Source: an uncultured bacterium
Lineage (GTDB): Bacteria > Auribacterota > Auribacteria > Auribacterales > Auribacteraceae
NCBI GenBank assembly: GCA_964451165.1
Contig: CAYVGJ010000005.1
Coordinates: forward strand, 85,695 to 149,694
Length of the DNA stretch: 64,000 bases
Direction: 5' to 3'
A model generated the notes under the pieces. That model had not been told where the DNA came from. It made no database searches and worked only from the letters and a program-made list of their open reading frames with translations. The translations under genes were made by a program, and so were the position numbers. This document shows positions 1 to 64,000 of the stretch, in pieces. Each line of letters opens with the position of its first letter. Within the stretch, counting starts at the first letter, position 1.

Positions 1-3000
1 ACCGAACTGGACAGCCTGTTTATCTCAGCAATGATGAACAAGCAGGGCGGATTTATATCTGAAAGCCAGCATAATTACTTGACACGCAGAATAAAGAATA
101 CGCCTGTATCTACACTCTCAGATGGACTCAGGGATTTACCCGCACAAGAACTGGCTCAAGTTTTGCCATCTGTTTCGTTTGCTGATATTGCAAATGCAGC
201 GAGAATATTTAATCTTAGACAAGACGCTTCTTACAAAACAACAGATAATTTCACTTTCCAGAGATTCGTACGTGATATCAAACAAAAAGCATTATTCCCT
301 CAGAATATTATGCCTCAATTAATAAAAGATCCTGCAGGAAAAGATGATTTTATCTACAGTCTCAATGAAGCGGCAAAAGGTATATCTACTCTGCATATCG
401 CCGAATCCGTGCTTAACACACTCAAAAATACGCAATTAACTAATGAAGTAGAAATCCTTGGGGATTTGAAAAACCAATCTTTTATAAAAACCAACATGAT
501 TTCAAACGATTATTTAAAAAGAGTTCTAACGGTTTTATATACACTGGTCAAAGACCAAAAGAATTTTCATATTCGCGCTGAAGTTATCGCTCCACAAAAA
601 GAAGCGATCCTAACAGATCCCAACCAAAAGGTAAACCCCGAAAATCAATCCGTATTAGTTCGTAGATTAACAACACAGCAGTTCCAAGCATATATCGAAG
701 AAATAAAACGTGATAATCCATATATAGATTTCGGTGACCCACGCGGTATCGCCAATCCAATTACAGGAGAAATAGTCATTAATAAAGACCACCCGGCACA
801 TAAAGACAAAAATGGTATCGTCAATGTAGCTGAAATTCGACAGACACTTATCCATGAAAAATCTCATATGCTGATTTTCGCCAACTGGAATTTACTTACA
901 CAAATCGCTAATGACTTAAAAGGAAAAGAATATGAAAAAGATGAAATATTAAAATTATTCTACGAATTCTATTTCGATGAAAAAATCGAAAAGATTTCAC
1001 GCGAGCATAAAGACCGCCTGAAAGTAGATCCTCTTTGGAGCGAAAACGGCGAAATCTCATATGAAAGAATTTTAAGCGAACTTCTCGCCATCATAAACCA
1101 ATATCAGATGCTCCCATCCATAATGAAACGTCTTTCCTCTGTTCAGACAAAATTCATTATCAGGAACAAAGCTGTACCGGATACTATAAAACTTGCTGTT
1201 GAGCATTTGACAGAAATGTTTAAGAATAAAAGGACACTAATCGCATCAACAGTTACAGCACGCACAAAACTTAAGGCAATAGATCCACGGATATCGCAAA
1301 ACTTCATTTTTAATGCTGTTCAGCTGAAAACTCCACTCAATATGATCGATATAGAAAGAAACTCTCTTCCTCTGCCAAGTACACCCATAAAAACCGTCTT
1401 CAGTTTCGACGAATTGGAATCCAAAGTCACGGCTATGTGGGAACAATTAGGCAATGGCGACATAAACACTGGTAAAAGCAAAACAATATTAACAGCATTT
1501 CAAATTAATGAATTTACCGCCACAATCGACAAACTAAAACAAATATCATCAAAATCCGATTCTGAAACCCAGGATAAATTGAATAAAATAATTGAGTTCT
1601 GGACCAATTCTCTTGATGAAAATAGAATTCACATTTACCCGACATCGCCTGAAAGCTACACAATTACCGGAACTCATTTTATTCATACGACCAAAAATAA
1701 AGATATAATTTTACCGTCAGGATTCTATAATTACCTCAAGAATAAAGAATATCTCGCTAATGCTCTTGTTATGCTCGGCGCAAAAGAATTATCTATTAAT
1801 ACAGATGGATTTATAAATCTTTTTGGTGGCGATTCAATCGCCAAAATTGAGGAAAATCTCTATAACCAATACCTGAAAAATAGAGATTATCTACCTGTTA
1901 TAGAAGCAATTTTAAAACTATACGGCATTACCATAAATGAACTTTCCCAGAATGCGTTACTTGAAATTGTTGACAAATATGAGGATATATTAAAAATACC
2001 CGGTGCGGCACAACATCTTCAGAAAGTCAAAGATATCATTACAAACAATACTATTTTGGATTATAAACAATCCCCCATAGCAGAAGCATTTGAAATTTAT
2101 GCATCCGCATCACTATCACCAAACGAAGTGAATACATTGAAAAATACAGCTATTGAAATAAGTGCGCTTATATCGAGAGAAACATCTCCTCCTGTTATTT
2201 TTTTAATCGACAGTAATGCAATATCAGGGCCTGTTTCTCCTCAGAATTTTGCCATCCGTGAAACACTTGGAAGAATAAGGAACGAAATCGAATCTATCGG
2301 GCAAAGAAACACTATCATTATTGCCGTTGATTTGAATGGAAAAACAGCCGGAGAAATACGCACTAATCTGGATTCCAGTTTATTGCGTAAAGGCGGTTCA
2401 TCCGATGATTTCGATTATGTTGCTTCTTTCAAATCGTCGGTCGAACTTATGAACGCTCTCAAAGAAGAGTATCCGAACTTCACTGAGAATATTTTGAAAG
2501 CAAATATAAAAGTACTCGCTGTTGAAAATGACCTTCTTATAGATCTCGCTAAAGAAAATGGAATTCAATACAGGGAAATAAATGAGAGTTATTCCGCAAC
2601 AAAAGTTGCCGGAGGTGAAGGTCTTTTCCTTATAGATTACCTGCGGTCTCTTGGATTAAACAATTTTTTAACCGCCGATGACAAATCCGATATGGCTGTT
2701 GAATTAAGAAACTCCATTTATGTCATGGATATCCCGGACACAATAGATTTAACCGGCATACCTGAAACATTGAAACCGCTGATCGGTAAATTTGTAGAAA
2801 AAGTCAAATCGGCAAAATCCGATTCCTCATTCACACATATCCGCGACAATTTTATTGCCGAACAAAAGATTGAAACATCCGATATTGATTTTCTCAATCC
2901 ATTATTTGAAGAACAATTTCAACTAACAAAAATAAATATGTTATTTGATACATTATATTCTGAAAAAAATGACAATATCGATATGATTATTAATATATTT

Positions 3001-3438
3001 CAAAAACTTCAGCAAGCTTTCGCAGAAAACGATTCTCCTCAGTTTCAAAACGTTGTAGAAAAATTTTATATTAAGCTCAACGACAAGGAATCAGACTTTC
3101 TATATGAACATAATAAAGTGATCAATGAACTTATCCGCGAAGGTAAAGCATCCGAATCAATTTCGCAAAATGATCTGGCGACATTATATATATCAAAACT
3201 GATAAATCGTGACAATCTTTCAGAATCGGAACTATTTTCTGTCGAAAGCAGGATAATTAAAGGACTTAGCCATAATCCTATCCAATTTGGTAAACTAATG
3301 GATAGAATCGATCAGGCAGATATTGCCATTTCACCACAAATTAATAGATACTTTATTGTTGATACAGCTCCAAGAAAAATTCAGAAAGAATTGCGAACAC
3401 TCATAACAACACAAAAGCTGTTTGATGAATCCGCATAA
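1..3438 (+). CDS. Large hypothetical protein (at least 1135 aa) with a single HExxH zincin-like motif. The reading frame is open upstream of the ATG at 31, so the gene may be 5'-truncated by the window edge.
   Basis: Long ORF 31..3438. In-frame codons 1-30 contain no stop. The motif 'LIHEKSHML' (HExxH) lies at nt 853-867. No signal peptide or TM helix evident. Shares a C-terminal module with the giant ORF at 57696..64000. Confidence 0.6.
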   Translation, partial: TELDSLFISAMMNKQGGFISESQHNYLTRRIKNTPVSTLSDGLRDLPAQELAQVLPSVSFADIANAARIFNLRQDASYKTTDNFTFQRFVRDIKQKALFPQNIMPQLIKDPAGKDDFIYSLNEAAKGISTLHIAESVLNTLKNTQLTNEVEILGDLKNQSFIKTNMISNDYLKRVLTVLYTLVKDQKNFHIRAEVIAPQKEAILTDPNQKVNPENQSVLVRRLTTQQFQAYIEEIKRDNPYIDFGDPRGIANPITGEIVINKDHPAHKDKNGIVNVAEIRQTLIHEKSHMLIFANWNLLTQIANDLKGKEYEKDEILKLFYEFYFDEKIEKISREHKDRLKVDPLWSENGEISYERILSELLAIINQYQMLPSIMKRLSSVQTKFIIRNKAVPDTIKLAVEHLTEMFKNKRTLIASTVTARTKLKAIDPRISQNFIFNAVQLKTPLNMIDIERNSLPLPSTPIKTVFSFDELESKVTAMWEQLGNGDINTGKSKTILTAFQINEFTATIDKLKQISSKSDSETQDKLNKIIEFWTNSLDENRIHIYPTSPESYTITGTHFIHTTKNKDIILPSGFYNYLKNKEYLANALVMLGAKELSINTDGFINLFGGDSIAKIEENLYNQYLKNRDYLPVIEAILKLYGITINELSQNALLEIVDKYEDILKIPGAAQHLQKVKDIITNNTILDYKQSPIAEAFEIYASASLSPNEVNTLKNTAIEISALISRETSPPVIFLIDSNAISGPVSPQNFAIRETLGRIRNEIESIGQRNTIIIAVDLNGKTAGEIRTNLDSSLLRKGGSSDDFDYVASFKSSVELMNALKEEYPNFTENILKANIKVLAVENDLLIDLAKENGIQYREINESYSATKVAGGEGLFLIDYLRSLGLNNFLTADDKSDMAVELRNSIYVMDIPDTIDLTGIPETLKPLIGKFVEKVKSAKSDSSFTHIRDNFIAEQKIETSDIDFLNPLFEEQFQLTKINMLFDTLYSEKNDNIDMIINIFQKLQQAFAENDSPQFQNVVEKFYIKLNDKESDFLYEHNKVINELIREGKASESISQNDLATLYISKLINRDNLSESELFSVESRIIKGLSHNPIQFGKLMDRIDQADIAISPQINRYFIVDTAPRKIQKELRTLITTQKLFDESA

Positions 3439-4149
3439 TTATTTTACAAGTTTTCTAAGTTCGGTCAAGAATCCTATAATTGTGTTAGCTTCGGATTGAG
3501 TTAGTTGCCGTTTATCTAAAATTTTCCTGATAGAATTTGCCCAGCTTTGATGGCCTTTAGCGATTGTAATTTTAATTTCATTAAACGTATCTTCCATATA
3601 AGAATATAAATACGCATTTTCCGCAATGGAAACCATCTTAAATCCATCTTCACCCTTTTCATTGGAACCCAAATAAGTGAACAATTCATAAAGGACAATC
3701 ATCACAGCCTGCGCGAGATTTATTGACGGGAATAATTCCGAAGCTGGAATTTTAACCCACATCTGGCATAGCTCAAGTTCCGCATTCGATAACCCCGTAT
3801 CTTCAGCACCAAAGATAACAGCTAGTTTCTGATTTTTTAAAATGTCTGAAATCGATGGAATTATATCGCTTAGAACAACGCATTTATCCATGTTTTTTCT
3901 TTTTCGAGTAGTAAATCCAATTGAATAAGCGGTACTTTCTATCGCTTCACTTAAATTGTTGTAAACACACATCGAATGAAGTATATCATCTGCATGTACA
4001 GCATATAGCTTCAGTTCTTTCGGGTCATATGGAGAGGGATTAACCAATTTCAGGCTTGTAAATCCCATATTTTTTATCGCGCGGGCAACAAAACCAATGT
4101 TCTGGGGATATTTTGTTGAAACTAAAATAACTTCAAGATTTGAATACAT
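3439..4149 (-). CDS. trmJ: SpoU/TrmH-family RNA 2'-O-methyltransferase, TrmJ-like
   Basis: 236 aa. N-terminal 'ILVSTKYPQNIGFVARAIKNMGF' matches the SPOUT class-IV methyltransferase glycine-rich motif. Length is typical of TrmJ. Confidence 0.6.
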   Translation of the reverse strand: MYSNLEVILVSTKYPQNIGFVARAIKNMGFTSLKLVNPSPYDPKELKLYAVHADDILHSMCVYNNLSEAIESTAYSIGFTTRKRKNMDKCVVLSDIIPSISDILKNQKLAVIFGAEDTGLSNAELELCQMWVKIPASELFPSINLAQAVMIVLYELFTYLGSNEKGEDGFKMVSIAENAYLYSYMEDTFNEIKITIAKGHQSWANSIRKILDKRQLTQSEANTIIGFLTELRKLVK

Positions 4150-4743
4150 CTATATCGCGATATTTTTATTTATTGATTCGTTAATTGCCTTTAAAATATC
4201 GTCTTTCCCTGAAGCTGATATGGCTGAGAAGAGAACGCAGTCATTTTCCTGTAGATTAAACATTTTCATCACCTTCATACGCATATTGATTGCTTTGTTT
4301 CTTGAAACTTTGTCGGATTTAGTCAGAACGATAAGCAAAGGTAGATGATAACTGGTTGCCCACTCGAAAAAAACAATATCTTTTTCCGTAGGGTCATGGC
4401 GGACATCGATTATAAAAATTATTTTTCGAATATTTATCGCATCTTTAAAATATGTTTCTATAAGTTTTCGCCATTCTTCCTGCATATTTTTGGATATTTT
4501 CGCATATCCGTAACCGGGAAGATCAACAAAATAAAACGATCCATTAACAATATAATAGTTTATTGATTGGGTTACACCGGGAGTAGCGCCAACCCTGATT
4601 AATTTCTTCTGATTAGTTAATGTCCTGATCAGTGACGATTTACCCACATTCGACCTGCCTGCAAAAACTACTTGAGGTAAATCATAACAGAAATGATCGG
4701 GATGTTTGGCTATTTTATGGAGCTGTATGGATTTAATCTTCAT
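4150..4743 (-). CDS. engB: Ribosome-biogenesis GTP-binding protein EngB/YsxC
   Basis: G1 motif 'GRSNVGKSS', 'DLPGYGYAK' and 'TKSDK' (G4). The track ORF runs to 4812, but the start is more plausibly the internal Met 'MKIKSI' (about 4743), giving an EngB-sized product of roughly 197 aa. Confidence 0.85.
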   Translation of the reverse strand: MKIKSIQLHKIAKHPDHFCYDLPQVVFAGRSNVGKSSLIRTLTNQKKLIRVGATPGVTQSINYYIVNGSFYFVDLPGYGYAKISKNMQEEWRKLIETYFKDAINIRKIIFIIDVRHDPTEKDIVFFEWATSYHLPLLIVLTKSDKVSRNKAINMRMKVMKMFNLQENDCVLFSAISASGKDDILKAINESINKNIAI

Positions 4744-4748
4744 ATTAA

Positions 4749-5819
4749 TCAATAAGATGTTATCACATCTTCCAATCCGAACAATTTTATCAGTAATGCC
4801 GCTCTTATCCACATACCGTTTCTCTCTTGTCTCCAGTACATTGCCCGGTGATCGTTATCGATACGTACATCTATTTCATTTCTCCGAGGAAGAGGATGCA
4901 TTATTATTGCCGATTCTTTCAGAGATTTCAGATGCCTTTCATGCAGATGATATTTATTGAAATCTACGTTCTTTGATTCGCCGTTGACATCATGTTCATC
5001 CTGAATACGAGTCATATAAACCGCATCAACAACAGGTAGGACAGATTCAAGATCATCGCATTCGTAATATGAAATATTCTTTTTATCAAGAAATAATTTA
5101 ATATCGTCTTTCATTTTAAATTGTGGAGGCGCGACATAATAAATCTTAACATCAGAAAAGTTGCCGAGCAAATAACTCAATGACCGCACAGTTCGTCCTC
5201 TGGCAAGATCACCAACCATGGCAATTGATTTTCCGTCAATACCTCCGGTAGCTTCGAAAGATCTCTGAAGCGTATATATATCCAGTAACGCCTGAGTCGG
5301 ATGCTGGTCTTTGCCTGACCCGGCGTTAACTATAGGAACAGGGCGGTCGGAATTATTTAAAACCCATGCCGCTCTTTCTGCAAACCCTTCCTGTGGATGA
5401 CGCATAATTATCACATCCACATAACTTGAAAAAGTCCGTATGGTATCTTCAGGTGTTTCACCTTTAACCTCTGACGATGTAGATGGATCCCTCACTTCGG
5501 ATAATTTTATGCCCAAAATATGGCATGCATTCATAAAAGATAGAAACGTACGGGTAGAAGGTTGAATAAAATATAGCATTGCCCTCTTATGTGAAAGCAA
5601 TGTTTGAAGCCAATCCATACCACCTTTTTGTTTTGCTATTTTGCGGATAGAATTTGCGATATTATAAAACGCATCCAGCAAAGCACGATCAAACTGTTGC
5701 GATATCAAAACATCGAATATCCGCCCGTTTTTACTGAAGAATTCCACCTTCTTTTCGGTATTAAACGTCAGAAGTTCTTCCCACTCAATTCTTTCGGATT
5801 TAATTTCAATAGCACCCAT
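4749..5819 (-). CDS. pyrB: Aspartate carbamoyltransferase catalytic chain-like (PyrB family)
   Basis: Carbamoyl-phosphate-binding 'STRT' motif, 'MRHP', 'HPTQ' and a C-terminal 'HPLPRRNEI' (ATCase-type HPLP rather than the OTCase HCLP). About 30 aa N-terminal extension. No pyrI nearby. Confidence 0.7.
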   Translation of the reverse strand: MGAIEIKSERIEWEELLTFNTEKKVEFFSKNGRIFDVLISQQFDRALLDAFYNIANSIRKIAKQKGGMDWLQTLLSHKRAMLYFIQPSTRTFLSFMNACHILGIKLSEVRDPSTSSEVKGETPEDTIRTFSSYVDVIIMRHPQEGFAERAAWVLNNSDRPVPIVNAGSGKDQHPTQALLDIYTLQRSFEATGGIDGKSIAMVGDLARGRTVRSLSYLLGNFSDVKIYYVAPPQFKMKDDIKLFLDKKNISYYECDDLESVLPVVDAVYMTRIQDEHDVNGESKNVDFNKYHLHERHLKSLKESAIIMHPLPRRNEIDVRIDNDHRAMYWRQERNGMWIRAALLIKLFGLEDVITSY

Positions 5820-5864
5820 ATTATTTCTCCATAATAGAGTTAAAATTGCAGGGCAACAAAATAA

Positions 5865-7925
5865 TTAATTAACTTTATCCCCAAAATGTGAAAATTCCAT
5901 ATTAAAAGTGCCTCTTCCCTCAGTAAGAGAACGTAAAGAAGTACTGTAACCGAATAAAGACGATAACGGAGCCAAAGCATGAATACATTTCAGAGTCTCC
6001 ATCGATACTCCCGACGATTCCTCGTAAAACAAGGCTATTTCCTGAACCTGCCCGCCTCTCGAACTTATATCGCCGATTACCGGCCCCATATATTTTTCAG
6101 GAACAACGACTTCTATTTTCATAAACGGCTCCAGCAATTTCGGATCACCTTTTCGAAGCGAATCGCTAAGCCCCATTCTTGCGGCGGCACGAAATCCTAT
6201 TTCGCTAAAATCAGCCTGATTATATTGAATATCCACAAGTTTCACTTTAACGTCAGCAACAGGATAACCGAAAATAACACCGGATTGTGAAGCGTCAAGT
6301 ATTGTTTGTTTTATCCATTCAGGTATAATCGCAGGTATATTCGCGTCTTTATTCAAATGGTCTTCATAGAAAAATCCTGAATTCCTGCTCATCGGTTCCA
6401 ATTCAAGTTTTACACCCGCAAAATGTGGTTTATCACCTATTATCTTATTAAATATTGTCTCATGTACAACTGATTTCGTAATAGTTTCGCGGTAAACAAC
6501 TTGGGGCCTGCCGGTATTTACCGATACGTTGAAATCCTCAAGCAATCTACTGACAATTATTTCAAGATGAAGTTCTCCCATGCCTGAAATTACTTTCTGA
6601 CCTGTATCAGGATCTATTTTATAATGTAATGTAGGATCATCGTTACATATTTTTTCCAGACTATCCAGAAACTTTTCTTCATCAATCTTTCGTTTAGGCT
6701 CAATTGCCAGCGATATTACAGGTTCAGGGAATATTATTTTTTCGAGAATAATTTTCGAGGTTTCGTCACACAATGTATCACCTGTAACAGCAAACCGCAA
6801 TCCGGTAAGAGCCACTATTTCTCCGGGATAAGCCTCATCGACCCTTTCTCTTTTATTCGCGTGCATATGAAATATCCGGGCAACCTTCTCGCTCTTAAGG
6901 CATGTGGAATTAAATACACTCATTCCCTTTATTAATTTCCCCGAATAAACTCTAAAAAACACAAGGCGGGTATCCTTATCGGTTACTACTTTAAAAACAA
7001 GGCCACAAAATGGTTCTTCCAGTTTTGGGTGCCGCTCAATTATCTCATTTGTATCAAGTGTTTCGCCTTCTACTGGAGGAACATCAAGCGGTGAAGGAAG
7101 ATAATCCACAATGGCATCTATAAGCGGCTGTACTCCCTTATTGCGCAATGCCGCACCACATAATACAGGAACTATTTTATTTTTTATCGTGGCTTTTCTT
7201 AAAACCGTTTTTATTTCTTTTTCAGTTATCAGCTCAGAATGAACATATTTTTCAAATAATTTATCATCATGTTCCGCAAGTGACTCTAACATTTTATCAT
7301 GATATATTTTTGCTTCATCTAACATTGATGCGGGTATATCTTCAACTATAACTTCATTTCCTTCGCTTTCTTCGTTATTATACAAAGCTTTCATCCTGAT
7401 TAAATCGATAGATCCTTCGAAAGCATCTTCTTTTCCTATGGGAATCTGAATAGGGACTGGATTCGCGTTCAATCTTATCTGCATTTGCTTCAAACAATTC
7501 TGGAAACTTGCTCCAAGCCTGTCCATTTTATTTACAAAGGCGAGTCGAGGCACTTTATATCTTTCAGCCTGTCTCCATACTGTCTCGGACTGTGGTTCAA
7601 CTCCACCTCTGGCGCAAAATATAACCACTACTCCATCAAGAATCCTTAACGCTCTCTCAACTTCTATTGTAAAATCCACGTGACCGGGAGTATCAATAAT
7701 ATTTATTCGCTTATCGTTCCAATAAACTGTGGTAGCGGCGGAAGTAATGGTTATTCCCCTTTTACGCTCGTCGGGAAGATAATCCATCACTGTAGTTCCT
7801 TCGTCAATTTCGCCTATTTTGTGTATTTTATGGGTATAATACAACACTCGCTCGGTAACAGTAGTTTTACCGGCATCAATGTGGGCAATAAATCCAATAT
7901 TTCTTATTTTTTTAAGGCTTTCCAT
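5865..7925 (-). CDS. Elongation factor G paralog (EF-G2-like translational GTPase)
   Basis: G-domain motifs 'AHIDAGKTT', 'DTPGHVDF' and 'NKMD', with five-domain EF-G length. The likely start is 'MESLKK' at 7925 (internal to the track ORF). Not in an rpsL-rpsG-fusA-tuf context. Confidence 0.8.
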
Positions 7926-8110
7926 CTTACCTGAATTATTTAAATATGAAGTTTGTCGAAGTATAATACCACTCAAACACTTTTTTTTCAATATATTATT
8001 ATTAAAAAGAATTTAAGTGGTATTAAATATGTTTGATGAGAAAAACGCTATAAATCAAATGATAACTTATCGAAATTATTTATTTTGTGCTGATTTATAT
8101 TATTTATGAA

Positions 8111-8677
8111 TTATGCAGCAATATCATTTTCCGATATCGACAATTTCGCGCAATTTACAAGAGAAACCGAACTCTCTCTATGCGCTTTTCTGACACCGAT
8201 TAATACCATTGGAGCCGATAGTACGGCGAAAATATCGGCTATATTTATCGCGTAATTGAGTTCAAAAGAATTGTAGAAAAATGAACTCCCGAACCAGTCA
8301 ATTACATATCCCCTGAAAATAATATCCAGTGCGTTGCCGAACAAAGCTCCGACAAGAAAACCAAGTCCAAGATAAACAAGTTTGCTCTTGAGCTGATGTT
8401 TTATCAGGTAATAAGCAACATAACACCCAATCATAGGTAGAATAAACATTCTCAACAACAGTTGAGAAATATCAAAATAATGCCTGACATTTATAAGAAA
8501 AAAATGAGCTCCAGCCATTTGATATATTTTCTCAAAAAATGTTATTATATAATATTGGTTTACTTCCGGATCACTCAATTGAATTCCTGTGGCAAAATAT
8601 TTTGTTACCTGATCAATACTCAAAGCCGCTATCATCGCTGTTAGGCAAATCCAATGTTTTTTGAGAAATAAAATCAT
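8111..8677 (-). CDS. lspA: Lipoprotein signal peptidase II
   Basis: 188 aa polytopic membrane protein with the LspA conserved boxes ('DQVTK', 'GNALD...RG'). Confidence 0.8.
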   Translation of the reverse strand: MILFLKKHWICLTAMIAALSIDQVTKYFATGIQLSDPEVNQYYIITFFEKIYQMAGAHFFLINVRHYFDISQLLLRMFILPMIGCYVAYYLIKHQLKSKLVYLGLGFLVGALFGNALDIIFRGYVIDWFGSSFFYNSFELNYAINIADIFAVLSAPMVLIGVRKAHRESSVSLVNCAKLSISENDIAA

Positions 8678-8832
8678 ATTATCCGCTCTCCCTTAGGTTT
8701 ATTTTGCTCTTTAACAACATTATAACATATAGATAGATATTATCAAATTTATATTGAAATATTTTTGGATTTTATTCTGATAATATATCTGATAATATTC
8801 TCGAGAACAATTAAATCATATAAGGTGAAAAA

Positions 8833-9372
8833 ATGCATATAAAAGCAGGTAAAACTATCTTTGAAATACTGGAGGCTAATTTCTCAACAATTAAAGCGGA
8901 TTGCCTCATTTTTCCCACAAACAATTATCTTTGGATGGGGAACGAAATCACAACCAATATAAAAAAATTAGCCGGTGGCAAAGTTGAGCAAGAAGCTCTT
9001 CAACAAGCTCCGGCAAATACAGGTACCGCGATAGTAACATCAGGCGGATCACTCCCCTTTGAGTTTCTTATTCACGCTGTTTGCATGGAACAGGACTGTA
9101 AAATCAATGATCTGAATCTGAAACAATCCGTACTTTCATCTTTGAACATAATGGTAGAAAAAAAATGCACAAAAGCGGTTTTGATTCCATTTTTTCTCGC
9201 AAACTCAGGGTTATCTATTTTTAAAACCGCAGAAATAATTATCGATAACTGCATAGATTTTTGTTTATCAGACAAAAACATTGAAAAAATTTCAATTGTC
9301 GATTCTGATCCGCAAACAATTACCGTTTTCACAAATTACATGGCAAACAAATTCAGCATAAAAAAGAAATGA
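8833..9372 (+). CDS. Macro-domain protein (ADP-ribose / O-acetyl-ADP-ribose binding or hydrolase, MacroD/YmdB-like)
   Basis: 179 aa. 'ADCLIFPTN' and a glycine-rich 'TSGGSLPFEFLIHAV' are consistent with the Macro fold. AGGTGA SD precedes the ATG. Confidence 0.65.
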   Translation: MHIKAGKTIFEILEANFSTIKADCLIFPTNNYLWMGNEITTNIKKLAGGKVEQEALQQAPANTGTAIVTSGGSLPFEFLIHAVCMEQDCKINDLNLKQSVLSSLNIMVEKKCTKAVLIPFFLANSGLSIFKTAEIIIDNCIDFCLSDKNIEKISIVDSDPQTITVFTNYMANKFSIKKK

Positions 9373-10056
9373 TCATTGGTATATTGTAGGATCAGGAACA
9401 CCGGCCTCAGAAAAACCTTTTTTTCTAAGTAAACAGCTATCGCATTTTGCACATGCCCTGCCGTATTCATCAGGCTGGTAACAACTTATGGTTAAACTAT
9501 AATCACAGCCCAATTCAATCCCCTTTTTTATTATCTCACTTTTTTTCAGGTTAATCAGCGGTGTGTGTATCTTAAAATTATTTCCTTCAACTCCCGCTTT
9601 TGTCGCAAGATTCGCCATTTTCTCAAATGCCGATATGAATTTCGGCCTGCAATCAGGATATCCGCTGTAATCCAAAGCATTTACACCAATAAATATATCT
9701 TTGGAAGGCAATACCTCAGCCCAGGCAAGAGCATTCGACAGGAAAATAGTGTTACGAGCAGGAACATATGTTACAGGTATATCGGTTTCCATTTCTTTCT
9801 GTGTTCTATTCTCCGGCACATCTATATTTGAAGTAAGAGCCGATTTACCAATGAATTTAAAGATATCAAGATCAAGTATCAGGTGATCTTTAGCACCGAT
9901 CGCCGATACAATTTTTTTTGCATATTCTATTTCCAGTTTATGTCGCTGATTATAAAATACACTCATCGCGTACAATTCAAATCCCTGTGATTTTGCTATC
10001 ACCGCACAAGTATATGAATCAAGCCCTCCACTTAACAACACAATCGCATTACGCAT
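9373..10056 (-). CDS. queC: 7-cyano-7-deazaguanine synthase
   Basis: PP-loop 'LLSGGLDS' and a C-terminal Cys cluster 'CAKCDSC'. 227 aa. Confidence 0.9.
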
Positions 10057-10058
10057 AT

Positions 10059-10706
10059 TTATACACCTTTTCTATCCGGTCCCCAGATAATCTTGTGGAG
10101 CTGAACTTGTAATCGCACATGATTGAGGTTATCCTTCAACATAAGCAATGCCAACTCCTCAAAATCAACTTTTTCCCAAACCGGAGAAAAAATCAGGTTC
10201 GGGTATCCAATCAAATCATTTTTCTCAATAAAATCCTTCGCCCAGTTATAATCATTCAATTCCGCCAGAACAAATTTCAGATTATCTTTATTCTGTATAT
10301 ATTCTAAATTTTTTTTTAGGAAAGACTGTTCTTCACCGCTCCCCGGGCATTTCACATCAATAATAAATACTGCATTACGGTTATATAAGCTGATATCCTG
10401 GGATCCGTTTGTTTCAATCAGAATTTTATAATTTTCATTTATCAAAAGGTCGATCAAATAGCCTATATCAGGCTGTAATAACGGTTCGCCACCGGTAAAC
10501 TCAATTAATTCGCACCCGATTTTTTTTATCTCTTTTATAATTTCATCCGATCGCCAATATTTCCCCTCATCAAAAGCATATTTAGTATCACAATAAATAC
10601 ACCGCAGGTTACAACCGGAAAAACGCACTATCGTACAGGGATAGCCGGCATAATTGGATTCGCCTTGAATAGTGTATATGATTTCATTTATTTTGTATTT
10701 TTTCAC
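10059..10706 (-). CDS. queE: 7-carboxy-7-deazaguanine synthase (radical SAM)
   Basis: '[27 protein letters not shown]' radical-SAM CX14CX2C-type QueE motif. Immediately upstream of queC. Confidence 0.85.
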
Positions 10707-10733
10707 AGATTAAAAACCGGAATATAATTGAGG

Positions 10734-11507
10734 TTAATCCGCTATATTTTTGCGTTCAATATTTGACCGATATTTATCAAACCTCGATTTTCTGCGGGAT
10801 GGACCAATATCACCAGGAGTCTGGTTTTCTGAATCAGGCTGATTTTCATCTTCGGATACCGCAAAATCAATATTATCCGGTAAAGGTTCGTCTTCAGGAT
10901 AAATATAGTCAAAAAGTTCGTCAGCTTTTTTCTCATCAAGCTTTTTCAGCTCCCGGTACTCTTCGATTGCTTTTATTTTGTCTCCGGCATTTAAATATAA
11001 TAATCCAAGACAATATCGTGTATGAATATCACCCGGCATCATCACTTTCACTCTTTCAAAAGTAGTAACGGCTTCGTTAAAATCTTCGCAATAATAGTAT
11101 GCCCACCCAAGTTCTCTTAGTAATTCCGGGTCATACGTGTTTATAGAAGATAGTTTTTCATACATTTCCTTAAGTTTGCTATATTCTTTCAAATGTTTAT
11201 AAATATCTGCAAGCGATAAATAAGCTTCCACATTATCAGGCTCTATGGATAAGGCTTCGTTATACCACTTTTCAGCATTCACAAAATCACGAAGACGGAA
11301 AAAATTATCCCCCATTTCGCAACACATCTCGGCAGTTTTATCACCACCGGACATATAAAATTCAATCCGTTTTATTTCTTTCTGGATAAATCTCTTTGCT
11401 AAAAATTTTTTAAGCCAGATAACTAAAAAAATCAGGAGCAGGACAACTATTAAGGCAATCGACCCATAGATTATTAGGTCTTTGTAAAGTGATAAATACA
11501 TTCTCAC
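10734..11507 (-). CDS. TPR-repeat protein with N-terminal membrane anchor
   Basis: N-terminal TM helix followed by TPR-like repeats (W/Y-x-A-x-Y periodicity) and an acidic C-terminal tail. Non-ATG (GTG) first codon possible. Probably co-transcribed with queE-queC. Confidence 0.55.
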   Translation of the reverse strand: MRMYLSLYKDLIIYGSIALIVVLLLIFLVIWLKKFLAKRFIQKEIKRIEFYMSGGDKTAEMCCEMGDNFFRLRDFVNAEKWYNEALSIEPDNVEAYLSLADIYKHLKEYSKLKEMYEKLSSINTYDPELLRELGWAYYYCEDFNEAVTTFERVKVMMPGDIHTRYCLGLLYLNAGDKIKAIEEYRELKKLDEKKADELFDYIYPEDEPLPDNIDFAVSEDENQPDSENQTPGDIGPSRRKSRFDKYRSNIERKNIAD

Positions 11508-11778
11508 AATAGACAGCTCCTTCAGAATTTTAATCTTGATTTAATTCTGCCAAACAAGTTTTATAAGTCTTTTTGAGTTTACACATAGATCTAACTTTTA
11601 ACACCATTACCTTTATATCAAATAAAACACTTTCTCTGCGTAAAGTCAAAACAAACATAAATCTTTTTCAGCACTCTCAATTTATATCGAACAAATTCAT
11701 TCATAACATTATGAAATTTAATCTAAACGAAAAAAAAGTTCAAGTTTTCTTTTTTTTTGAGAGGCAATGTTGATTGTG

Positions 11779-12786
11779 TTATTCGAAGGATTCTGAGCGG
11801 AAAGGCATCGATTTTTCCGCAGGATCAGAAGTGTATTTTATTTCAACGTCGCGTTTGTTTATATCATATACTTCAAGAAGCGACTCAAAATCACTGGAAG
11901 AGAGTTCATTATTACGTTTTGTCGAACCATCTGGAGAAAATATCATCTTTTCATTCTCGTTAACATAATACCGTTCTGTTTTTACTTTGCTTCTAAAAAC
12001 GACTTCCTGTGTTACCTCTACTTTACCGTCAAGGACAGCCACCTCTACATTATTTCCTTGATTTTCAGGTAACACATTAACCATAAACTGAGTACCTCGT
12101 ACTCGCACGTTAACTGTATTTGTACGAATTCTAAAATCTGTCTTCACTCCGCGATTATTTACATCGGCAAGAAATTTTCCCTGCCGCAAAGTACATAAAA
12201 ATTTATACTGGTTTTGCTGTTCAATTATTTCATCGAACTTCACTTCAGTTTTTTCACCGATACTAACCTTAAACCTGTTTTGCATAACAATATCTATTTT
12301 ACCATAATTACCGGTAGATATAGTTTTCCCAGCCATTGAGAACATCTTTGGATATGCTTTCTCAATTACCGCGTTATCATTCATAATAGATACTTCGCCT
12401 TTAACATAAGTTATTTTTGGGGAGGATATATCTGATGGCCTGTTCCCCAAGAAAAAAGACAAACCGGCTAAAAAAATAAACATCGCCGCAACCGCGGGAA
12501 TAACAAACTTAAATATACTGTTTCCCAGATAGGAAAACTTTTTCATATGATGTTGCGCAGACTCATTCATAAAAACTAAATTTTCCTCAAATGATGAATA
12601 ATAATCGCGCGAAGGTTCCACTTCCGGTAATTGTTTAAATAACTCCGATAGTTTGCTCAATAAAATATAATCCTTCTTACATTCAGCACACTGCGCAATA
12701 TGCCCCGAAATCTTTTCTCTCAACTCCGGAGTACATTCACCATCAATGTAATAAGATATTAATTTATTGGTTTCTTTACAATTCAT
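11779..12786 (-). CDS. Anti-sigma factor, zf-HC2 zinc-finger plus TM plus FecR-like periplasmic domain
   Basis: N-terminus 'GECTPELREKISGHIAQCAECKKDY' (H-x3-C-x2-C anti-sigma zinc finger), one TM helix, then a beta-rich FecR-like domain. Confidence 0.6.
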   Translation of the reverse strand: MNCKETNKLISYYIDGECTPELREKISGHIAQCAECKKDYILLSKLSELFKQLPEVEPSRDYYSSFEENLVFMNESAQHHMKKFSYLGNSIFKFVIPAVAAMFIFLAGLSFFLGNRPSDISSPKITYVKGEVSIMNDNAVIEKAYPKMFSMAGKTISTGNYGKIDIVMQNRFKVSIGEKTEVKFDEIIEQQNQYKFLCTLRQGKFLADVNNRGVKTDFRIRTNTVNVRVRGTQFMVNVLPENQGNNVEVAVLDGKVEVTQEVVFRSKVKTERYYVNENEKMIFSPDGSTKRNNELSSSDFESLLEVYDINKRDVEIKYTSDPAEKSMPFRSESFE

Positions 12787-12895
12787 CTTTCAGCCTTTTA
12801 AAACAAAATTAAATCTACTATAAATAGAAATTTTTACATTCAATAATATATAAAACAAATATTTTTTAAGAAAATTACAAATTTTTCTCAATTTT

Positions 12896-13570
12896 TTAAT
12901 TTTTTTTATTTTTATTTATGTAAGGGTCTATCTGTTCTTTGGTTATGTAACCAGAACTTTGCAGTTGCATTATTTGATCTATCACCACTAAATCGTCAGG
13001 GTTTCTATCCAAAATCTTCTTATATTCCTCAAATGCCCTTTCAGGATAACCGTGTAATTTCAAAAATTCAGCGAATTCTTTGATCAGTTCCATATTATCA
13101 GGCTCAATTAAACAAAGATTTTTATACTCAACCACTGCCATATTTATATTATCCATTCGCAAATAAAGATAAATTATATTTCTTTGAAGGTTAACCGCCT
13201 CCTTTTTATCAGCCTGAGTATCAGCTAAAATCAATTTTACAGCTTTTTTATAATAGTTCAGCGCCTCTCTTCTTTTACCGAGAAGTTGCCCCACATTCCC
13301 AGCCTCCATAAGTAAATTTACATTTTCATTATCCAATTCAATAGCTTTTACCGCATTTTCCCATTTTATTTTATAATGATTCTGCATTTTCTGATATTTT
13401 GATGAATCATTATCGGAATCCGATTTTTTCCCGGCACTGTTTTCAAACGAATCAGGTTTTTTACCTGCTTTTTCCACCTGTTCGGAATCACTCTGTGCAT
13501 AAACTCCTGGAATAATCATCGCTAAACACAGAACCAAATTTATTGTAAAAAATATCTTTCCTTTACTCAT
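12896..13570 (-). CDS. Secreted TPR-repeat protein
   Basis: Signal peptide 'MSKGKIFFTINLVLCLAMIIPGVYAQ' followed by TPR repeats. Confidence 0.55.
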   Translation of the reverse strand: MSKGKIFFTINLVLCLAMIIPGVYAQSDSEQVEKAGKKPDSFENSAGKKSDSDNDSSKYQKMQNHYKIKWENAVKAIELDNENVNLLMEAGNVGQLLGKRREALNYYKKAVKLILADTQADKKEAVNLQRNIIYLYLRMDNINMAVVEYKNLCLIEPDNMELIKEFAEFLKLHGYPERAFEEYKKILDRNPDDLVVIDQIMQLQSSGYITKEQIDPYINKNKKN

Positions 13571-13764
13571 TAATCGCTCCTTTATCGCTTATTTAGACAT
13601 TATTTATGACGGTGTAGATATTAAAATATTCCTTTTATTTTTTCAAATTTATAATATAGATTTTTGCCTGACATAATTCTCAGCACATTTATTTTAGGAA
13701 CAAATTATGCTTAATAATCTTATCGGCCTGATAATAAACAAATTTAACTCTCCGGGAGGATAAA

Positions 13765-15123
13765 ATGGACGGCTTTCAAGTTAACCAATTTCCTGTAAAT
13801 ATACCATTGGTGCAAAACTGGCAGCAAATTCCCAACAATGTTCAAGGTAATGCTTTGCCTGCACAATCGTTTCAGGAAAATCTGGAAAAAGCCCAACAGG
13901 AAAAATTTTCCTCTTACGACGAAACCCGAGAAACTAATTTTCCCTCTTCGCAACCATATCAGGAACAGTATAATTATCAATACCCCGAAAGCGATTCAGA
14001 TTATAATATCGAGGAAAAAAACAACAGTAGCCCCCATAACAACGGCCGGAATTACATAAACTATACACCATCTCCTGTTTACTCAACAAATCAAGACACT
14101 ATACAAGATTATCAAGCCAATAGTTATACACAATCAGAGGAATACCCGAAAAATATTAAAGCCGCCCAGCAGAACAACTTTTCATCGGATTATAATTCAG
14201 ACTACAATAATTCAACAGCTGTAACTGATCTGGAACCAAAACAAATACAACAATCCATACCCGCAGTAATTAAAAAAGATAATATCGCCAATAACTCATT
14301 TAACAACTCAGTTCAAACAAATGATAATCCCGGAATAATCGAACAAATCAGAATGTATAAGGAAGATCAGCTTATGGCTAACCCGGGTGGCGATTATTAT
14401 ACAGAGAATGAAAACGGACAGATTCAATACAATCCGAATTTTGACAACTCAAATTTCGCAAACAGAGTCGGCAAAGACATATCTGATTCAGCCTCAAACA
14501 TAAAAAACGCCGTTGCCAATTTGGCGGCAGGTGCAAAATACAGCTACATTGATAGCGAAGGCAAAATTCAAACAGCACAAAAGACCGGACTGCTTAAAAC
14601 AATGGGAAATTTCGCAAAACATTTTTTTGATGCTATAACTTTCGGCTCTTTTAATAAAGAGACACCACAAAATCAGAATATTATTCAAAAAGCCGGATAT
14701 TCCGCGAAAAAACTTCTGGTTGATGGTGTAGTAAAAGATGTTTTAATCGGCATTCCCCACAGTATGATTAACGCCGGAGAAAATGTTCTTCTTGCCACAA
14801 TGAATGCCATGGAAGTTGTACCTGACGCAACAATCGGTAACATGAAAGCCGGTGAGAAAATAACCACTTCCCTTTTCGATAACGGACAAGTCGCTGTAAA
14901 CTATATTTCCGATATAATGCCTACTGGTGAAGCATGGATGAGAGTTAACGCTCCAGGCTCAACCGATTCAGGTTTGAAACTACCTATTTTATATAATTTA
15001 AAAACTCCTCAACAGGGATTGGAAGACATGCGATGGGCATCCGTAAGAAATACACCGTTCAGAAAAGCTATTGAAACAGTCGGAAGCTTATTGAGTCAAA
15101 TAGTAACTATGGCCGCACCATAA
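13765..15123 (+). CDS. Q/N/Y/S-rich low-complexity (prion-like composition) protein with a globular C-terminal domain
   Basis: Strong SD (GGAGG) 6 nt upstream of the ATG. The first ~230 aa are extremely Q/N/Y/S-rich; the C-terminal ~220 aa are ordinary in composition. No signal peptide. Confidence 0.6.
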   Translation: MDGFQVNQFPVNIPLVQNWQQIPNNVQGNALPAQSFQENLEKAQQEKFSSYDETRETNFPSSQPYQEQYNYQYPESDSDYNIEEKNNSSPHNNGRNYINYTPSPVYSTNQDTIQDYQANSYTQSEEYPKNIKAAQQNNFSSDYNSDYNNSTAVTDLEPKQIQQSIPAVIKKDNIANNSFNNSVQTNDNPGIIEQIRMYKEDQLMANPGGDYYTENENGQIQYNPNFDNSNFANRVGKDISDSASNIKNAVANLAAGAKYSYIDSEGKIQTAQKTGLLKTMGNFAKHFFDAITFGSFNKETPQNQNIIQKAGYSAKKLLVDGVVKDVLIGIPHSMINAGENVLLATMNAMEVVPDATIGNMKAGEKITTSLFDNGQVAVNYISDIMPTGEAWMRVNAPGSTDSGLKLPILYNLKTPQQGLEDMRWASVRNTPFRKAIETVGSLLSQIVTMAAP

Positions 15124-15273
15124 TATCCTATTGTATAACACAAAGATTTAAATCATATACTTATTTGCTTGAATAAATTTCTTTCATGTATATAATATTT
15201 TCGTTTTTATTTGAATTATTTTCTTATTTATATTTGTTTTGAATTAAACTATAGAATTGAGAGGTATATTTTT

Positions 15274-15831
15274 ATGATCAAAGCTTCAGATTTAAGAAGA
15301 GGCACGGCTTTTCTGCTTAATAATGAAATCCATGTCGTAACAGAAACTCAACACAGAACACCAGGAAATTTGAGGGCTTTTATACAGCTTTCATACAAAA
15401 ATTTAAATACCGGAAAAATTTATTCCAACAGATACCGCCCTACAGATGAATTTGACCAGGTCGAACTCGTTTCAAAACCGGTTCAGTATTTATATAAGGA
15501 AACAGAGAACTACTATTTTATGAAACTTGACGATTACGAAACAATATTTCTTACTGCCGACTATATCGGAGACGACTGCAGGTTCCTTAAAGAGAATATG
15601 GAATTATCTATTATGTTCTGCAAAGAAAAACCCATTCAACTTGAACTACCTACAAGTGTGGCGCTAAAAGTCATAACGACTATACCTGGCATTAAAGGCG
15701 ATACAGTCACAAACGTGACAAAACCAGCCACTTTGGAAAGCGGTTATGAAATCGGCGTACCTTTATTCATCAAAGAAGGCGATGTTATAAAAATTGATAC
15801 AAGAACCGGCGATTATTTGGGCAAAGCCTGA
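15274..15831 (+). CDS. efp: Elongation factor P family protein (EF-P/EfpL-like)
   Basis: Start at 'MIKASDLRRG' with a GAGAGG SD; three-domain EF-P architecture; C-terminal 'KPATLESGYEIGVP'. The loop reads 'HRTPGNLRAF' rather than the canonical PGKG. Confidence 0.85.
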   Translation: MIKASDLRRGTAFLLNNEIHVVTETQHRTPGNLRAFIQLSYKNLNTGKIYSNRYRPTDEFDQVELVSKPVQYLYKETENYYFMKLDDYETIFLTADYIGDDCRFLKENMELSIMFCKEKPIQLELPTSVALKVITTIPGIKGDTVTNVTKPATLESGYEIGVPLFIKEGDVIKIDTRTGDYLGKA

Positions 15832-15856
15832 TATTTTTTAGGTTTATTTATTTCAC

Positions 15857-15892
15857 AGGCAATCATTCTTCTATATGATTGCCTTTTTTTTG
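15857..15892 (+). terminator. Rho-independent terminator downstream of efp
   Basis: Perfect 10-bp inverted repeat 'aggcaatcat'/'atgattgcct' with an 8-nt loop, followed by T8. Confidence 0.55.
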
Positions 15893-15965
15893 TTTTGAAT
15901 TGCGAGTCTATCCTAAATCTAAAAATAATTTTGCCGATATATAAAAAATAACGGAGGAAATTACT

Positions 15966-16628
15966 TTGGACAAAAAAATTGACAATAATTCAGCGATAAA
16001 TTCGGCAACAAGCGCATATCAAGATAATAATAAAAATAAAGCTGAATTCGTAATCAACGAATCAAATACAACAAAAAAAGCTCTTTGCGAAGTAAAATGC
16101 CAGCAATGCGGTGAAAAAACAAAAATCGCATGGATGCCGGGAATGCCATGTCCTGTTTGCGGTTCGAAATCATTTCTTCCCATAATAAAAGTTGATCACA
16201 TTGAAAGAGAAAAAAATAACGTAAATGTTATCAAAATTGAAAAAATTGAAAAAAAGGTAAATTATAAACAAAAAATAAAAAAACTGGCATCGAGAAAAAA
16301 TATTGCCATTCTCACAATTACCATCCTCGCCCTGATATGGATAAAAATAGGCTTGTTTTTACTAAATGATAGATTAAATAAATCTGTTCCTCCAGCTAAT
16401 CTGGTTTGGGAATATTACTGTTCCAAATGTGATCATGAATTTTACGATAAACCCCAGATTCCGCCTCTGGTATGTCCTTTATGCGGTAAAAAACAGGCTA
16501 ATATGGTCTTTTACTGTCTTGATTGCAAAACAAAATTCCCGCTATCGGATAAAGAAAAGACACCAAGATGTCCAAAATGCACTTCAAATAAAATAATCGC
16601 ATACCGTCCTGATATAAATAAGAAATAA
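15966..16628 (+). CDS. Membrane protein with multiple zinc-ribbon (CxxC...CxxC) modules flanking one TM helix
   Basis: TTG start with a GGAGG SD. Contains 'CQQCGEK...CPVCGS', a TM helix 'IAILTITILALIWIKIGLFLL', then 'CSKCDHE...CPLCGKK' and 'CLDCKTK...CPKCTS'. Confidence 0.55.
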   Translation: MDKKIDNNSAINSATSAYQDNNKNKAEFVINESNTTKKALCEVKCQQCGEKTKIAWMPGMPCPVCGSKSFLPIIKVDHIEREKNNVNVIKIEKIEKKVNYKQKIKKLASRKNIAILTITILALIWIKIGLFLLNDRLNKSVPPANLVWEYYCSKCDHEFYDKPQIPPLVCPLCGKKQANMVFYCLDCKTKFPLSDKEKTPRCPKCTSNKIIAYRPDINKK

Positions 16629-16634
16629 TTACGA

Positions 16635-17753
16635 TTACTTTTTCATAGGGGCAAGTATAATATCATAAATCCATTGCGCCGCGCGGGATATCTCTTCCAC
16701 AAGTACGTATTCGTCATTGGTATGAGGCTCCCATGAACCGGTACCAAGAACAACGGCCGGAATCCCATTTTGATTAAATACATTAGCATCGCTTCCACCA
16801 AAGGAAGATTGAATCACCAATGGTTGTGATGAAGCCGTTTGTGCAAACCGAATTATTTCTGAATCCGGTTCGATATAAAAACCTTGATAATCTTTTTGCC
16901 CGGTAAATTCAACCCGTCCGTTATCAACTTCGGTTTGTTTGCTGAATACAGATTGGATTTTTGACCATTGTTTATCAATATTTCGATCGTGATATGAACG
17001 GATTTCACCTTTTATCGTAACATTTTCCGGTACAATATTTGTGGCTTTACCGCCTTCAATAAAACCGATATTCAAAGTTGTTTCCGGATTGATTTTGCCT
17101 TGAGGAATTTTCGTGATAGCTTTCGAGGCTATTGAAATAGCGTTGATCCCATTTTCAGGAGCTATACCTGCGTGAGCCGCCTTACCGATAACATCAATAC
17201 TGAATCGCATTGCTGATGGAGATTGGTTTATTAAAGTCCCTTCGGTTGTATTTCCACTATCCAAAACATAGGCATATTTACCTTTAAGCTGAGAAAAATC
17301 AAAACATTTTATGCCGAGTAATCCAATCTCTTCACAAATTGAAAACACGACTTCAATATTGCCGAATTTTTCTTTGTTTTCCTGTAAACTGCGCAATACT
17401 TCACAAATTATCGCTACACCTAATCTATTGTCCGCGCCAAGTATTGTATTACCGTCAGAGGTAATTTTACCATTGGAACAAATCGGTTCCAGATTTTTTG
17501 TCGATGATATGGTATCCATATGTGCAGATAAAATTACCGTCGGTACCGATTGGTTGGTACCCCGTATTTTCATGATTAAGTTACCGCAATTACCATATAC
17601 CAGATCACCGGAATTATCTTCGTGGATAGTTAGAACATAATCTTTGAAATGATCAAAAATAAAATTTTTAACTTCTTTTTCACAACGGGAAGTACCATCG
17701 ATTTTTACAAGCTGTAAAAAAGTAGAGACCAATCTTTCCGGAGATATCTTCAT
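16635..17753 (-). CDS. M20-family metallopeptidase (PepT-like tripeptidase)
   Basis: 'LSAHMDTI' and 'GADNRLG', with M20 catalytic/dimerisation-domain layout. 372 aa. Confidence 0.65.
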   Translation of the reverse strand: MKISPERLVSTFLQLVKIDGTSRCEKEVKNFIFDHFKDYVLTIHEDNSGDLVYGNCGNLIMKIRGTNQSVPTVILSAHMDTISSTKNLEPICSNGKITSDGNTILGADNRLGVAIICEVLRSLQENKEKFGNIEVVFSICEEIGLLGIKCFDFSQLKGKYAYVLDSGNTTEGTLINQSPSAMRFSIDVIGKAAHAGIAPENGINAISIASKAITKIPQGKINPETTLNIGFIEGGKATNIVPENVTIKGEIRSYHDRNIDKQWSKIQSVFSKQTEVDNGRVEFTGQKDYQGFYIEPDSEIIRFAQTASSQPLVIQSSFGGSDANVFNQNGIPAVVLGTGSWEPHTNDEYVLVEEISRAAQWIYDIILAPMKK

Positions 17754-17795
17754 AAAGAACCTTTCTCTTAAAGATTTTTCTCTATATATTATATA

Positions 17796-18866
17796 TCATT
17801 CAAAAATTTTGCAAATCAATTTCAACCAGGACGGTAAATTTTTGTTCATTAAAATGATGGCGTTGATATAAACAGACAATCCGAAAAAGGTTAATGATAA
17901 AATTACTATTATTGTAGTAAAAAGTGAGGATTCTTCTACATATTTTGAGGCATAACAGTTTTTTACTATTTCTTTTGCCTCATCAATATCCATCTTTACG
18001 GATTCATTAGGCTGGTTATCTATTTTCAGCCGGTCTCTTGTAGAAACAGGTATTTTAATTTCTTCTTTGATATTATACTGTGCTGAATCATCCTGAATAT
18101 CCTGTCTCTGAACCGGCATTGAAATATCGGCAGCTATTTCCGGTAATTCCTGATTAACTTCCTCAACCTCTTTTAATTTAATATTTTCTGTATTTTCAGG
18201 TTCAGGTTTATTTTGAACTGATGATTCTACAGCAGGTTCTTTTATTGCTTCTTCTTTCTCATTTTTTATTTTTCTGGCGATTCTCGTTTTACCTTTTTCA
18301 GCAGGTTCTATTGTTATAGCAGAAGATTCCATTAATTTTTTATCGTTTTTCTTATCTTTTTCTTTATCAGTAGATATTTTTATTCGTTCCGATGCGGGTA
18401 TCGAAATTTTACCATCCACCACAGGTTCAGTTGTAACCTTTTCATTTTTATTCGGTTCAGGCTCCGTTTTGGTGGTTTTCGCGTTCAAATTTATCTTTAT
18501 TTTTTTTGAATCCAAAGCTTCGGCCTGTTTTATAGTTTCTTTTATTTCTGTTTCTATCTTTTCCGTCGATTCCCGTAAATTCTCTATTTGTTTTACTATA
18601 TCAACCTGTTGATCCAAAACCTGATTTCTATACTCTATTCCCCATTTCTCAAACGAACCGTTTTCAAGAGCGTCTTTCACTTCTTCTTTCTGCTGAGAGG
18701 ACAATTCTTTTGATGATGAAACATTATATTTCCAACAGATTATCGGGCGGGCATCACGCTCGTATTCATATCCTTTTTCATTGAGCAATTCTACTATTCT
18801 TTGAACTATTTTTTCTTCTTTATTCACGGTAACATTTTCTGTTGAGACTTTAGTTGTATCAGGCAT
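17796..18866 (-). CDS. Hypothetical protein with an N-terminal globular domain, a long K/E-rich linker and a C-terminal TM anchor
   Basis: 356 aa. Charged low-complexity middle region; C-terminal hydrophobic segment 'LFTTIIVILSLTFFGLSVYINAIILM'. Confidence 0.45.
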   Translation of the reverse strand: MPDTTKVSTENVTVNKEEKIVQRIVELLNEKGYEYERDARPIICWKYNVSSSKELSSQQKEEVKDALENGSFEKWGIEYRNQVLDQQVDIVKQIENLRESTEKIETEIKETIKQAEALDSKKIKINLNAKTTKTEPEPNKNEKVTTEPVVDGKISIPASERIKISTDKEKDKKNDKKLMESSAITIEPAEKGKTRIARKIKNEKEEAIKEPAVESSVQNKPEPENTENIKLKEVEEVNQELPEIAADISMPVQRQDIQDDSAQYNIKEEIKIPVSTRDRLKIDNQPNESVKMDIDEAKEIVKNCYASKYVEESSLFTTIIVILSLTFFGLSVYINAIILMNKNLPSWLKLICKIFE

Positions 18867-19014
18867 TTAATAGATCCTTTTAAAAAATTAATTCTAAACA
18901 TTTAATCTTATTTCAAACGATATTCGGATAATCTAATAATAAGCTGCTTTTTTCACAATCGGGAAATTACCCTCAATCCCTATTTATATATATTCGGTAT
19001 TAATCCGAATACAT

Positions 19015-19530
19015 TTAATTTTTTTTGAACAGTTCTTCTTTCTCTTTCAATAGACATTTGTAGACGTCATCGAGCGCCTGGGGAATAACTTTTGTATCGG
19101 ATATAACCGGCATAAAATTGGTATCTCCATCCCATCTTGGAACTATATGTAAATGAACGTGATCAAGCACTCCGGCTCCAGCAACACGGCCAAGATTTAT
19201 CCCGACATTGAATCCATGTGGATTCATGACTTTCGCTATAATTTTCTGGCAATCTTTGACCATATTCATCATTTCACCAAGAATTTCCTGAGATACAGGG
19301 AACAAATCGCCCATATGGGCGTTTGGCGCAACCATTATATGTCCGTTATTATAAGGATATTTATTCAGCAACGCAAAACAATTCGCGCCTCTGAGTAATA
19401 CATGATGCTTGGCGTCATCAGTTGATTTTAAAGCTTGACAAAAAAAACACCCTGGATCTTTATCTACGGTTTTTATATATTCAATTCGCCATGGAGCCCA
19501 AAGACTATGCATAAAAAATCCTTTCGTCAA
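19015..19530 (-). CDS. HIT-family (histidine triad) nucleotide hydrolase/transferase
   Basis: Histidine triad 'HVHLHIVPR', plus N-terminal 'APWR' and Cys/His residues typical of the Ap4A-phosphorylase-like HIT branch. Confidence 0.8.
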   Translation of the reverse strand: MTKGFFMHSLWAPWRIEYIKTVDKDPGCFFCQALKSTDDAKHHVLLRGANCFALLNKYPYNNGHIMVAPNAHMGDLFPVSQEILGEMMNMVKDCQKIIAKVMNPHGFNVGINLGRVAGAGVLDHVHLHIVPRWDGDTNFMPVISDTKVIPQALDDVYKCLLKEKEELFKKN

Positions 19531-20021
19531 ATAGTAAATATTTCCGCTTCAATATTTTTCTCTTCCGTTATAAACAACATCCCGAACGATTGCCGGCTCA
19601 TATAAACCTTATCAGCGGCGGACCCGGGATTAAACATCAAAACACCGTTTATTATATTCTTTTCCGCCGTATGAGTATGTCCGTATACCACACAATCGAC
19701 ATTATCATTCTTAAATAACCTCAGTATTCTTTTTTTTATACCGATAGGTGAACCTGCCCCATGGGTTATACCTATACGCACACCCGCTATTTCAATAACC
19801 ATCTTCCCCGGTAAAACAGATTTTATCTCGTCACTATCCATATTACCCGCAACCGCATGCACAGGCGCTATTTGCTGTAACTCTTCGATTACCCGCATTT
19901 CAACAATGTCACCGGCATGTATGATACAATCCACCTTTTCAAAAGCACTTAGTATTTCGCTCGCTATATCATCTGATCTGGCTGGAATATGAGTATCTGA
20001 AATTACACCTATAGTGACCAA
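19527..20021 (-). CDS. YfcE/MJ0936-family metallophosphoesterase
   Basis: 'GVISDTHIP', 'HAGD', 'GNMD' and 'GHTH' calcineurin-like motifs. 164 aa. Confidence 0.8.
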   Translation of the reverse strand: MVTIGVISDTHIPARSDDIASEILSAFEKVDCIIHAGDIVEMRVIEELQQIAPVHAVAGNMDSDEIKSVLPGKMVIEIAGVRIGITHGAGSPIGIKKRILRLFKNDNVDCVVYGHTHTAEKNIINGVLMFNPGSAADKVYMSRQSFGMLFITEEKNIEAEIFTI

Positions 20022-20026
20022 CTTTT

Positions 20027-21118
20027 TTAACCCTCCACAATCTGATTGTATAATTTTTCAAAGCTGTTTATCATTTTCACCGAAGAAAAATATTTTTTTA
20101 TTTTTTTTCTCGCGCTGGAACCTATCCGTTCCATAAAATCTCTATCATTAATCAATCTTAATATAGAATTAGTTATCTGATCAACATTTTTAGGTTCAAC
20201 AATCAGTCCGTCTTCCTCATTTTTAATCAATTCTTTCACATCGCCGACATCTGAGGCTATACAAGCTACCCCGCAAGCCATGGCCTCCATCAGAGCTACA
20301 GGCAACCCTTCCCACAATGACGGTAAAACAAAAATATCAGCATTTTGTAGATACGATGTGATATTATCGGAATAACCTTCAAAAAATATTTTATCATCAA
20401 GACCCAGTTCTTTTGATTTATATCTCAGATAATTTTCGAGTTTTCCCTTTCCGATAAGATATAATTTGAAATCAACGCCGGATTGAGCCAACTTCGAAAT
20501 AGCATCGAATAAATATTTATGCCCTTTTTTTTCAGTAAGGCTTGCAATATTAATAATATTTAAAATTCCAATATTTTTCTCCCGAACAGGATATTTTTCC
20601 ACATCCAGTCCATTATGTATAACAACAACCTTATCTTCCTTTATACCTGCTTGTTCTACAAGATACTTTTTACCGGCAATTGAATTTGACACTATAACAG
20701 AACATAATGACGACGTCATTTTATCAATATAATTATGATACCATTTGCGCCACAAATCCACATTGCGTTGAGAAGATATTATATATTTGTATCCAATAAG
20801 TTTACCGATAATTCTCCCCAAAATATTTGAATGAAACAGATATGTATGCAGTATATCGCCTTTATTTTTGCGCAGATAATAAACCAATCTTATCAGCGCT
20901 CCAAAATCTGTTTTTGATTTGAAACAAGGAGTAAAAAAAGGTATATTGTTTTTTTCGCACATCTCGCCAAGGGGTCCCCCGGGCATAAGAGAGATAACAA
21001 CCGATTCAAATCTGTCTTTGTTTAATCCGCAGGCGGTTTGCAGTATCATCCGTTCCGTACCACCGATGGCGGAATCAGTTGTAAGATGGATTATTCTCAA
21101 TTTATTGCGATTATTCAT
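20027..21118 (-). CDS. Glycosyltransferase family 4 (GT-B)
   Basis: C-terminal 'E...EGLPVALMEAMACGVACIASDVG' EX7E motif. Probable start 'MNNRNK' overlaps the asnB stop (ATGA). Confidence 0.75.
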   Translation of the reverse strand: MNNRNKLRIIHLTTDSAIGGTERMILQTACGLNKDRFESVVISLMPGGPLGEMCEKNNIPFFTPCFKSKTDFGALIRLVYYLRKNKGDILHTYLFHSNILGRIIGKLIGYKYIISSQRNVDLWRKWYHNYIDKMTSSLCSVIVSNSIAGKKYLVEQAGIKEDKVVVIHNGLDVEKYPVREKNIGILNIINIASLTEKKGHKYLFDAISKLAQSGVDFKLYLIGKGKLENYLRYKSKELGLDDKIFFEGYSDNITSYLQNADIFVLPSLWEGLPVALMEAMACGVACIASDVGDVKELIKNEEDGLIVEPKNVDQITNSILRLINDRDFMERIGSSARKKIKKYFSSVKMINSFEKLYNQIVEG

Positions 21119-22953
21119 TGTATTCCATTCTGATTTGCCCAAACCTGCCATGTTATAAGATTCCAGATTTGGCGGGTATGATCCTGTTTTCCACTCCGAT
21201 GTTCCAGAACAAGATTACTTACGTATTTTTCATTAAGAAAATTACTCTTCGATAACTTTTCTTTTCCAAGATATTTTGTAACTATTGAGCCGGTATCGTG
21301 TTTTATCCAATCTCTTACCGGAAAAGTAAACCCATGTTTTTCCCTTTTTAAAATCTCTTGCGGCAAAAAACCTTCAAACATTTTCTTTTGCAGAACTTTT
21401 TTATTGCCACCCTCGATTTTTAAACCGATTGGAATTGAAAACACCGTTTTAATCAATTCAATGTCAAGATAAGGTACCCTCGCTTCCAAGCCATTAGCCA
21501 TACTGAGTTTATCGACTTTCATCAACAAATTTTCGGGAAGATAATTCAGCAAATCCCATAAAATCATTTTTTCTATAAAAGAATAACTTTTTTTCGGATT
21601 AAAGATTTCATTCAAATTTATTTCAGCGAAATTTTGTTTTTTTATCAATCCGCTATACTCATTTTTTAAAAATACCCTGTCCCATAAAACAATTTTTTCA
21701 ATAGAATCTATTGAAAAAAACAGGCTCGCGATTTTTTTTATCTTCCTTGAACCCGGAACTAAAGTTTCTATCAGATCAGGTGAAAAACAACCTGAATACT
21801 TAAGAAAACGCAAGTAATTATACTTGTTATAACCACAAAATAGTTCATCTGCGCCCTCACCTGAAAGTATAACTTTCACATCCTGAGACGCTTTCTCAAA
21901 TATAAGATATGTCGGGATCAAGGCTCTATCAGCCACAGGCTCATCCATATGGTATAAAACTCGCTCAATCAACTCAAGGTATCCGGACTCAACATTTAAT
22001 ACCGTATGATTCGTATTAAAATGCTGAGCAATCATTTTGCTGTATTTTTCCTCGCTGTAATCAGGATATTTGTTAAAAACCACAGAGAATGTCGGTATAT
22101 CTAAAGCGCCAAGTTCAGCTAAAGCCGCGACAATTGAGCTTGAATCGATACCTCCACTCAAAAGGACACCAAGAGGTACATCGCTCATCAACCTTTTTTT
22201 CACAGCATTAAAAAATTTATCCCTTAAATTTTCTATCATCGCTTTTTCGTTCACGATAGTTTCCGTATTGAAAAAATCCTGCAATACCCAATATGAATGG
22301 AGATGAAGTTTTCCTTTTTCTAAAACCAGTATCGATCCGGCAGGAAGTTTGAATATATTCTTATATATTGTTTTAGGAGCAGGAACATAATTCAGCGTCA
22401 TATAGAGAGCAACAGATTCCTCATCAATATTTTTGCTGACGGAAGGATGTTCAAACAAAGCTTTTATTTCCGACCCAAAAACAAAACCATTTTGGTCATG
22501 GAAATAATAAAGAGGTTTTTTTCCCATTCTGTCCCGAGCGAGAATAAGTTGATTTAACTTTTTGTTCCATAGACATATGGCAAACATCCCATCAAGCCGG
22601 TTAACAAAATCTAATCCATACTGTTCATACAAATGAATGATTACTTCTGAATCACAATTTGATTCAAACACATGTCCTTTTTTTATTAATTCTCCGCGCA
22701 ACTCAATATAATTATAAATTTCTCCATTGAAAACGAGCACAAGTGACTTATTTTCATTAAAAATAGGTTGGTGCCCGCCCTGGATGTCTATTATACTCAA
22801 TCTCCTGAAACCAAGCTCAACATAATCATCCGAATAAGAACCTTCATCATCCGGGCCCCGATGTTTAATCGAATCAATCATCTTTCCCAGGATTTCATTA
22901 TCTTCCAAAGGGTTTCTATTTTTATATTTATAATATCCGGCTATTCCACACAT
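21115..22953 (-). CDS. asnB: Asparagine synthase (glutamine-hydrolysing) family amidotransferase
   Basis: N-terminal 'MCGIAGY' Ntn glutaminase and 'SGGIDSS' PP-loop. 612 aa. Embedded in a glycosyltransferase operon, as with WbpS-like enzymes. Confidence 0.85.
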   Translation of the reverse strand: MCGIAGYYKYKNRNPLEDNEILGKMIDSIKHRGPDDEGSYSDDYVELGFRRLSIIDIQGGHQPIFNENKSLVLVFNGEIYNYIELRGELIKKGHVFESNCDSEVIIHLYEQYGLDFVNRLDGMFAICLWNKKLNQLILARDRMGKKPLYYFHDQNGFVFGSEIKALFEHPSVSKNIDEESVALYMTLNYVPAPKTIYKNIFKLPAGSILVLEKGKLHLHSYWVLQDFFNTETIVNEKAMIENLRDKFFNAVKKRLMSDVPLGVLLSGGIDSSSIVAALAELGALDIPTFSVVFNKYPDYSEEKYSKMIAQHFNTNHTVLNVESGYLELIERVLYHMDEPVADRALIPTYLIFEKASQDVKVILSGEGADELFCGYNKYNYLRFLKYSGCFSPDLIETLVPGSRKIKKIASLFFSIDSIEKIVLWDRVFLKNEYSGLIKKQNFAEINLNEIFNPKKSYSFIEKMILWDLLNYLPENLLMKVDKLSMANGLEARVPYLDIELIKTVFSIPIGLKIEGGNKKVLQKKMFEGFLPQEILKREKHGFTFPVRDWIKHDTGSIVTKYLGKEKLSKSNFLNEKYVSNLVLEHRSGKQDHTRQIWNLITWQVWANQNGIQ

Positions 22954-22955
22954 TA

Positions 22956-24077
22956 TTATTGAGCCACTTTCTTATAAATCTCTAATGTTTTTCTTGCGGT
23001 ATCTTTCCATGAAAAATTTTTTATATGTTCCAATCCGGATTTTATCAATTTATCCGCAAGCTCTTTATCATTCAGTAAACATAATATTTTTTCAGCTATA
23101 TCTTCCGCATTTTTGGGATCCGCAAACAAAGCGTTTCCGCCGGTTATCTCGTGCCCCCATTCCATATCGCTTACAACAACCGGAACACCGCACGACATCG
23201 CTTCCAGAACAGTCAATCCGAACCCCTCATATAACGAAGGTAATACAAACACCGATGCGTTGTTGTATAATTCTATCAGTTTTCTTTTATCCGTAAAACC
23301 GGTAAAAAAGACAAACTCTTTTATTTTATCATCAGATATTATATCCGACTCCGTCAGATATGACATTCCCTTAATTTGTTTATATTCCCCAACAATTACA
23401 AGTTTAACATCCATATTCCGCTTGTTTCTGATTATATTTATCGCTTCTACAAGCTTTATTATATTCTTTCTCCGGTCAATTCCTCCAACATAGAGAACAA
23501 AACCTTTTCCGATCCCCAATTCAACGTTATTTCTTATTTCAGGATCAATCCTGAAGTCCTCGTCATATGAAAGTGGAATATGGTTCACTTTGTCATATTT
23601 TAAGCAAAAATAGCGGTCTATATCTTTTTTTGAGGATAATGAATCGGTAATAATTATTCTGGTGTTGATTCTTATTAAAAAATATATGAATCTGATCAGA
23701 AAAAGCATCCAACTCGAAACGAGTTTATTCTCTTTACATAAAACCGGGCTTATATCATGCAAAGTTACTACCGTTTTAACAAACGGAAACAACCAGACAG
23801 AATTATCCGGAAAATGAAACACATCTATTTTATCTCTAATAACATGAAACGGGAGCTGAAAATTTTTCCATATAAAATTATTTAGTTTTCGGGCAATAAT
23901 TCTCTGAGTTATTTTGCTATTTGATTCAATGTTATCAATCTGTTTATCCGTATATAGATATATATGGAAATCCTCATCAATTTCAATCAGCGATTCAAGA
24001 AGTTGGCGAAGGTATATCTCAAACCCTCTTCTATTTTTATTTAGAATGATTCCTGAAATTCCTATATTAATTCCCAT
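22956..24077 (-). CDS. Glycosyltransferase family 4 (GT-B)
   Basis: 'LPSLYEGFGLTVLEAMSCGVPVVVSD' motif. 373 aa. Confidence 0.7.
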   Translation of the reverse strand: MGINIGISGIILNKNRRGFEIYLRQLLESLIEIDEDFHIYLYTDKQIDNIESNSKITQRIIARKLNNFIWKNFQLPFHVIRDKIDVFHFPDNSVWLFPFVKTVVTLHDISPVLCKENKLVSSWMLFLIRFIYFLIRINTRIIITDSLSSKKDIDRYFCLKYDKVNHIPLSYDEDFRIDPEIRNNVELGIGKGFVLYVGGIDRRKNIIKLVEAINIIRNKRNMDVKLVIVGEYKQIKGMSYLTESDIISDDKIKEFVFFTGFTDKRKLIELYNNASVFVLPSLYEGFGLTVLEAMSCGVPVVVSDMEWGHEITGGNALFADPKNAEDIAEKILCLLNDKELADKLIKSGLEHIKNFSWKDTARKTLEIYKKVAQ

Positions 24078-25268
24078 TTAGTTTTCTTGATTCAGGTTTA
24101 AAATTCGACGATAAATTTTTTCCACATTTTCACCATAACTTTGTGCTGAAAAAACATCTCTTGCCCGCCCCCAGGCCGCCTCAGATAAACGCCGACGTAA
24201 CATCGGTTCTTCAGACATCAGAACAATTGATTCCGCAAGTTTCTGGTAATCATCAGGTTTAAACAGAACTCCTGTTTTCCCGTCTATGATAATTTCCGGT
24301 ATTGCACCAGAATTCGAACCGATTACAGGAATTCCTTCGGACATAGCTTCTATTATAACTCTGCCGAACGGTTCGGATATTGAAGTAATCGCCAAAACAT
24401 CGAGATCTTTCATTAACTCTGCGGAATCTGTCCGGTACCCTAAGAATTTTACTTGTTTTTCCAGATGCCATCGTTTAAGCAGATCGTACAACCATTCTTT
24501 ATACTGTATATCCACTTGCATCTGTTTTGGATTCGACGTAACACAATCGCCTATAATCACTCCATAGATATTGTTTCGCGTTTTTGAGACAAGTTTAAAC
24601 GCTTCAAGAAACGTTTCCATTCTTTTGAAAGCTGTAATTCGTCCCAACATACCCACAATAAAACAGGGATTTTTTATATCCATCGCCCGTATCAGCTTAT
24701 CTGATTTATAAGATACTCTTTGAAATGGTTTAACGCTCACACCATTATAAACAACATTTATTTTTTCAGGATTGCGCTTAAACGATCGATAAAACGGTTT
24801 TGCGACCTCATTGGATATACATATAACGGCATCTACCATTTTATAAACTAATCCTCCCGTCAGACCAAACTTGCTATTATAATTTCTCACATGCCATACT
24901 ACCGGACGCCCGGAAAAAGTAGCCAACGCGATACAATGAAAAACCGATGTGGTTTTATTCGCATGTATAATTTTTATTTTATTCTTTTTTACCCATCTCG
25001 CTTTAAAAAAACCGAATAAAAATAAGTTCAATATCCAGTACAAAAACTTAAATGGATTATATGAACGATAAATTATCGGCATCCAACATACTTTTACACT
25101 TGCTCCCAAAGATATCAGTTCATCATGAAATATTCCCTTATTCGGCAAAACGCAGAATACTTTACAACCTGTTTGTATAAAATACTTTACAAGTTCATAC
25201 ATTGATTTTTCGCCACCACCTGGCTCGCCACCATGATCTGAAATAAAAAGAATTCGTTGATCCGTCAT
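24078..25268 (-). CDS. Glycosyltransferase family 4 (GT-B)
   Basis: 'SISEPFGRVIIEAMSEGIPVIGS' motif. 396 aa. Confidence 0.75.
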   Translation of the reverse strand: MTDQRILFISDHGGEPGGGEKSMYELVKYFIQTGCKVFCVLPNKGIFHDELISLGASVKVCWMPIIYRSYNPFKFLYWILNLFLFGFFKARWVKKNKIKIIHANKTTSVFHCIALATFSGRPVVWHVRNYNSKFGLTGGLVYKMVDAVICISNEVAKPFYRSFKRNPEKINVVYNGVSVKPFQRVSYKSDKLIRAMDIKNPCFIVGMLGRITAFKRMETFLEAFKLVSKTRNNIYGVIIGDCVTSNPKQMQVDIQYKEWLYDLLKRWHLEKQVKFLGYRTDSAELMKDLDVLAITSISEPFGRVIIEAMSEGIPVIGSNSGAIPEIIIDGKTGVLFKPDDYQKLAESIVLMSEEPMLRRRLSEAAWGRARDVFSAQSYGENVEKIYRRILNLNQEN

Positions 25269-25287
25269 TTAATTCTCATCCTGACTT

Positions 25288-27321
25288 TTACTTTTTATAT
25301 TTGAATTGAAATATTGACAAAAGATAAAATAATCCGACAATAAAAATTAAATTTTTAAAGCCTACCACCATCCCTGAATATTCCATAACACCGCCAATCA
25401 TGGATCCAAGGAGATTTGCACCCATCGCGGCGGATTTTTGAGGCGAATCTGAGAATTTTTTTATGAAAATTATTCCTGAAAAAAATATTGGAAGACCTAT
25501 CAATATTCCAGCCATTAAAGATTTAAGAAAAAGTCCGTAATACAATATCATTTTCAGCGGGAAAAAATAATTTACCGCCAGAGAAATAAACAGCAACAAA
25601 TAATAGATTCTTATATTTTGAACCTTAAATAATGAATAATACAAATTCCCGATCAAAATAGTTATAAATATGGCGGTGAAAACCATAGAGTTCACTATCC
25701 ACGTGGAACCAAACAGCAATGACATCTGCGTAATAGATTTTGTCTCAAAAAGAAGAAAACCGGCACCAAGAAAAAAGAATGTCGGCTGAAACCTATTTAT
25801 TACATCTGTTCCGGTAACTGTAATTCCCGCTATGGAGATTATCAGGATAGACACTATCACAATAAAGTAATCGAATGGTATTTTTTTATCTTTCAGATAA
25901 AAAAACGGCCAGTTATCGGTAGTCGGTTTTATCTCATCGGTTCCGAATATAGACGGATCAACTTTGTCATATCCTTTAAGATCGTCGGTTTTCAAACCAT
26001 AGACATAAGTCCATCCATTAGGTTCTTTGCCTGAGCTCAAAATCAATGGAGGTTCGCCTGTACCTTTTTTCATGATCTGATACAGCCTGTTTCCAATCCA
26101 ATCTTTGGTCACACAAAAAGTCAAAGCTATAATTCCGCCGGGTTTTAGAAGTGCTTTCGCCTCTTTTATACTTTGAACAGTATAAACATAATTATCAAGC
26201 CTCAAATCAGACATACTTGAGAACAACTGATGCGAATCAAGAAATCCAAATACAATAATATCGTATTTTCTATCGGTTTTTCTAAAAAAAGATCTCGCAT
26301 CGTCAACATATCTGTGAACCCGTAAATCAGAATACGGTTTTTCCGGATGCTTTTTCGCCCCGATTTTTAATATCAGTGGATCTATATCAACAGCGTCTAT
26401 TCGTTTAACCCCCATCCTGAGAGCGGCAGAAACATCGTTTCCCGTACCTGCGCCAACAACCAAAACATCCGATGCGTATGAATGAATCCGATATGGAAGT
26501 TCATATAACCTTGCCCATTCCTGCCATGACTGCCTGTTGACACTGATCTTGTTTATGGTTTCCGTGGATAAATCCATCGCCATTTGATGATAATCGTTAT
26601 TTACCGTTAATGTAAACCCTTTTGCCTCTTTATGATTAAGCCTGTCGATTTCTATTTTATAATATGGCGACCAAAAAGAAAATTTGTCTATCTGATAGAC
26701 CCACACAAGAACCACACAGAAAATTACCACTGTAATAATACATAGTAATTTCGATGCTTGCGTTAAAAAAAAATATGTATACAACGCAAGAAATATCGCG
26801 AACAACCATATAGGAGGCATTAAGTTATACGATAACAGCGAATAAAGTAAAATTCCCGTCACGCTTCCTAAAATATTAACCGTATATCCATAAACTGGCG
26901 GAAGTTTATCGAATAATCTGCCTGACTGCTGACCGATTGGAATAAAAAGAAAAGATATCAGCACAAAGAAAAACGGCAAAAACCATTTCAGCTGGATTTT
27001 CGCCAATGGTGTCATTATGGTTTGCCAGAAATAAACCTGTGAACCATACTCAACTTCTATCGAGTGTTTTGAAAATATATAACAGACAGTAATATTTAAA
27101 AGTAAAACAAAAGGAAATGTGTATAACAACTTTTTCTTTATTGGAGCGAGCATATATCCCAGTCCCCAGCCGAAAAAGGCCGCAAGCAGAACTATATTGG
27201 TGTAATACGCAAGAACCCTAACCTGAGCAGGTATCCATCTAATGCAAGCCATTTCCAGAAATAACCCAAGCAAACTAACTAAAAACAATTCTACTGCAAG
27301 TCGAAAGTTTTCTTTAGGCAT
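25288..27321 (-). CDS. Polytopic membrane protein fused to a spermidine/spermine-synthase-like (class I MTase-fold) domain
   Basis: Central 'VLVVGAGTGNDV...RIDAVDIDP...DIIVFGFLD' aminopropyltransferase-like motifs, flanked by about 12 predicted TM helices. Confidence 0.6.
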   Translation of the reverse strand: MPKENFRLAVELFLVSLLGLFLEMACIRWIPAQVRVLAYYTNIVLLAAFFGWGLGYMLAPIKKKLLYTFPFVLLLNITVCYIFSKHSIEVEYGSQVYFWQTIMTPLAKIQLKWFLPFFFVLISFLFIPIGQQSGRLFDKLPPVYGYTVNILGSVTGILLYSLLSYNLMPPIWLFAIFLALYTYFFLTQASKLLCIITVVIFCVVLVWVYQIDKFSFWSPYYKIEIDRLNHKEAKGFTLTVNNDYHQMAMDLSTETINKISVNRQSWQEWARLYELPYRIHSYASDVLVVGAGTGNDVSAALRMGVKRIDAVDIDPLILKIGAKKHPEKPYSDLRVHRYVDDARSFFRKTDRKYDIIVFGFLDSHQLFSSMSDLRLDNYVYTVQSIKEAKALLKPGGIIALTFCVTKDWIGNRLYQIMKKGTGEPPLILSSGKEPNGWTYVYGLKTDDLKGYDKVDPSIFGTDEIKPTTDNWPFFYLKDKKIPFDYFIVIVSILIISIAGITVTGTDVINRFQPTFFFLGAGFLLFETKSITQMSLLFGSTWIVNSMVFTAIFITILIGNLYYSLFKVQNIRIYYLLLFISLAVNYFFPLKMILYYGLFLKSLMAGILIGLPIFFSGIIFIKKFSDSPQKSAAMGANLLGSMIGGVMEYSGMVVGFKNLIFIVGLFYLLSIFQFKYKK

Positions 27322-27337
27322 TTTTCACTCCATAATT

Positions 27338-29377
27338 TTATTTTACATTCGTTTTATATTGATTTATTTTATCCGCGGCTTTATGCCCATAACTTCCGGA
27401 ATTCAAAACCATTTGCCAGCTTTGCACCGCTTTTTCAATATTACCGAGATTCTCATAACACAACCCTTTATAATACCAGATATATTCTTCGGCAGGATAC
27501 AATTTATTGGCTCTTTCCCAGAACTTTAATGCCTTATGATAATCATGTTGCCTGAAAAATAAAGACGCTATTTTATCTAAAGTCTCAAGATTCTTATTAT
27601 CCAATGACAATGCCTCGTAATAATATTCCCGCGATCTATCAAACTGTTTAAGAGCATCATAACAATCACCCAGTTTTATATATCCCCTGATCTCTTTCGG
27701 ATCATACGCAATAAGATCCTGCGCCGCAGATATCGCTTTTGCTATATCATTGCGATTTATATATATCCTTATTAAAGCATGATATATCGATGATTTACGA
27801 TCAACCTGTGAAAGCCCGGTTATACAGGTTGATATAGCCTTATCATACATCCCTTTTTTCATATATGTGAGAGCAAGGTTACTGTATCCATCCTCCACTT
27901 CTGGATTAGTTTTCAATAATATTGTATACTGATATATTGCCTGATCATAATCACCCAGTTCATCATAAATATACCCCAGAAATTTTCGTGTTTCCGCATG
28001 ATCCGGTTTATTCCTTAACGACCTGCGCAATACTTCAATGGCTTTTTTCTTATACCCTTTTTCCCAAAAAGAGTAAGCGAGATTATAATAAGCGGAATAA
28101 CTATAGGGAATATCTTTTATTGTGGTTTTCCAGAAAATAATTCCATTTTTCCATTCGGCGTTTCTCTTTAACGTCCCAATCCCCATAAGAATAAAAACGG
28201 TCGCAAAAAAAGCGCATAGTACTCTCTTATACGTTGTCAAAGAAATAGTTTTAAAGGAAAAATCAGAAAACTTAGTTGAGGCTATAACAAATAAGGCACA
28301 ATACCCGATGGACGGCAAATATAGAAATCGTTCCGCCATTATATCGCCAATTAAAATTATATTCGATACCGGCAACAGGCAAACCAATATAAATAGACTT
28401 AGAAATTGCCACAATTTGCGCTCTTTAAAAAATAAAAACGTTATCCACAACCAGATAATGACAATACTCATCGATAACAGAACTCTCCAATCAAAAAAAG
28501 TAGTGGATATATCCCATTGCCGATATACGCATACCAAATCGGTCGGCAATATGAGCAGTTTCAGGTACCATGCGAACACCCGCAACATAGTCAGAAATAT
28601 AGAATATACTGGTGTACTATGAAAAAATTGCTCCGTTCCGGCAGGCCCGACGGAACCTATCACCTGCCATCTTATCGCCATATACACCGAAAACATCAAT
28701 CCATATGGAATGAAGAGCACAAGCGATTTTGTTATTTTCTTTAAACATACAGCAGATTCAAAATAAATTATTGTCATTAGAACAATAATCGGGAAAATGA
28801 AACTGTTTTCCTTTGTACATAATGCTAATAAATATGATAATGAACTTATTATCATATATTTATCTATTATTTTAATATTCTCTACATTATAGTCGACTTT
28901 TTTGTAAACTTTAAAAAAGGAAAACCAGGATATACAGAAAAACATTGTTGTAATAACTTCCGCTCTCCCAACAATGCCTGTTACGGCTTCAGTATGAACA
29001 GGATGAACAGCAAACAAAACCGAAGCTAAGAAAGCACTTTCCTCTTTGATTTTCAATTCTCTTAATATCAAGAATACAAAAAAACAAACCAATATATGGG
29101 CAATAATATTTATAAAATGATAACCGACAGGATTTTTACCCCAGAAATAGTAATCAACAGCATAAGTAATAAACACAAAAGGACGGTATAATCCCGCGTT
29201 TGCTTTATCATGCCAGTAATTGGTTGTAAGAATGGATTTCAGATCGCATATATTTTGAATCGCTTTGTTGTTCAGGATGATATCCGGATCGTCAAATACA
29301 AATTCATTTTTGTAGATATTGCTGAAAAATAATAAACATGTGATAATTATAAAAACCAGCCTCAAGTGGAATCTCAT
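27338..29377 (-). CDS. GT-C-fold (PMT/ArnT-like) membrane glycosyltransferase with C-terminal TPR repeats
   Basis: N-terminal multi-TM region including a 'FDD' acidic motif near the first loop. The C-terminal ~300 aa are TPR repeats. Confidence 0.55.
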   Translation of the reverse strand: MRFHLRLVFIIITCLLFFSNIYKNEFVFDDPDIILNNKAIQNICDLKSILTTNYWHDKANAGLYRPFVFITYAVDYYFWGKNPVGYHFINIIAHILVCFFVFLILRELKIKEESAFLASVLFAVHPVHTEAVTGIVGRAEVITTMFFCISWFSFFKVYKKVDYNVENIKIIDKYMIISSLSYLLALCTKENSFIFPIIVLMTIIYFESAVCLKKITKSLVLFIPYGLMFSVYMAIRWQVIGSVGPAGTEQFFHSTPVYSIFLTMLRVFAWYLKLLILPTDLVCVYRQWDISTTFFDWRVLLSMSIVIIWLWITFLFFKERKLWQFLSLFILVCLLPVSNIILIGDIMAERFLYLPSIGYCALFVIASTKFSDFSFKTISLTTYKRVLCAFFATVFILMGIGTLKRNAEWKNGIIFWKTTIKDIPYSYSAYYNLAYSFWEKGYKKKAIEVLRRSLRNKPDHAETRKFLGYIYDELGDYDQAIYQYTILLKTNPEVEDGYSNLALTYMKKGMYDKAISTCITGLSQVDRKSSIYHALIRIYINRNDIAKAISAAQDLIAYDPKEIRGYIKLGDCYDALKQFDRSREYYYEALSLDNKNLETLDKIASLFFRQHDYHKALKFWERANKLYPAEEYIWYYKGLCYENLGNIEKAVQSWQMVLNSGSYGHKAADKINQYKTNVK

Positions 29378-29384
29378 AAATAAT

Positions 29385-29420
29385 CCTGATTAAATTTTAA
29401 AAACGAGTATGATATAATAT
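29385..29420 (+). promoter_or_regulatory. Putative sigma70-type promoter with an extended -10 (TGATATAAT) for hemW
   Basis: Exact TGnTATAAT match about 60 nt upstream of the hemW ATG. The -35 is weak. Confidence 0.25.
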
Positions 29421-29479
29421 CAGTAGTAAACTAAATTTGTCCAAAAAAATCAAATATATTTGCAATGAGGTAAACTGTC

Positions 29480-30619
29480 ATGAAAACCGGAATATATATT
29501 CATTTTCCTTTCTGTTTACAAAAATGCAGATATTGCGCTTTCTATTCTATTAATTTCAATCCGGATTTATCGGAGAAATATATCGAATGTTTAATAGAAG
29601 AGATCGATCTACAATCACGATACACGGAAATGTTTCCAATAGAATCCATATATTTCGGAGGAGGAACACCTTCTCTTCTTGAGTCGAAAAACATATTAAG
29701 GATTATATCAAAAATCGATAAAAAATTCTATATATCTTCCGATGCGGAAATCACTATTGAGGCAAATCCTGCTACAATAAATAAGAAAAAGGCATTGGAA
29801 TTAAAAAATTCATCCGTTAACAGGATTAGCCTTGGGTTTCAATCGTTTGACCCAAACATTCTCTCTTTTTTAGGCAGAGTACACCACGTTAAGGATAATT
29901 ATAAAACGTATGGCATACTGAAAGAATCCGGTTTCGATAATATCAGTGTGGACCTGATGTTTGCCATTCCCGGACAGACAATGGCTCAATGGGAACATTC
30001 TCTGTGTGAAGCAATTAAACTTAACCCGCAACATATATCTCTTTACTGTTTCAGCTTCGATCCAGGTACAGAACTAACCGATCTTCGTAAATTAGGCAAA
30101 ATTTTTCCGGCAAAAGAAGATATAGAACTATCTATGTTCAAAAAAGGTATCGACTTTTTGACCGATAATGGATATGCCCATTATGAGATCTCAAATTTCG
30201 CATTGCCGAAATATGAAGCAAAACATAATAAACTTTACTGGAATAATTATTCATATATTGGGCTTGGAACAGCTGCATTCAGTTATATTAACAGGAAAAG
30301 GTTCAGCTGTCTTTCAGACGTAAACAAATATATTTTAAATATAAAATCACGGAAAACGATATATGGTAAACCGGAAGAATTATCAGATGAGAAATCTCTT
30401 AGAGAAACATCCGCTCTTAATATACGGCTTTTAAAAGAAGGAATTAATTTTAAAAAACTTGAAATGTTATATCCAAAACTTAACCCAAGAAAAATATTGC
30501 GCGATACGATAGACGGTTTACTAAAAGATGGTTTACTGGTACAGACCGACGATGAAATATTTTGTTTGACTTCAAAAGGAATTTATTTGTCTGATTATGT
30601 TGCATCACAAATAGTATGA
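29480..30619 (+). CDS. hemW: Radical SAM family haem chaperone HemW (HemN-like, oxygen-independent coproporphyrinogen-III oxidase-like)
   Basis: 'CLQKCRYCAFYS' radical-SAM motif and 'GGGTPS'. 379 aa. Confidence 0.85.
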   Translation: MKTGIYIHFPFCLQKCRYCAFYSINFNPDLSEKYIECLIEEIDLQSRYTEMFPIESIYFGGGTPSLLESKNILRIISKIDKKFYISSDAEITIEANPATINKKKALELKNSSVNRISLGFQSFDPNILSFLGRVHHVKDNYKTYGILKESGFDNISVDLMFAIPGQTMAQWEHSLCEAIKLNPQHISLYCFSFDPGTELTDLRKLGKIFPAKEDIELSMFKKGIDFLTDNGYAHYEISNFALPKYEAKHNKLYWNNYSYIGLGTAAFSYINRKRFSCLSDVNKYILNIKSRKTIYGKPEELSDEKSLRETSALNIRLLKEGINFKKLEMLYPKLNPRKILRDTIDGLLKDGLLVQTDDEIFCLTSKGIYLSDYVASQIV

Positions 30620-30639
30620 CGATTCCTTTTAAATTTTGA

Positions 30640-30867
30640 TTATACCAATGGATTAAATTTAAAATTTGGATCCAGCTCCGTCAATTCTTTAGCGAGAGAA
30701 TTGATTTTCTCTTTTTCGATATCGCTTTTGGTATGCATCCATGAATTATACGCATCCAAAAACTCGTCTTGCTTGCTTTTCAGATGTAATTCTTTCTCAA
30801 AAGCATTCAGATGATCAAAAAATTGTTTTAAATCATTTGCCGACAGATCATTCATTTTGCACCTCAA
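30640..30867 (-). CDS. Small hypothetical protein (75 aa), probably helical
   Basis: ORF only, with no recognisable motif. Sits in an otherwise gene-free 400-bp interval. Confidence 0.3.
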   Translation of the reverse strand: MRCKMNDLSANDLKQFFDHLNAFEKELHLKSKQDEFLDAYNSWMHTKSDIEKEKINSLAKELTELDPNFKFNPLV

Positions 30868-31028
30868 TTGAAAAACTTTTCCCCATATCTTTTTTTTCTA
30901 TAGATTATATATCGTCTACGCAAAAAATTTTCTTTAATCAAAATATTAAAATTCGACTCAATTTTTATTTTAATGTTGAACGTTAAAGAAAAAATATTAC
31001 AGCAGAATTAGTTTTGAGTTTTAATTAC

Positions 31029-31997
31029 TCAAGGTATGGATGTTGCGGATAGAATTTCCTTTATTTTCGGCATCGCTTCTATTGCCGCCGTTTCACCATG
31101 TTTTATAATATTTGGAGCTTTATTAAACTCAAACATGGATATATGCCCAAAATCAGGAGATAAAAGAATATCTATTTTAGTATCGTAAAGTTGAGAAGCG
31201 GCTATTCTCTCCTCAGCTATATAGACTGTTTGCAACAAAACATCAATTATATTTGGAGTCCAATGGTTCTTTTTTTGCTTAAACAGGTTAAACGGGAAAA
31301 ACCCAATGCTTGATCTATCAAACATTTTGTAAAATAAAGGGTTATCCTGTGATTCATTTTTATCTGATTTTTCTACAATACCCTCTTTTTTATTTCTCAT
31401 AAATTGAGTATAATTTTTTACGTTTCTCGTTACATTAACCGCAATTACTATATCCGCTCCCATATTACGAACTATGTTTGCCGGAACCGGATTAACCAAT
31501 CCGCCATCCACAAGAAACCTGTTATTATACTTAACCGGCACAAATAACCCCGGAAACGATGCACTTGCACGCATCGCTTTGCGCAATAAGCCCTCTCTGA
31601 TTATCACTTCTTCACCAGTACATATATCTGAACAAACAACACTTAACGGTATTTTTAAATCCGAAAAGGTAATGTCTCCGACAATTTTTTTCATAATTCG
31701 CTCCATACTATTGCCGCCAAACAAGCCGGACATTGAAAACGATGGATTTGCGATTCGCATAATTTTTTTCAATGGAAAATCAAGCGCAATTTTCTCCATT
31801 TCGTCCGATGTTTTTCCGCTGGCATACGCTCCACCCACAATAGCGCCCATACTCGAACCGGCGATACAATCTATATTTATATTTTCTCTCTCAAGAACTT
31901 TAATAACACCAATATGAGCCAATCCTCTTGAAGTTCCGCAACCTAAGGCCAGACCTATTTTAGGGCGGAACTTATTGATTAAACCGTTTTTTTCCAT
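31029..31997 (-). CDS. Patatin-like phospholipase
   Basis: Oxyanion 'GCGTSRG', nucleophile elbow 'GSSMG' and catalytic 'DGG'. 322 aa. Confidence 0.8.
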   Translation of the reverse strand: MEKNGLINKFRPKIGLALGCGTSRGLAHIGVIKVLERENINIDCIAGSSMGAIVGGAYASGKTSDEMEKIALDFPLKKIMRIANPSFSMSGLFGGNSMERIMKKIVGDITFSDLKIPLSVVCSDICTGEEVIIREGLLRKAMRASASFPGLFVPVKYNNRFLVDGGLVNPVPANIVRNMGADIVIAVNVTRNVKNYTQFMRNKKEGIVEKSDKNESQDNPLFYKMFDRSSIGFFPFNLFKQKKNHWTPNIIDVLLQTVYIAEERIAASQLYDTKIDILLSPDFGHISMFEFNKAPNIIKHGETAAIEAMPKIKEILSATSIP

Positions 31998-32090
31998 TTC
32001 ATCATTCCAAAATTGTTTTTTGTTGACATTTTTTTGCTTTATGCCGATAAAATATATAATTCTATTAATTTTTATAAGGATTTAATAATT

Positions 32091-33497
32091 ATGAGTAATT
32101 CTATTTCAAACAAAAACACAGACAAAGCCGTTAAATTATATGAAAAAGCTAAAGACGCTTTCAAGAGAAATAATCTCGATTACGCTATTAATCTTCTTTT
32201 CACAGTCATAGAATTATCTCCTCAATTCGTTCAAGCACGACATCTTATGCATCTAATTCAAATGAAAAAACTGAAAAAATCAAAAATAATTATTATTACG
32301 CGAATCATCGGCAATATTTTGAGTATACCTGATTACATATGCGGTTTCATCTTATATTCCCAGAGCAAATTTGATAAAGCTATGTTAAAATTAGAAAAAG
32401 TTTTATCCAGAGATCCATCGAACTGCATTATTTTAAAAACAATTGCGGACTGTGCCTTAAAACTTGATATGAACGAAACAGCAATAGATATATTCGAGAC
32501 AATACAATCTATCGATCCAAGAGATTTTAAAAATCTCGAAACGCTCGGATACCTTTATATACGCGAAATTAATAATCTCGATAAAGCGAAAGAATGCTTC
32601 TCGACAATATTACAGTATGACAAAACCAACTCTATCGCAAGAAAAGGTTTAAGCGATGTTGCCGCGTTACAAACCATAAAAGTCGGTAGTTATGATGATC
32701 TTTCAACATCGTTTCTCACAAAAGTAAAAGATCCGGAATACGCGGATATTACCGAGAAAAAATTAAGAGCAGTTAAATCCGACGAAGACCTGCAGATTCT
32801 CATTAAAGAGACTCTCGACGCACATCAAAAAGATCAGAAAAATGTAAAACTAATAATTGAGCTTGCCAATTATTATCTCCAGGGAAAAGATTATAATCTG
32901 GCTATACGATATTATCAGAAAGCACGAAACCTGACTCCCGAAGATTATACCCTCACAAAAATGATTATGGAAGCCGAAACAATGAAACTTGACGAAACAA
33001 TACTTAAACTAATCAAGCATAAAGATATCGATCCCGAATCCGAACAACTCATCGGTGAACTCCAGGAACTGCGTTCCCAGACAGTTCTAAAATATTTGCG
33101 TGAAATGATAGCCGAGCGCCCAACAGACAGAGAACTCCATTACCAACTGGGAAGAGTTTATTTTGAGACATATCAGTTAGACGAAGCATTAAAAGAATTC
33201 CAGGTCGCCGTGAATGAACCTCGGCTCAGGCTCAGATCGTATAATTATCTCGGTTTATGTTTTAATGAAAAGAAAATGTTTGATATCGCAGAAGTACAAT
33301 TTAATACGGCTCTTAAAGAACTGGTTCGAACCGGTATTATGGATCAATTCACAAAAGAAGTTATGTATAATTTAGCTACCGTATATGAAAATATGGGACA
33401 ATTCGGCCTTGCCGTAGAAAAATTCAAAGAAATCTACAAAGTCGATATTGGTTTTAAAGACGTCGCTCAAAAGATAAATAAAACATACAATAGATAA
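32091..33497 (+). CDS. TPR-repeat protein
   Basis: Multiple TPR units throughout. Likely start at 'MSNSISNK' (32091), internal to the track ORF. Confidence 0.55.
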   Translation: MSNSISNKNTDKAVKLYEKAKDAFKRNNLDYAINLLFTVIELSPQFVQARHLMHLIQMKKLKKSKIIIITRIIGNILSIPDYICGFILYSQSKFDKAMLKLEKVLSRDPSNCIILKTIADCALKLDMNETAIDIFETIQSIDPRDFKNLETLGYLYIREINNLDKAKECFSTILQYDKTNSIARKGLSDVAALQTIKVGSYDDLSTSFLTKVKDPEYADITEKKLRAVKSDEDLQILIKETLDAHQKDQKNVKLIIELANYYLQGKDYNLAIRYYQKARNLTPEDYTLTKMIMEAETMKLDETILKLIKHKDIDPESEQLIGELQELRSQTVLKYLREMIAERPTDRELHYQLGRVYFETYQLDEALKEFQVAVNEPRLRLRSYNYLGLCFNEKKMFDIAEVQFNTALKELVRTGIMDQFTKEVMYNLATVYENMGQFGLAVEKFKEIYKVDIGFKDVAQKINKTYNR

Positions 33498-33498
33498 T

Positions 33499-35760
33499 TT
33501 ACCACATATAATAGGGATCAACATCCACACCTATTTTGATCCCGTACAATTTATCGCATTTGCTCATCGCCAATCTGATACATTTATTGATATCATAAAT
33601 ATTTTCGGATTTAATCATTATATTCCAGTAATAACTCTCATTTTTTTTGTGCACAACAGCCGGAAAAGGCCCTTTTATGTCACATGATACAGGTTTTGTT
33701 CTCTGAATCAATTTTGCCAGCTGAACTCCAGTCCATTCTCCCTTTTTCTTATCTTTACCAGAGATGATTATATTTATAAACCTGCAATATGGCGGATACC
33801 TGAGACTTTTTCTCGCGGATAGCTCACCTGTTACAAAAAGATGATAATCCTGTTTTACCGCGCAAGTTACAGACGGATGAGACTGCATGAAAGTCTGAAT
33901 AACCACCTCACCCGGCAACTCGCCTCTACCCGCTCTTCCCGATACCTGAGTCAATATCTGAAATGTGAGTTCAGATGCCCTGAAATCAGGCAGTTTCAAC
34001 GAGGATTCGGCAAGAATAACACCGACAAGTGTAACTCTCGGGAAATCAAGGCCTTTAGCAATCATCTGTGTGCCGATCAATATATCCGCTTTACCCCTTT
34101 TGAATTGATTAAGTAGCTCAAAATGAGAATTTTTCTGTGTCGTTGTATCCGAATCCATACGTAATACTCTTGCTTCAGGAAATGACGATTTTAATATCCG
34201 CTCCACTTTCTGTGTCCCCATACCGGTATATTTCAACTCGGTACTTCCGCATTTTACGCAGAAAACCGGGCGCGGTATCATATATCCGCAAAAATGGCAT
34301 GTTAATTTTTCTATACTTTTGTGATATGTCAGCGATAAAGAACAACTCGGACATTCATACACATATCCGCAATGCTGGCACATCGCCATTGATGAAAATC
34401 CTCTCCGGTTTAAGAAAAGGATGATCTGTTCTCCTTTTTCCAATCTATCCCGTATTTTTTCGCGCAAGGGATATGTCAACACAACCCATTGTTTTTCTTC
34501 TTTTACTTCTTTTGCCAGATCAACAACATGAATCAAAGGCATCGGACGATTATCTACGCGTGACGGCAATTCCAGCAAATTGTATTTACCCGCTTGATAA
34601 TTATGGATTGATTCCAAAGAAGGTGTCGCGCTACCTAAAATTACAGGTATTTTTGCCATCTTAGCCCTCACAACAGACACATCACGTGCATTATAGCGCG
34701 GTGATTCTTCCTGTTTGTAACTGCGTTCATGTTCTTCATCCACAACTATCAATCCCAGATTTTTAAACGGAGCGAAAACCGCCGAGCGCGCGCCAACAAC
34801 AAGTTTCGCTTCACCCGACCTCATCTTTCTCCATTCCTTTTCGCGCTCTATATCTGATAACCTGCTGTGAAAAACAGCTACACAATCTCCAAACCGTTTA
34901 CGAAACCTTTCCTCGGTTTGCGGAGTCAACGAAATTTCTGGAATCAGCATTATCGCCTGTTTACCGTCGTTTATGGTTTTTTCTATCGCTCGTAAATAAA
35001 TTTCCGTCTTTCCGCTCCCAGTGACTCCATGAAGCAAAATACTTGAAAATATATTTGATTTGATAATATCGTAGATCGAATTAAGAACAGATGCCTGATC
35101 ATCCGTTAAATTAGGAACCTTAAGCTGGTCAACATACTTATATTTGCTTGTCTGAATATCTCTCTTTTTCAATTCGGTCTCAGTGAATATTTCCAAATAA
35201 CCTTTTGTTTTCAAAGATTCCAGAACTTTGCGGTCGGTTTTTACTGATTCTTTAATTTCATCAAACGGTATATAGACTTCACTGCGCCTCATTAGATGAG
35301 TCATCAGATCAGCCTGTTTTGTTGCTTTACCCTTAATTAAATCTATAAATTTTATATTCTCTTCCCTGTTCTTTGTAAGAGACAAAAAAATTGAATCGGT
35401 ATTTCGTCTCTTTTTTCCATATTCTTTCAAATAAGAAGGATATACAGCTTTTAAAACCAAACCGAGTGGGCATATATAATATTCGCTCATCCATTTTGCC
35501 AGATCAAATAAATGTGTCTCAAGCAAAACCTGTTCGCCGGATACTTCAATCAATTCTTTCAATTTTTCTATGTTTGACTGGTTGGTAAGCTCGATGACAT
35601 ATCCGTCGAGAACCTTTTCTCCAAAAGGAGCTTTTACTATGCTTCCGGGGAAAATTTTGTCCTGCAGATGAGAAGGAATTATATAATCGAAAGATTTATC
35701 AAGCGCGATTTCAAAAACTACTTTCGCATATTTATTATTCTGTTCAATTGATTGAGGCAT
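33499..35760 (-). CDS. priA: Primosomal protein N' (replication-restart helicase PriA)
   Basis: Walker A 'GVTGSGKTEIY', DEAH-like 'VVDEEHE', and the double CxxC zinc-binding insertion 'CQHCGYVYECPSC...CHFCG...CVKCGS'. Confidence 0.9.
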   Translation of the reverse strand: MPQSIEQNNKYAKVVFEIALDKSFDYIIPSHLQDKIFPGSIVKAPFGEKVLDGYVIELTNQSNIEKLKELIEVSGEQVLLETHLFDLAKWMSEYYICPLGLVLKAVYPSYLKEYGKKRRNTDSIFLSLTKNREENIKFIDLIKGKATKQADLMTHLMRRSEVYIPFDEIKESVKTDRKVLESLKTKGYLEIFTETELKKRDIQTSKYKYVDQLKVPNLTDDQASVLNSIYDIIKSNIFSSILLHGVTGSGKTEIYLRAIEKTINDGKQAIMLIPEISLTPQTEERFRKRFGDCVAVFHSRLSDIEREKEWRKMRSGEAKLVVGARSAVFAPFKNLGLIVVDEEHERSYKQEESPRYNARDVSVVRAKMAKIPVILGSATPSLESIHNYQAGKYNLLELPSRVDNRPMPLIHVVDLAKEVKEEKQWVVLTYPLREKIRDRLEKGEQIILFLNRRGFSSMAMCQHCGYVYECPSCSLSLTYHKSIEKLTCHFCGYMIPRPVFCVKCGSTELKYTGMGTQKVERILKSSFPEARVLRMDSDTTTQKNSHFELLNQFKRGKADILIGTQMIAKGLDFPRVTLVGVILAESSLKLPDFRASELTFQILTQVSGRAGRGELPGEVVIQTFMQSHPSVTCAVKQDYHLFVTGELSARKSLRYPPYCRFINIIISGKDKKKGEWTGVQLAKLIQRTKPVSCDIKGPFPAVVHKKNESYYWNIMIKSENIYDINKCIRLAMSKCDKLYGIKIGVDVDPYYMW

Positions 35761-35783
35761 AATGATAATTCTTTATTTATAGA

Positions 35784-36557
35784 TTAAGCTTGAAGAGCTT
35801 TCTTGATTTCAAGCATATCTTTCCAGACTTCGCGTTTCATGTTCGGGCTTCTTAAAAGAAAAGAAGGATGATAAGTCGGTATTAAAATACATCCTCTATA
35901 TTCAAGCCGTTTGCCACGCACAGAAGAAATGTTTTTATCGCTTCCAAGCAAAGTTTTTGCGGCAAAAGCACCTAATGCACAAATTACTTTCGGCTGAATT
36001 ATATCAATCTGCCTGAATAGATATGGACTGCAACTCTCAATTTCATCCGGTAAGGGATTCCTATTATCCGGCGGCCTGCATTTAAGAACATTGGCTATAT
36101 ATACCTGTGATCTCTTTAACCCTATCGACTCAATAATTTTTGTTAATAACTGACCTGCTTTTCCGACAAATGGAATACCCTGAATATCTTCATCCCGTCC
36201 CGGAGCTTCACCAACAAACAGAAGATCTGCATCGGGGTTTCCTATACCAAATACGATATGCGTTCTATTATCCGCAAGCTGTAAACATCGCCTGCATTTC
36301 CCATCACCATTATTGATCTGCGCATAAAGAGAATCGAGCAATTCTTGTTTATTCTCGACTGAAAGTTTTGTTTCAGAATCAAGTTTTGTTTCCCGATCGA
36401 TTTGTTTCATTTCATCATCGAAATTAGAATCTGAATCGCCTAAAAACATTTGTGATTCATGCAAAACAGCAGGCAAAATATATGGTCTACCGTTCGATTT
36501 TGCCTGATTGAAATAAAGTTTCAGTCTATTAATTAAATCCGATACAGTTTCACCCAT
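35784..36557 (-). CDS. Uracil-DNA glycosylase, family 4-like
   Basis: 'GEAPGRDEDIQGIPFVGKAG' and 'HPSFLLR' family-4 motifs, plus upstream 'CRRC' cysteines. About 75 aa N-terminal extension. Confidence 0.7.
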   Translation of the reverse strand: MGETVSDLINRLKLYFNQAKSNGRPYILPAVLHESQMFLGDSDSNFDDEMKQIDRETKLDSETKLSVENKQELLDSLYAQINNGDGKCRRCLQLADNRTHIVFGIGNPDADLLFVGEAPGRDEDIQGIPFVGKAGQLLTKIIESIGLKRSQVYIANVLKCRPPDNRNPLPDEIESCSPYLFRQIDIIQPKVICALGAFAAKTLLGSDKNISSVRGKRLEYRGCILIPTYHPSFLLRSPNMKREVWKDMLEIKKALQA

Positions 36558-37515
36558 TTTGATTCTTGTACCAGTTCACAGTTAGCTGAAGACCTTCCTT
36601 CATCATAATTTCCGGTGAAAAGTTCAGGATTTCTTTCGCTTTTTGTATGCCGGCAAGAGAATGTTTTATATCACCCGCTCTAACAGGAAGATATGTAGGT
36701 TTTACGTTTTTCCCTAATATCTCATTTATCATATCGACAAGAGAATTCAGCGAAATACTGTCGTTACATGCTATATTAACTACCTCACCAAAATATCCAT
36801 CAAGTTTGGATTCCGCGGCAAGAATATTTGCCTTAACCACATTAATCACATAAGTAAAATCCCTGGTTTGTTCACCATCACCAAATATAGTTGGGTTTTG
36901 ATCGTTCAGAATCATTTTGATAAATTTTGGAATTACTGCCGCATATTCGGATGCCGGATCCTGATTAGGTCCGAATACGTTGAAGTAACGCAAGGAAATC
37001 GTCTCCAAACCGTATAACTGAAAAAATACCTTACTGTAATATTCTCCGGTCAACTTGTGTATCCCATAAGGAGATATCGGATTCGGAATCATCGTTTCTA
37101 CTTTCGGCATTACCGGTGAATCACCATAAATTGATGAAGATGACGTAAAAACAACTCTTTTGACCTTGGCGTCTCTTGCGGCAATCAATAAATTCAGTGT
37201 TCCGTTTATGTTTACATCATTTGTTAAATCAGGCAATAACACCGATCTTGGAACAGAAGGTATCGCGGCAAGATGGAGTATATAATCAATTCCATCTACC
37301 GCTTTTTTCAACGTTTTTATATTTCTTATATCGCCTTGAATAAACTCGATTTTATCCATCAGTGTATTTAGGTTAATCATTCTGCCTGAAGACAAATCGT
37401 CAATCACTCTTACTTTGTCTAATCCCCTGTTAACCAAAAACCTGACGATATTCGAACCGATAAATCCAGCGCCGCCGGTAACAAGATAGTTTGCCATTAA
37501 GTCATGCCTCCTCAA
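36550..37515 (-). CDS. NAD-dependent epimerase/dehydratase (UDP-sugar 4-epimerase-like SDR)
   Basis: 'VTGGAGFIGS' and catalytic 'YGIHK' (YxxxK). Confidence 0.75.
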   Translation of the reverse strand: MRRHDLMANYLVTGGAGFIGSNIVRFLVNRGLDKVRVIDDLSSGRMINLNTLMDKIEFIQGDIRNIKTLKKAVDGIDYILHLAAIPSVPRSVLLPDLTNDVNINGTLNLLIAARDAKVKRVVFTSSSSIYGDSPVMPKVETMIPNPISPYGIHKLTGEYYSKVFFQLYGLETISLRYFNVFGPNQDPASEYAAVIPKFIKMILNDQNPTIFGDGEQTRDFTYVINVVKANILAAESKLDGYFGEVVNIACNDSISLNSLVDMINEILGKNVKPTYLPVRAGDIKHSLAGIQKAKEILNFSPEIMMKEGLQLTVNWYKNQNG

Positions 37516-38912
37516 AGTAATATTACGTTTTGTTTTTCCAGGTTTATTTTTTCAGTAACGTTTTTTGCGTCAAGAATTAAAGATGCATTCTTTACAATCA
37601 GCTCGAAATCGATATTAGAATGATCCATAAGTATTACCACGATATCAACCCAGCTTATCATTTCCGAAGTCAACTCTATCGAGCTCAATGGAAATCCTTT
37701 ATTGACAAGTTCAATATCAGGCACAAAATTATCGTGGTAATAAATATTTGCGCCTTTATCCAGCAAAATGTTTATTATTTCTACCGATTGAGCCTCATTC
37801 CATTCACTTATATCTCTTTTATTAGCTACTCCCACAATCAATATATTTGAGCCGTTCACACATTTTTTTCGTGAATTCAACGAATCAGTTATTCTGTTTA
37901 TTATATAATCACGAGTTATAAGAGTGTTTATTTCGATTGAAAAATCGATTATGTCGTTTTTTAATTCGGTAAAATCTTTTTTCCACGTTAGTGAAAACGG
38001 TTCGGTATTATATTTTGAATAAGACCCGTAACCAGGATTTGGAAGAAACCTGAAATACTCGAACGGATTTGATTTAACTGCTTTTATTACTTCCCAAACA
38101 TTTACGCCAAGAGTGTTGCACATAATCATAAACTGGTTTACTAACGCAAGGTTGACCCATTTATGTGAGTTTTCCAGATATTTTACCATCTCAGCTGTAG
38201 TGGTTGATGATACTTCCACTATTTGTTTCAAAATTTGAGAAAACAACACTTGAGCAAGAATTTTACTCTCTGATGTCATACCGGAAATAACACGGGGAAT
38301 AAGAGATAATTTGACATTTTTATTTCCCGGATCAATCCGTTCAGGCGCGACAGATAAATAATAATCCCGGTTTATTTTGCGGTTCTGCTCTTCAAATAAT
38401 GGGAAAACTACCTCTGCGCAAGTACCTGGAGCCATCGCGTTATCCATAATAATAAGCTGAGTTTTCTTCATGCCACTTATTATATTTTCTATTACCGCCA
38501 TAAGAAAAGACACATCTTTATTCTTCGGATAAGTAGTCGGTATCTGATCGCTTATTATTACGACATCATTTTCTGAAAGAATATTTAAATCATACGCGGC
38601 AAAGAATTTATCATTGGATATTACTTTTTTCAAATCATCATCAGTAACATTTTCTATATATGATTCTCCGGAATTGAGTTTTTTTACTTTTTTCCTGTCA
38701 AATTCGATTCCCGTCACCGTATATCCAGCGTTGGCAAAAGCGACAGCAAGCTGCAATCCGGAATATCCCAACCCAACAATTCCAATTGATAAATTTTTTG
38801 ATTCGATCAATCTTTTAAATTTATCGAATTCAACAACTGTAGAAACCGGTTCAGACTCTTTGCGCAGATTTATAAATAACTTATCGTCCGATACTTTTAT
38901 ATATGAATCCAT
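37512..38912 (-). CDS. UDP-sugar dehydrogenase-family paralog (WecC/WbpA/TviB-like fold), apparently lacking the catalytic Cys
   Basis: Rossmann 'GIVGLGYSG' and a C-terminal UDP-binding domain 'IVGVANKRDISEW'. The active-site segment reads 'PNPGYGSYSKYN' where the family has 'PGxGVGGHCI'. Confidence 0.6.
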   Translation of the reverse strand: MDSYIKVSDDKLFINLRKESEPVSTVVEFDKFKRLIESKNLSIGIVGLGYSGLQLAVAFANAGYTVTGIEFDRKKVKKLNSGESYIENVTDDDLKKVISNDKFFAAYDLNILSENDVVIISDQIPTTYPKNKDVSFLMAVIENIISGMKKTQLIIMDNAMAPGTCAEVVFPLFEEQNRKINRDYYLSVAPERIDPGNKNVKLSLIPRVISGMTSESKILAQVLFSQILKQIVEVSSTTTAEMVKYLENSHKWVNLALVNQFMIMCNTLGVNVWEVIKAVKSNPFEYFRFLPNPGYGSYSKYNTEPFSLTWKKDFTELKNDIIDFSIEINTLITRDYIINRITDSLNSRKKCVNGSNILIVGVANKRDISEWNEAQSVEIINILLDKGANIYYHDNFVPDIELVNKGFPLSSIELTSEMISWVDIVVILMDHSNIDFELIVKNASLILDAKNVTEKINLEKQNVILL

Positions 38913-40173
38913 GTTCTACCATTTTAGCGGGTGAATACAAGTTTCTTCCGTCGATTATTATAGGATGAACCATTAAATTTCTGACTTTTTCCATATCCAT
39001 ATCGGCAAACTCTTGCCATTCCGTTACAAGAATAATTGCTTCTGCGTCTTTCGCGACCTCGTACGGGCTTGAGCAATATTGAACATTTTCAATAATTTTC
39101 TTTGCGTTTTCCATTGCCTGAGGGTCATACACTTTTATAACAGCGCCTTCTTTTTGCAGAGTTTTTATTATCTCAATCGCCGGAGCGTTTCGCATATCAT
39201 CAGTATTAGGTTTAAAGGCTAATCCAAGTATACCTATTACTTTATCTTTAATTACCCATAAAGTCTCTTCGATCTTTTTTATAAAATGCTGAACCTGCTC
39301 TCTATTAATGTCCTCGACAACCTTTAAAATTCTAAAATCATATCCAAGCTCTTCCGCTATTCTTATGAACGCCGATACATCTTTCGGAAAACATGAACCA
39401 CCGTATCCAATACCAGCATTGAGAAAACTTCTTCCTATTCTTTTATCCAACCCCATTCCTAATGCTACTTCTTCAACATTCGCGCCTGATTTTTCGCAAA
39501 TATTAGCAATTGAATTAATAAATGATATTTTTGTAGCGAGAAACGCGTTTGATGCATGTTTTATAAGTTCAGCGCTTTTTATATCCGTAACAATAACCGG
39601 GGCGTTGAACGGCGCGTATATCTCGCGCATAATTTTTTCCGCTCTCTTGTTATCAACACCTATCACTATACGATCCATTTTCAGAGTATCTTCAACAGCG
39701 GATCCTTCACGTAAAAATTCAGGATTCGATACGACATCAAAATCAATTTTTTTCTTGTTATATCGTTGAATCGTTTCAGCAACCTTTTCACCCGTTTTTA
39801 CCGGAACCGTACTTTTATCGACTATAACCTTATATGATGTCATTAATGAAGCTATTTCCCTGGCGACTTTCTCCACATATGTAAGATCGGCTTGTCCGTT
39901 TGATTTTGGCGGTGTATTTACGCATACAAATATCACGGAACTTTCTTCCACAGCTTCTTTTATATCAGATGAAAAACGCAGTCTTCCCTCTTCAATGTTT
40001 TTTCTCATTAATTCTTCAAGCCCCGGTTCATATATCGGCACGATATTCTGTTTGAGCTTTTTTAATTTTTCTTCATCATTGTCAATGCACAATACATTAT
40101 GGCCTACTTCAGATAGACAAACACCCGTCACAAGACCGACATAACCAGTGCCAATAATGGAAATCTTCATCAA
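38881..40173 (-). CDS. ugd: UDP-glucose 6-dehydrogenase
   Basis: 'IGTGYVGLV', catalytic 'GYGGSCFPKDV' and 'GLAFKPNTDDMRNAP'. 430 aa. Confidence 0.85.
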   Translation of the reverse strand: MMKISIIGTGYVGLVTGVCLSEVGHNVLCIDNDEEKLKKLKQNIVPIYEPGLEELMRKNIEEGRLRFSSDIKEAVEESSVIFVCVNTPPKSNGQADLTYVEKVAREIASLMTSYKVIVDKSTVPVKTGEKVAETIQRYNKKKIDFDVVSNPEFLREGSAVEDTLKMDRIVIGVDNKRAEKIMREIYAPFNAPVIVTDIKSAELIKHASNAFLATKISFINSIANICEKSGANVEEVALGMGLDKRIGRSFLNAGIGYGGSCFPKDVSAFIRIAEELGYDFRILKVVEDINREQVQHFIKKIEETLWVIKDKVIGILGLAFKPNTDDMRNAPAIEIIKTLQKEGAVIKVYDPQAMENAKKIIENVQYCSSPYEVAKDAEAIILVTEWQEFADMDMEKVRNLMVHPIIIDGRNLYSPAKMVEHGFIYKSIGR

Positions 40174-40191
40174 CTATCTCCCTTCTAAATA

Positions 40192-42831
40192 TCAATTGCC
40201 CACTTTTAATTTTATATCTGGAAAATCTTTTAAATAAAACATAACATAAAATGTTCTGTCTACTTCCTTTTCAACCCTTACATATCTCCTGTCACTATAT
40301 GAGAACGCCAGTTCCCACTCATGAAGGTCTTTTATTATCGTATAACGCTGGTAGTCCAAAATACTTCCATCGCTGGATGGTTTGTTGAAATCTATTATAT
40401 GTGATATTTGTATTCTCCAATCCTGATTTATCCTGTAATTGAATGTATGAGATAGCTGAGTACTTCCACCTATATAGAACGATGTATACACATCCCAGCT
40501 GACTTTATCAGTATTGAAGAAACTTAATCCCCATGTAACTTCCGATATCTGCCGTTTATATGGATCGTATCGTGTAATCAAACTTGTGGCAAGCCAATCA
40601 AATGGCTCAAATTTAAGATCAAACAAAAGATCGGAAAGATATTTATCTTTTGTACTGCTAAGCAATGGGGATCCCTGCACAATATTTCGTAGAAAAAAGA
40701 AATCAAGAGCGCTCAAATTTCGATAACTCGGATTCAAATGGCCTATCGGGTAAGTAGTTCTATCTGCTCCTGACGGAAAGAAATCAAACATCACCGCAAA
40801 ATCAATTAAATCGGTTGTGACTTCCTCTATTCCTTTATGCCTGATTTTCTGATCCCGATCAACAGTTTTGGGTGATATCTCGACTCTTTCTTTCCATCTA
40901 TTTGTCTGCAACAAATTTCTAAAATTGAAAGAGAATACTGCATCATCGTTATAACCATCTATCAAATCGAATTGATGGATTTTATCCGGATCTACATTCG
41001 TTTTTAAAATTTTAAAGTTTATCGAAGGTTCAAAAACATGCCTGATTTGATGAATATTCCAATTTTTGCTTTCAACAGGGAAAATTTTAGATACCTTCAT
41101 ATCTGTGTTTACACCAAATTCACCGACAAGTCTCGGTTCTTTTCTTCCACTGCGAAAATCCGAATAAGTTACTGTTCTCCCAGCAACATAAGGATCCACA
41201 TTAAGGCAATCCCAGAAAAACATCGGAATAGAAGCTTTCGCAAACGATGTCAACCTTGTAGAATCAAAATCACGGTTTTCATCGTCGAATAAGAAATTTA
41301 GCCGAGCCGCCCGGGAATCTGTTTCCACAAAAAGAGGTGTATCAAATAATTTTGCGTTTTTTGTGGTAAAACTGAATTCAGGTAACCTTTCAAGAACATC
41401 AAAAAAGCTATTAAACCGTGGTGATATATATGCCTCGAATTGATATTTTTCTGTTGCTTTTGTCAAATCGACGAAGTTTACTCGCTGTATCTGCTCTTCA
41501 AACTCTCTTTGGAAGAAGTCATCAATAATCTGTTTATCACTTTGGAAATTCAATTCGCCCAATAGCCTTGTATCTTCAGAAATTCTCTGCGCATGCTCAA
41601 GGGTAACGCGATACCTGTTCTTCGATCTTCTTTTTATACTCTGAACCTCATCCGGTGATTCTTCATATTTTTCAAATGCTTTATCGCGCAAAGCATAACT
41701 TTTAAACATACCTTTGATTTTTTCCTGAAAATTATACTGCGCATCAATACCGGGAGCCACACCGCGTTTTGACATCATGTCAAGAATAAGCTGTATCTTC
41801 AGGTTTTCAGAACGATATACCTGAAGCGAATTCAAAAGATAAGCGCCCCATTTTTTTGAGTATCCGGGAACCATTGAAAATGGTACATCTTTATCCAATA
41901 ATGGATAATACCAATATGGAACCCAGAATACGGGAACTTTCCCTATGGAAAAAACTATATTTTTCAGTATAATTTTATCCTGAGGATATATATCAACAGT
42001 CTTCGCTTTTATCCTGTAATCCGGTAGACGGTAATCGGATGTAGTTATATAACCGTTTTTTATGTGATACTCGGCCTTTTTCTCCGGTTTGTCAACATAT
42101 TCTCCATACAGGAAAAACGGTTTGAAGTGCCCTTTAGTATTCTCAAATTTCCCTTTTTCCAAAGCAAAATTGTAATACGCGTGTTCAGCAGTATATAACC
42201 GATCACCTTGATAAATACGCACATTACCATCGGCATAAGCGTCTTTTGTCATAAGATTAACAGTTATTTTATCAGCCGATAACTGAACCCCTTTAAAATT
42301 AATAACAACATTTCCGGTTCCTTTTACAAGCTGTTCTTCCTTAACATACTCAACATTATCCGCATTCACCTCGATAGGAAGGTCTTCCTTAATTTTCTGT
42401 ATATTATCCGCGTTGTCAGGTTCAGCAGGCTCGGCATTCTCAGGTTCAACTTGTGATTCTTTCACAGCAGGAACACCTTCTATTGTTTTGATTTCCTCTA
42501 TAGTTCCCGGTTTGAGTTCTTGCTGCTGAATAAAATTTTGTTCATTGTCAATTTCGGATTTTTTACCGTCATTAAAATCAACATCAGTAGTTTCTTCTAT
42601 AGGCAACCCTCTTTTTATTTTGTTGATAAATTGCTCATTATCAAATTCATGTTGATTTTTTACATTGAATTCAGCATTATCCTTTTTTTCTAAAATCGAG
42701 CCTTCATTATTAAATTCAACCGGATTTGAATTCTGGGCAAACAAATTTTGATTTATCAAAAATAGACAAATTAGAAATGATACTTTGAATTTTGAAAATT
42801 CAAAATTTTTAACCACAGCAATACCTTTCAT
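40192..42831 (-). CDS. lptD: LPS-assembly outer-membrane protein LptD/OstA-like
   Basis: Signal peptide; N-terminal OstA/LptA-type jellyroll ('ADNVEY...GNVVI...ADGNVRIYQGDRLYTAEHAYYNF'); a large C-terminal region with beta-barrel-like alternating hydrophobicity and a terminal aromatic residue. 879 aa. Confidence 0.6.
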   Translation of the reverse strand: MKGIAVVKNFEFSKFKVSFLICLFLINQNLFAQNSNPVEFNNEGSILEKKDNAEFNVKNQHEFDNEQFINKIKRGLPIEETTDVDFNDGKKSEIDNEQNFIQQQELKPGTIEEIKTIEGVPAVKESQVEPENAEPAEPDNADNIQKIKEDLPIEVNADNVEYVKEEQLVKGTGNVVINFKGVQLSADKITVNLMTKDAYADGNVRIYQGDRLYTAEHAYYNFALEKGKFENTKGHFKPFFLYGEYVDKPEKKAEYHIKNGYITTSDYRLPDYRIKAKTVDIYPQDKIILKNIVFSIGKVPVFWVPYWYYPLLDKDVPFSMVPGYSKKWGAYLLNSLQVYRSENLKIQLILDMMSKRGVAPGIDAQYNFQEKIKGMFKSYALRDKAFEKYEESPDEVQSIKRRSKNRYRVTLEHAQRISEDTRLLGELNFQSDKQIIDDFFQREFEEQIQRVNFVDLTKATEKYQFEAYISPRFNSFFDVLERLPEFSFTTKNAKLFDTPLFVETDSRAARLNFLFDDENRDFDSTRLTSFAKASIPMFFWDCLNVDPYVAGRTVTYSDFRSGRKEPRLVGEFGVNTDMKVSKIFPVESKNWNIHQIRHVFEPSINFKILKTNVDPDKIHQFDLIDGYNDDAVFSFNFRNLLQTNRWKERVEISPKTVDRDQKIRHKGIEEVTTDLIDFAVMFDFFPSGADRTTYPIGHLNPSYRNLSALDFFFLRNIVQGSPLLSSTKDKYLSDLLFDLKFEPFDWLATSLITRYDPYKRQISEVTWGLSFFNTDKVSWDVYTSFYIGGSTQLSHTFNYRINQDWRIQISHIIDFNKPSSDGSILDYQRYTIIKDLHEWELAFSYSDRRYVRVEKEVDRTFYVMFYLKDFPDIKLKVGN

Positions 42832-42939
42832 TTATTTTTTTAAAGGGAATTTTTTTATAAGTTTTATTGATAGAACCGGCTAAAAAATACTATCAAAATA
42901 TTTTTTAAAACCCAAACAATTTTTACATTTGTATAATTA

Positions 42940-43884
42940 TTATTTTTTCAGAAGCCAGTTGGCAAACTTTTCTATTCCTTCTTTAATACTTGTTTTCGGA
43001 TCGTATCCTAAAACCGACCTGGATTTTGTGATATCAGCGTATGTAATAGGAACATCTCCTTGTTGCATGGGCAATCTTTTTAAAACAGCTTTTTTCCCGA
43101 GTGTTACCTCGAGCAATTCAACCAGTTCCGCCAGAGAAGTGGTTTTTGAATTTCCAAGATTAAATACATCATATTCAAAATTCTTCTCTATAGCTTTTAG
43201 TATACCGCCGACAATATCGTCAACATAAGTATAATCTCTTCTCGAAGAACCATCGCCAAAAAATGGAAGCGGTTCGCCCTTAAGTATTTTCATAGCGAAA
43301 TTATGTATAGCCATCTCAGGGCGTTGACGCGGGCCGTATACGGTAAAAAATCGCAATATTGTAACGTTGAGTTTATATAAATAATGATAAACATGACACG
43401 ACATTTCAGCGCCAATTTTTGAAGCTGAATACGGAGAAATCGGTTTATCTATTCTGTCATCCTCAGAAAACGGAACTTTGCTGTTAACACCATAAACCGA
43501 TGATGTGGAACCGAAAATAAATTGTTTTACCTTGTTTTCTTTAGCCAGATCAAGAAGGTGTGTTGTGCCTATCATATTTACTCTGTTATATAAATCGGGT
43601 TCAGCTATTGACGGCCTAACCCCGGCTCGCGCGGCAAGATGAACAACAAGCTCGAAATTTTCTTTCCGGAATATTTCCTTCATTTTCTTATAATCCTGAA
43701 TATCACATTCATTCACTTTGAAACTGTTATAATCCAGAAATTCCCTGATATTTTCCCTCTTTATCCTGGGATCATAATAATCATTGAAATCATCCAGACA
43801 ACAAATATCGTGATTTGCCTTAATCAGCGATTGAATTAAATTCGAACCTATAAAACCTGCGCCTCCGGTAACAAGTATTTTCAC
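42940..43884 (-). CDS. NAD-dependent epimerase/dehydratase (UDP-glucuronate 4-epimerase / WcaG-like SDR)
   Basis: 'VTGGAGFIGS' and 'YSASK' (YxxxK). Confidence 0.75.
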   Translation of the reverse strand: MKILVTGGAGFIGSNLIQSLIKANHDICCLDDFNDYYDPRIKRENIREFLDYNSFKVNECDIQDYKKMKEIFRKENFELVVHLAARAGVRPSIAEPDLYNRVNMIGTTHLLDLAKENKVKQFIFGSTSSVYGVNSKVPFSEDDRIDKPISPYSASKIGAEMSCHVYHYLYKLNVTILRFFTVYGPRQRPEMAIHNFAMKILKGEPLPFFGDGSSRRDYTYVDDIVGGILKAIEKNFEYDVFNLGNSKTTSLAELVELLEVTLGKKAVLKRLPMQQGDVPITYADITKSRSVLGYDPKTSIKEGIEKFANWLLKK

Positions 43885-44879
43885 TGAACCGACTCCTCGT
43901 TAGAATTTCTCATTAAACTATATGTTGCCGCTCCCATTATCCCGGCATCTTCGCCTAGCATTGCAGGAACAATTTTAAGATTCTTTGTAGCTACCGGCAT
44001 AGCATATTTTTTTACAGTTTCAATAATAGGATCAAAAAGGATATCGCCCGCTTGCGCCACTCCACCACCCACAACAATTTTTTCAGGATTCAAAATATTT
44101 ACAAGGCTTGTGAAAGCAACACCGATATAATATCCTGTTTCTTTCCAGATAAAATTCGAAACCGTATCACCGTTTTTAGCCGCTTCAAAAATCATTTTGG
44201 GTGTCAGTTTGGATAAATCGCCATCTATCATCCTCAACAATATATCGCCCTGGTCAGGAGTTTTATCCAGAATAGCCACAGTACGTTTTACTATAGCATT
44301 ATTACCTACATACCTTTCAAGACATCCCTTGTTCCCGCAATTACATTTTTCACCATCTAAAAACAAACTTATATGACCGATTTCACCAGCACATAAAGTT
44401 GATCCGCGACATATTTTACCGTCCATAACAATCCCGCCACCTACACCTGTACCAAGTGTACAACAAAACATGTCTTTGCATCCCTTACCCGCACCATGAA
44501 TCCATTCACCGACAGTCATAAGGTTAACATCATTATCTATATAAGACGGAACACCGAGAATCTTTTTCATGTTCTCATGCACATTTACCTCACCCCAACC
44601 ACGAATATTGGTCAGGTCGCGAACAATACCGTTAACCGAATCGACACACCCCGGAAGGCCAATACCGATACTTGTCAAATCATCATGTACTAAATTCCAG
44701 TCAGATAACATGGAATCTATATCATCCTTTATCGACGCGAAAAATTTATCGGGTGTATTATATCTTTCCATCCATATTATTCTTCGCTCAATTATCTGCC
44801 AGTCCGAATTTACCAATCCGATTTTTATACTCGTTGCGCCGACATCGATTCCAACAGCATATTTAAATCCAGATATCAT
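43881..44879 (-). CDS. ROK-family sugar kinase (glucokinase-like)
   Basis: 'GIDVGATSIK', 'GAGKG' and the zinc motif 'CNCGNKGCLE'. 332 aa. Confidence 0.8.
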   Translation of the reverse strand: MISGFKYAVGIDVGATSIKIGLVNSDWQIIERRIIWMERYNTPDKFFASIKDDIDSMLSDWNLVHDDLTSIGIGLPGCVDSVNGIVRDLTNIRGWGEVNVHENMKKILGVPSYIDNDVNLMTVGEWIHGAGKGCKDMFCCTLGTGVGGGIVMDGKICRGSTLCAGEIGHISLFLDGEKCNCGNKGCLERYVGNNAIVKRTVAILDKTPDQGDILLRMIDGDLSKLTPKMIFEAAKNGDTVSNFIWKETGYYIGVAFTSLVNILNPEKIVVGGGVAQAGDILFDPIIETVKKYAMPVATKNLKIVPAMLGEDAGIMGAATYSLMRNSNEESVQ

Positions 44880-44883
44880 TTAA

Positions 44884-45657
44884 TTAATCCCTTATACTAA
44901 AAAAATTCTTTGTATTGTTATATGTTATTTGCGCCATATCAGACACATTCATTTTTCTTATTTCAGCAAGAGATTCAAGAGTATTTACCAAATAAGCAGG
45001 CTCGTTTCGTTTTCCCCTATATCCCTGCGGAGCAAGATAAGGCGAATCCGTTTCTATCAATATACGGTCTAAAGGTACAACCATGGCCGCCTGCCTTATT
45101 GCTTGCGAATTTTTAAATGTCAGTATTCCGGAAAATGATACATAAAATCCCATTTCAAGTATTTTCCTGCAAAAGATATCATCACCCGAAAAACAATGAA
45201 ACAAACAACGCAATCCGGATTTTTCCCCAAGCACTTTCAGAATAACATCTTCGGCTTCCCGGCAATGAACGATAACGGGTAAACTCAATTCAGCGGCAAT
45301 ATCGAGATGTTTTTTAAATAATACAACCTGGTGTTCTTTTATATCCTTTCCGTAATAAAAATCAAGCCCTGTTTCACCCACAGCCACGTATTTCTTATTG
45401 GATCTCAGTATATAATATAACTTTTCAATTTCTTCTTCATTAACTTGCTCAGCGTAATGAGGATGAATGCCAGCCGTCGGGTAAATCCAGTTATATTTTT
45501 CGCTCAAATTCAACACATTTAGAGATACTTCAACCGAATCCGCCACCGAGATAATTCCGCTGACATGGTTTTGGCTCGCCCTACAAATAACATCATCCAC
45601 ATCAACGGCAAACTTTTCGTCAGTTAAATGAGCATGTGAATCGAAAATGTTCATCAA
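44884..45657 (-). CDS. tatD: TatD-family metal-dependent DNase/hydrolase
   Basis: 'FDSHAHL', 'GETGLDFYY' and 'HCR'. Directly downstream of metG, as in Bacillus (metS-yabD). Confidence 0.85.
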   Translation of the reverse strand: MMNIFDSHAHLTDEKFAVDVDDVICRASQNHVSGIISVADSVEVSLNVLNLSEKYNWIYPTAGIHPHYAEQVNEEEIEKLYYILRSNKKYVAVGETGLDFYYGKDIKEHQVVLFKKHLDIAAELSLPVIVHCREAEDVILKVLGEKSGLRCLFHCFSGDDIFCRKILEMGFYVSFSGILTFKNSQAIRQAAMVVPLDRILIETDSPYLAPQGYRGKRNEPAYLVNTLESLAEIRKMNVSDMAQITYNNTKNFFSIRD

Positions 45658-47180
45658 ACTTCACTTTTCGGAAATATCGGCTCGATTTTCCCGATCGCAT
45701 GGCCTGAAGAGATACGCCCCCAGACCGAAGCTTCATCGAGAGTAATCGGATAATTTATATTCAACTGGTCCTGAACACGATTGGATATCGTCGGCATTAC
45801 CGGGTACACAAGTATATTGGCTATACGGATCATTTCAACGAGAGAATACAGAGTAAAATCAAGTTCTTCGGAATTTTTATCCTGCTTATATAATTTCCAC
45901 GGCGCCTGAGAATCGACAAACCTGTTGCTAAGCTGGATCAACTGCCATACTTTTGATAAAACAATATTGATCCGCATCGTATTGTAATCTTCCTCGATCG
46001 ATCCCAAAATATCGGAGAGAATACCGCGCCATTCTTCCACAACCGGATTGGATAAATTTCTTGTAGAATAAACTTTACCATCCCGGTATTTGTTTATCAT
46101 GGATAACGTTCTCTGGATAAGATTCCCCCAATCATTGGCAAGATCCGACTGATACCGCTGGTGATAATTTTCCATTACAAAATCGCCGTCCCTGTCGAAA
46201 GGTATTTCTCTCATCAGATAATACCTGAGCGGATCTGCACCGTATTTCTGCGCCAACGATACCGGATCCAGAGCGGTTCCGGCTGATTTACTCATTTTCT
46301 CACCGGATAAATATATAAAACCGTGCCCAAATACTTTTTGCGGTGCCTCAATACCTGCCGCCATCAGCATTGCAGGCCAAATTATACAGTGAAACCGTGT
46401 AATATCTTTCCCGATAACATGCATATCCGCAGGCCACAATTTACTAAATTTATCATCGTATTCCGGAAACCCTGCGCCGGTTATATAATTTATAAGGGCA
46501 TCAAACCACACATAAACCACGTGTTTTTCGTCAAAAGGCACAGGAATACCCCATACTTCGGAAGAGCGCGATACACTTATATCCTCAAGCCCATTTTTTA
46601 TAACATTTACGATTTCATTTCTGCGTATTTCCGGTTCAATAAACCGTGGGTTCTTCTCAATAAGATCAAGCAATCGTTGTGCATAAGCCGAAAGTCTGAA
46701 AAAGTAATTTTCTTCTTCAAGCCATTGTGGTTTTGTATTATGAATCGGACAGTTGGAATTAACCAGTTCTTTCTCCATATAAAACCGTTCACAGGATATA
46801 CAGTACCATCCGGCATATTTACCTTTATAAATATCGCCGTTTTCATTAATGCGCCGGAATAATTCCTGAACGGATTTTATGTGATCATTATCCGTGGTTC
46901 TTATAAACCTATCGTATTTTATATCGAGTTTATTCCAGACCTTTTCAAATTCCTGAGCCATCTGATCACAGTAAATTTTGGTATCAAGATTTTTCAGTTT
47001 CGCCTGTTTAGCCACGTTCGCGCTGTGTTCATCAACTCCCATTAAGAAAAATACATCGTATCCTGCCATCCTCTTGAATCGCGCCATTACATCCGCGCCT
47101 ATTTTTTCATACGCGGTTCCAAGGTGAGGTAGTGCATTTACATAATCTATGGCTGTTGTGATGTAGAATTTCCTGTTCAT
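45654..47180 (-). CDS. metG: Methionyl-tRNA synthetase (short form)
   Basis: HIGH-region 'PHLGTAYEKI', zinc knuckle 'CISCERF...CPIH' and 'KMSKS'. 508 aa. Confidence 0.9.
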   Translation of the reverse strand: MNRKFYITTAIDYVNALPHLGTAYEKIGADVMARFKRMAGYDVFFLMGVDEHSANVAKQAKLKNLDTKIYCDQMAQEFEKVWNKLDIKYDRFIRTTDNDHIKSVQELFRRINENGDIYKGKYAGWYCISCERFYMEKELVNSNCPIHNTKPQWLEEENYFFRLSAYAQRLLDLIEKNPRFIEPEIRRNEIVNVIKNGLEDISVSRSSEVWGIPVPFDEKHVVYVWFDALINYITGAGFPEYDDKFSKLWPADMHVIGKDITRFHCIIWPAMLMAAGIEAPQKVFGHGFIYLSGEKMSKSAGTALDPVSLAQKYGADPLRYYLMREIPFDRDGDFVMENYHQRYQSDLANDWGNLIQRTLSMINKYRDGKVYSTRNLSNPVVEEWRGILSDILGSIEEDYNTMRINIVLSKVWQLIQLSNRFVDSQAPWKLYKQDKNSEELDFTLYSLVEMIRIANILVYPVMPTISNRVQDQLNINYPITLDEASVWGRISSGHAIGKIEPIFPKSEV

Positions 47181-47197
47181 AACTATCCCTTGCTGGA

Positions 47198-48307
47198 TTA
47201 TTTTTTGTGATTATGATTGTTATTATTATTAAAATTCCTTCGGTTATCGTTGTTATGATTATGATGATTTGGCCTATTTTGATTATTTTCCCGATCTTTG
47301 AATTCTCTCTTTTCCCTTTTATCTTTTTCTCTGGTATCAGTTTGAATTGTATCGGAATCCAATTCGTCATCATCGTCGTCGTCAAACTCGTCAAGATCGC
47401 TCGGTATATCCTCAAGTTTTCTCAGTTCCTTGACATCTATTTCTTCACCAAGCCGTTTGGTTTCTACTTTAGCCAATGGCTGATCTTTTAGAATTTTTAT
47501 CTCCTCTACAGGAAATTCAGTGATATTCTGATTCTCCAACTGAACCAGCACAGTTCTTTTAATTATATTAAGATCAATTACTTTACCTTGTCCCGTACGC
47601 GTAGACACAATAGATCCTTCTCGTGGCATTGTTTTGGCCGTTTTACGGTAATATTTATATTCATACCGCAAACAACAATGAAGCCTTCCGCACAACCCTG
47701 AAATTTTTGACGGATTCAATGGAAGACGCTGTTCTTTTGCCATCCTGATATTTATCGGAGCGAATTCATACAAAAAGGTACAGCAACACAACTGCCTTCC
47801 GCAAGAAGCGAGTCCTCCAAGAATTTTTGATTCATCGCGCACACCGATTTGCCTCAATTCTATTCTCGCACGAAACTCAGTAGCAAGCGATTTTACAAGT
47901 TCTCTGAAATCCACCCTTCCGTCAGCCGTAAAATAAAAAATAACTTTTGAGCAATCAAGACTAAACTCAACATCAACCAGTTTCATATCGAGATTATGCT
48001 CGGATATCCTTCGCAAACATTTCTGATATGCCTGATTCGCTTTCTTTTTATTCTCGTCGATCTTAATTAAATCGTTTTCGGTAAGTTTTCTTTTTATTCT
48101 CTTTACTATCGATCCTTTAATATCGTCAGGTGATGGTTCGATAAACGATAATATTTTACCGTAATCTTCCGCACGATCAAGTTCAACGACACAATATTCT
48201 CCAGGTTTTATTTCCATATCCTCAGGTTGTTTGCAGACATAATTTCTGCCAGCTTCACGCATTCTTATCAGAAACCATTTCGTGATCTTTTTTTGATCTG
48301 TATTCAT
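47198..48307 (-). CDS. ricT: PSP1-domain protein (RicT/YaaT-like) with a D/N/H-rich C-terminal tail
   Basis: Conserved 'CGRQLCCCTFL...LCGRLHCC' Cys clusters of the PSP1/RicT family. Lies downstream of holB, the conserved position. The last ~70 aa are low-complexity D/E/N/H. Confidence 0.7.
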   Translation of the reverse strand: MNTDQKKITKWFLIRMREAGRNYVCKQPEDMEIKPGEYCVVELDRAEDYGKILSFIEPSPDDIKGSIVKRIKRKLTENDLIKIDENKKKANQAYQKCLRRISEHNLDMKLVDVEFSLDCSKVIFYFTADGRVDFRELVKSLATEFRARIELRQIGVRDESKILGGLASCGRQLCCCTFLYEFAPINIRMAKEQRLPLNPSKISGLCGRLHCCLRYEYKYYRKTAKTMPREGSIVSTRTGQGKVIDLNIIKRTVLVQLENQNITEFPVEEIKILKDQPLAKVETKRLGEEIDVKELRKLEDIPSDLDEFDDDDDDELDSDTIQTDTREKDKREKREFKDRENNQNRPNHHNHNNDNRRNFNNNNNHNHKK

Positions 48308-48308
48308 C

Positions 48309-49286
48309 TCAATTCACTCCATATTCGACTAACTCATAGCTTTTTAATACGCATGATTTTTCATTCATAGATTTGTTACTTTCAGGAAACACTGTTTCCT
48401 GAACCAGTTTGACCAACCCGATTTTCGGTGAAAACCACATTCGCGTTCTGGTTTTCAAAACCTGGTTTTCTATTTCATCCAACCTTTCTATATAAAGGCA
48501 GTCATCATAAGATCCATAATCCGTTTGTAAAGACTCTATTCCTTTGATTTGATTATCCGACTTAATCTTAACACCATTCTCCTGCCCCATATCAACCCAT
48601 CTGCGGCAATATTTCAAAAAAGGATTTAAAGGTACCCATCTTTGAAAAAAAGGAAAATCATCTATTGATTCGGTTGTCCTCATTACCAAAAACGATTTAT
48701 CCAAATCATTTATTAACGAGCCCATAAATAATATTTTTTTTAATACTTTTTTCTCCCCCGATCTTTTCATCTCAAATACATATACAGGTTTCAAATGCCA
48801 TCTGTACTGTCCAAAATAAGTGGATTCTAATATATTTGATATTCTCCATTCAAGTTTATATTCTTTTTTATTCGCGCTTTTTTTATTTTTATTCAAGCTT
48901 TCACTAACATATAAGACTTTATATTTCCACCAGTTTCCCTCTTTCAAAGGAAAATAAACCGTATCTTTTTTTATTTTTTTGTTCTTTGTTAAAACTTTTT
49001 TAGCGCTTTTTGCCGGTTTGGAACCAGGCAATATCTTTACATTTTCATCTATATCCCATTTTTCAATTATTTGAATACTTTTTATTCCCTTTCGTTCAAG
49101 AAGTATTGTATCACCTTCAATATCAACATATACTCCTTTTTTATCTTCTTTAACTATTTTCCCTATTATTGTCTTTCCGTCTATAGTTTTAATAATATCG
49201 TCCGCAAAAATATTCAAGCAATGGACAAAAACAATAGTTACCACCCAATATGTTAAATATATGTTTTTTTTATTTTGAATAAACAC
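48309..49286 (-). CDS. Hypothetical secreted protein (putative GTG start)
   Basis: Signal-peptide-like 'FIQNKKNIYLTYWVVTIVFVHCLNIFA' when started at the in-frame GTG (about 49286). The longer track ORF (to 49391) would overlap holB by about 120 nt. Confidence 0.4.
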   Translation of the reverse strand: MFIQNKKNIYLTYWVVTIVFVHCLNIFADDIIKTIDGKTIIGKIVKEDKKGVYVDIEGDTILLERKGIKSIQIIEKWDIDENVKILPGSKPAKSAKKVLTKNKKIKKDTVYFPLKEGNWWKYKVLYVSESLNKNKKSANKKEYKLEWRISNILESTYFGQYRWHLKPVYVFEMKRSGEKKVLKKILFMGSLINDLDKSFLVMRTTESIDDFPFFQRWVPLNPFLKYCRRWVDMGQENGVKIKSDNQIKGIESLQTDYGSYDDCLYIERLDEIENQVLKTRTRMWFSPKIGLVKLVQETVFPESNKSMNEKSCVLKSYELVEYGVN

Positions 49287-50382
49287 CGATTCTTCTCTGT
49301 ATTCTTTCAAAAAGGATTTCAAGCACAAATTCCAAAGCTGTATTTCCTTTAAACCCCTCATAAGCTTTCTGAATATCACACTGAATCTCATTTAAAGTAT
49401 CAAAATCATATTTATAAGCCACTTTTTTTATTTTCTCGCATTTATCCAGATTAATCAACTGCGATTCCGTTTCAGTTTCCTTAAAAACAATTATATCTCT
49501 GCATAAGGATTCCAAAAACTGAAAGAAATCACTAACTTCCTCGTTGTATAAACTTTTTTCAATCGCTTTTTTTTCTTTTTCATCAAGATCATCATCGTCA
49601 GATGGATCTGCCGATGTATATCTCGGGTCATTTAGCACAGCTTTTTTCGCTAAATTGGAAATCTTAGACTCAAATTCATCCGCTAAAGACAAAAACTCAT
49701 GTTTTTCATCGAACAAATCAAAAACTGAATCGAGAACACAATCTCTCCATTCTCTTCTTTCGTTATCGGAATATCTTATCGCGTATGTAAAATTACCTCT
49801 GGAAATATCGGCTATCATTTCGGATTTGGATTTATCGAATTCATATTCATTGATGAGAAATTCCACAATAACTTCACGAGGAGAAACCGGAAAATAAATC
49901 TGCTGGCATCTTGAAACTATTGTTGAAAGAATTTTTTCTATATCATCGGATATAAGAATTATAAGAGAGTTATCCGGTGGTTCCTCAATAGTTTTTAGCA
50001 TTGCGTTTGCCGCATCAGGACGCATTCTGTCAGCATCGATTATAATACCTATTTTTTTACTTCCATCGACACTTTTAAGTGAAAGAAACGACTGTAATCT
50101 TCTTACTGTTTCAATTTTTATAACCCGCGCTGCACCAAATGGGCGTAAAATAAATATATCCTGATGAACCCCTTTTTCAATTTGGCGGCAGGATTGACAA
50201 ATATCGCAATAATCATCCTGTTTACTTTTGCAGAACAACCTTTTTGCCAACGACTGGGCAGTCCAATACTTCTTCTGCTGGTCCTGTCCAAGAAAAATGT
50301 AAGCATGTGCCAACCTGTTTGAATCATGCACTCTGCTTATAAACGAGCCATCCCATATATTAGACTTTTTCCAACACATCAA
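49270..50382 (-). CDS. holB: DNA polymerase III delta' subunit
   Basis: 'HAYIFLG', the zinc module 'CDICQSCRQI' and an AAA+ clamp-loader-like fold. Immediately downstream of tmk. Confidence 0.8.
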   Translation of the reverse strand: MMCWKKSNIWDGSFISRVHDSNRLAHAYIFLGQDQQKKYWTAQSLAKRLFCKSKQDDYCDICQSCRQIEKGVHQDIFILRPFGAARVIKIETVRRLQSFLSLKSVDGSKKIGIIIDADRMRPDAANAMLKTIEEPPDNSLIILISDDIEKILSTIVSRCQQIYFPVSPREVIVEFLINEYEFDKSKSEMIADISRGNFTYAIRYSDNERREWRDCVLDSVFDLFDEKHEFLSLADEFESKISNLAKKAVLNDPRYTSADPSDDDDLDEKEKKAIEKSLYNEEVSDFFQFLESLCRDIIVFKETETESQLINLDKCEKIKKVAYKYDFDTLNEIQCDIQKAYEGFKGNTALEFVLEILFERIQRRIGVYSK

Positions 50383-51019
50383 TCACAAGTTCCTTAACCT
50401 TTGCCTGAACATTTTCCAAAGTATCGTCAGCGTCTATTCGTTTAATTCTGGCAGGATATTTTCTACATAAATCAAGATACCCTTCCCTAACTCTGGTATG
50501 GAACTCGATTCTCTCTTCTTCTATACGATCTTTTTCCATTGGAATAACAATATTTTCCTTTTTGTTTTCGATCCGCTCTTTGACTCTAACCAATCCGGAT
50601 TCCGGATTCATATCAAGCAGGATTGTCAGGTCAGGGTAAATCTTATTAGTTGCTATATCGTTTAACTGATTCAATATATTTATATCAAGCCCTCTTCCAT
50701 ATCCCTGATAAGCAAGGGTAGCATCGGTATATCTTGAACATATTACAATGTTACCTGCTTCAAGCTGTTTTTCTATCAGCTCGTTTACAAGCTGATACCT
50801 ACTTGCGAGAAAAAGAAACAATTCACTAAATGGCAACATCTCGCCATTTTGCGGGTCAAGAAGCATTTTTCTTATTTTCTCGCCTATATTTGTTCCTCCC
50901 GGTTCATGGGTGAGTACAACATTGTATCCCATCGAAGCAAGAAGATCGGCAAGCAATTTTGACTGGGTTGTTTTGCCGCAACCTTCCGGACCTTCAAAAG
51001 TAATAAATATACCCTTCAT
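50360..51019 (-). CDS. tmk: Thymidylate kinase
   Basis: P-loop 'FEGPEGCGKTT', 'DRY'-region and lid motifs. 219 aa. Confidence 0.9.
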   Translation of the reverse strand: MKGIFITFEGPEGCGKTTQSKLLADLLASMGYNVVLTHEPGGTNIGEKIRKMLLDPQNGEMLPFSELFLFLASRYQLVNELIEKQLEAGNIVICSRYTDATLAYQGYGRGLDINILNQLNDIATNKIYPDLTILLDMNPESGLVRVKERIENKKENIVIPMEKDRIEEERIEFHTRVREGYLDLCRKYPARIKRIDADDTLENVQAKVKELVIDVLEKV

Positions 51020-51021
51020 TA

Positions 51022-52533
51022 TTACCTCTCATCTTTCATATTTTGAAGAAAAATTGTGCCTTCTTTTGTATCTCTTATAATATAACCCAATTTGGACAAT
51101 TCATCACGTATTTTATCAGCCTGCGCAAAATCTTTGCTTCTTCTGAAGAACAATCTTTCCCAAACCAATCTCTTAACTTCATCTTTAGGATAAAAAAAGA
51201 ATGAATCAGGTGTGGATTTTACTATTTCCAGGAATTTTCCTACTTCCTCATCACCATCTTTTAACGCAGGCAATTCTTCTATGGATACAAAATTGAACAT
51301 CGATGGGTTTAAAATGATTCCAAGAATCCCGCAAACCTTCTTTACAGTATTGCATTTTACAGCCAAGTCAACATCTATCTGATTATCCATCAACTTCTGA
51401 TTCATTACCGTTACAAGCTCAAATATTACGGCAATGGCCTGCGGAGTGTTAAAATCGTCATTCATTGCCGTAAAGAATTTCCGCAACCAGATATTTTCAT
51501 CAACCTCATCCGTTTTTATTGATTTGCGTTCCAGAAGATTTTCCACAAGCCCAACAGAATTCTCTATCCGCTCCAAAGCCTGCCTTGACTCATCCAATAA
51601 ATCAAGAGAATAATCAAGAGGTACTTTATAATGGCGCGAAAGCAGGAAAAACCGCAATACCCGTGGTTCACAATGATCATAAATATCTTCAAGGGCAAAA
51701 AAGTTACCGGTCGATTTGGACATTTTTTCTTTATTGATTGTCACAAAACCATTATGTATCCAATAATCAGCAAATTTTTCGCCGGACATTGCCTCCGATT
51801 GGGCAATCTCATTCTCATGGTGTGGGAATATAAGATCCTGTCCGCCGCCATGTATATCGAAATGATCGCCAAGATATCTGCGCGACATAACCGAACACTC
51901 AATATGCCACCCCGGGCGTCCAGGCCCCCACGGGCTATCCCATGCAGGCTCATTTTCCTTCGATTTCTTCCATAAAGCGAAATCAAGCGGATCTTCTTTT
52001 GCCGCATTTACATCTATTCTGGCTCCAGATTGGAGTTCGTCCACACTTCTGCCGGAAAGTTTTCCATAATCTGAAAATTTCCGGACACGATAAAAAACAT
52101 CTCCGTCTTTTTCGTAAGCAAACCCTTTGTCAACAAGAGACTGTACAGCCTCAATTATACCGTCTATATGATCTGTCGCTTTCGGTTCGAAAGTCGGAGT
52201 GAGAACATTCATGGGAGAAAAATCTTCCCTGAATTTCAAAATAAACTTCTCTGCAAGTTCTTTCCAATTTATACCAAGCTCATTTGCACGATTAATTATT
52301 TTATCGTCAACATCAGTAAAATTACGGACAAATGTTACATTATAACCTAAAGCCATAAGATACCGGTAAATCACATCAAATATAACCACCGCTCTCGCAT
52401 GGCCAAGATGGCATCTATCATAAACCGTTACTCCGCAAACATACATTCTAACTTCACCTTCCGATATTGTAACAAATTTTTCTTTTTTCCCGGAATATGT
52501 GTTAGATATGTATAAATCACCAAATTTATTCAT
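51022..52533 (-). CDS. cysS: Cysteinyl-tRNA synthetase
   Basis: 'CGVTVYDRCHLGHAR' (HIGH plus zinc Cys), 'KMSKS' and a C-terminal DALR-2 region. Confidence 0.9.
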   Translation of the reverse strand: MNKFGDLYISNTYSGKKEKFVTISEGEVRMYVCGVTVYDRCHLGHARAVVIFDVIYRYLMALGYNVTFVRNFTDVDDKIINRANELGINWKELAEKFILKFREDFSPMNVLTPTFEPKATDHIDGIIEAVQSLVDKGFAYEKDGDVFYRVRKFSDYGKLSGRSVDELQSGARIDVNAAKEDPLDFALWKKSKENEPAWDSPWGPGRPGWHIECSVMSRRYLGDHFDIHGGGQDLIFPHHENEIAQSEAMSGEKFADYWIHNGFVTINKEKMSKSTGNFFALEDIYDHCEPRVLRFFLLSRHYKVPLDYSLDLLDESRQALERIENSVGLVENLLERKSIKTDEVDENIWLRKFFTAMNDDFNTPQAIAVIFELVTVMNQKLMDNQIDVDLAVKCNTVKKVCGILGIILNPSMFNFVSIEELPALKDGDEEVGKFLEIVKSTPDSFFFYPKDEVKRLVWERLFFRRSKDFAQADKIRDELSKLGYIIRDTKEGTIFLQNMKDER

Positions 52534-53985
52534 TTATAGCACATCCTTTATTCTGGCTTTTACCTTGTCTTTTCCTAAAAGAAGAAAGATATCTATCAAC
52601 TCAGGCCCGCAATTTTTGCCTGTCAGAGCCCATCGCAACGTATGATAAAAATCTCTCCCTTTGATAGATGTAATCGTAAAAACCTTGTTGCAAAAATCCT
52701 TAAATGTTTCCCGTGTAATATCTTTTTCCATTTGGGTTAATACATCCACAACAGCAGATAAAACCATCCTGCTTTTTTCAGAAGATAATGATTGAAGTAT
52801 CTCATCGGATAGTTCTATTTTCTTATTGAAGAAGATGCTCGCGTACTCCGCCATTTCTGAGAGATGACTGACATTCTGCCTTATTACATCAACCACATCA
52901 AGAAGATAACGGTATTCCTTCTCATCGAGGTTACTGATTTCCAGCCCGGCCCCTTTTAAATATGGTATCGTCAATTCGGTAATCCTCGACAATTCTTCAG
53001 ACCTGATATAGTTGCCTCCATACCAATCGAGTTTGTCGACATCAAAGGCGGCTATGGAAGTCCCCATGTTCTCAAGTTCAAAATTAGCTATGAGTTCTTC
53101 CATATTCATTATCTCTTTGCTTTCTTCCACAGCTGAACCCAAAGTAGCCAGATAATTTATAACCGATTCAGGGATATATCCTTTTTTCTGTAATCCGGAG
53201 ATTGAAAAATATTCGTTAAGGTCTCTTTTGCTTAAATTCTGATTATTCTTGCCTTTAATCAAACTTAAATGAGCAAACTCAGGAGGATTATATCCAAACG
53301 CTTTAAACAACAATACATGACGAGGTGTATTTGAGAGATGATCTTCTCCACGTATAACATGGGATATCTCCATCATCGCGTCATCCACACAAACCGCGAG
53401 ATGAAATGTAGGCGAATAATCCGAACGTACAACAACAAAATCGCCCATCAGGGAAGTATCAAATCTCACTTCGCCTTTAATAATATCATTGACAGCTATG
53501 ATCTCCGGTTCAACCTTAAATCTATATACCGGTTTAATACCTCTGTTCTCAAAAGAAAGTTTTTCCGCGGCTGAAAGATCTCTGCAACGATTATCATATC
53601 GTGGCGGTACACCTTTTGCCAACGCATCCTGACGCCTCTGCTCAAGTTCTTCCGGCGTACAATAACATGGATAAACTTTCCCCTCATCCATCAATTTATT
53701 AATATGTTCCATATAATATTTTGTCCGAAGAGATTGGCGGTACGGTCCGTATTTTCCGCCTTTATTCGGCCCTTCGTCCCAATCGATCTTAAGCCAGTAT
53801 AAATCCGATATTATATGTTCGATAGAATCGTCTACATTGCGCTCTTTATCGGTGTCTTCTATTCTTAAGATGAACTCGCCGTTATTTTTTTTAGCGAAAA
53901 TATAGTTAATCAGAGCAGTTCTCGCGTTACCCACATGAATAAACCCCGTCGGGCTTGGGGCAAACCGAACCCTTACTTTAGACAT
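52534..53985 (-). CDS. gltX: Glutamyl-tRNA synthetase
   Basis: 'RFAPSPTGFIHVGNARTA' HIGH region, KMSK-type 'LSKR' and a long anticodon-binding domain. 483 aa. Confidence 0.9.
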   Translation of the reverse strand: MSKVRVRFAPSPTGFIHVGNARTALINYIFAKKNNGEFILRIEDTDKERNVDDSIEHIISDLYWLKIDWDEGPNKGGKYGPYRQSLRTKYYMEHINKLMDEGKVYPCYCTPEELEQRRQDALAKGVPPRYDNRCRDLSAAEKLSFENRGIKPVYRFKVEPEIIAVNDIIKGEVRFDTSLMGDFVVVRSDYSPTFHLAVCVDDAMMEISHVIRGEDHLSNTPRHVLLFKAFGYNPPEFAHLSLIKGKNNQNLSKRDLNEYFSISGLQKKGYIPESVINYLATLGSAVEESKEIMNMEELIANFELENMGTSIAAFDVDKLDWYGGNYIRSEELSRITELTIPYLKGAGLEISNLDEKEYRYLLDVVDVIRQNVSHLSEMAEYASIFFNKKIELSDEILQSLSSEKSRMVLSAVVDVLTQMEKDITRETFKDFCNKVFTITSIKGRDFYHTLRWALTGKNCGPELIDIFLLLGKDKVKARIKDVL

Positions 53986-54466
53986 CTATACCCCCTGCAC
54001 ATTTTATTGTTGCCACAGCATAAGCCACAATTCCTTCTTCTCTTCCTACAAACCCAAGTTTTTCGGCAGTAGTGGCTTTTATGTTAACCTGATCATTCGT
54101 TATTTTACAACTATCTGCTATAATTTTCCGCATATTTTCTTTTTGCGGATTTATTTTAGGTTTCTCAGCAATCACTGTAATATCGATATTTTCTATTTCA
54201 TAATTCTTTGATCTTATTTTAGATAATACAGACTCAAGAAGTTTTACGCTTTGTATATTTTTGTATTTTTCATCCGTATCCGGAAAATGTTCACCAATAT
54301 CACCCAAAGACGCCGCGCCAAGAATAGCATCACACACGGCATGAAGCACCACATCCGCATCGGAATGCCCTTTCAAACCGCAACAAGACGGAAAAAAAAC
54401 TCCACCGAGAAAAAGGGGTTTTCTCACATCAAACGGATGAATATCACATCCAAACCCAACTCTCAT
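53978..54466 (-). CDS. ispF: 2-C-methyl-D-erythritol 2,4-cyclodiphosphate synthase
   Basis: 'GFGCDIHPF' and 'GHSDADVVLHA' zinc-binding motifs. 162 aa. Confidence 0.9.
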   Translation of the reverse strand: MRVGFGCDIHPFDVRKPLFLGGVFFPSCCGLKGHSDADVVLHAVCDAILGAASLGDIGEHFPDTDEKYKNIQSVKLLESVLSKIRSKNYEIENIDITVIAEKPKINPQKENMRKIIADSCKITNDQVNIKATTAEKLGFVGREEGIVAYAVATIKCAGGIDV

Positions 54467-55170
54467 AACTCAAATTTTTTTCTTTCCAATATTTGCCCGG
54501 CTATTATCAGGTCTACCGGAGTTGTTATCTTTATATTTTCTCTGTTGCCTTCAACAATTTTTACTTTTTTACCGGCATATTCAATAGCCATGGCTTCATC
54601 TGTTAATATTATCGATTCATCGGTATTGTAAACATTCTTATACGCATCATAGATAAGCTCGAAAGAAAACCCTTGTGGAGTTTGGATTTCCCACAATTTA
54701 TCACGAGATACGGTTTTATTTACAAACATTAAATCATCAGATTCCTTAATCGTACAAACAACAGGAACCGCGGATATAGCCGCACCATACTCTTTTGTTT
54801 TTTCATAAATATCTTTAAATAAAGATGATGAAAAAAAAGGTCTGACACCGTCGTGGACAAAAACGATATCCGGTTTTATTTCTTTTAACCTTTTTAACCC
54901 ATTGAAAACCGAATCTTGCCTGCGTTTACCCCCACAAACAATATCTTTTACTTTATCCAACCCGAACCTGTTTATAATTTCAGTTCGACAAAAATCTATT
55001 TCTTTTTCTCTGGTTACCACAATAATTCCATCGATAAAATCAAAAGATGAAATTCGCGTCAACGTATGAGCAAGTACAGGTTTACCCAGCAGAATCAGAT
55101 ATTGTTTCGCTATATCGGTTCCCATTCGGGTACCTGAGCCTGCGGCAACAACAACAGCATAATGACCCAT
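54463..55170 (-). CDS. ispD: 2-C-methyl-D-erythritol 4-phosphate cytidylyltransferase
   Basis: 'VVAAGSGTRMG' nucleotidyltransferase motif. 235 aa. Overlaps ispF by 4 nt. Confidence 0.85.
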   Translation of the reverse strand: MGHYAVVVAAGSGTRMGTDIAKQYLILLGKPVLAHTLTRISSFDFIDGIIVVTREKEIDFCRTEIINRFGLDKVKDIVCGGKRRQDSVFNGLKRLKEIKPDIVFVHDGVRPFFSSSLFKDIYEKTKEYGAAISAVPVVCTIKESDDLMFVNKTVSRDKLWEIQTPQGFSFELIYDAYKNVYNTDESIILTDEAMAIEYAGKKVKIVEGNRENIKITTPVDLIIAGQILERKKFEL

Positions 55171-55312
55171 TGAACTATTCCCGATGTTGATTTTGAATTA
55201 AGTGAAGATGATAGCAAAATATAATCATGTAATCCACAGAAATTTAAACGGGGATTTCCTTGAAAACTATCCTATCGGGTAATAAAGCTAATTTTGAATA
55301 AAACTAATTTTT

Positions 55313-55729
55313 TTAGTTTTTCTTTTTTTCTTCAGTCTCTTTCTTCAAACCGTAAATAACACCACTGCTACCGTCTGTACGCCTGAATACTCCTGCCATC
55401 AGGTTAGCGTCTTCACCGAGCTGTAGAGTGCATCTATAGACATCTTTCTGATATGAATATGTCATTTCGATAGTCGTTCTTTTTACCAATCCACTTACTC
55501 GCCCTTGCTGTGAATCATTCGCGGCTACGGTCTTTCCATCAATTCTTCCTGATGGATCCTGTGTAATTTGAAGTGTATTATCAGTAGTATTACCTTTATA
55601 CGGACCGATAAGAACCTGTGAGTGCAGTTCCCATGTCCCTTCAAGTGAACTTCCGGCATGAACAAAATTTGCGCTTGATATTAATGCCAGACTGCTGACA
55701 TAAATGAAAAAAACTCTTTTTATACTCAT
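55313..55729 (-). CDS. Small secreted protein, lipocalin-like/'GTWEL' family
   Basis: Signal peptide 'MSIKRVFFIYVSSLALISSANFVHA' and a 'LEGTWEL' motif common in small periplasmic beta-barrel (lipocalin-like/DUF) proteins. Confidence 0.5.
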   Translation of the reverse strand: MSIKRVFFIYVSSLALISSANFVHAGSSLEGTWELHSQVLIGPYKGNTTDNTLQITQDPSGRIDGKTVAANDSQQGRVSGLVKRTTIEMTYSYQKDVYRCTLQLGEDANLMAGVFRRTDGSSGVIYGLKKETEEKKKN

Positions 55730-55755
55730 ATTTTCCTCTCAGGTTATAAGTTCAG

Positions 55756-57087
55756 TTAATTTTTTTCACCATTGATATAATTTAGACAGTTTGGCTTACA
55801 CGGACATTCAAATGCAATCGGAAATTCCACAATTTTCTTCTGATTTTTCAATTCAAACAATCTCGGTACCATTTTATCCCTCAAATCTTCCGGACTGATC
55901 GGATTAACATATATTTTTGTTCCACCCTCAAAACCTGCGGGATTGTTTGTTCTCCATTTAATCATTATATGCCACGGAATATTTTCTTTGGCATCCATCG
56001 GGCTGTAATACCACTCTTCATTACAGGGAATCTGACTCCCCATAGCCGCATGACAGGCATGTACGATATCACTTATACCCCTTATCTCTTCTTTTGTATG
56101 ATCCTGCGGCATCGCGTTTTTGCTTTTTGAATATATCGCTATTGTCGGATACCTGTGCCCTACTTCCACAAAAGCTATCGCGTAATCATTTTCCGCAAAC
56201 ACAAGATTATGGTAACTCGCAAAATTAACTGCCTTTTCATTATACACATTTCTATTTTTTCTGTAAAGTTCTATTTCATCTTCCATGGCAACACCCCATT
56301 CATCTATCGCCACAAGTTGCTTATGCAAATGATCAAACGATGCTCCCGCCATCGATAACCAGTTCTGAAAAACAGAAATATAACGCACATACCTGTTCTG
56401 AGCAAATATATCTTTCATGGCATCTATTGTGAACAAGAAATACTGATAGTGTTCTTCCGGTGTTAATTCGCCTGAAGAACATAATTCGACATCATAAACA
56501 GCACCTGGTTTATAATGTTTTCCTGCAACAATAATCTCATGAGCGCCACCAAAAAAAGCATCAGCCATTTTCAGCTTTTCCTGAAGGCTGATAACTGTCC
56601 TGACTTCCTCATCGCCAATTCCAGATAACTTTAACTTCATGTTTATTATGTTTATAACATGCTCTATTCCTGCAGCAGAAGATAGATAATCGTTTTTATG
56701 CTGGATCTGATCTTTAGTCAATTCAAATCCATAATTTTTCATCCAATAATCATAAGTTACTATTTCAAAAAGATTCGGGACCCTTCTGAACTCAGCTTTT
56801 GTATTTAACAGTTCTTCTGCTTTTACATTCTTTAAAGGAACATATTTCCCATCAATTTTAACAAGCCTCGCTTTTTCAGGAGGTGTATTCAGATACTTTT
56901 TCTCACAAAAATTACAATGCCCTTCAACTTCATGTTTATCAATTTTCTTGGCGTTTCTTGGTATTTCATTTGTAATCGGTTTTTTGCCTCTTCCGGGAAC
57001 AGTCCATACTTCGGTACCGGTAAACGGATTAACCTGTTTTATGGTACCGTCAGACATTTTATAGTAAGTTTCAAACAAATTGCTCAT
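55756..57087 (-). CDS. GalT/Apa-like nucleotidyltransferase (HIT superfamily, HxHxQ branch), divergent
   Basis: N-terminal 'EGHCNFCEK' CxxC and a central 'FDHLHKQ' (H-x-H-x-Q) in a two-half-domain-sized protein (443 aa). C-terminal 'FECPCKPNC'. Confidence 0.45.
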   Translation of the reverse strand: MSNLFETYYKMSDGTIKQVNPFTGTEVWTVPGRGKKPITNEIPRNAKKIDKHEVEGHCNFCEKKYLNTPPEKARLVKIDGKYVPLKNVKAEELLNTKAEFRRVPNLFEIVTYDYWMKNYGFELTKDQIQHKNDYLSSAAGIEHVINIINMKLKLSGIGDEEVRTVISLQEKLKMADAFFGGAHEIIVAGKHYKPGAVYDVELCSSGELTPEEHYQYFLFTIDAMKDIFAQNRYVRYISVFQNWLSMAGASFDHLHKQLVAIDEWGVAMEDEIELYRKNRNVYNEKAVNFASYHNLVFAENDYAIAFVEVGHRYPTIAIYSKSKNAMPQDHTKEEIRGISDIVHACHAAMGSQIPCNEEWYYSPMDAKENIPWHIMIKWRTNNPAGFEGGTKIYVNPISPEDLRDKMVPRLFELKNQKKIVEFPIAFECPCKPNCLNYINGEKN

Positions 57088-57310
57088 TCAAATCCTCCTT
57101 AAATAATACTTTTGTAAAAAATTATTTAATTATGATACTTATATAAAATCCAAATTCAAAGAAAATTTTAAAAACATAATTATTATCGTAATTTTAAATT
57201 GAAAATTCATCATTTTTAGATAACTCTTTAATTTGACTTAATATTTTTCTTGAATGGTTGTTTTTTTTTGTTAATATTTATTTAAATATTCAACAGTGAA
57301 GAGGGAATAT

Positions 57311-57637
57311 ATGCAAATTAAAACAAGATCAAGGAATAATTGGACTATTTTTGACTTATCCGGCAAACTTAACGAAATAACATCCAAAACCTTAGCAAAC
57401 GAAGTTGAAAAAAAATTAACTGCCGGAGAAAATAAGATATTATTTAATTTTAACGAATTGGATTTTATAAATAGTTCCGGACTGGGAAGCCTCATATCTA
57501 TTTCCAAAAGAGTTAATCAGGCAAAAGGACAACTTAGATTTTATAATTTACAACCTTTTGTATCCGATTTATTCAATATCACGAAATTACACAACGTGTT
57601 CTCGATTTATTCTACCGAAGACGAAGCCGCTTCGTAA
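57311..57637 (+). CDS. STAS-domain protein (anti-sigma-factor antagonist, SpoIIAA-like)
   Basis: AGAGGG SD; 'FDLSGKLN...LDFINSSGLGSLISI' STAS consensus with the phosphorylatable Ser position in 'NSSGLG'. About 109 aa. Confidence 0.75.
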   Translation: MQIKTRSRNNWTIFDLSGKLNEITSKTLANEVEKKLTAGENKILFNFNELDFINSSGLGSLISISKRVNQAKGQLRFYNLQPFVSDLFNITKLHNVFSIYSTEDEAAS

Positions 57638-57695
57638 TAGTATATTTTTTAATTTTTTCTTTTTACGATACTTCTACATTATGCGAGATATATTT

Positions 57696-60600
57696 TCACG
57701 CGAATTCTTCTGCCATTTTCATGCGTTCATATTCACGCAAATACGCACTGCTTATTTTCTGTTTCGGCGACTGAAGCACAAGATTAACGAGTGATTGGCT
57801 GAATAAATCATCGAATAGAATATTTCCAATATTTTCGCCAAGAAGTGATTTTAATGCACCAGAGAATTCGCTTTCAAAGATTTTCAGGTTAAGATCGGGA
57901 GTCAAATTGATTTTATTATCGAGAATATAAGCTGTAATTGATTTATAAAGTATATCTTTTAATACATCGTCTTTCTGGTTAAAACCATACTGGGTTCTTA
58001 TGAAATTCAACAAATCTTCAACAGAACCGAATTTACTGAATTCGGTTTCCGATTGTTTTATCTGATCATATAACTTATTCACTTCAGGATTTTTGGTTGT
58101 ATCCTGATTATTAAACGCGAGAATTTTTGTTTTTGCCGGTAAATTTGTATACCCATTTATTGAGGCTTGTACAAATAGGTTTAATGATCCTACAAAAGTT
58201 TCAGCCATAGATTCTCCGTTCTCGTTATCGATAGAGAACCCCGGATTGACTTCCATTATCTGAACACCCAGCTGACGGGCTATTTCCCGTGCCTGCTGGT
58301 TTCCTGATTCGGTTATTAATTTGAGATTCTGGTTATTCACCGAATAGTTGTTCTGAACAAGCTGGATTAGATCCTGCATGGTTTTATTGCCATCGCCAAG
58401 GTCTTTTGCGAAAACATCCACCTGTAATTCCGTTATCCTGAGCGCAGACAACTGATCGAGAACCGCTTCAGAAGTATAATTTTCAGATACTATAACAAAT
58501 TTTACGTCTTTACCTTTATCTTTAACCATCTGTTCAATAAACTGAATTGTTTCTTTCAACATAAAGTTAGACTCATTGACAGAAATTTTTCCGTTTTGCG
58601 CAAGAGCATCAAAATTAATTACGAAAACGTAACGGTTATCGGAATTCTTCTCACTTACAAGCGGATTTATGTTACTGATAAGAAAACTTCTGATTTCATT
58701 TTTGACTTTATCGTCGGTTTTCGCTAAATCAAAAATGTTTTCTCCAAGATTATCCTTCAGCACCTGAACAAGCATCACTCTCCTGTCGGTATTGGTTTCC
58801 TGAATCTCAACCTGCGACATATAAGGCATTTTCTTTGATACAAACGAACTTATTTCCGGTTTTAACTGCGGCAATAGATTTTTCAGATCTCCACTCAAAG
58901 GCAATCCAAGATATAAATTGGCTATTATTGAGACTATCGCATTCCTTATTTCCACGGTAGATTTATCTTTCATACTTTTATATAATTCGGGGAACACCGC
59001 TTCCTGAGCGGAACTCAATTCGATAGCCTGGTCAAACAAAAGCCCTATATAACCCTTTATTTTTTCATCAAACACCCTGTTGCGCAAATCGGGTGAAGAA
59101 AGATTCTCAAGCTGTGTTAATAACCTGTCAACCACAGGATCCGCAATAAGTTTATTCTGGACAACATCGATACCTATATTCGCATCAACAGAAGCTAAAA
59201 TAGATTTTAACTTTGTCGCTGAATCCTGGTCAAGAGATGGGATAATCCGTTCAATAAATTTATCATCGAATTTAGGTGTTTTATACTCAACAACCGATGA
59301 AGATATATTTTGTGGGGATGCCGCGCCTAAAACATCAGTAATATAACTGTTAATCTTTGTCTTTAATGTGGCAACCGCCGCAAGATAATTCGCACTGTCC
59401 TTATGACCGGAAGAAAGATATGTATTGTTAACAATATCCGATATAAATTTCATAAAGATATCTACTCTGCCTTTGTTGCTTTCAACGGCTTTAAAGAATT
59501 TAGCGCCGAGTTCGTCATCGGATACTTCAGTAACACCGGATATGTTACTCAGACATATTCTCATTATTTCTTTTTCATATTTGTTTACATCCTTCATAAT
59601 CAATTCAATATTATTCGGTTTGTCCTGTGTTACGGCAAACGATTTATTCGCTTCATCTATTGTGAGTTTATCAAACAAATCAACCAGTTTCGTAAGCCCT
59701 GACTTTATCTGTTCCAGTGAAGTTATGGATGGACGTTGTATCTGATTCATCTCATCGCTTATCTTTTTCAATCCATTGGAAATATCCGCAAACGCGTCTT
59801 TAATCTGAGAATTATTTGCGATTATTTCAGCATTATCCACAGCCGATTCGCCGGCAATTATCATCCGGTACATATCGTTCACCGAAGCCAGCATTATGCG
59901 TAGAGCGTTAACAGCCTGGCTATTTTTCCGTAAATCTTCGTTATTTAAAAATTCTTGCACAGCAAAATCATTCAATATTCTTTTCAATATGAAATTGTAA
60001 CCGTACAGATCAACTTTCCGACCATTAACGGAACTATTATTTTTTAAAGAATTAAAAAATTCCTCAACAGTTACAGCAGAAACAGGATTACTCGTCTTAA
60101 ACGCTTTAAACCCGGCTGTTTCAATTAATTTATTGGAAATATCATTGAAATAATCATTCACACTGCCAATATCTTTCAAATTAAATACCAAATCAATCGC
60201 CGCCATTTCATCATCTGGAAGTTGAAACATCGCTTTTATTGATTCATTGGTTTTTAGGCTGTTAATGAATACCTCAGGATTGTCCACTCCAGCACTTTCA
60301 AGCATATTTTTAACCATAGCAAACTTCTGCGCAGACTGGCTGATATCAACTTCCGGAACAACATAAACATTACCGTTCGAATCGATTTTTAAATTCAAAT
60401 TCAGTTTGGCAACCAGACTTTTCAACACTTCAAGCTGAATATTCGAAAATTGCCCAATTAAAACAGGTTGTGTTTCAAATATCGTATCGGTAATTACGTT
60501 TCGCTGTTCCTGTAATCCTATGGCACTATTGTTAAGCCAGTCGGTCAAATTCTGTTTACTTTTTGCGATTTGCTTCAAGACCAGCTTCATGGTTTTCATT

Positions 60601-63600
60601 TCGCCGATTGACATGCCGTAAGGATTGATCACTCCCATATTTCGTAAAATACTCACTTCATCCGCAGAGAAAATGTCTTTTTCATTCAAACTCATTTCCA
60701 TAAACTTTTTATCCACCGTAAAACCTATAATCTGAGATATTTTTTCAGAATAAATCTGATAAATGGAATTCATTGTTACAGGGCCTTCGACAGGTTTATC
60801 TGAAGGAAGGAAAAATGCCTTTACTTTCGAGACCAATCCTTCACCAAGGAATGTCTGAAGAAGATTCATTGTCTTTTGCACATCTCCCTTATTTTGCTCG
60901 ATCATGGTTATAATTATTGGAGCTACCTGAGACCCTTCTTCTTTACCAAGATAATCAATAAGATTATTTGTCACCCTGTTTCGGATACCTGCCAGCTCAT
61001 TTTCCTGTACTCCTGAAGATAGTTTCTGGAAATACTGAAAATTATCTCTGATAATTGACAACTGGTTATAATTATCAGCAAAAGAATCTTTCAATCCTTT
61101 ATCAACAGTCGATTGCCAGAAATAAACCCAATCGATAAAATTGCTCTTTGATATAGCGGCTTCGGGAGTGGAAACAACCGTTTTATCCTGCATACGTGCA
61201 AGTTCAGCCTGTTCAGCCTGAGAAAAATCAGCCATTGCCTGAATTAATACATTCTGGAACATATTTCTTGAAAAATCAGCCATGTTATCCATAAATCCGA
61301 TTTTAACAAGATTATCAAGCCTGCTTTTCAGAGAATCTATCTTTATTTGTATAGCCTGTTTTCCGGCATCTCCTTCCGGAAGTTTGTCCAACTGAACCTG
61401 GAGTATATTTATCTGATCTTCTATCGGCTGAGATATTAGTTTGGATCTCTGCCTGAACTCCTCGATTTTCTTATCTTTCAATAAATTAGCCAATGGAGGA
61501 GCATCCGGCGGTACAAATCCAATACCTATAATCAACCTGAAGTTCTGATCCCCAAATACATTTTTAGCCTCTATATCCGCAATCAGATCTTTCATCGGCT
61601 TAAGATTTTCTTCAGGTGTTTCCTGCTGAACCATACCATCTAAATCCTTATTCAATATAGAGAGAATAGCGGATTGCAGATTCTGTGAAAAATCCGATTC
61701 CAATTTTTTTCTCGCCTGTTCGGGCAACTCATTTATTTTTAATTTATCATTTATAAACGAAGCCAGTTTTTCAATTAATTTATCTTCAGGTTGGCCTTTC
61801 ATTGCCCCTATGTCGTAAGCTTCTTTGATGGATATGCCCCACCTTGAGGATATTTTTTCAGCAAGCTCTTCCCCGTCGAAAGAATTAAACATGCTCTCCG
61901 CCTCTAATTTCAAGGCGCTCTTCAGATTCTCTATCGATGTGGTGAAGCCAGACGTAAATAAACTGTTGAAATATCTCACCTGCAATGCAGTTAATCCGGT
62001 AACAAGAATGTGATCCCCTACTATTTCTATCTTTGCGTCAGGAGCGAAAACAGAGATAAAATCATTTAATTTGCCGATTTTATATTTTTGCAATTCTTCA
62101 CCAAGATAGCCGGAAGGATCTATCTTGTTCATATCCATATTATCCCTGATTACGGCAAGCGTCGGGTTCTGATCCATTACTTTACCATCGGCATCAACCC
62201 AGACTTTATCCGTCATCAATCGTTCAACCGCTTTTGCCGGCGAACCTTCGGAATACGATTGCAAGTTGATCATCGGATTTATTATCTGATCCTGTATTTG
62301 GAGATAAGCATTAATTGCTTCCGCTTTCTGCGGATTCGACAAGTTTGCAACAATAAACTGGCCCACATTAGCCGATATGGAACCGATCGTTTTCAAAACA
62401 TCATATTTTAATCCGGCCGACAACCCTTTTTCGGTAGATAACTTATTCCATAAAATGAGCTCGTTCAGCATTGAAGCGATATAATCCGGCGATTCAGCAA
62501 TCATGTTGGATGCAATCGCCTGTTGAATGATTCCGAGCAGGTCTTTTGCCTTTTGCTCATTCTGCACAGTTTCCGGACGATTTACCACCATAAAGTCGAT
62601 AGATGTTCCTTTATTCAAGGCAACCTGAATCTTCTTGTTCTCAATTTCTCCGGCTTTATCGGGATATTGCTCAATAATATTCTTAAATATTGAATCAGCG
62701 GTTTGGAAATTTCCGGCATTAATAAAAAATTCAGCTTGTTGCATAAGTATTTCCGGATAAAATCTATTTGTCTCGTTTATTCCTGCGACAAACTCATCAA
62801 TCGCTTTTTGAGCATCTTCCGGTTTGGTATTTTTATTCTGCGAAATTAGGTTTTTGAAATTCAAATAGTCTATTTGATCGCTTAATTTTGATTTTTTGTC
62901 TCTATCATCAATCAATGACAATTTATCATTTGCTTCTTTTAATATGGAATCTATTTTCTTTGTATCCATAGACCGCTGTCCGATTAAATAATCCACCTGT
63001 TTTACAAGCAATTCGGATATATCTGAAGCATTGTTCTCTTTAGCAATGTTTATTGCCATTGAAATCAATGTACGCGCTGTTTCATTATAATAAGCCGCTG
63101 TTTCTTGTGAACCGACAATATTATTCGCCCTCAAAAGTTCCGCCTGCTGTGGCGATAATAAATCCAAACCGGATATGTTCCTGATCGGTGTAGCTTCTCG
63201 TTTCGCTATAATCGAATCCGCAAGTTTCAATCCCTGTTCAAGAGATACAGCTACACCGGATTTCAGCAGTTGTGAAGCAAGAGCGTCTTTATCCAATGTA
63301 TTTATATCAATTCGATCTTTAACCTGTTCAGCCATAAGGTAATTCAAGTTCGCATAAGATTTCAGGGTATCTTTATCTGTCGGCATAAGAAGTGCCGCAA
63401 TGTTCATAAGAGCATGAGCGGTTTCTAATTTTGTTACAAGTTCTTCACCGTAATATTTGCCAGATTCTATTTCCGAAATCAAAGCATTCGCCCTGAAAGA
63501 AACATGTTCCAAGATGTTAACAGAACTTCCTGACCGCGAATAAGTTTTTAGGATAAAATCAGAAATTTCGTTCCTGGCAAGTGTCGAGTACCCGGAAAGA

Positions 63601-64000
63601 ACTGTCTGCAAAGTATTAAAGAATTTATCTCCGTATAGCGACAATCCGTTGGCAATATTATTAATCCATATTTCATCCGCAAAAACCCATTGAGCGGATG
63701 GATCCAGCTTAGAAGGCGCAATCACAGGGATTATATTGTTCATGCTGATATTTAATTCCGATAATATTTGCGCAACCTGCTCATAAACAGATTTATCGGC
63801 AGGTGAATTAAATTTTCCGTCGTTTTTGATCTGAAGGTTTCTGATTAATGGATAATTATCCTCTTTTCCCTTTATATACTCGGTAAACTGACGGGTAATT
63901 ATTGTCTGATTCAATCCGACAGGTATATTCTCGTTGCCCAGATTAATTAATCCGACAAGCTGATCAGCGATTCTTCCCGATTTATCCTTCAATTGCGTAA
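57696..64000 (-). CDS. Giant hypothetical protein (more than 2098 aa), N-terminus beyond the window edge
   Basis: Single uninterrupted reading frame of about 6.3 kb. The first codon in the window is TTG, with the frame still open to the window boundary. Largely helical composition; no TM, signal peptide or internal repeat seen. The C-terminal region contains a module paralogous to part of ORF 1..3438. Confidence 0.6.
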   Translation of the reverse strand, partial: TQLKDKSGRIADQLVGLINLGNENIPVGLNQTIITRQFTEYIKGKEDNYPLIRNLQIKNDGKFNSPADKSVYEQVAQILSELNISMNNIIPVIAPSKLDPSAQWVFADEIWINNIANGLSLYGDKFFNTLQTVLSGYSTLARNEISDFILKTYSRSGSSVNILEHVSFRANALISEIESGKYYGEELVTKLETAHALMNIAALLMPTDKDTLKSYANLNYLMAEQVKDRIDINTLDKDALASQLLKSGVAVSLEQGLKLADSIIAKREATPIRNISGLDLLSPQQAELLRANNIVGSQETAAYYNETARTLISMAINIAKENNASDISELLVKQVDYLIGQRSMDTKKIDSILKEANDKLSLIDDRDKKSKLSDQIDYLNFKNLISQNKNTKPEDAQKAIDEFVAGINETNRFYPEILMQQAEFFINAGNFQTADSIFKNIIEQYPDKAGEIENKKIQVALNKGTSIDFMVVNRPETVQNEQKAKDLLGIIQQAIASNMIAESPDYIASMLNELILWNKLSTEKGLSAGLKYDVLKTIGSISANVGQFIVANLSNPQKAEAINAYLQIQDQIINPMINLQSYSEGSPAKAVERLMTDKVWVDADGKVMDQNPTLAVIRDNMDMNKIDPSGYLGEELQKYKIGKLNDFISVFAPDAKIEIVGDHILVTGLTALQVRYFNSLFTSGFTTSIENLKSALKLEAESMFNSFDGEELAEKISSRWGISIKEAYDIGAMKGQPEDKLIEKLASFINDKLKINELPEQARKKLESDFSQNLQSAILSILNKDLDGMVQQETPEENLKPMKDLIADIEAKNVFGDQNFRLIIGIGFVPPDAPPLANLLKDKKIEEFRQRSKLISQPIEDQINILQVQLDKLPEGDAGKQAIQIKIDSLKSRLDNLVKIGFMDNMADFSRNMFQNVLIQAMADFSQAEQAELARMQDKTVVSTPEAAISKSNFIDWVYFWQSTVDKGLKDSFADNYNQLSIIRDNFQYFQKLSSGVQENELAGIRNRVTNNLIDYLGKEEGSQVAPIIITMIEQNKGDVQKTMNLLQTFLGEGLVSKVKAFFLPSDKPVEGPVTMNSIYQIYSEKISQIIGFTVDKKFMEMSLNEKDIFSADEVSILRNMGVINPYGMSIGEMKTMKLVLKQIAKSKQNLTDWLNNSAIGLQEQRNVITDTIFETQPVLIGQFSNIQLEVLKSLVAKLNLNLKIDSNGNVYVVPEVDISQSAQKFAMVKNMLESAGVDNPEVFINSLKTNESIKAMFQLPDDEMAAIDLVFNLKDIGSVNDYFNDISNKLIETAGFKAFKTSNPVSAVTVEEFFNSLKNNSSVNGRKVDLYGYNFILKRILNDFAVQEFLNNEDLRKNSQAVNALRIMLASVNDMYRMIIAGESAVDNAEIIANNSQIKDAFADISNGLKKISDEMNQIQRPSITSLEQIKSGLTKLVDLFDKLTIDEANKSFAVTQDKPNNIELIMKDVNKYEKEIMRICLSNISGVTEVSDDELGAKFFKAVESNKGRVDIFMKFISDIVNNTYLSSGHKDSANYLAAVATLKTKINSYITDVLGAASPQNISSSVVEYKTPKFDDKFIERIIPSLDQDSATKLKSILASVDANIGIDVVQNKLIADPVVDRLLTQLENLSSPDLRNRVFDEKIKGYIGLLFDQAIELSSAQEAVFPELYKSMKDKSTVEIRNAIVSIIANLYLGLPLSGDLKNLLPQLKPEISSFVSKKMPYMSQVEIQETNTDRRVMLVQVLKDNLGENIFDLAKTDDKVKNEIRSFLISNINPLVSEKNSDNRYVFVINFDALAQNGKISVNESNFMLKETIQFIEQMVKDKGKDVKFVIVSENYTSEAVLDQLSALRITELQVDVFAKDLGDGNKTMQDLIQLVQNNYSVNNQNLKLITESGNQQAREIARQLGVQIMEVNPGFSIDNENGESMAETFVGSLNLFVQASINGYTNLPAKTKILAFNNQDTTKNPEVNKLYDQIKQSETEFSKFGSVEDLLNFIRTQYGFNQKDDVLKDILYKSITAYILDNKINLTPDLNLKIFESEFSGALKSLLGENIGNILFDDLFSQSLVNLVLQSPKQKISSAYLREYERMKMAEEFA

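Follow-up and report, generated by a model that had tools for sequence, protein, structure and literature searches.

A conserved serine in place of the catalytic cysteine in a nucleotide-sugar dehydrogenase homologue of Candidatus Auribacterota

A catalytic cysteine is regarded as one of the hallmarks of UDP-glucose/GDP-mannose dehydrogenases, and Cys-to-Ser mutants are a classic acyl-enzyme trapping tool. The 64-kb stretch of DNA analysed here (the window) encodes SerDH (Ser-for-Cys nucleotide-sugar dehydrogenase homologue), which has a serine at the position of this cysteine; our literature searches found no natural Cys-less member of the family. Is SerDH an enzyme that evolution has re-engineered, or a "dead" one that still binds ligands? 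Judged from its sequence, it may be either. If active, SerDH shows natural active-site adaptation to an oxygen nucleophile and is of use for studies of enzyme mechanism and for the engineering of oxidation-resistant UGDHs. If inactive, it provides a clear-cut bacterial case of a sugar-nucleotide pseudoenzyme that may control the supply of envelope precursors. The gene and its N-terminal extension are located as follows:

37512..38912, minus strand: SerDH, 466 aa; open reading frame with three UDPG_MGDP_dh domains and a TIGR03026 match of 272 bits
38820..38912, minus strand: clade-specific N-terminal extension, about residues 1-31, from the alignment; a low-confidence beta-hairpin in the AF2 model

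SerDH is a true three-domain member of the UDP-glucose/GDP-mannose dehydrogenase family, as the preliminary description of this locus had proposed, and this membership is far beyond chance. The protein matches PF03721 (1.1e-31; 110.3 bits, cutoff 27), PF00984 (6.6e-15; 55.4 bits, cutoff 25.4) and PF03720 (1.4e-11; 45.1 bits, cutoff 30), and its TIGR03026 score, down from 432 to 272 bits, exceeds the cutoff of 189.8. In a phmmer search of the PDB, the best solved-structure matches are the UDP-ManNAc dehydrogenases of P. horikoshii (4r16, 2e-38) and S. aureus (Cap5O, 3ojo/3ojl, 4.7e-35), which share 24-26% identity with SerDH and, unlike it, have GGHC and Asp. A Foldseek search with the AF2 model (pLDDT 88.8) placed 4r16, 3ojo, 4xr9, 3gg2 and hUGDH at the top, with probability 1.00 and TM scores of 0.68-0.78 (0.71-0.78 for 4r16, 3ojo, 4xr9 and hUGDH). 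The closest sequence relatives, at 35-42% identity and with the same three-domain fold, are canonical GGHC enzymes of the WbpA/WbpO/TviB type. SerDH nevertheless scores below the equivalog cutoffs for TviB (NF011729, 116.2 against 592) and WecC (NF008286 and NF040825, 138.1 against 459 and 174.3 against 750); its canonical positional counterpart P0015 also falls below them, but with far higher scores (230.5, 259.7 and 266.3). The 'GVANKRDISEW' region noticed earlier corresponds to residues 361-371. The N-terminal extension is likewise real and conserved in the clade, although its size relative to canonical homologues is about 30 aa rather than the ~40 aa first given.

The genomic setting is conserved, too. 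SerDH lies in a cell-envelope cluster with the gene order lptD-like, ugd, SerDH, TviC-like epimerase, udg, priA:

38881..40173, minus strand: canonical UDP-glucose 6-dehydrogenase Ugd with GGSCFPKD; TuaD model 587 bits, TIGR03026 495 bits
38881..38912, minus strand: SerDH start and ugd 3' end overlapping by 32 nt; dual coding of MDS[FY]IK[VA]S.D over GFIYKS[IV]GR and stop
36550..37497, minus strand: downstream SDR epimerase; best NCBIfam match TviC (UDP-GlcNAcA 4-epimerase), 252 bits against a cutoff of 760
40192..42831, minus strand: LptD-like outer-membrane beta-barrel protein, a conserved upstream neighbour; weak CT351/LptD matches, LptD Pfam in orthologues
42940..43884, minus strand: second SDR epimerase/dehydratase of the conserved cluster

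The ORF translation bears out the GGSCFPKD motif described for the adjacent Ugd. The TviC-like epimerase, which is found downstream of SerDH in all clade loci, probably starts at ATG 37497 (315 aa) and not at TTG 37515, as suggested by the gene calls of its relatives. Pairing with such an epimerase is a feature that SerDH shares with the WbpA/WbpO/TviB type. In the related Ca. Ancaeobacter aquaticus, the same slot is filled by a canonical GGHC gene resembling UDP-HexNAc dehydrogenases. SerDH, first described as a UDP-sugar dehydrogenase paralogue, is not a stray paralogue of ugd; its identity to Ugd is only about 21% (MAFFT). The overlap with ugd, into which the N-terminal extension reaches, occurs in every clade locus and is absent from the Ancaeobacter locus L005. 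An AsnB/WbpS-like amidotransferase is encoded 15 kb from SerDH, among glycosyltransferases.

Fourteen relatives with 54-100% identity make up the SerDH clade, and every traceable one comes from Candidatus Auribacterota. A protein identical to SerDH (P0001) is encoded on 8 metagenomic contigs from independent samples, and eight further full-length clade genes at other loci have no internal stop. The window gene and that of locus L024 differ by a dN of 0.144 at an omega of about 0.08 (PriA, 0.068; LptD, 0.05); the omega comes from this closest, near-saturated pair alone, dS being saturated in nearly all other clade pairs. Across the clade, dN of SerDH equals that of PriA and LptD. The gene is thus under purifying selection and is not a decaying copy. 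Its rate of evolution is about 2.2-fold that of Ugd, and its branch is long (0.81 vs 0.35).

The clade is monophyletic in 100/100 bootstraps of a neighbour-joining tree. Under midpoint rooting it falls outside all 56 canonical sequences because of its long branch, and P0015 is never its specific sister. The phylogeny thus gave no proof of a sister relationship with the canonical Ancaeobacter gene, and orthology between the two is therefore argued from synteny only; in-situ displacement by a divergent paralogue may be the alternative. When 1.84 billion cluster representatives were searched with a profile, the whole clade formed one 50% cluster (834 bits) and the next match scored only 408 bits, so that no sequences intermediate between the clade and the canonical enzymes were found in this set. 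Taken together, SerDH is very probably a lineage-specific, selectively maintained derivative of the family's WbpA/TviB-like UDP-N-acetylhexosamine 6-dehydrogenases, confined to one Candidatus Auribacterota branch and occupying the ancestral slot between ugd and the TviC-like epimerase.

What has become of the catalytic loop? The following elements define it:

38016..38018, minus strand: codon TCA for Ser299 at the catalytic-Cys position; placed by phmmer, MAFFT and hmmalign, with the hhalign gap off by one residue
37995..38012, minus strand: Y301-N-T-E304-P-F306, with clade-invariant Tyr301, Glu304 and Phe306, in place of the canonical I-P-x-D-P; type II sites I301Y and D304E, codon variation synonymous only

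Residues L290-S299, 'LPNPGYGSYS', are encoded by 38016..38045 of the minus strand, and the 12-mer PNPGYGSYSKYN covers 38007..38042. Three of the four alignment methods, phmmer against four solved structures, MAFFT and hmmalign, put Ser299 in the cysteine column. In hhalign, a one-residue insertion falls on Ser299 and the cysteine is paired with the variable residue 300 (K/Q/E/R/H). None of the four methods places a cysteine in the catalytic loop of SerDH, and by hmmalign no clade member has one there, which upholds the earlier claim that the catalytic cysteine is replaced. The reading of this position as G-S-Y-S-K-Y was right as to the missing cysteine; the position is, however, not noise but an invariant serine.

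The loop as a whole has been rebuilt relative to canonical GGHC enzymes. It reads G-x-x-S299-x-Y301-x-x-E304-x-F306 against G-G-H-C-I-P-x-D-P and is one residue longer. Ser299, Tyr301, Glu304 and Phe306 are invariant in 14/14 clade sequences at 54-77% identity, and their codons vary only synonymously (TCA/TCG/TCC, TAT/TAC, GAA/GAG and TTT/TTC, respectively). Cys to Ser is a single mutational step (TGY to TCY). The canonical Asp four residues past the cysteine, which holds a water in hUGDH (Asp280), is absent from SerDH: position 303 is variable, with Thr in the window, and the invariant Glu304 lies five residues past Ser299. In the AF2 models, the loop at 301-320 has a pLDDT of 55 in SerDH vs 79-90 in the canonical control P0015, where a helix starts at the Asp.

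Outside the loop, some active-site and binding residues are kept and others are not:

38757..38774, minus strand: G47-L-G-Y-S-G52, intact Rossmann GxGxxG with the clade-specific V51S; MAFFT and type II analysis, clade-conserved
38181..38183, minus strand: Lys244, kept counterpart of the catalytic hUGDH Lys220; invariant in A1, A2 and A3, role from PMC3265891
38442..38444, minus strand: Asp157, counterpart of the deacylation base hUGDH Glu161, acid kept; D in 11 and E in 2 clade members
38535..38549, minus strand: D122-Q-I-P-T126 for the canonical V-P-T-P-L; the water-holding hUGDH Thr131 becomes Ile/Met/Val; MAFFT, hmmalign
37797..37802, minus strand: W371-N372 for the canonical x-R; counterpart of the NAD-phosphate Arg346 of hUGDH lost; MAFFT, hmmalign

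SerDH keeps GxGxxG, the acidic beta2 end, Asp/Glu157 (Asp also in the adjacent canonical Ugd), Lys244, Glu247, Asn254, Asn259, Lys365, Asp448 and Arg/Lys450. The UDP-binding Lys and Arg are among the residues kept, as in the WbpA/WbpO/TviB type. Residues that are invariant in canonical relatives and relaxed or lost in the clade include S158, T159, T160 and Y161 after the acid (the 'ESTTY' motif), G297, H298, Y307, Thr124 and the NAD-phosphate Arg; N248 varies in 4/14 members. Residue 372 lies +7 from Lys365, as Arg346 lies +7 from Lys339 in hUGDH; it is N/S/H in the clade, and Arg occupies this column in 217 of the 242 sequences with a residue there (269 surveyed, 27 gapped). Type II changes fixed in the clade, V51S, V122D, P123Q, K282N, C299S, I301Y and D304E, are not random and cluster in active-site elements. 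Among them, the sugar-contacting loop residue K282 has become an invariant Asn; its equivalence to hUGDH Arg260 is only approximate, since in the subfamily of SerDH the basic residue stands one position ahead of the invariant Pro. Compared with the WbpA/WbpO/TviB type, SerDH thus differs in Cys to Ser, Asp to Glu (shifted by the one-residue insertion), Thr to Ile, the NAD-phosphate Arg counterpart to Asn, K282 to Asn, a relaxed ESTTY and the N-terminal extension.

Studies of engineered enzymes bear on what such a serine could do. In hUGDH, a water on Asp280 deprotonates Cys276 and Glu161 is the deacylation base (PMC3265891; PMC6367545); Lys220 is the catalytic Lys and Arg346 contacts the NAD phosphate (PMC3265891). 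In S. pyogenes C260S and human C276S UGDH, both oxidations proceed and a Ser-O-acyl (ester) adduct builds up that is hydrolysed very slowly (PMC3265891; PMC6367545). The claim that thiol loss precludes the covalent steps is therefore too strong, although the cysteine is indeed missing: the mutants finish both oxidations and stall as the serine ester. Cys-to-Ala mutants are nearly dead already at the first step and are not clean two-electron enzymes (PMC3265891), and the activity of T131S and N224A is at most 10-fold off the wild type (PMC3265891; PMC6367545).

Our best guess, at a probability of roughly 40%, is that SerDH is an active dehydrogenase in which Ser299 would be the nucleophile and Glu304 its activator. 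SerDH would bind NAD+ and a UDP-HexNAc and oxidise C6, with Lys244 as base and oxyanion stabiliser like in canonical enzymes. Ser299 would trap the aldehyde in place of Cys, first as a hemiacetal, from which the O-acyl (ester) enzyme would form. Glu304 could act as a direct carboxylate base, of the kind that a serine nucleophile, being harder and of higher pKa, would need, and so supplant cysteine deprotonation by 'Asp plus Thr-held water'; Tyr301 would assist, and Ile124 would occupy the former water site. A water activated by Asp157 would then deacylate the enzyme, and UDP-GlcNAcA, or a compound closely similar to it, would be handed as product to the downstream epimerase for envelope glycan synthesis. 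In its specific form, a natural Ser299-Glu304(-Tyr301) four-electron dehydrogenase that turns the ester over past the engineered-mutant block, or through a non-water nucleophile, the proposal is tentative.

Several observations favour an active Ser299 dehydrogenase. The Ser and Glu replacements are conservative and invariant, and GxGxxG, Lys244 and Asp157 are kept, which argues against simple death. The purifying selection and the clustering of fixed type II changes in active-site elements also speak for it. A canonical GGHC enzyme in the same Ca. Ancaeobacter slot and the retained TviC-like epimerase point in the same direction, and the formation of a Ser ester after both oxidations in C260S SpUGDH and C276S hUGDH offers a chemical analogy. 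Each of those mutants, however, alters one residue of an active site that is otherwise canonical, whereas in SerDH the serine is natural and invariant and comes with fixed changes of the base, the water site and the adjacent Tyr. Because the engineered enzymes are trapped as the ester, efficient turnover by SerDH would need an unproven new deacylation capacity. The relaxed or lost canonical residues, the faster evolution, the TIGR03026 drop, the low loop pLDDT and the hhalign gap on Ser299 also speak against this reading.

The main alternative, only a little less probable in our view, is that SerDH is a ligand-binding pseudoenzyme that has lost turnover and kept its fold, dimer interface and UDP-sugar and/or NAD binding. 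Within the envelope sugar-nucleotide pathway it might act as a subunit for regulation, sensing or scaffolding, together with Ugd or the downstream epimerase; a Ugd partner is conceivable through translational coupling across the 32-nt overlap, which, like the N-terminal extension, arose in the SerDH clade only. In hUGDH, residues 260-280, Cys276 among them, transmit occupancy between protomers, so that even a subunit without turnover could signal. SerDH combines changes of essential residues (Cys, Asp, Thr, Arg) with purifying selection, a combination expected of a pseudoenzyme. The cysteine is gone along with the NAD-phosphate Arg counterpart, Thr124 and K282, ESTTY and GGH are relaxed, the rate relative to Ugd fits fewer constrained sites, and the engineered Cys-to-Ser enzymes do not turn over (PMC3265891; PMC6367545).

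Other Cys-less proteins cut both ways. We found about 9 other lineages of metagenomic WbpA/TviB-like proteins that lost the catalytic cysteine independently, among them P0221 ('GGHS'), the Elusimicrobiota protein P0187 ('GGLS') and P0145 ('GGHR'). In several of them positions 124, 282 and 372 are lost as well, which speaks for a pseudoenzyme. Unlike SerDH, most also lack the Rossmann motif (degenerate in some), the catalytic Lys or the acid, and their replacements are heterogeneous (R, A, G, T, D), while those of SerDH are the most conservative ones and stay invariant under synonymous change. The Auribacterota clade is the largest Cys-less lineage found and, except for P0221, the least degenerate. 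The retained Rossmann motif, Lys244, Asp157, Lys365 and Arg/Lys450 also argue against a pseudoenzyme, as does the lack of a second WbpA/TviB-like gene within the 64-kb window.

Pseudoenzyme or altered chemistry were the two broad options of the preliminary description, and both stand as options. An active SerDH with a different chemical outcome is nonetheless unlikely in our view. It could (a) release UDP-6-aldehydo-HexNAc after a two-electron oxidation, (b) remove four electrons without a covalent intermediate, by way of the hydrated aldehyde, Ser, Tyr and Glu doing no more than positioning water, or (c) resolve the O-acyl-Ser with a non-water nucleophile, for example an amine to give a uronamide. 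A remodelled loop beside kept binding residues would fit such an outcome, and the change of the sugar-contacting K282 to an invariant Asn suggests an altered sugar pocket; Cys260Ala UGDH has been reported to release UDP-Glc-6-amide in vivo (PMC6367545). However, no aminotransferase or other aldehyde-consuming gene adjoins SerDH in any clade locus, and the DegT gene of the Ancaeobacter locus is absent here. The amidotransferase 15 kb away could explain any uronamide. The two-electron oxidation suggested earlier is the less likely form of altered chemistry, because replacing the Cys by Ala leaves hardly any activity even for the first step (PMC3265891).

Canonical chemistry with a nucleophilic cysteine from elsewhere is very improbable. 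Cys351 is a candidate by being clade-invariant and variable, mostly Ser, in canonical relatives, but in the AF2 model it lies in the linker ahead of the C-terminal-domain strand 356-360, apparently at the sheet edge opposite the UDP site. The family-conserved Cys265 lies inside the long central helix 237-268 (AF2) and shows the same degree of conservation in canonical enzymes with a catalytic cysteine of their own. A cysteine from elsewhere at the catalytic position is ruled out by all four alignment methods.

The gene is neither an artefact of sequencing or assembly nor a pseudogene in decay: nothing but the unusual residue speaks for either, and both are ruled out by the fourteen distinct intact relatives, the identical protein on 8 contigs of independent samples, the synonymous-only variation of the key codons and the omega of about 0.08. 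Public annotation does not reflect these active-site changes: databases give the names 'UDP-N-acetyl-D-glucosamine dehydrogenase' or 'nucleotide sugar dehydrogenase' to proteins of the SerDH clade and of the roughly 9 other Cys-less lineages.

SerDH, the 466-aa product of the gene adjoining ugd, is a nucleotide-sugar dehydrogenase family member by fold, domains and subfamily model, which bears out the family match (UDPG_MGDP_dh) claimed in the preliminary description. All three UDP-glucose/GDP-mannose dehydrogenase Pfam domains are matched (PF03721, 1.1e-31; PF00984, 6.6e-15; PF03720, 1.4e-11), the NCBIfam subfamily model TIGR03026 gives 272 bits against a cutoff of 189.8, and the AlphaFold2 model (mean pLDDT 88.8) matches solved UDP-ManNAc, TDP-glucose and UDP-glucose dehydrogenases at TM 0.68-0.78. 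SerDH reaches no NCBIfam equivalog cutoff (TviB, 116/592; WecC, 138/459; archaeal UDP-ManNAc dehydrogenase, 174/750), and as read from its residues it lacks the family's defining feature, the catalytic Cys, together with the Asp and the NAD-phosphate Arg. Sequence alone does not warrant annotating it as a UDP-GlcNAc 6-dehydrogenase.

37512..38912, minus strand: SerDH gene, ORF of 466 aa
38016..38018, minus strand: Ser299 codon (TCA), in the column of the catalytic Cys in three alignments
38881..38912, minus strand: 32-nt ugd-SerDH overlap, with the SerDH start codon within the ugd 3' end

Bases 38016..38045, described earlier as the site of a replaced cysteine, encode residues L290-S299. Ser299 occupies the catalytic Cys column in three independent alignments: phmmer to four solved structures, MAFFT including canonical homologues and Ugd, and hmmalign to a family HMM; in a profile-profile alignment, a one-residue insertion falls on Ser299 itself and the variable residue 300 pairs with Cys. 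The loop holds no Cys under any of the four alignments, and the replacement thus stands. The predicted catalytic loop has low confidence in AlphaFold2 (pLDDT 55 at residues 301-320, versus 79-90 in the canonical control P0015, a GGHC protein of Candidatus Ancaeobacter aquaticus).

The Ser299 protein is no isolated case but belongs to a conserved clade. Among 5.8 billion proteins searched, 14 sequences (P0001-P0014) of ~465 aa, 54-100% identical, form a sharply separated group; canonical "GGHC" proteins, named UDP-N-acetyl-D-glucosamine dehydrogenase by their sources, start outside it at identities of 42% or less. When 1.84 billion representatives of 50% clusters were searched with a profile, the whole clade came back as a single cluster (834 bits) and the next match dropped to 408 bits, so that no intermediates link it to the rest. 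Among species-representative genomes the clade is present in five assemblies, of which two carry taxonomic labels, "Candidatus Auribacterota bacterium" and "Candidatus Auribacter fodinae SURF_26"; the GC content of the window is 35.8%. S299, Y301, E304 and F306 do not vary within the clade, at positions where canonical relatives read C-I-P-x-D-P. Their codons do vary across loci (TCA/TCG/TCC, TAT/TAC, GAA/GAG and TTT/TTC, respectively), so that the drift is synonymous and the amino acids stay the same; every Ser299 codon is a TCN, a single step away from the TGY of Cys.

Eight more clade genes examined at the DNA level are all intact. Since dS is saturated in most clade pairs, omega was taken only from the closest pair, the window and locus L024 (SerDH dN 0.144, dS ~1.7).

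Substitution rates of SerDH and neighbouring genes (dN, window versus other clade genomes; omega, window versus L024)
SerDH: dN 0.33-0.38; omega 0.083
PriA: dN 0.31-0.33; omega 0.068
LptD: dN 0.33-0.35; omega 0.050
ROK: dN 0.39-0.40; omega 0.116
Ugd: dN 0.15-0.16; omega not estimable
Downstream epimerase: dN 0.25-0.28; omega 0.051
UDG: dN 0.46-0.64; omega 0.180

Intact genes with dN and omega like those of housekeeping genes demonstrate that SerDH is under purifying selection of housekeeping-gene strength. SerDH evolves ~2.2 times faster than its canonical neighbour Ugd, and its branch is the longer in a three-point distance estimate, at 0.81 versus 0.35 for P0015.

The gene order metG, tatD, ROK kinase, SDR, lptD-like, ugd, SerDH, TviC-like SDR, udg, priA is kept in every clade locus long enough to cover it. 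Another member of the Auribacterota, Ca. Ancaeobacter aquaticus, has P0015 (39% identical to SerDH) at the place between ugd and the TviC-like SDR, and its flanking genes are 31-65% identical to those of the clade. SerDH therefore corresponds by position to a canonical UDP-HexNAc dehydrogenase-like gene and is no duplicate of ugd, to which it is only ~21% identical. A tree did not confirm SerDH/P0015 sisterhood: the clade is monophyletic in 100/100 bootstraps, on a long branch outside all canonical sequences. At 10250..12321 of the Ancaeobacter locus L005, the TviC-like epimerase and udg are separated by two additional genes, for a DegT-family aminotransferase (PseC as best NCBIfam match, 253 bits, then WecE-like and ArnB models, all below cutoff) and for a third SDR. 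No Ser-clade locus has either of them, and thus the two lineages also differ in the pathway that follows the dehydrogenase.

The 32-nt overlap occurs in all clade loci but not in the canonical Ancaeobacter locus, and arose together with the Ser loop and an N-terminal extension, which is real but spans ~30 residues rather than the ~40 first described. The first ten residues of SerDH are strikingly conserved (MDS[FY]IK[VA]S.D), as is the overlapped Ugd C-terminus (GFIYKS[IV]GR*). Because these ten codons also encode the last ten of ugd in a different frame, their invariance cannot be read as selection on the SerDH peptide alone.

The active-site comparison covered 13 clade members and 56 canonical sequences, and was then extended to 269 family members. 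The clade keeps the GxGxxG motif (G47-G52), the catalytic Lys244 (Lys220 of human UDP-glucose dehydrogenase, hUGDH), Glu247, Asn254, Asn259, the predicted UDP-site residues Lys365, Asp448 and Arg/Lys450, the Pro/Gly scaffold of the sugar-wrapping loop, and an acidic residue at 157 (Asp in both SerDH and Ugd), where hUGDH has its deacylation base Glu161. Fixed replacements are V51S, V122D, P123Q, K207R, A279V, K282N, M287F, C299S, I301Y and D304E. Canonical invariants free to vary are S158, T159, T160, Y161, G297, H298, Y307, L126, K128 and D88, and Asn248 (hUGDH Asn224) varies in 4 of 14 members. In the V-P-T-P motif, Thr (hUGDH Thr131) becomes Ile/Met/Val, and the Arg at +7 from Lys365 becomes Asn/Ser/His; the latter is the exact counterpart of hUGDH Arg346, which touches the NAD phosphate (PMC3265891). 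K282 lies in the loop that carries hUGDH Arg260, an approximate equivalence; Arg260 extends into the partner protomer's sugar site (PMC3184952).

In hUGDH, Lys220 is the base in alcohol oxidation and an oxyanion stabiliser, Cys276 is deprotonated by an Asp280-held water, and Glu161 is the base of thioester hydrolysis; C276A and D280A have nearly no activity, the first step included, while T131S and N224A lie less than 10-fold (an order of magnitude) from wild type (PMC3265891). The Streptococcus pyogenes C260S and human C276S mutants complete the four-electron oxidation and then pile up a covalent Ser ester of UDP-glucuronate, which hydrolyses very slowly (PMC3265891, PMC6367545). Serine is therefore compatible with covalent catalysis, contrary to the initial view that thiol loss precludes the covalent steps. 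By analogy, serine would block turnover at deacylation unless the site is otherwise adapted. These laboratory mutants are the closest likeness, of which SerDH would be a natural, further-adapted version; full-text literature searches turned up no natural member of the UDP-glucose/GDP-mannose dehydrogenase family described as Cys-less.

Among the ~150 nearest 50%-cluster representatives in the WbpA/TviB-like subfamily, outside the window, about 9 also lack the catalytic Cys (P0145, P0184, P0187, P0193, P0211, P0213, P0221, P0239 and P0241; loops GGHR, GGAA, GGLS, GGYG, GGQT, GGHS, GGRD and GGPY). Several recur in independent samples (P0145 cluster, n=16), and P0187 comes from Elusimicrobiota MAGs. 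R372 is lost in most, and K282, T124, the Rossmann motif or Lys244 in some; in P0221 the loop is canonical apart from the Cys-to-Ser change, and a Cys occupies the position equivalent to Glu161. In the 1.84 billion-representative search, canonical relatives P0122, P0125 and P0132 and ~30 other matches of 590-940 aa carry inteins (Intein_splicing and LAGLIDADG domains) in the catalytic-loop region, just past query residues 296-314.

What SerDH is seems secure; how it works we infer. The canonical Cys, the water-holding Asp and the Thr holding the same water form one functional unit. In the clade all three have changed together, to a fixed set of Ser299, Glu304 (shifted by one residue) and a hydrophobic side chain at 124, accompanied by the new invariant Tyr301. 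The clade still has the general base Lys, the deacylation acid and the ligand-binding motifs. We then propose, as the most economical reading and with a probability of roughly 0.4, a rebuilt nucleophile-activation system: the longer carboxylate of Glu304 would act directly on the harder nucleophile Ser299, and the enzyme would still oxidise a UDP-HexNAc to supply the downstream epimerase.

The main rival, that SerDH is a ligand-binding pseudoenzyme, is tentative but serious. It is favoured by the lost NAD-phosphate Arg counterpart, the relaxed ESTTY and GGH residues, the persistently higher rate and the newly evolved translational coupling to ugd, and by the loss of 124, 282 and 372 in several other Cys-less lineages with broken Rossmann motifs or no Lys244. 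Altered chemistry, by aldehyde release, a non-covalent gem-diol route or an amine resolving the ester, is unlikely, as no aldehyde-consuming enzyme adjoins SerDH and Cys-less mutants are not clean two-electron enzymes. Use of Cys351 or Cys265 as a substitute nucleophile is very improbable, since no Cys from elsewhere aligns to the catalytic site, and an artefact is scarcely credible for a protein found in exact form on 8 metagenomic contigs. Together, SerDH represents a well-defined, easily testable enzymological lead, not a new system.

Several neighbouring features were also observed. The downstream epimerase (36550..37515, minus strand) has a mechanical ORF of 321 aa whose TTG start overlaps the SerDH stop; in relatives the gene is called from 15 nt past the stop (315 aa), matching the ATG at 37497 ("MANYLVTGGAG"). 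The 879-aa outer-membrane protein at 40192..42831 (minus strand) has no Pfam match at E<=1e-5 and weak NCBIfam matches only (chlamydial CT351 family, 63 bits; LptD, 48 bits); orthologues in relatives match LptD faintly or clearly, making it a very divergent LptD-like protein inside the sugar-nucleotide cluster. In the region 20027..25268 (minus strand), some 15 kb from the dehydrogenase pair, three GT4 glycosyltransferases flank an AsnB/WbpS-like glutamine amidotransferase (21115..22953), an arrangement typical of surface-polysaccharide clusters making uronamide sugars. A very long ORF (57696..63992, minus strand, 2098 aa) lies by the window edge.

Follow-up and report, generated by a model that had tools for sequence, protein, structure and literature searches.

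The window, by which we mean the whole stretch of 64,000 nucleotides that was analysed, carries at each of its two edges a long open reading frame that continues beyond the available DNA, as the first-pass annotation had proposed. The two genes, hereafter A and B, and the elements recognized within them are as follows.

nt 1..3438, forward strand: protein A, translated in frame 1, 1145 aa seen plus stop codon.
nt 853..867, forward strand: HEKSH, an HExxH motif within A's middle domain and outside the shared cassette.
nt 2086..3435, forward strand: A-type C-terminal cassette of 450 aa, composed of a leading helix, a HAD-fold alpha/beta domain, a helical domain and a tail.
nt 2194..2655, forward strand: HAD-fold (Rossmannoid) core of the A cassette, residues 37-190, which includes the module initially placed at about nt 2190-2600.
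nt 3412..3435, forward strand: tail of A, QKLFDESA, nearly invariant among A orthologues.
nt 57696..64000, reverse strand: protein B, C-terminal part, 2100 aa seen plus stop codon, read over nt 57696-63998 and with the frame open to the window edge; the first-pass annotation had given no strand.
nt 57699..58748, reverse strand: B-type C-terminal cassette, B aa ~1751-2100, homologous to the A-type cassette by hhalign.
nt 58248..58634, reverse strand: HAD-fold core of the B cassette, beta1 to beta5, corresponding to the module initially placed at 58220-58650.
nt 57699..57782, reverse strand: tail of B, LVLQSPKQKISSAYLREYERMKMAEEFA, aligned by MAFFT with the A-type tail.

Over its C-terminal 1145 aa, A aligns without gaps to P0001, a protein of 3069 aa, with 98.7% identity. 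By this sequence match, A is the last third of a protein of about 3069 aa whose N-terminal two thirds lie beyond the window. A full-length A gene is present, together with its synteny, at locus L007, where a secretin/PilM/Amuc_1100-type cluster is located just upstream of it. Members of the A family have N-terminal signal-like segments (Sec-type signal peptide). The variant HEK[STA]H of the HExxH motif is invariant in all 6 full-length A orthologues, and the middle domain that carries it matches no Pfam or PDB sequence.

B is known in longer form from its orthologues in the MAG AUK210 (L005, at least 3782 aa) and in Candidatus Auribacter fodinae (L006, at least 5374 aa). The latter contains a SecA_DEAD domain (E 7e-24); the N-terminal part of the window's own B lies outside the window, and public contigs break within this gene. 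As far as its members are known, the B family shows neither a signal peptide nor a transmembrane segment, and a transmembrane anchor in B was thus rejected for the parts seen. Consequently, the cassettes of the different proteins may not all act in one compartment. An internal repetition of the module was also rejected, since B, B5 and B6 hold one copy each. Both genes are embedded among housekeeping genes, as first noted, and this arrangement is conserved in relatives: a SpoU methylase gene directly follows A, and the STAS and DUF4921 genes that follow B are the same in L005 and L006. The initial statement that neither protein belongs to a nameable family also holds, since Pfam-A, NCBIfam and PDB sequences gave no match for the proteins or for their cassette, and a Pfam scan found no recognizable domain in the in-window parts of A and B.

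The first-pass annotation had aligned A and B by eye over a module of 150-170 aa. With a pairwise aligner this likeness is not significant: whole-protein BLASTP of A against B gave E 0.55 and 0.78, though the second of these HSPs (E 0.78) falls in the register seen by eye. Smith-Waterman alignment of module against module scored 60, compared with 33.9±6.0 for shuffled sequences, and 2 of 2000 shuffles reached 60; this score alone is inadequate and would not survive the multiple testing that a search by eye implies. Profile methods, on the other hand, gave significant results. A B-module HMM built from three sequences and run blind over 374 six-frame segments of the window found A (aa 699-873, E 7e-4) as its sole significant match, the runner-up being at E 0.21. 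In the reverse direction, an A-type HMM failed to retrieve B from the window (E 0.41), so that the link between A and B rests on profile-profile comparison together with an intermediate family. Indeed, hhalign of the A-type against the B-type profile gave E 5e-6, and the P0010-type subfamily aligned with the B-type at E 1.2e-7 (probability 94%, 212 columns, score 64). When 1.84 billion proteins were searched exhaustively, P0009 (E 1e-17) and P0010 (E 2e-14) were matched by the A module region alone. In blind profile-profile searches against full-length families, the module alone was matched, in both directions. The three stretches aligned by eye recur in the same register in HMMER and HH-suite.

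It could be argued that A and B merely possess unrelated Rossmann-like beta-alpha-beta domains of similar hydrophobic periodicity near their C-termini, alike by chance or convergence. The BLASTP values and the failed A-type HMM search are compatible with such an explanation, as are the low identity of the A-type and B-type cassettes (15-20% by MAFFT) and a structural model of B that is not independent (see below). However, the real hhalign scores of 64-67 compare with 16.8±2.8 and a maximum of 24.4 for 100 column shuffles, with 20 for the reversed sequence and with at most 19 for other regions of B. The match lies at an equal distance from the C-terminus in every family, and the cassettes have several motifs in common, namely GKIS..NF..[RK]ET, F..D and a terminal P[KR]..[IV]......[DE]x[SAF]A. 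Moreover, the families co-occur in genomes and exchange other blocks. We consider chance or convergence highly improbable. Sequence comparison thus confirms that the A and B modules are homologous, at a level detectable only with profiles. MAFFT aligns the entire cassette region, tail included; the module originally described is therefore real but too short, the true region being longer and reaching the C-terminus of both proteins. That the cassettes of A and B descend from a common ancestor is well supported. A recent duplication or gene conversion between the A- and B-types was rejected, given a cassette identity of 15-19%, and scans with the B-module and A-type HMMs found no further copy of the module elsewhere in the window.

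The organization of the cassette (350-450 aa) is also well supported: a cap-less HAD-fold domain is followed by a helical domain of variable length and by a conserved terminal helix, whose last residues are [DE]-x-[SAF]-Ala-COOH. For the A cassette, AlphaFold2 (mean pLDDT 85.9, pTM 0.82) predicts a confident fold up to the last residue, with a Rossmannoid three-layer alpha/beta core as in HAD structures. The B cassette was modelled poorly (mean pLDDT 50) and, since the underlying alignment included A-type sequences, this model provides no independent test. Foldseek of the cassette against the PDB gave no significant match and a profile search of PDB sequences only noise; none of the 12 cassettes scanned was assigned to a HAD or other family of Pfam when hits up to E 10 were admitted, and NCBIfam likewise yielded nothing for them. 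The cassette is thus a new variant of a known fold. The A-type version is common to P0002-6, P0009, P0010, P0013, P0014 and L011-L014, and related tails (DESA, NEAA, DEAA, DTSA) occur in other A-type groups. Among the B orthologues compared, which are 30-34% identical overall, the cassette is the most conserved part of the protein, with 27.6% invariant columns versus 13.3% elsewhere. No other 30-aa window of the B family is as conserved as the tail, which is 80% invariant, and the tail and the module start rank as its two most conserved windows.

We compared the sites of the catalytic HAD motifs between the cassette groups. The motif I site (DxDx[TV], at the end of strand 1) reads LID-[SYHK]-[NKAD] in the A-type, LFP in the P0010-type, [VL]DSS in the P0014-type and IN-F-D or IS-F-D in the B-type; no residue is conserved across the groups at this site, and HAD motif I is not found there. 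The B-type (IVSE, IVSD, ILSD) and the P0010-type (AVS, SVS) have a Ser at the motif II Ser/Thr site at the end of strand 2, for which the structural register is approximate; the sequence there is AVD in the A-type, and AVN or AVD in the P0014-type. After strand 4, where motif IV (GDxxxD or DD) is expected, there is no conserved Asp or Glu, the sequences being VE-ND, GE-DN, ES-GS, TS-SG, VP-NG and TESGN. On the other hand, an R, an F-x-x-D at the start of beta3 and a K at the start of beta4 are invariant in all groups. Judged only from their position relative to predicted strands, these residues appear to lie off the canonical active-site edge of the sheet.

These observations bear on whether the module, though divergent, could still be active as a HAD-type hydrolase or phosphatase, performing one catalytic step common to all giants. 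Apart from the HAD-like fold itself, such an activity would fit with the Asp kept at the end of beta1 in the A- and P0014-types, with the DYDT sequence of P0005 and with the frequency of genuine HAD domains in such giants (Hydrolase_3 in P0014 and P0010; HAD_2 among the common domains of the Omnitrophota giants, according to bioRxiv 10.1101/2023.11.21.568195). However, the nucleophile site holds a Pro in the P0010-type and, in the B-type, an Asn or a Ser. The Asp+2 and the acidic residues of motif IV are conserved nowhere, no HAD profile of Pfam or NCBIfam matches even when hits up to E 10 are admitted, and the group-wide invariant residues seem, from the predicted strands, to be displaced from the active-site edge. 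A common enzymatic role is therefore very unlikely. Since neither the HAD nucleophile nor the acidic motifs are conserved across the groups, the HAD domain of the cassette is most likely a pseudo-enzyme, which would be kept for binding rather than for phosphoryl transfer. The Asp retained at the nucleophile position could nevertheless allow some residual chemistry in the A- and P0014-types.

That at least four orthologous groups of giant proteins from Auribacterota-like bacteria terminate in the cassette is well supported.

A-type giants: 2992-3120 aa, with a Sec-type signal peptide.
P0014-type giants: about 2100 aa (P0014, 2084 aa).
P0009/P0010-type giants: 4462-6562 aa (P0009, 4462 aa; P0010, 6562 aa), carrying transmembrane clusters besides glycosyltransferase-2, kinase and HAD domains.
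B-type giants: more than 3700-5300 aa; one orthologue contains a SecA-like domain.

Equally well supported is that the remainder of these proteins differs between the groups or consists of exchanged blocks. GT2, kinase and HAD domains, for instance, are found among P0009, P0010 and P0014, and L006 aa 2446-3161 aligns with P0010 aa 420-1166 at 397 bits. Candidatus Auribacter fodinae has at least three cassette proteins (P0010, P0014 and the L006 protein from its MAG), in agreement with the early suggestion of a genome-encoded set of very long proteins sharing one cassette. The exhaustive search with A returned only 14 relatives among the 1.84 billion proteins, and of the four whose source was looked up, two come from Ca. 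Auribacter fodinae and two from metagenome sources. L011, L012 and L014 originate from a single metagenome, and the B-type alignment brought up no relative in a metagenome scan. A word-index homologue search with A, B or the B cassette gave no matches; since the collection searched contains P0010 and others, we take this empty result to reflect the limit of the word index and not absence.

Proteins that are long, family-less and present as several paralogues per genome invite comparison with polymorphic-toxin-like effectors or with cytoskeletal and S-layer proteins, and both likenesses had been drawn at first. They find no support here. Polymorphic toxins keep their N-terminal part and vary their C-terminal tip, a polarity that is reversed here, where the C-terminus is the conserved end. 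There is no toxin or immunity pair to be seen, and no small immunity-like gene follows A or B, the immediate downstream genes being those for the SpoU methylase, STAS and DUF4921 proteins; the genes of the giants themselves belong to the syntenic core. A role in the cytoskeleton or S-layer has no evidence in its favour either, as the other domains are those of enzymes (HExxH, GT2, kinase, HAD, SecA-like) and not coiled-coil or S-layer repeats. Such identities are scarcely credible.

Since the cassette is the only element common to enzymatically unrelated giants, always occupies the extreme C-terminus and is the most constrained part of B, we propose that it serves as a common handle. We lean towards the view that the homologous C-terminal cassette is a non-catalytic docking or sorting handle, a function that we infer from sequence. 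It would dock or sort the finished giant to a shared partner, which may be a component of the envelope or export apparatus or another giant, and the invariant tail would be part of the surface recognized by this partner.

Several observations could instead suggest a strict C-terminal export signal, comparable to the type IX CTD or the type I C-terminal signals, which would be read by a dedicated secretion machine and needed for translocation only, in place of a lasting docking domain. The cassette always stands at the extreme C-terminus and has an invariant acidic-then-small tail, the A family, which has signal peptides, is exported, and the secretin/PilM/Amuc_1100-type cluster lies upstream of A. 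Similarly, T2SS-E ATPase genes are located about 8 kb from P0010, and Omnitrophota giants are reported beside T2SS/T4P-like loci in bioRxiv 10.1101/2023.11.21.568195. However, the known C-terminal signals do not resemble a folded module of this kind, alpha/beta plus helical and 350-450 aa in size, and no T9SS CTD or RTX model of Pfam or NCBIfam matches it. In addition, B and P0014 have no secretion genes beside them and the secretin cluster is found at only one of the four groups. A strict export signal thus seems unlikely. No gene neighbour that could be a candidate partner is shared by all four groups at the loci examined (the window, L007, P0010 and P0014).

The docking or sorting handle could be specified further, on a more tentative basis. 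It is conceivable, although doubtful, that cassette and tail constitute a new sorting or docking tag, by which very long Auribacterota proteins would be directed as cargo into an export or surface-attachment pathway of their own. By analogy with the T9SS CTD or with dockerin-cohesin pairs, its partner might then be encoded within the secretin/PilM/Amuc_1100-type cluster adjoining gene A.

How giant proteins, of thousands to tens of thousands of residues, are made, placed and used is an open question in the PVC-group candidate phyla, in which they are common and almost wholly unannotated. One module closing several unrelated giants of a single genome provides a handle to search for a shared partner and a basis for designing localization or pull-down experiments. 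It also allows the family to be defined in new genomes, which Pfam-A, NCBIfam and the PDB sequence set do not permit, as they do not recognize the cassette. Furthermore, it illustrates clearly how a HAD-fold domain can be taken over for a role that is probably non-enzymatic. Should the cassette be no more than the remnant of an enzyme domain, serving no shared purpose, the finding would shrink to a narrowly distributed new domain family.

Among known systems, the closest counterparts of the cassette domain within the HAD superfamily are the cap-less C0-type members, such as magnesium-dependent phosphatase-1 (PDB 1u7o). The cassette differs from them in having no sequence-profile similarity to any HAD family, in the lack of conservation of motifs I and IV, and in being fused to a helical domain and a tail, an arrangement that occurs exclusively as the C-terminal end of proteins 2000-6500 aa long or longer.

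The giants as a whole resemble the Omnitrophota 'Archaeovorins', for which giant means at least 30,000 aa (West-Roberts et al. 2023, bioRxiv 10.1101/2023.11.21.568195). The two sets have in common their occurrence in PVC-group candidate phyla and a T2SS/T4P-like locus beside one gene (here the full-length A). Of the Archaeovorin-type mosaic of glycosyltransferase, HAD and kinase-type enzymes with an internal SecA DEAD-like domain, the enzymes are seen here in P0009, P0010 and P0014 and the SecA-like domain in L006, the B orthologue, and no such domain is recognizable in the parts of A and B inside the window. The cassette proteins are ten times shorter (2-6.6 kaa versus at least 30 kaa) and belong to a different phylum. 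A word search of this preprint and of a 2026 Omnitrophota preprint returned no description of a conserved C-terminal cassette.

Type I secretion substrates combine an RTX repeat region with an unstructured C-terminal signal; the A cassette is instead modelled as folded up to its last residue, and no RTX model of Pfam or NCBIfam matches the cassettes. A possible parallel in function, and in function only, is with the T9SS CTD and the dockerins, where likewise one terminal module is attached to enzymatically unrelated cargo, several per genome. Structurally they are distinct, as the cassette is alpha/beta plus helical rather than a beta-sandwich or an EF-hand pair, and measures 350-450 aa compared with 70-100 aa.

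The window opens and closes within two giant ORFs, both truncated by its edges, as the first-pass annotation had noted:

1-3438, plus strand: protein A, open in frame 1 from the first base, 1145 aa followed by a stop codon
63998 (window edge, in frame) to the stop codon at 57696-57698, minus strand: protein B, 2100 aa, open to the window edge

No Pfam-A or NCBIfam model matches A or B, in agreement with the earlier remark that neither could be assigned to a nameable family. Both giant genes do lie amid housekeeping genes: those between them are ordinary (SpoU methylase, GTPase, ornithine/aspartate carbamoyltransferase, EF-G, signal peptidase II, QueC and glycosyltransferases), and public contig L001, which matches the window, additionally carries IspD/IspF and several aminoacyl-tRNA synthetases. 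The window has a G+C content of 33-39% and a negative GC skew over its whole length; the minus strand carries most of the genes, and no tRNA or tmRNA gene was found in the 64 kb. On the minus strand, the segment 20027-25268 holds three family-4 glycosyltransferases in a run and an asparagine synthase, and is probably a surface polysaccharide locus; a 677-aa spermidine-synthase-like protein and a 679-aa TPR protein follow.

A module of about 150-170 residues, shared by A and B, had been aligned by eye in three stretches. Plain pairwise alignment did not bear it out: BLASTP of whole A against whole B gave nothing significant (best E 0.55; E 0.78 for the HSP in the by-eye register). Smith-Waterman alignment of module against module scored 60, against 33.9±6.0 for shuffled sequences, with 2 of 2000 shuffles reaching 60, which is suggestive but insufficient for a pair picked by eye from a space of 1145 × 2100 residues. 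Two B orthologues were found among the GTDB species genomes, one of at least 3782 aa, 34% identical, on L005 (MAG 'bacterium AUK210') and one of at least 5374 aa, 30% identical, on L006 (Candidatus Auribacter fodinae SURF_26, PVC group, phylum Auribacterota). With a module HMM built from these three sequences, a blind scan of every six-frame segment of 50 aa or more (374 in the window) detected, besides B, a single match, A residues 699-873 (E 7e-4, 13.7 bits), the next-best segment being at E 0.21. The HMM alignment placed all three stretches in the register seen by eye.

When 1.84 billion representative proteins were searched exhaustively with A by phmmer, 14 relatives were retrieved in total, including six full-length A orthologues of 2992-3120 aa (P0001-P0006). 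P0009 (4462 aa, E 1e-17) and P0010 (6562 aa, E 2e-14) match the module region of A only, and so do P0014 (2084 aa) and the fragment P0013. Four further C-termini of this kind (L011-L014) came from one metagenome scan. The carriers of the shared C-terminal region, hereafter the cassette (module, helical domain and tail), form at least four groups: A-type, P0014-type, P0009/P0010-type and B-type. In profile-profile comparisons with the B-type, the first A-type profiles gave E 6e-5 and 2e-4 (probability 65% and 44%), a 13-sequence A-type profile E 5e-6 (86%), and the P0009/P0010-type subfamily alone E 1.2e-7 (94%, 212 columns). The real hhalign score was 64-67, against 16.8±2.8 for column-shuffled B alignments (maximum 24.4, n=100), 20 for the reversed alignment and at most 19 for every other region of the 2100-column B alignment; these controls support the match. 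When each cassette profile was compared with the other family's full-length alignment, the module was the sole match (E ~1e-3; next ~0.4). An A-type HMM did not recover B from the window (E 0.41), and the A-B link thus rests on profile-profile comparison and the intermediate P0010-type family. Judging by these profiles, the A and B cassettes are very probably homologous, so that the claimed kinship stands at the profile level but not by plain BLASTP.

The limit of 150-170 residues did not hold. In all A-type proteins, the alignable region begins some 35 residues ahead of the module and runs to the last residue, and MAFFT aligns B with them across the same span, tail included (B ...LVLQSPKQKISSAYLREYERMKMAEEFA opposite A ...YFIVDTAPRKIQKELRTLITTQKLFDESA). 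The final residue is Ala in every cassette sequence, preceded by DES, NEA, DEA, DTS, EQS or EEF. Conservation in the 2100-aa alignment of the B family peaks in two windows, the last 30 residues (80% invariant) and the module start (57%); over the entire cassette 27.6% of columns are invariant, twice the share outside it (13.3%). In the A family, conservation of the cassette is about the average of the protein. The A-B resemblance is real and more extensive than was first perceived.

An AlphaFold2 model of the A-type cassette, computed from a 9-sequence alignment, is confident (mean pLDDT 85.9, pTM 0.82). It shows a long leading helix, a beta-alpha-beta-alpha-beta-alpha-beta-alpha-beta domain (residues 37 to ~190), one extra strand at 211-215, a helical domain and a terminal helix at 434-449; the alpha/beta domain is predicted to have a HAD-like fold. 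HAD enzymes are defined by their catalytic motifs: motif I (DxDx[TV]) ends strand 1, motif II (a Ser/Thr) ends strand 2, motif III is a Lys/Arg, and the acidic residues of motif IV end strand 4. Three of these positions compare as follows.

Residues of the carrier groups at canonical HAD motif positions
Motif I: A-type, LID-x-x (DYDT in the A orthologue P0005 only); P0010-type, LFP; P0014-type, [VL]DSS; B-type, IN-F-D or IS-F-D
Motif II: A-type, AVD; P0010-type, AVS or SVS; P0014-type, AVN or AVD; B-type, IVS or ILS
Motif IV: no conserved acidic residue in the A-, P0010-, P0014- or B-type

The residues invariant in all groups, an Arg, an F-x-x-D starting strand 3, a Lys starting strand 4, an Ala and a Leu, fall outside the canonical HAD motifs. 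Of 12 cassettes, none matched a Pfam or NCBIfam model for HAD proteins, even with the E limit raised to 10, and a profile search of PDB sequences with the cassette returned only noise. Since neither the motifs nor the sequence models hold, we conclude that this domain is a HAD fold that lost, or never had, HAD chemistry, and call it a HAD-fold pseudo-enzyme domain, a new sequence family. The A- and P0014-types keep the first Asp, and some residual activity is conceivable there.

Protein A makes up the last 37% of a protein of 3069 aa; over 1145 residues its identity to P0001 is 98.7%, and gene order after the full-length A gene on L007 is the same as in the window. A-family proteins open with a signal-peptide-like hydrophobic segment and are otherwise free of transmembrane segments; behind it, the conserved motifs DAHCN..AQ and GGFH are seen. 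The first ~800 residues, which have no family assignment, are common to P0014 (P0001 aa 5-797 / P0014 aa 12-780, 179 bits). A further motif lies within A:

853-867, plus strand: HExxH motif (HEKSH), invariant in all A orthologues

The domain around it (A aa ~200-460) has no Pfam match and no PDB sequence match, and may be a new metallopeptidase-like domain. It also occurs in P0008 (LRV repeats), P0011 (protein kinase and WD40 propellers) and P0012.

The other carriers differ in content. P0014 has a genuine HAD-IIB domain besides the cassette; in P0009, a protein-kinase domain (E 6e-16) is accompanied by a weak match to family-2 glycosyltransferases (E 5.8e-4, short of the Pfam cut-off); P0010, named in UniRef as a glycosyltransferase 2-like domain protein, has weak precomputed Pfam matches to Glyco_trans_2_3 and the HAD family Hydrolase_3. 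Transmembrane helices are clustered in both P0009 and P0010, and no hydrophobic segment occurs in the parts of the B family seen. The L006 orthologue of B (ORF 2..16126) carries at aa 326-1255 a SecA DEAD-like domain (E 7e-24) with a weak SecA P-loop match; the equivalent part of B lies outside the window. A block of ~700 aa is common to this ORF (aa 2446-3161), P0010 (aa 420-1166) and P0009 (aa 1233-2010), at 377-397 bits, and is absent from the L005 orthologue and from the equivalent position in B, which indicates that large blocks are exchanged between giant families. The search for further paralogs was also positive. P0010 (RJP59437.1), P0014 (RJP57928.1) and the L006 protein come from one Ca. 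Auribacter fodinae MAG, and L011, L012 and L014 from one shared metagenome; a single genome thus carries at least three cassette giants, and probably four.

The carrier genes are dispersed among housekeeping genes and syntenic between genomes. After B come:

57296-57637, plus strand: STAS-domain gene, with a STAS match in L006 only (49% identical) and none in L005
55756-57087, minus strand: DUF4921 gene, order kept beside both B orthologues
55313-55729, minus strand: 138-aa ORF, order kept beside both B orthologues

The giant genes diverge far more quickly than the genes around them: identity between B and its orthologues is 30-34%, against 46-79% for the neighbours and 72-79% for the adjacent DUF4921 gene. 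Every public contig with B or an orthologue ends inside the giant gene (L001, 1-6067; L003, 1-2674; L005, 1-11351), and assemblies seem to break there systematically. On L007, outside the window and on the opposite strand, a type IV pilus / T2SS-like cluster (1-9843) stands upstream of the full-length A gene, with two secretins, a 309-aa ORF and Amuc_1100-like, PilM/FtsA-like and Amuc_1102-like genes; a patatin and cNMP-binding protein and a DUF6941 protein follow it, directly adjoining the giant gene.

The homologous cassettes sit at the extreme C-terminus of every carrier, several carriers of otherwise different domain content occur per genome, and no catalytic motif is conserved in the cassette. 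Tail and module are strongly constrained in the B family, and the A family bears export signals. Being the sole common denominator of enzymatically unrelated proteins, and not a conserved enzyme, the cassette most plausibly gives a property common to all of them. This would be the binding of a single partner common to the carriers, by which they are localised, exported, anchored or assembled; the invariant terminal helix and tail would belong to the contact surface. A narrower rival, which fits the same data, would make the cassette an export signal for a dedicated machine, not a permanent dock; the secretin/PilM/Amuc_1100-1102 cluster upstream of gene A hints at this, as do Omnitrophota giant proteins reported beside T2SS/T4P-like loci (bioRxiv 10.1101/2023.11.21.568195), but no neighbour is common to all four carrier groups. 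We hold the description of the cassette with high confidence and its docking or sorting role only tentatively; jointly, the two are slightly favoured.

The suggested resemblance to polymorphic toxins fails on polarity and gene context, and was rejected. The cassette resembles the HAD superfamily in fold, and differs from it in the defining motifs and in sequence-model match; it forms a domain family that is new and narrow in distribution, on a well-known fold. Its carriers belong to a class already known as mosaic and poorly annotated. Omnitrophota mosaic giant proteins are alike in their SecA-like domains, glycosyltransferase/HAD/kinase content and PVC-group host (bioRxiv 10.1101/2023.11.21.568195); a SecA-like domain within a giant, as in the L006 orthologue, is already reported there. 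The present carriers are ten times shorter and from another phylum. Term searches of that preprint, of a 2026 Omnitrophota preprint and of Auribacterota papers returned no mention of a cassette common to the C-termini of such proteins. The finding would matter more should the cassette turn out to be a tag for sorting or docking that has its own dedicated partner; to T9SS CTDs and dockerins, its likeness is one of logic only.
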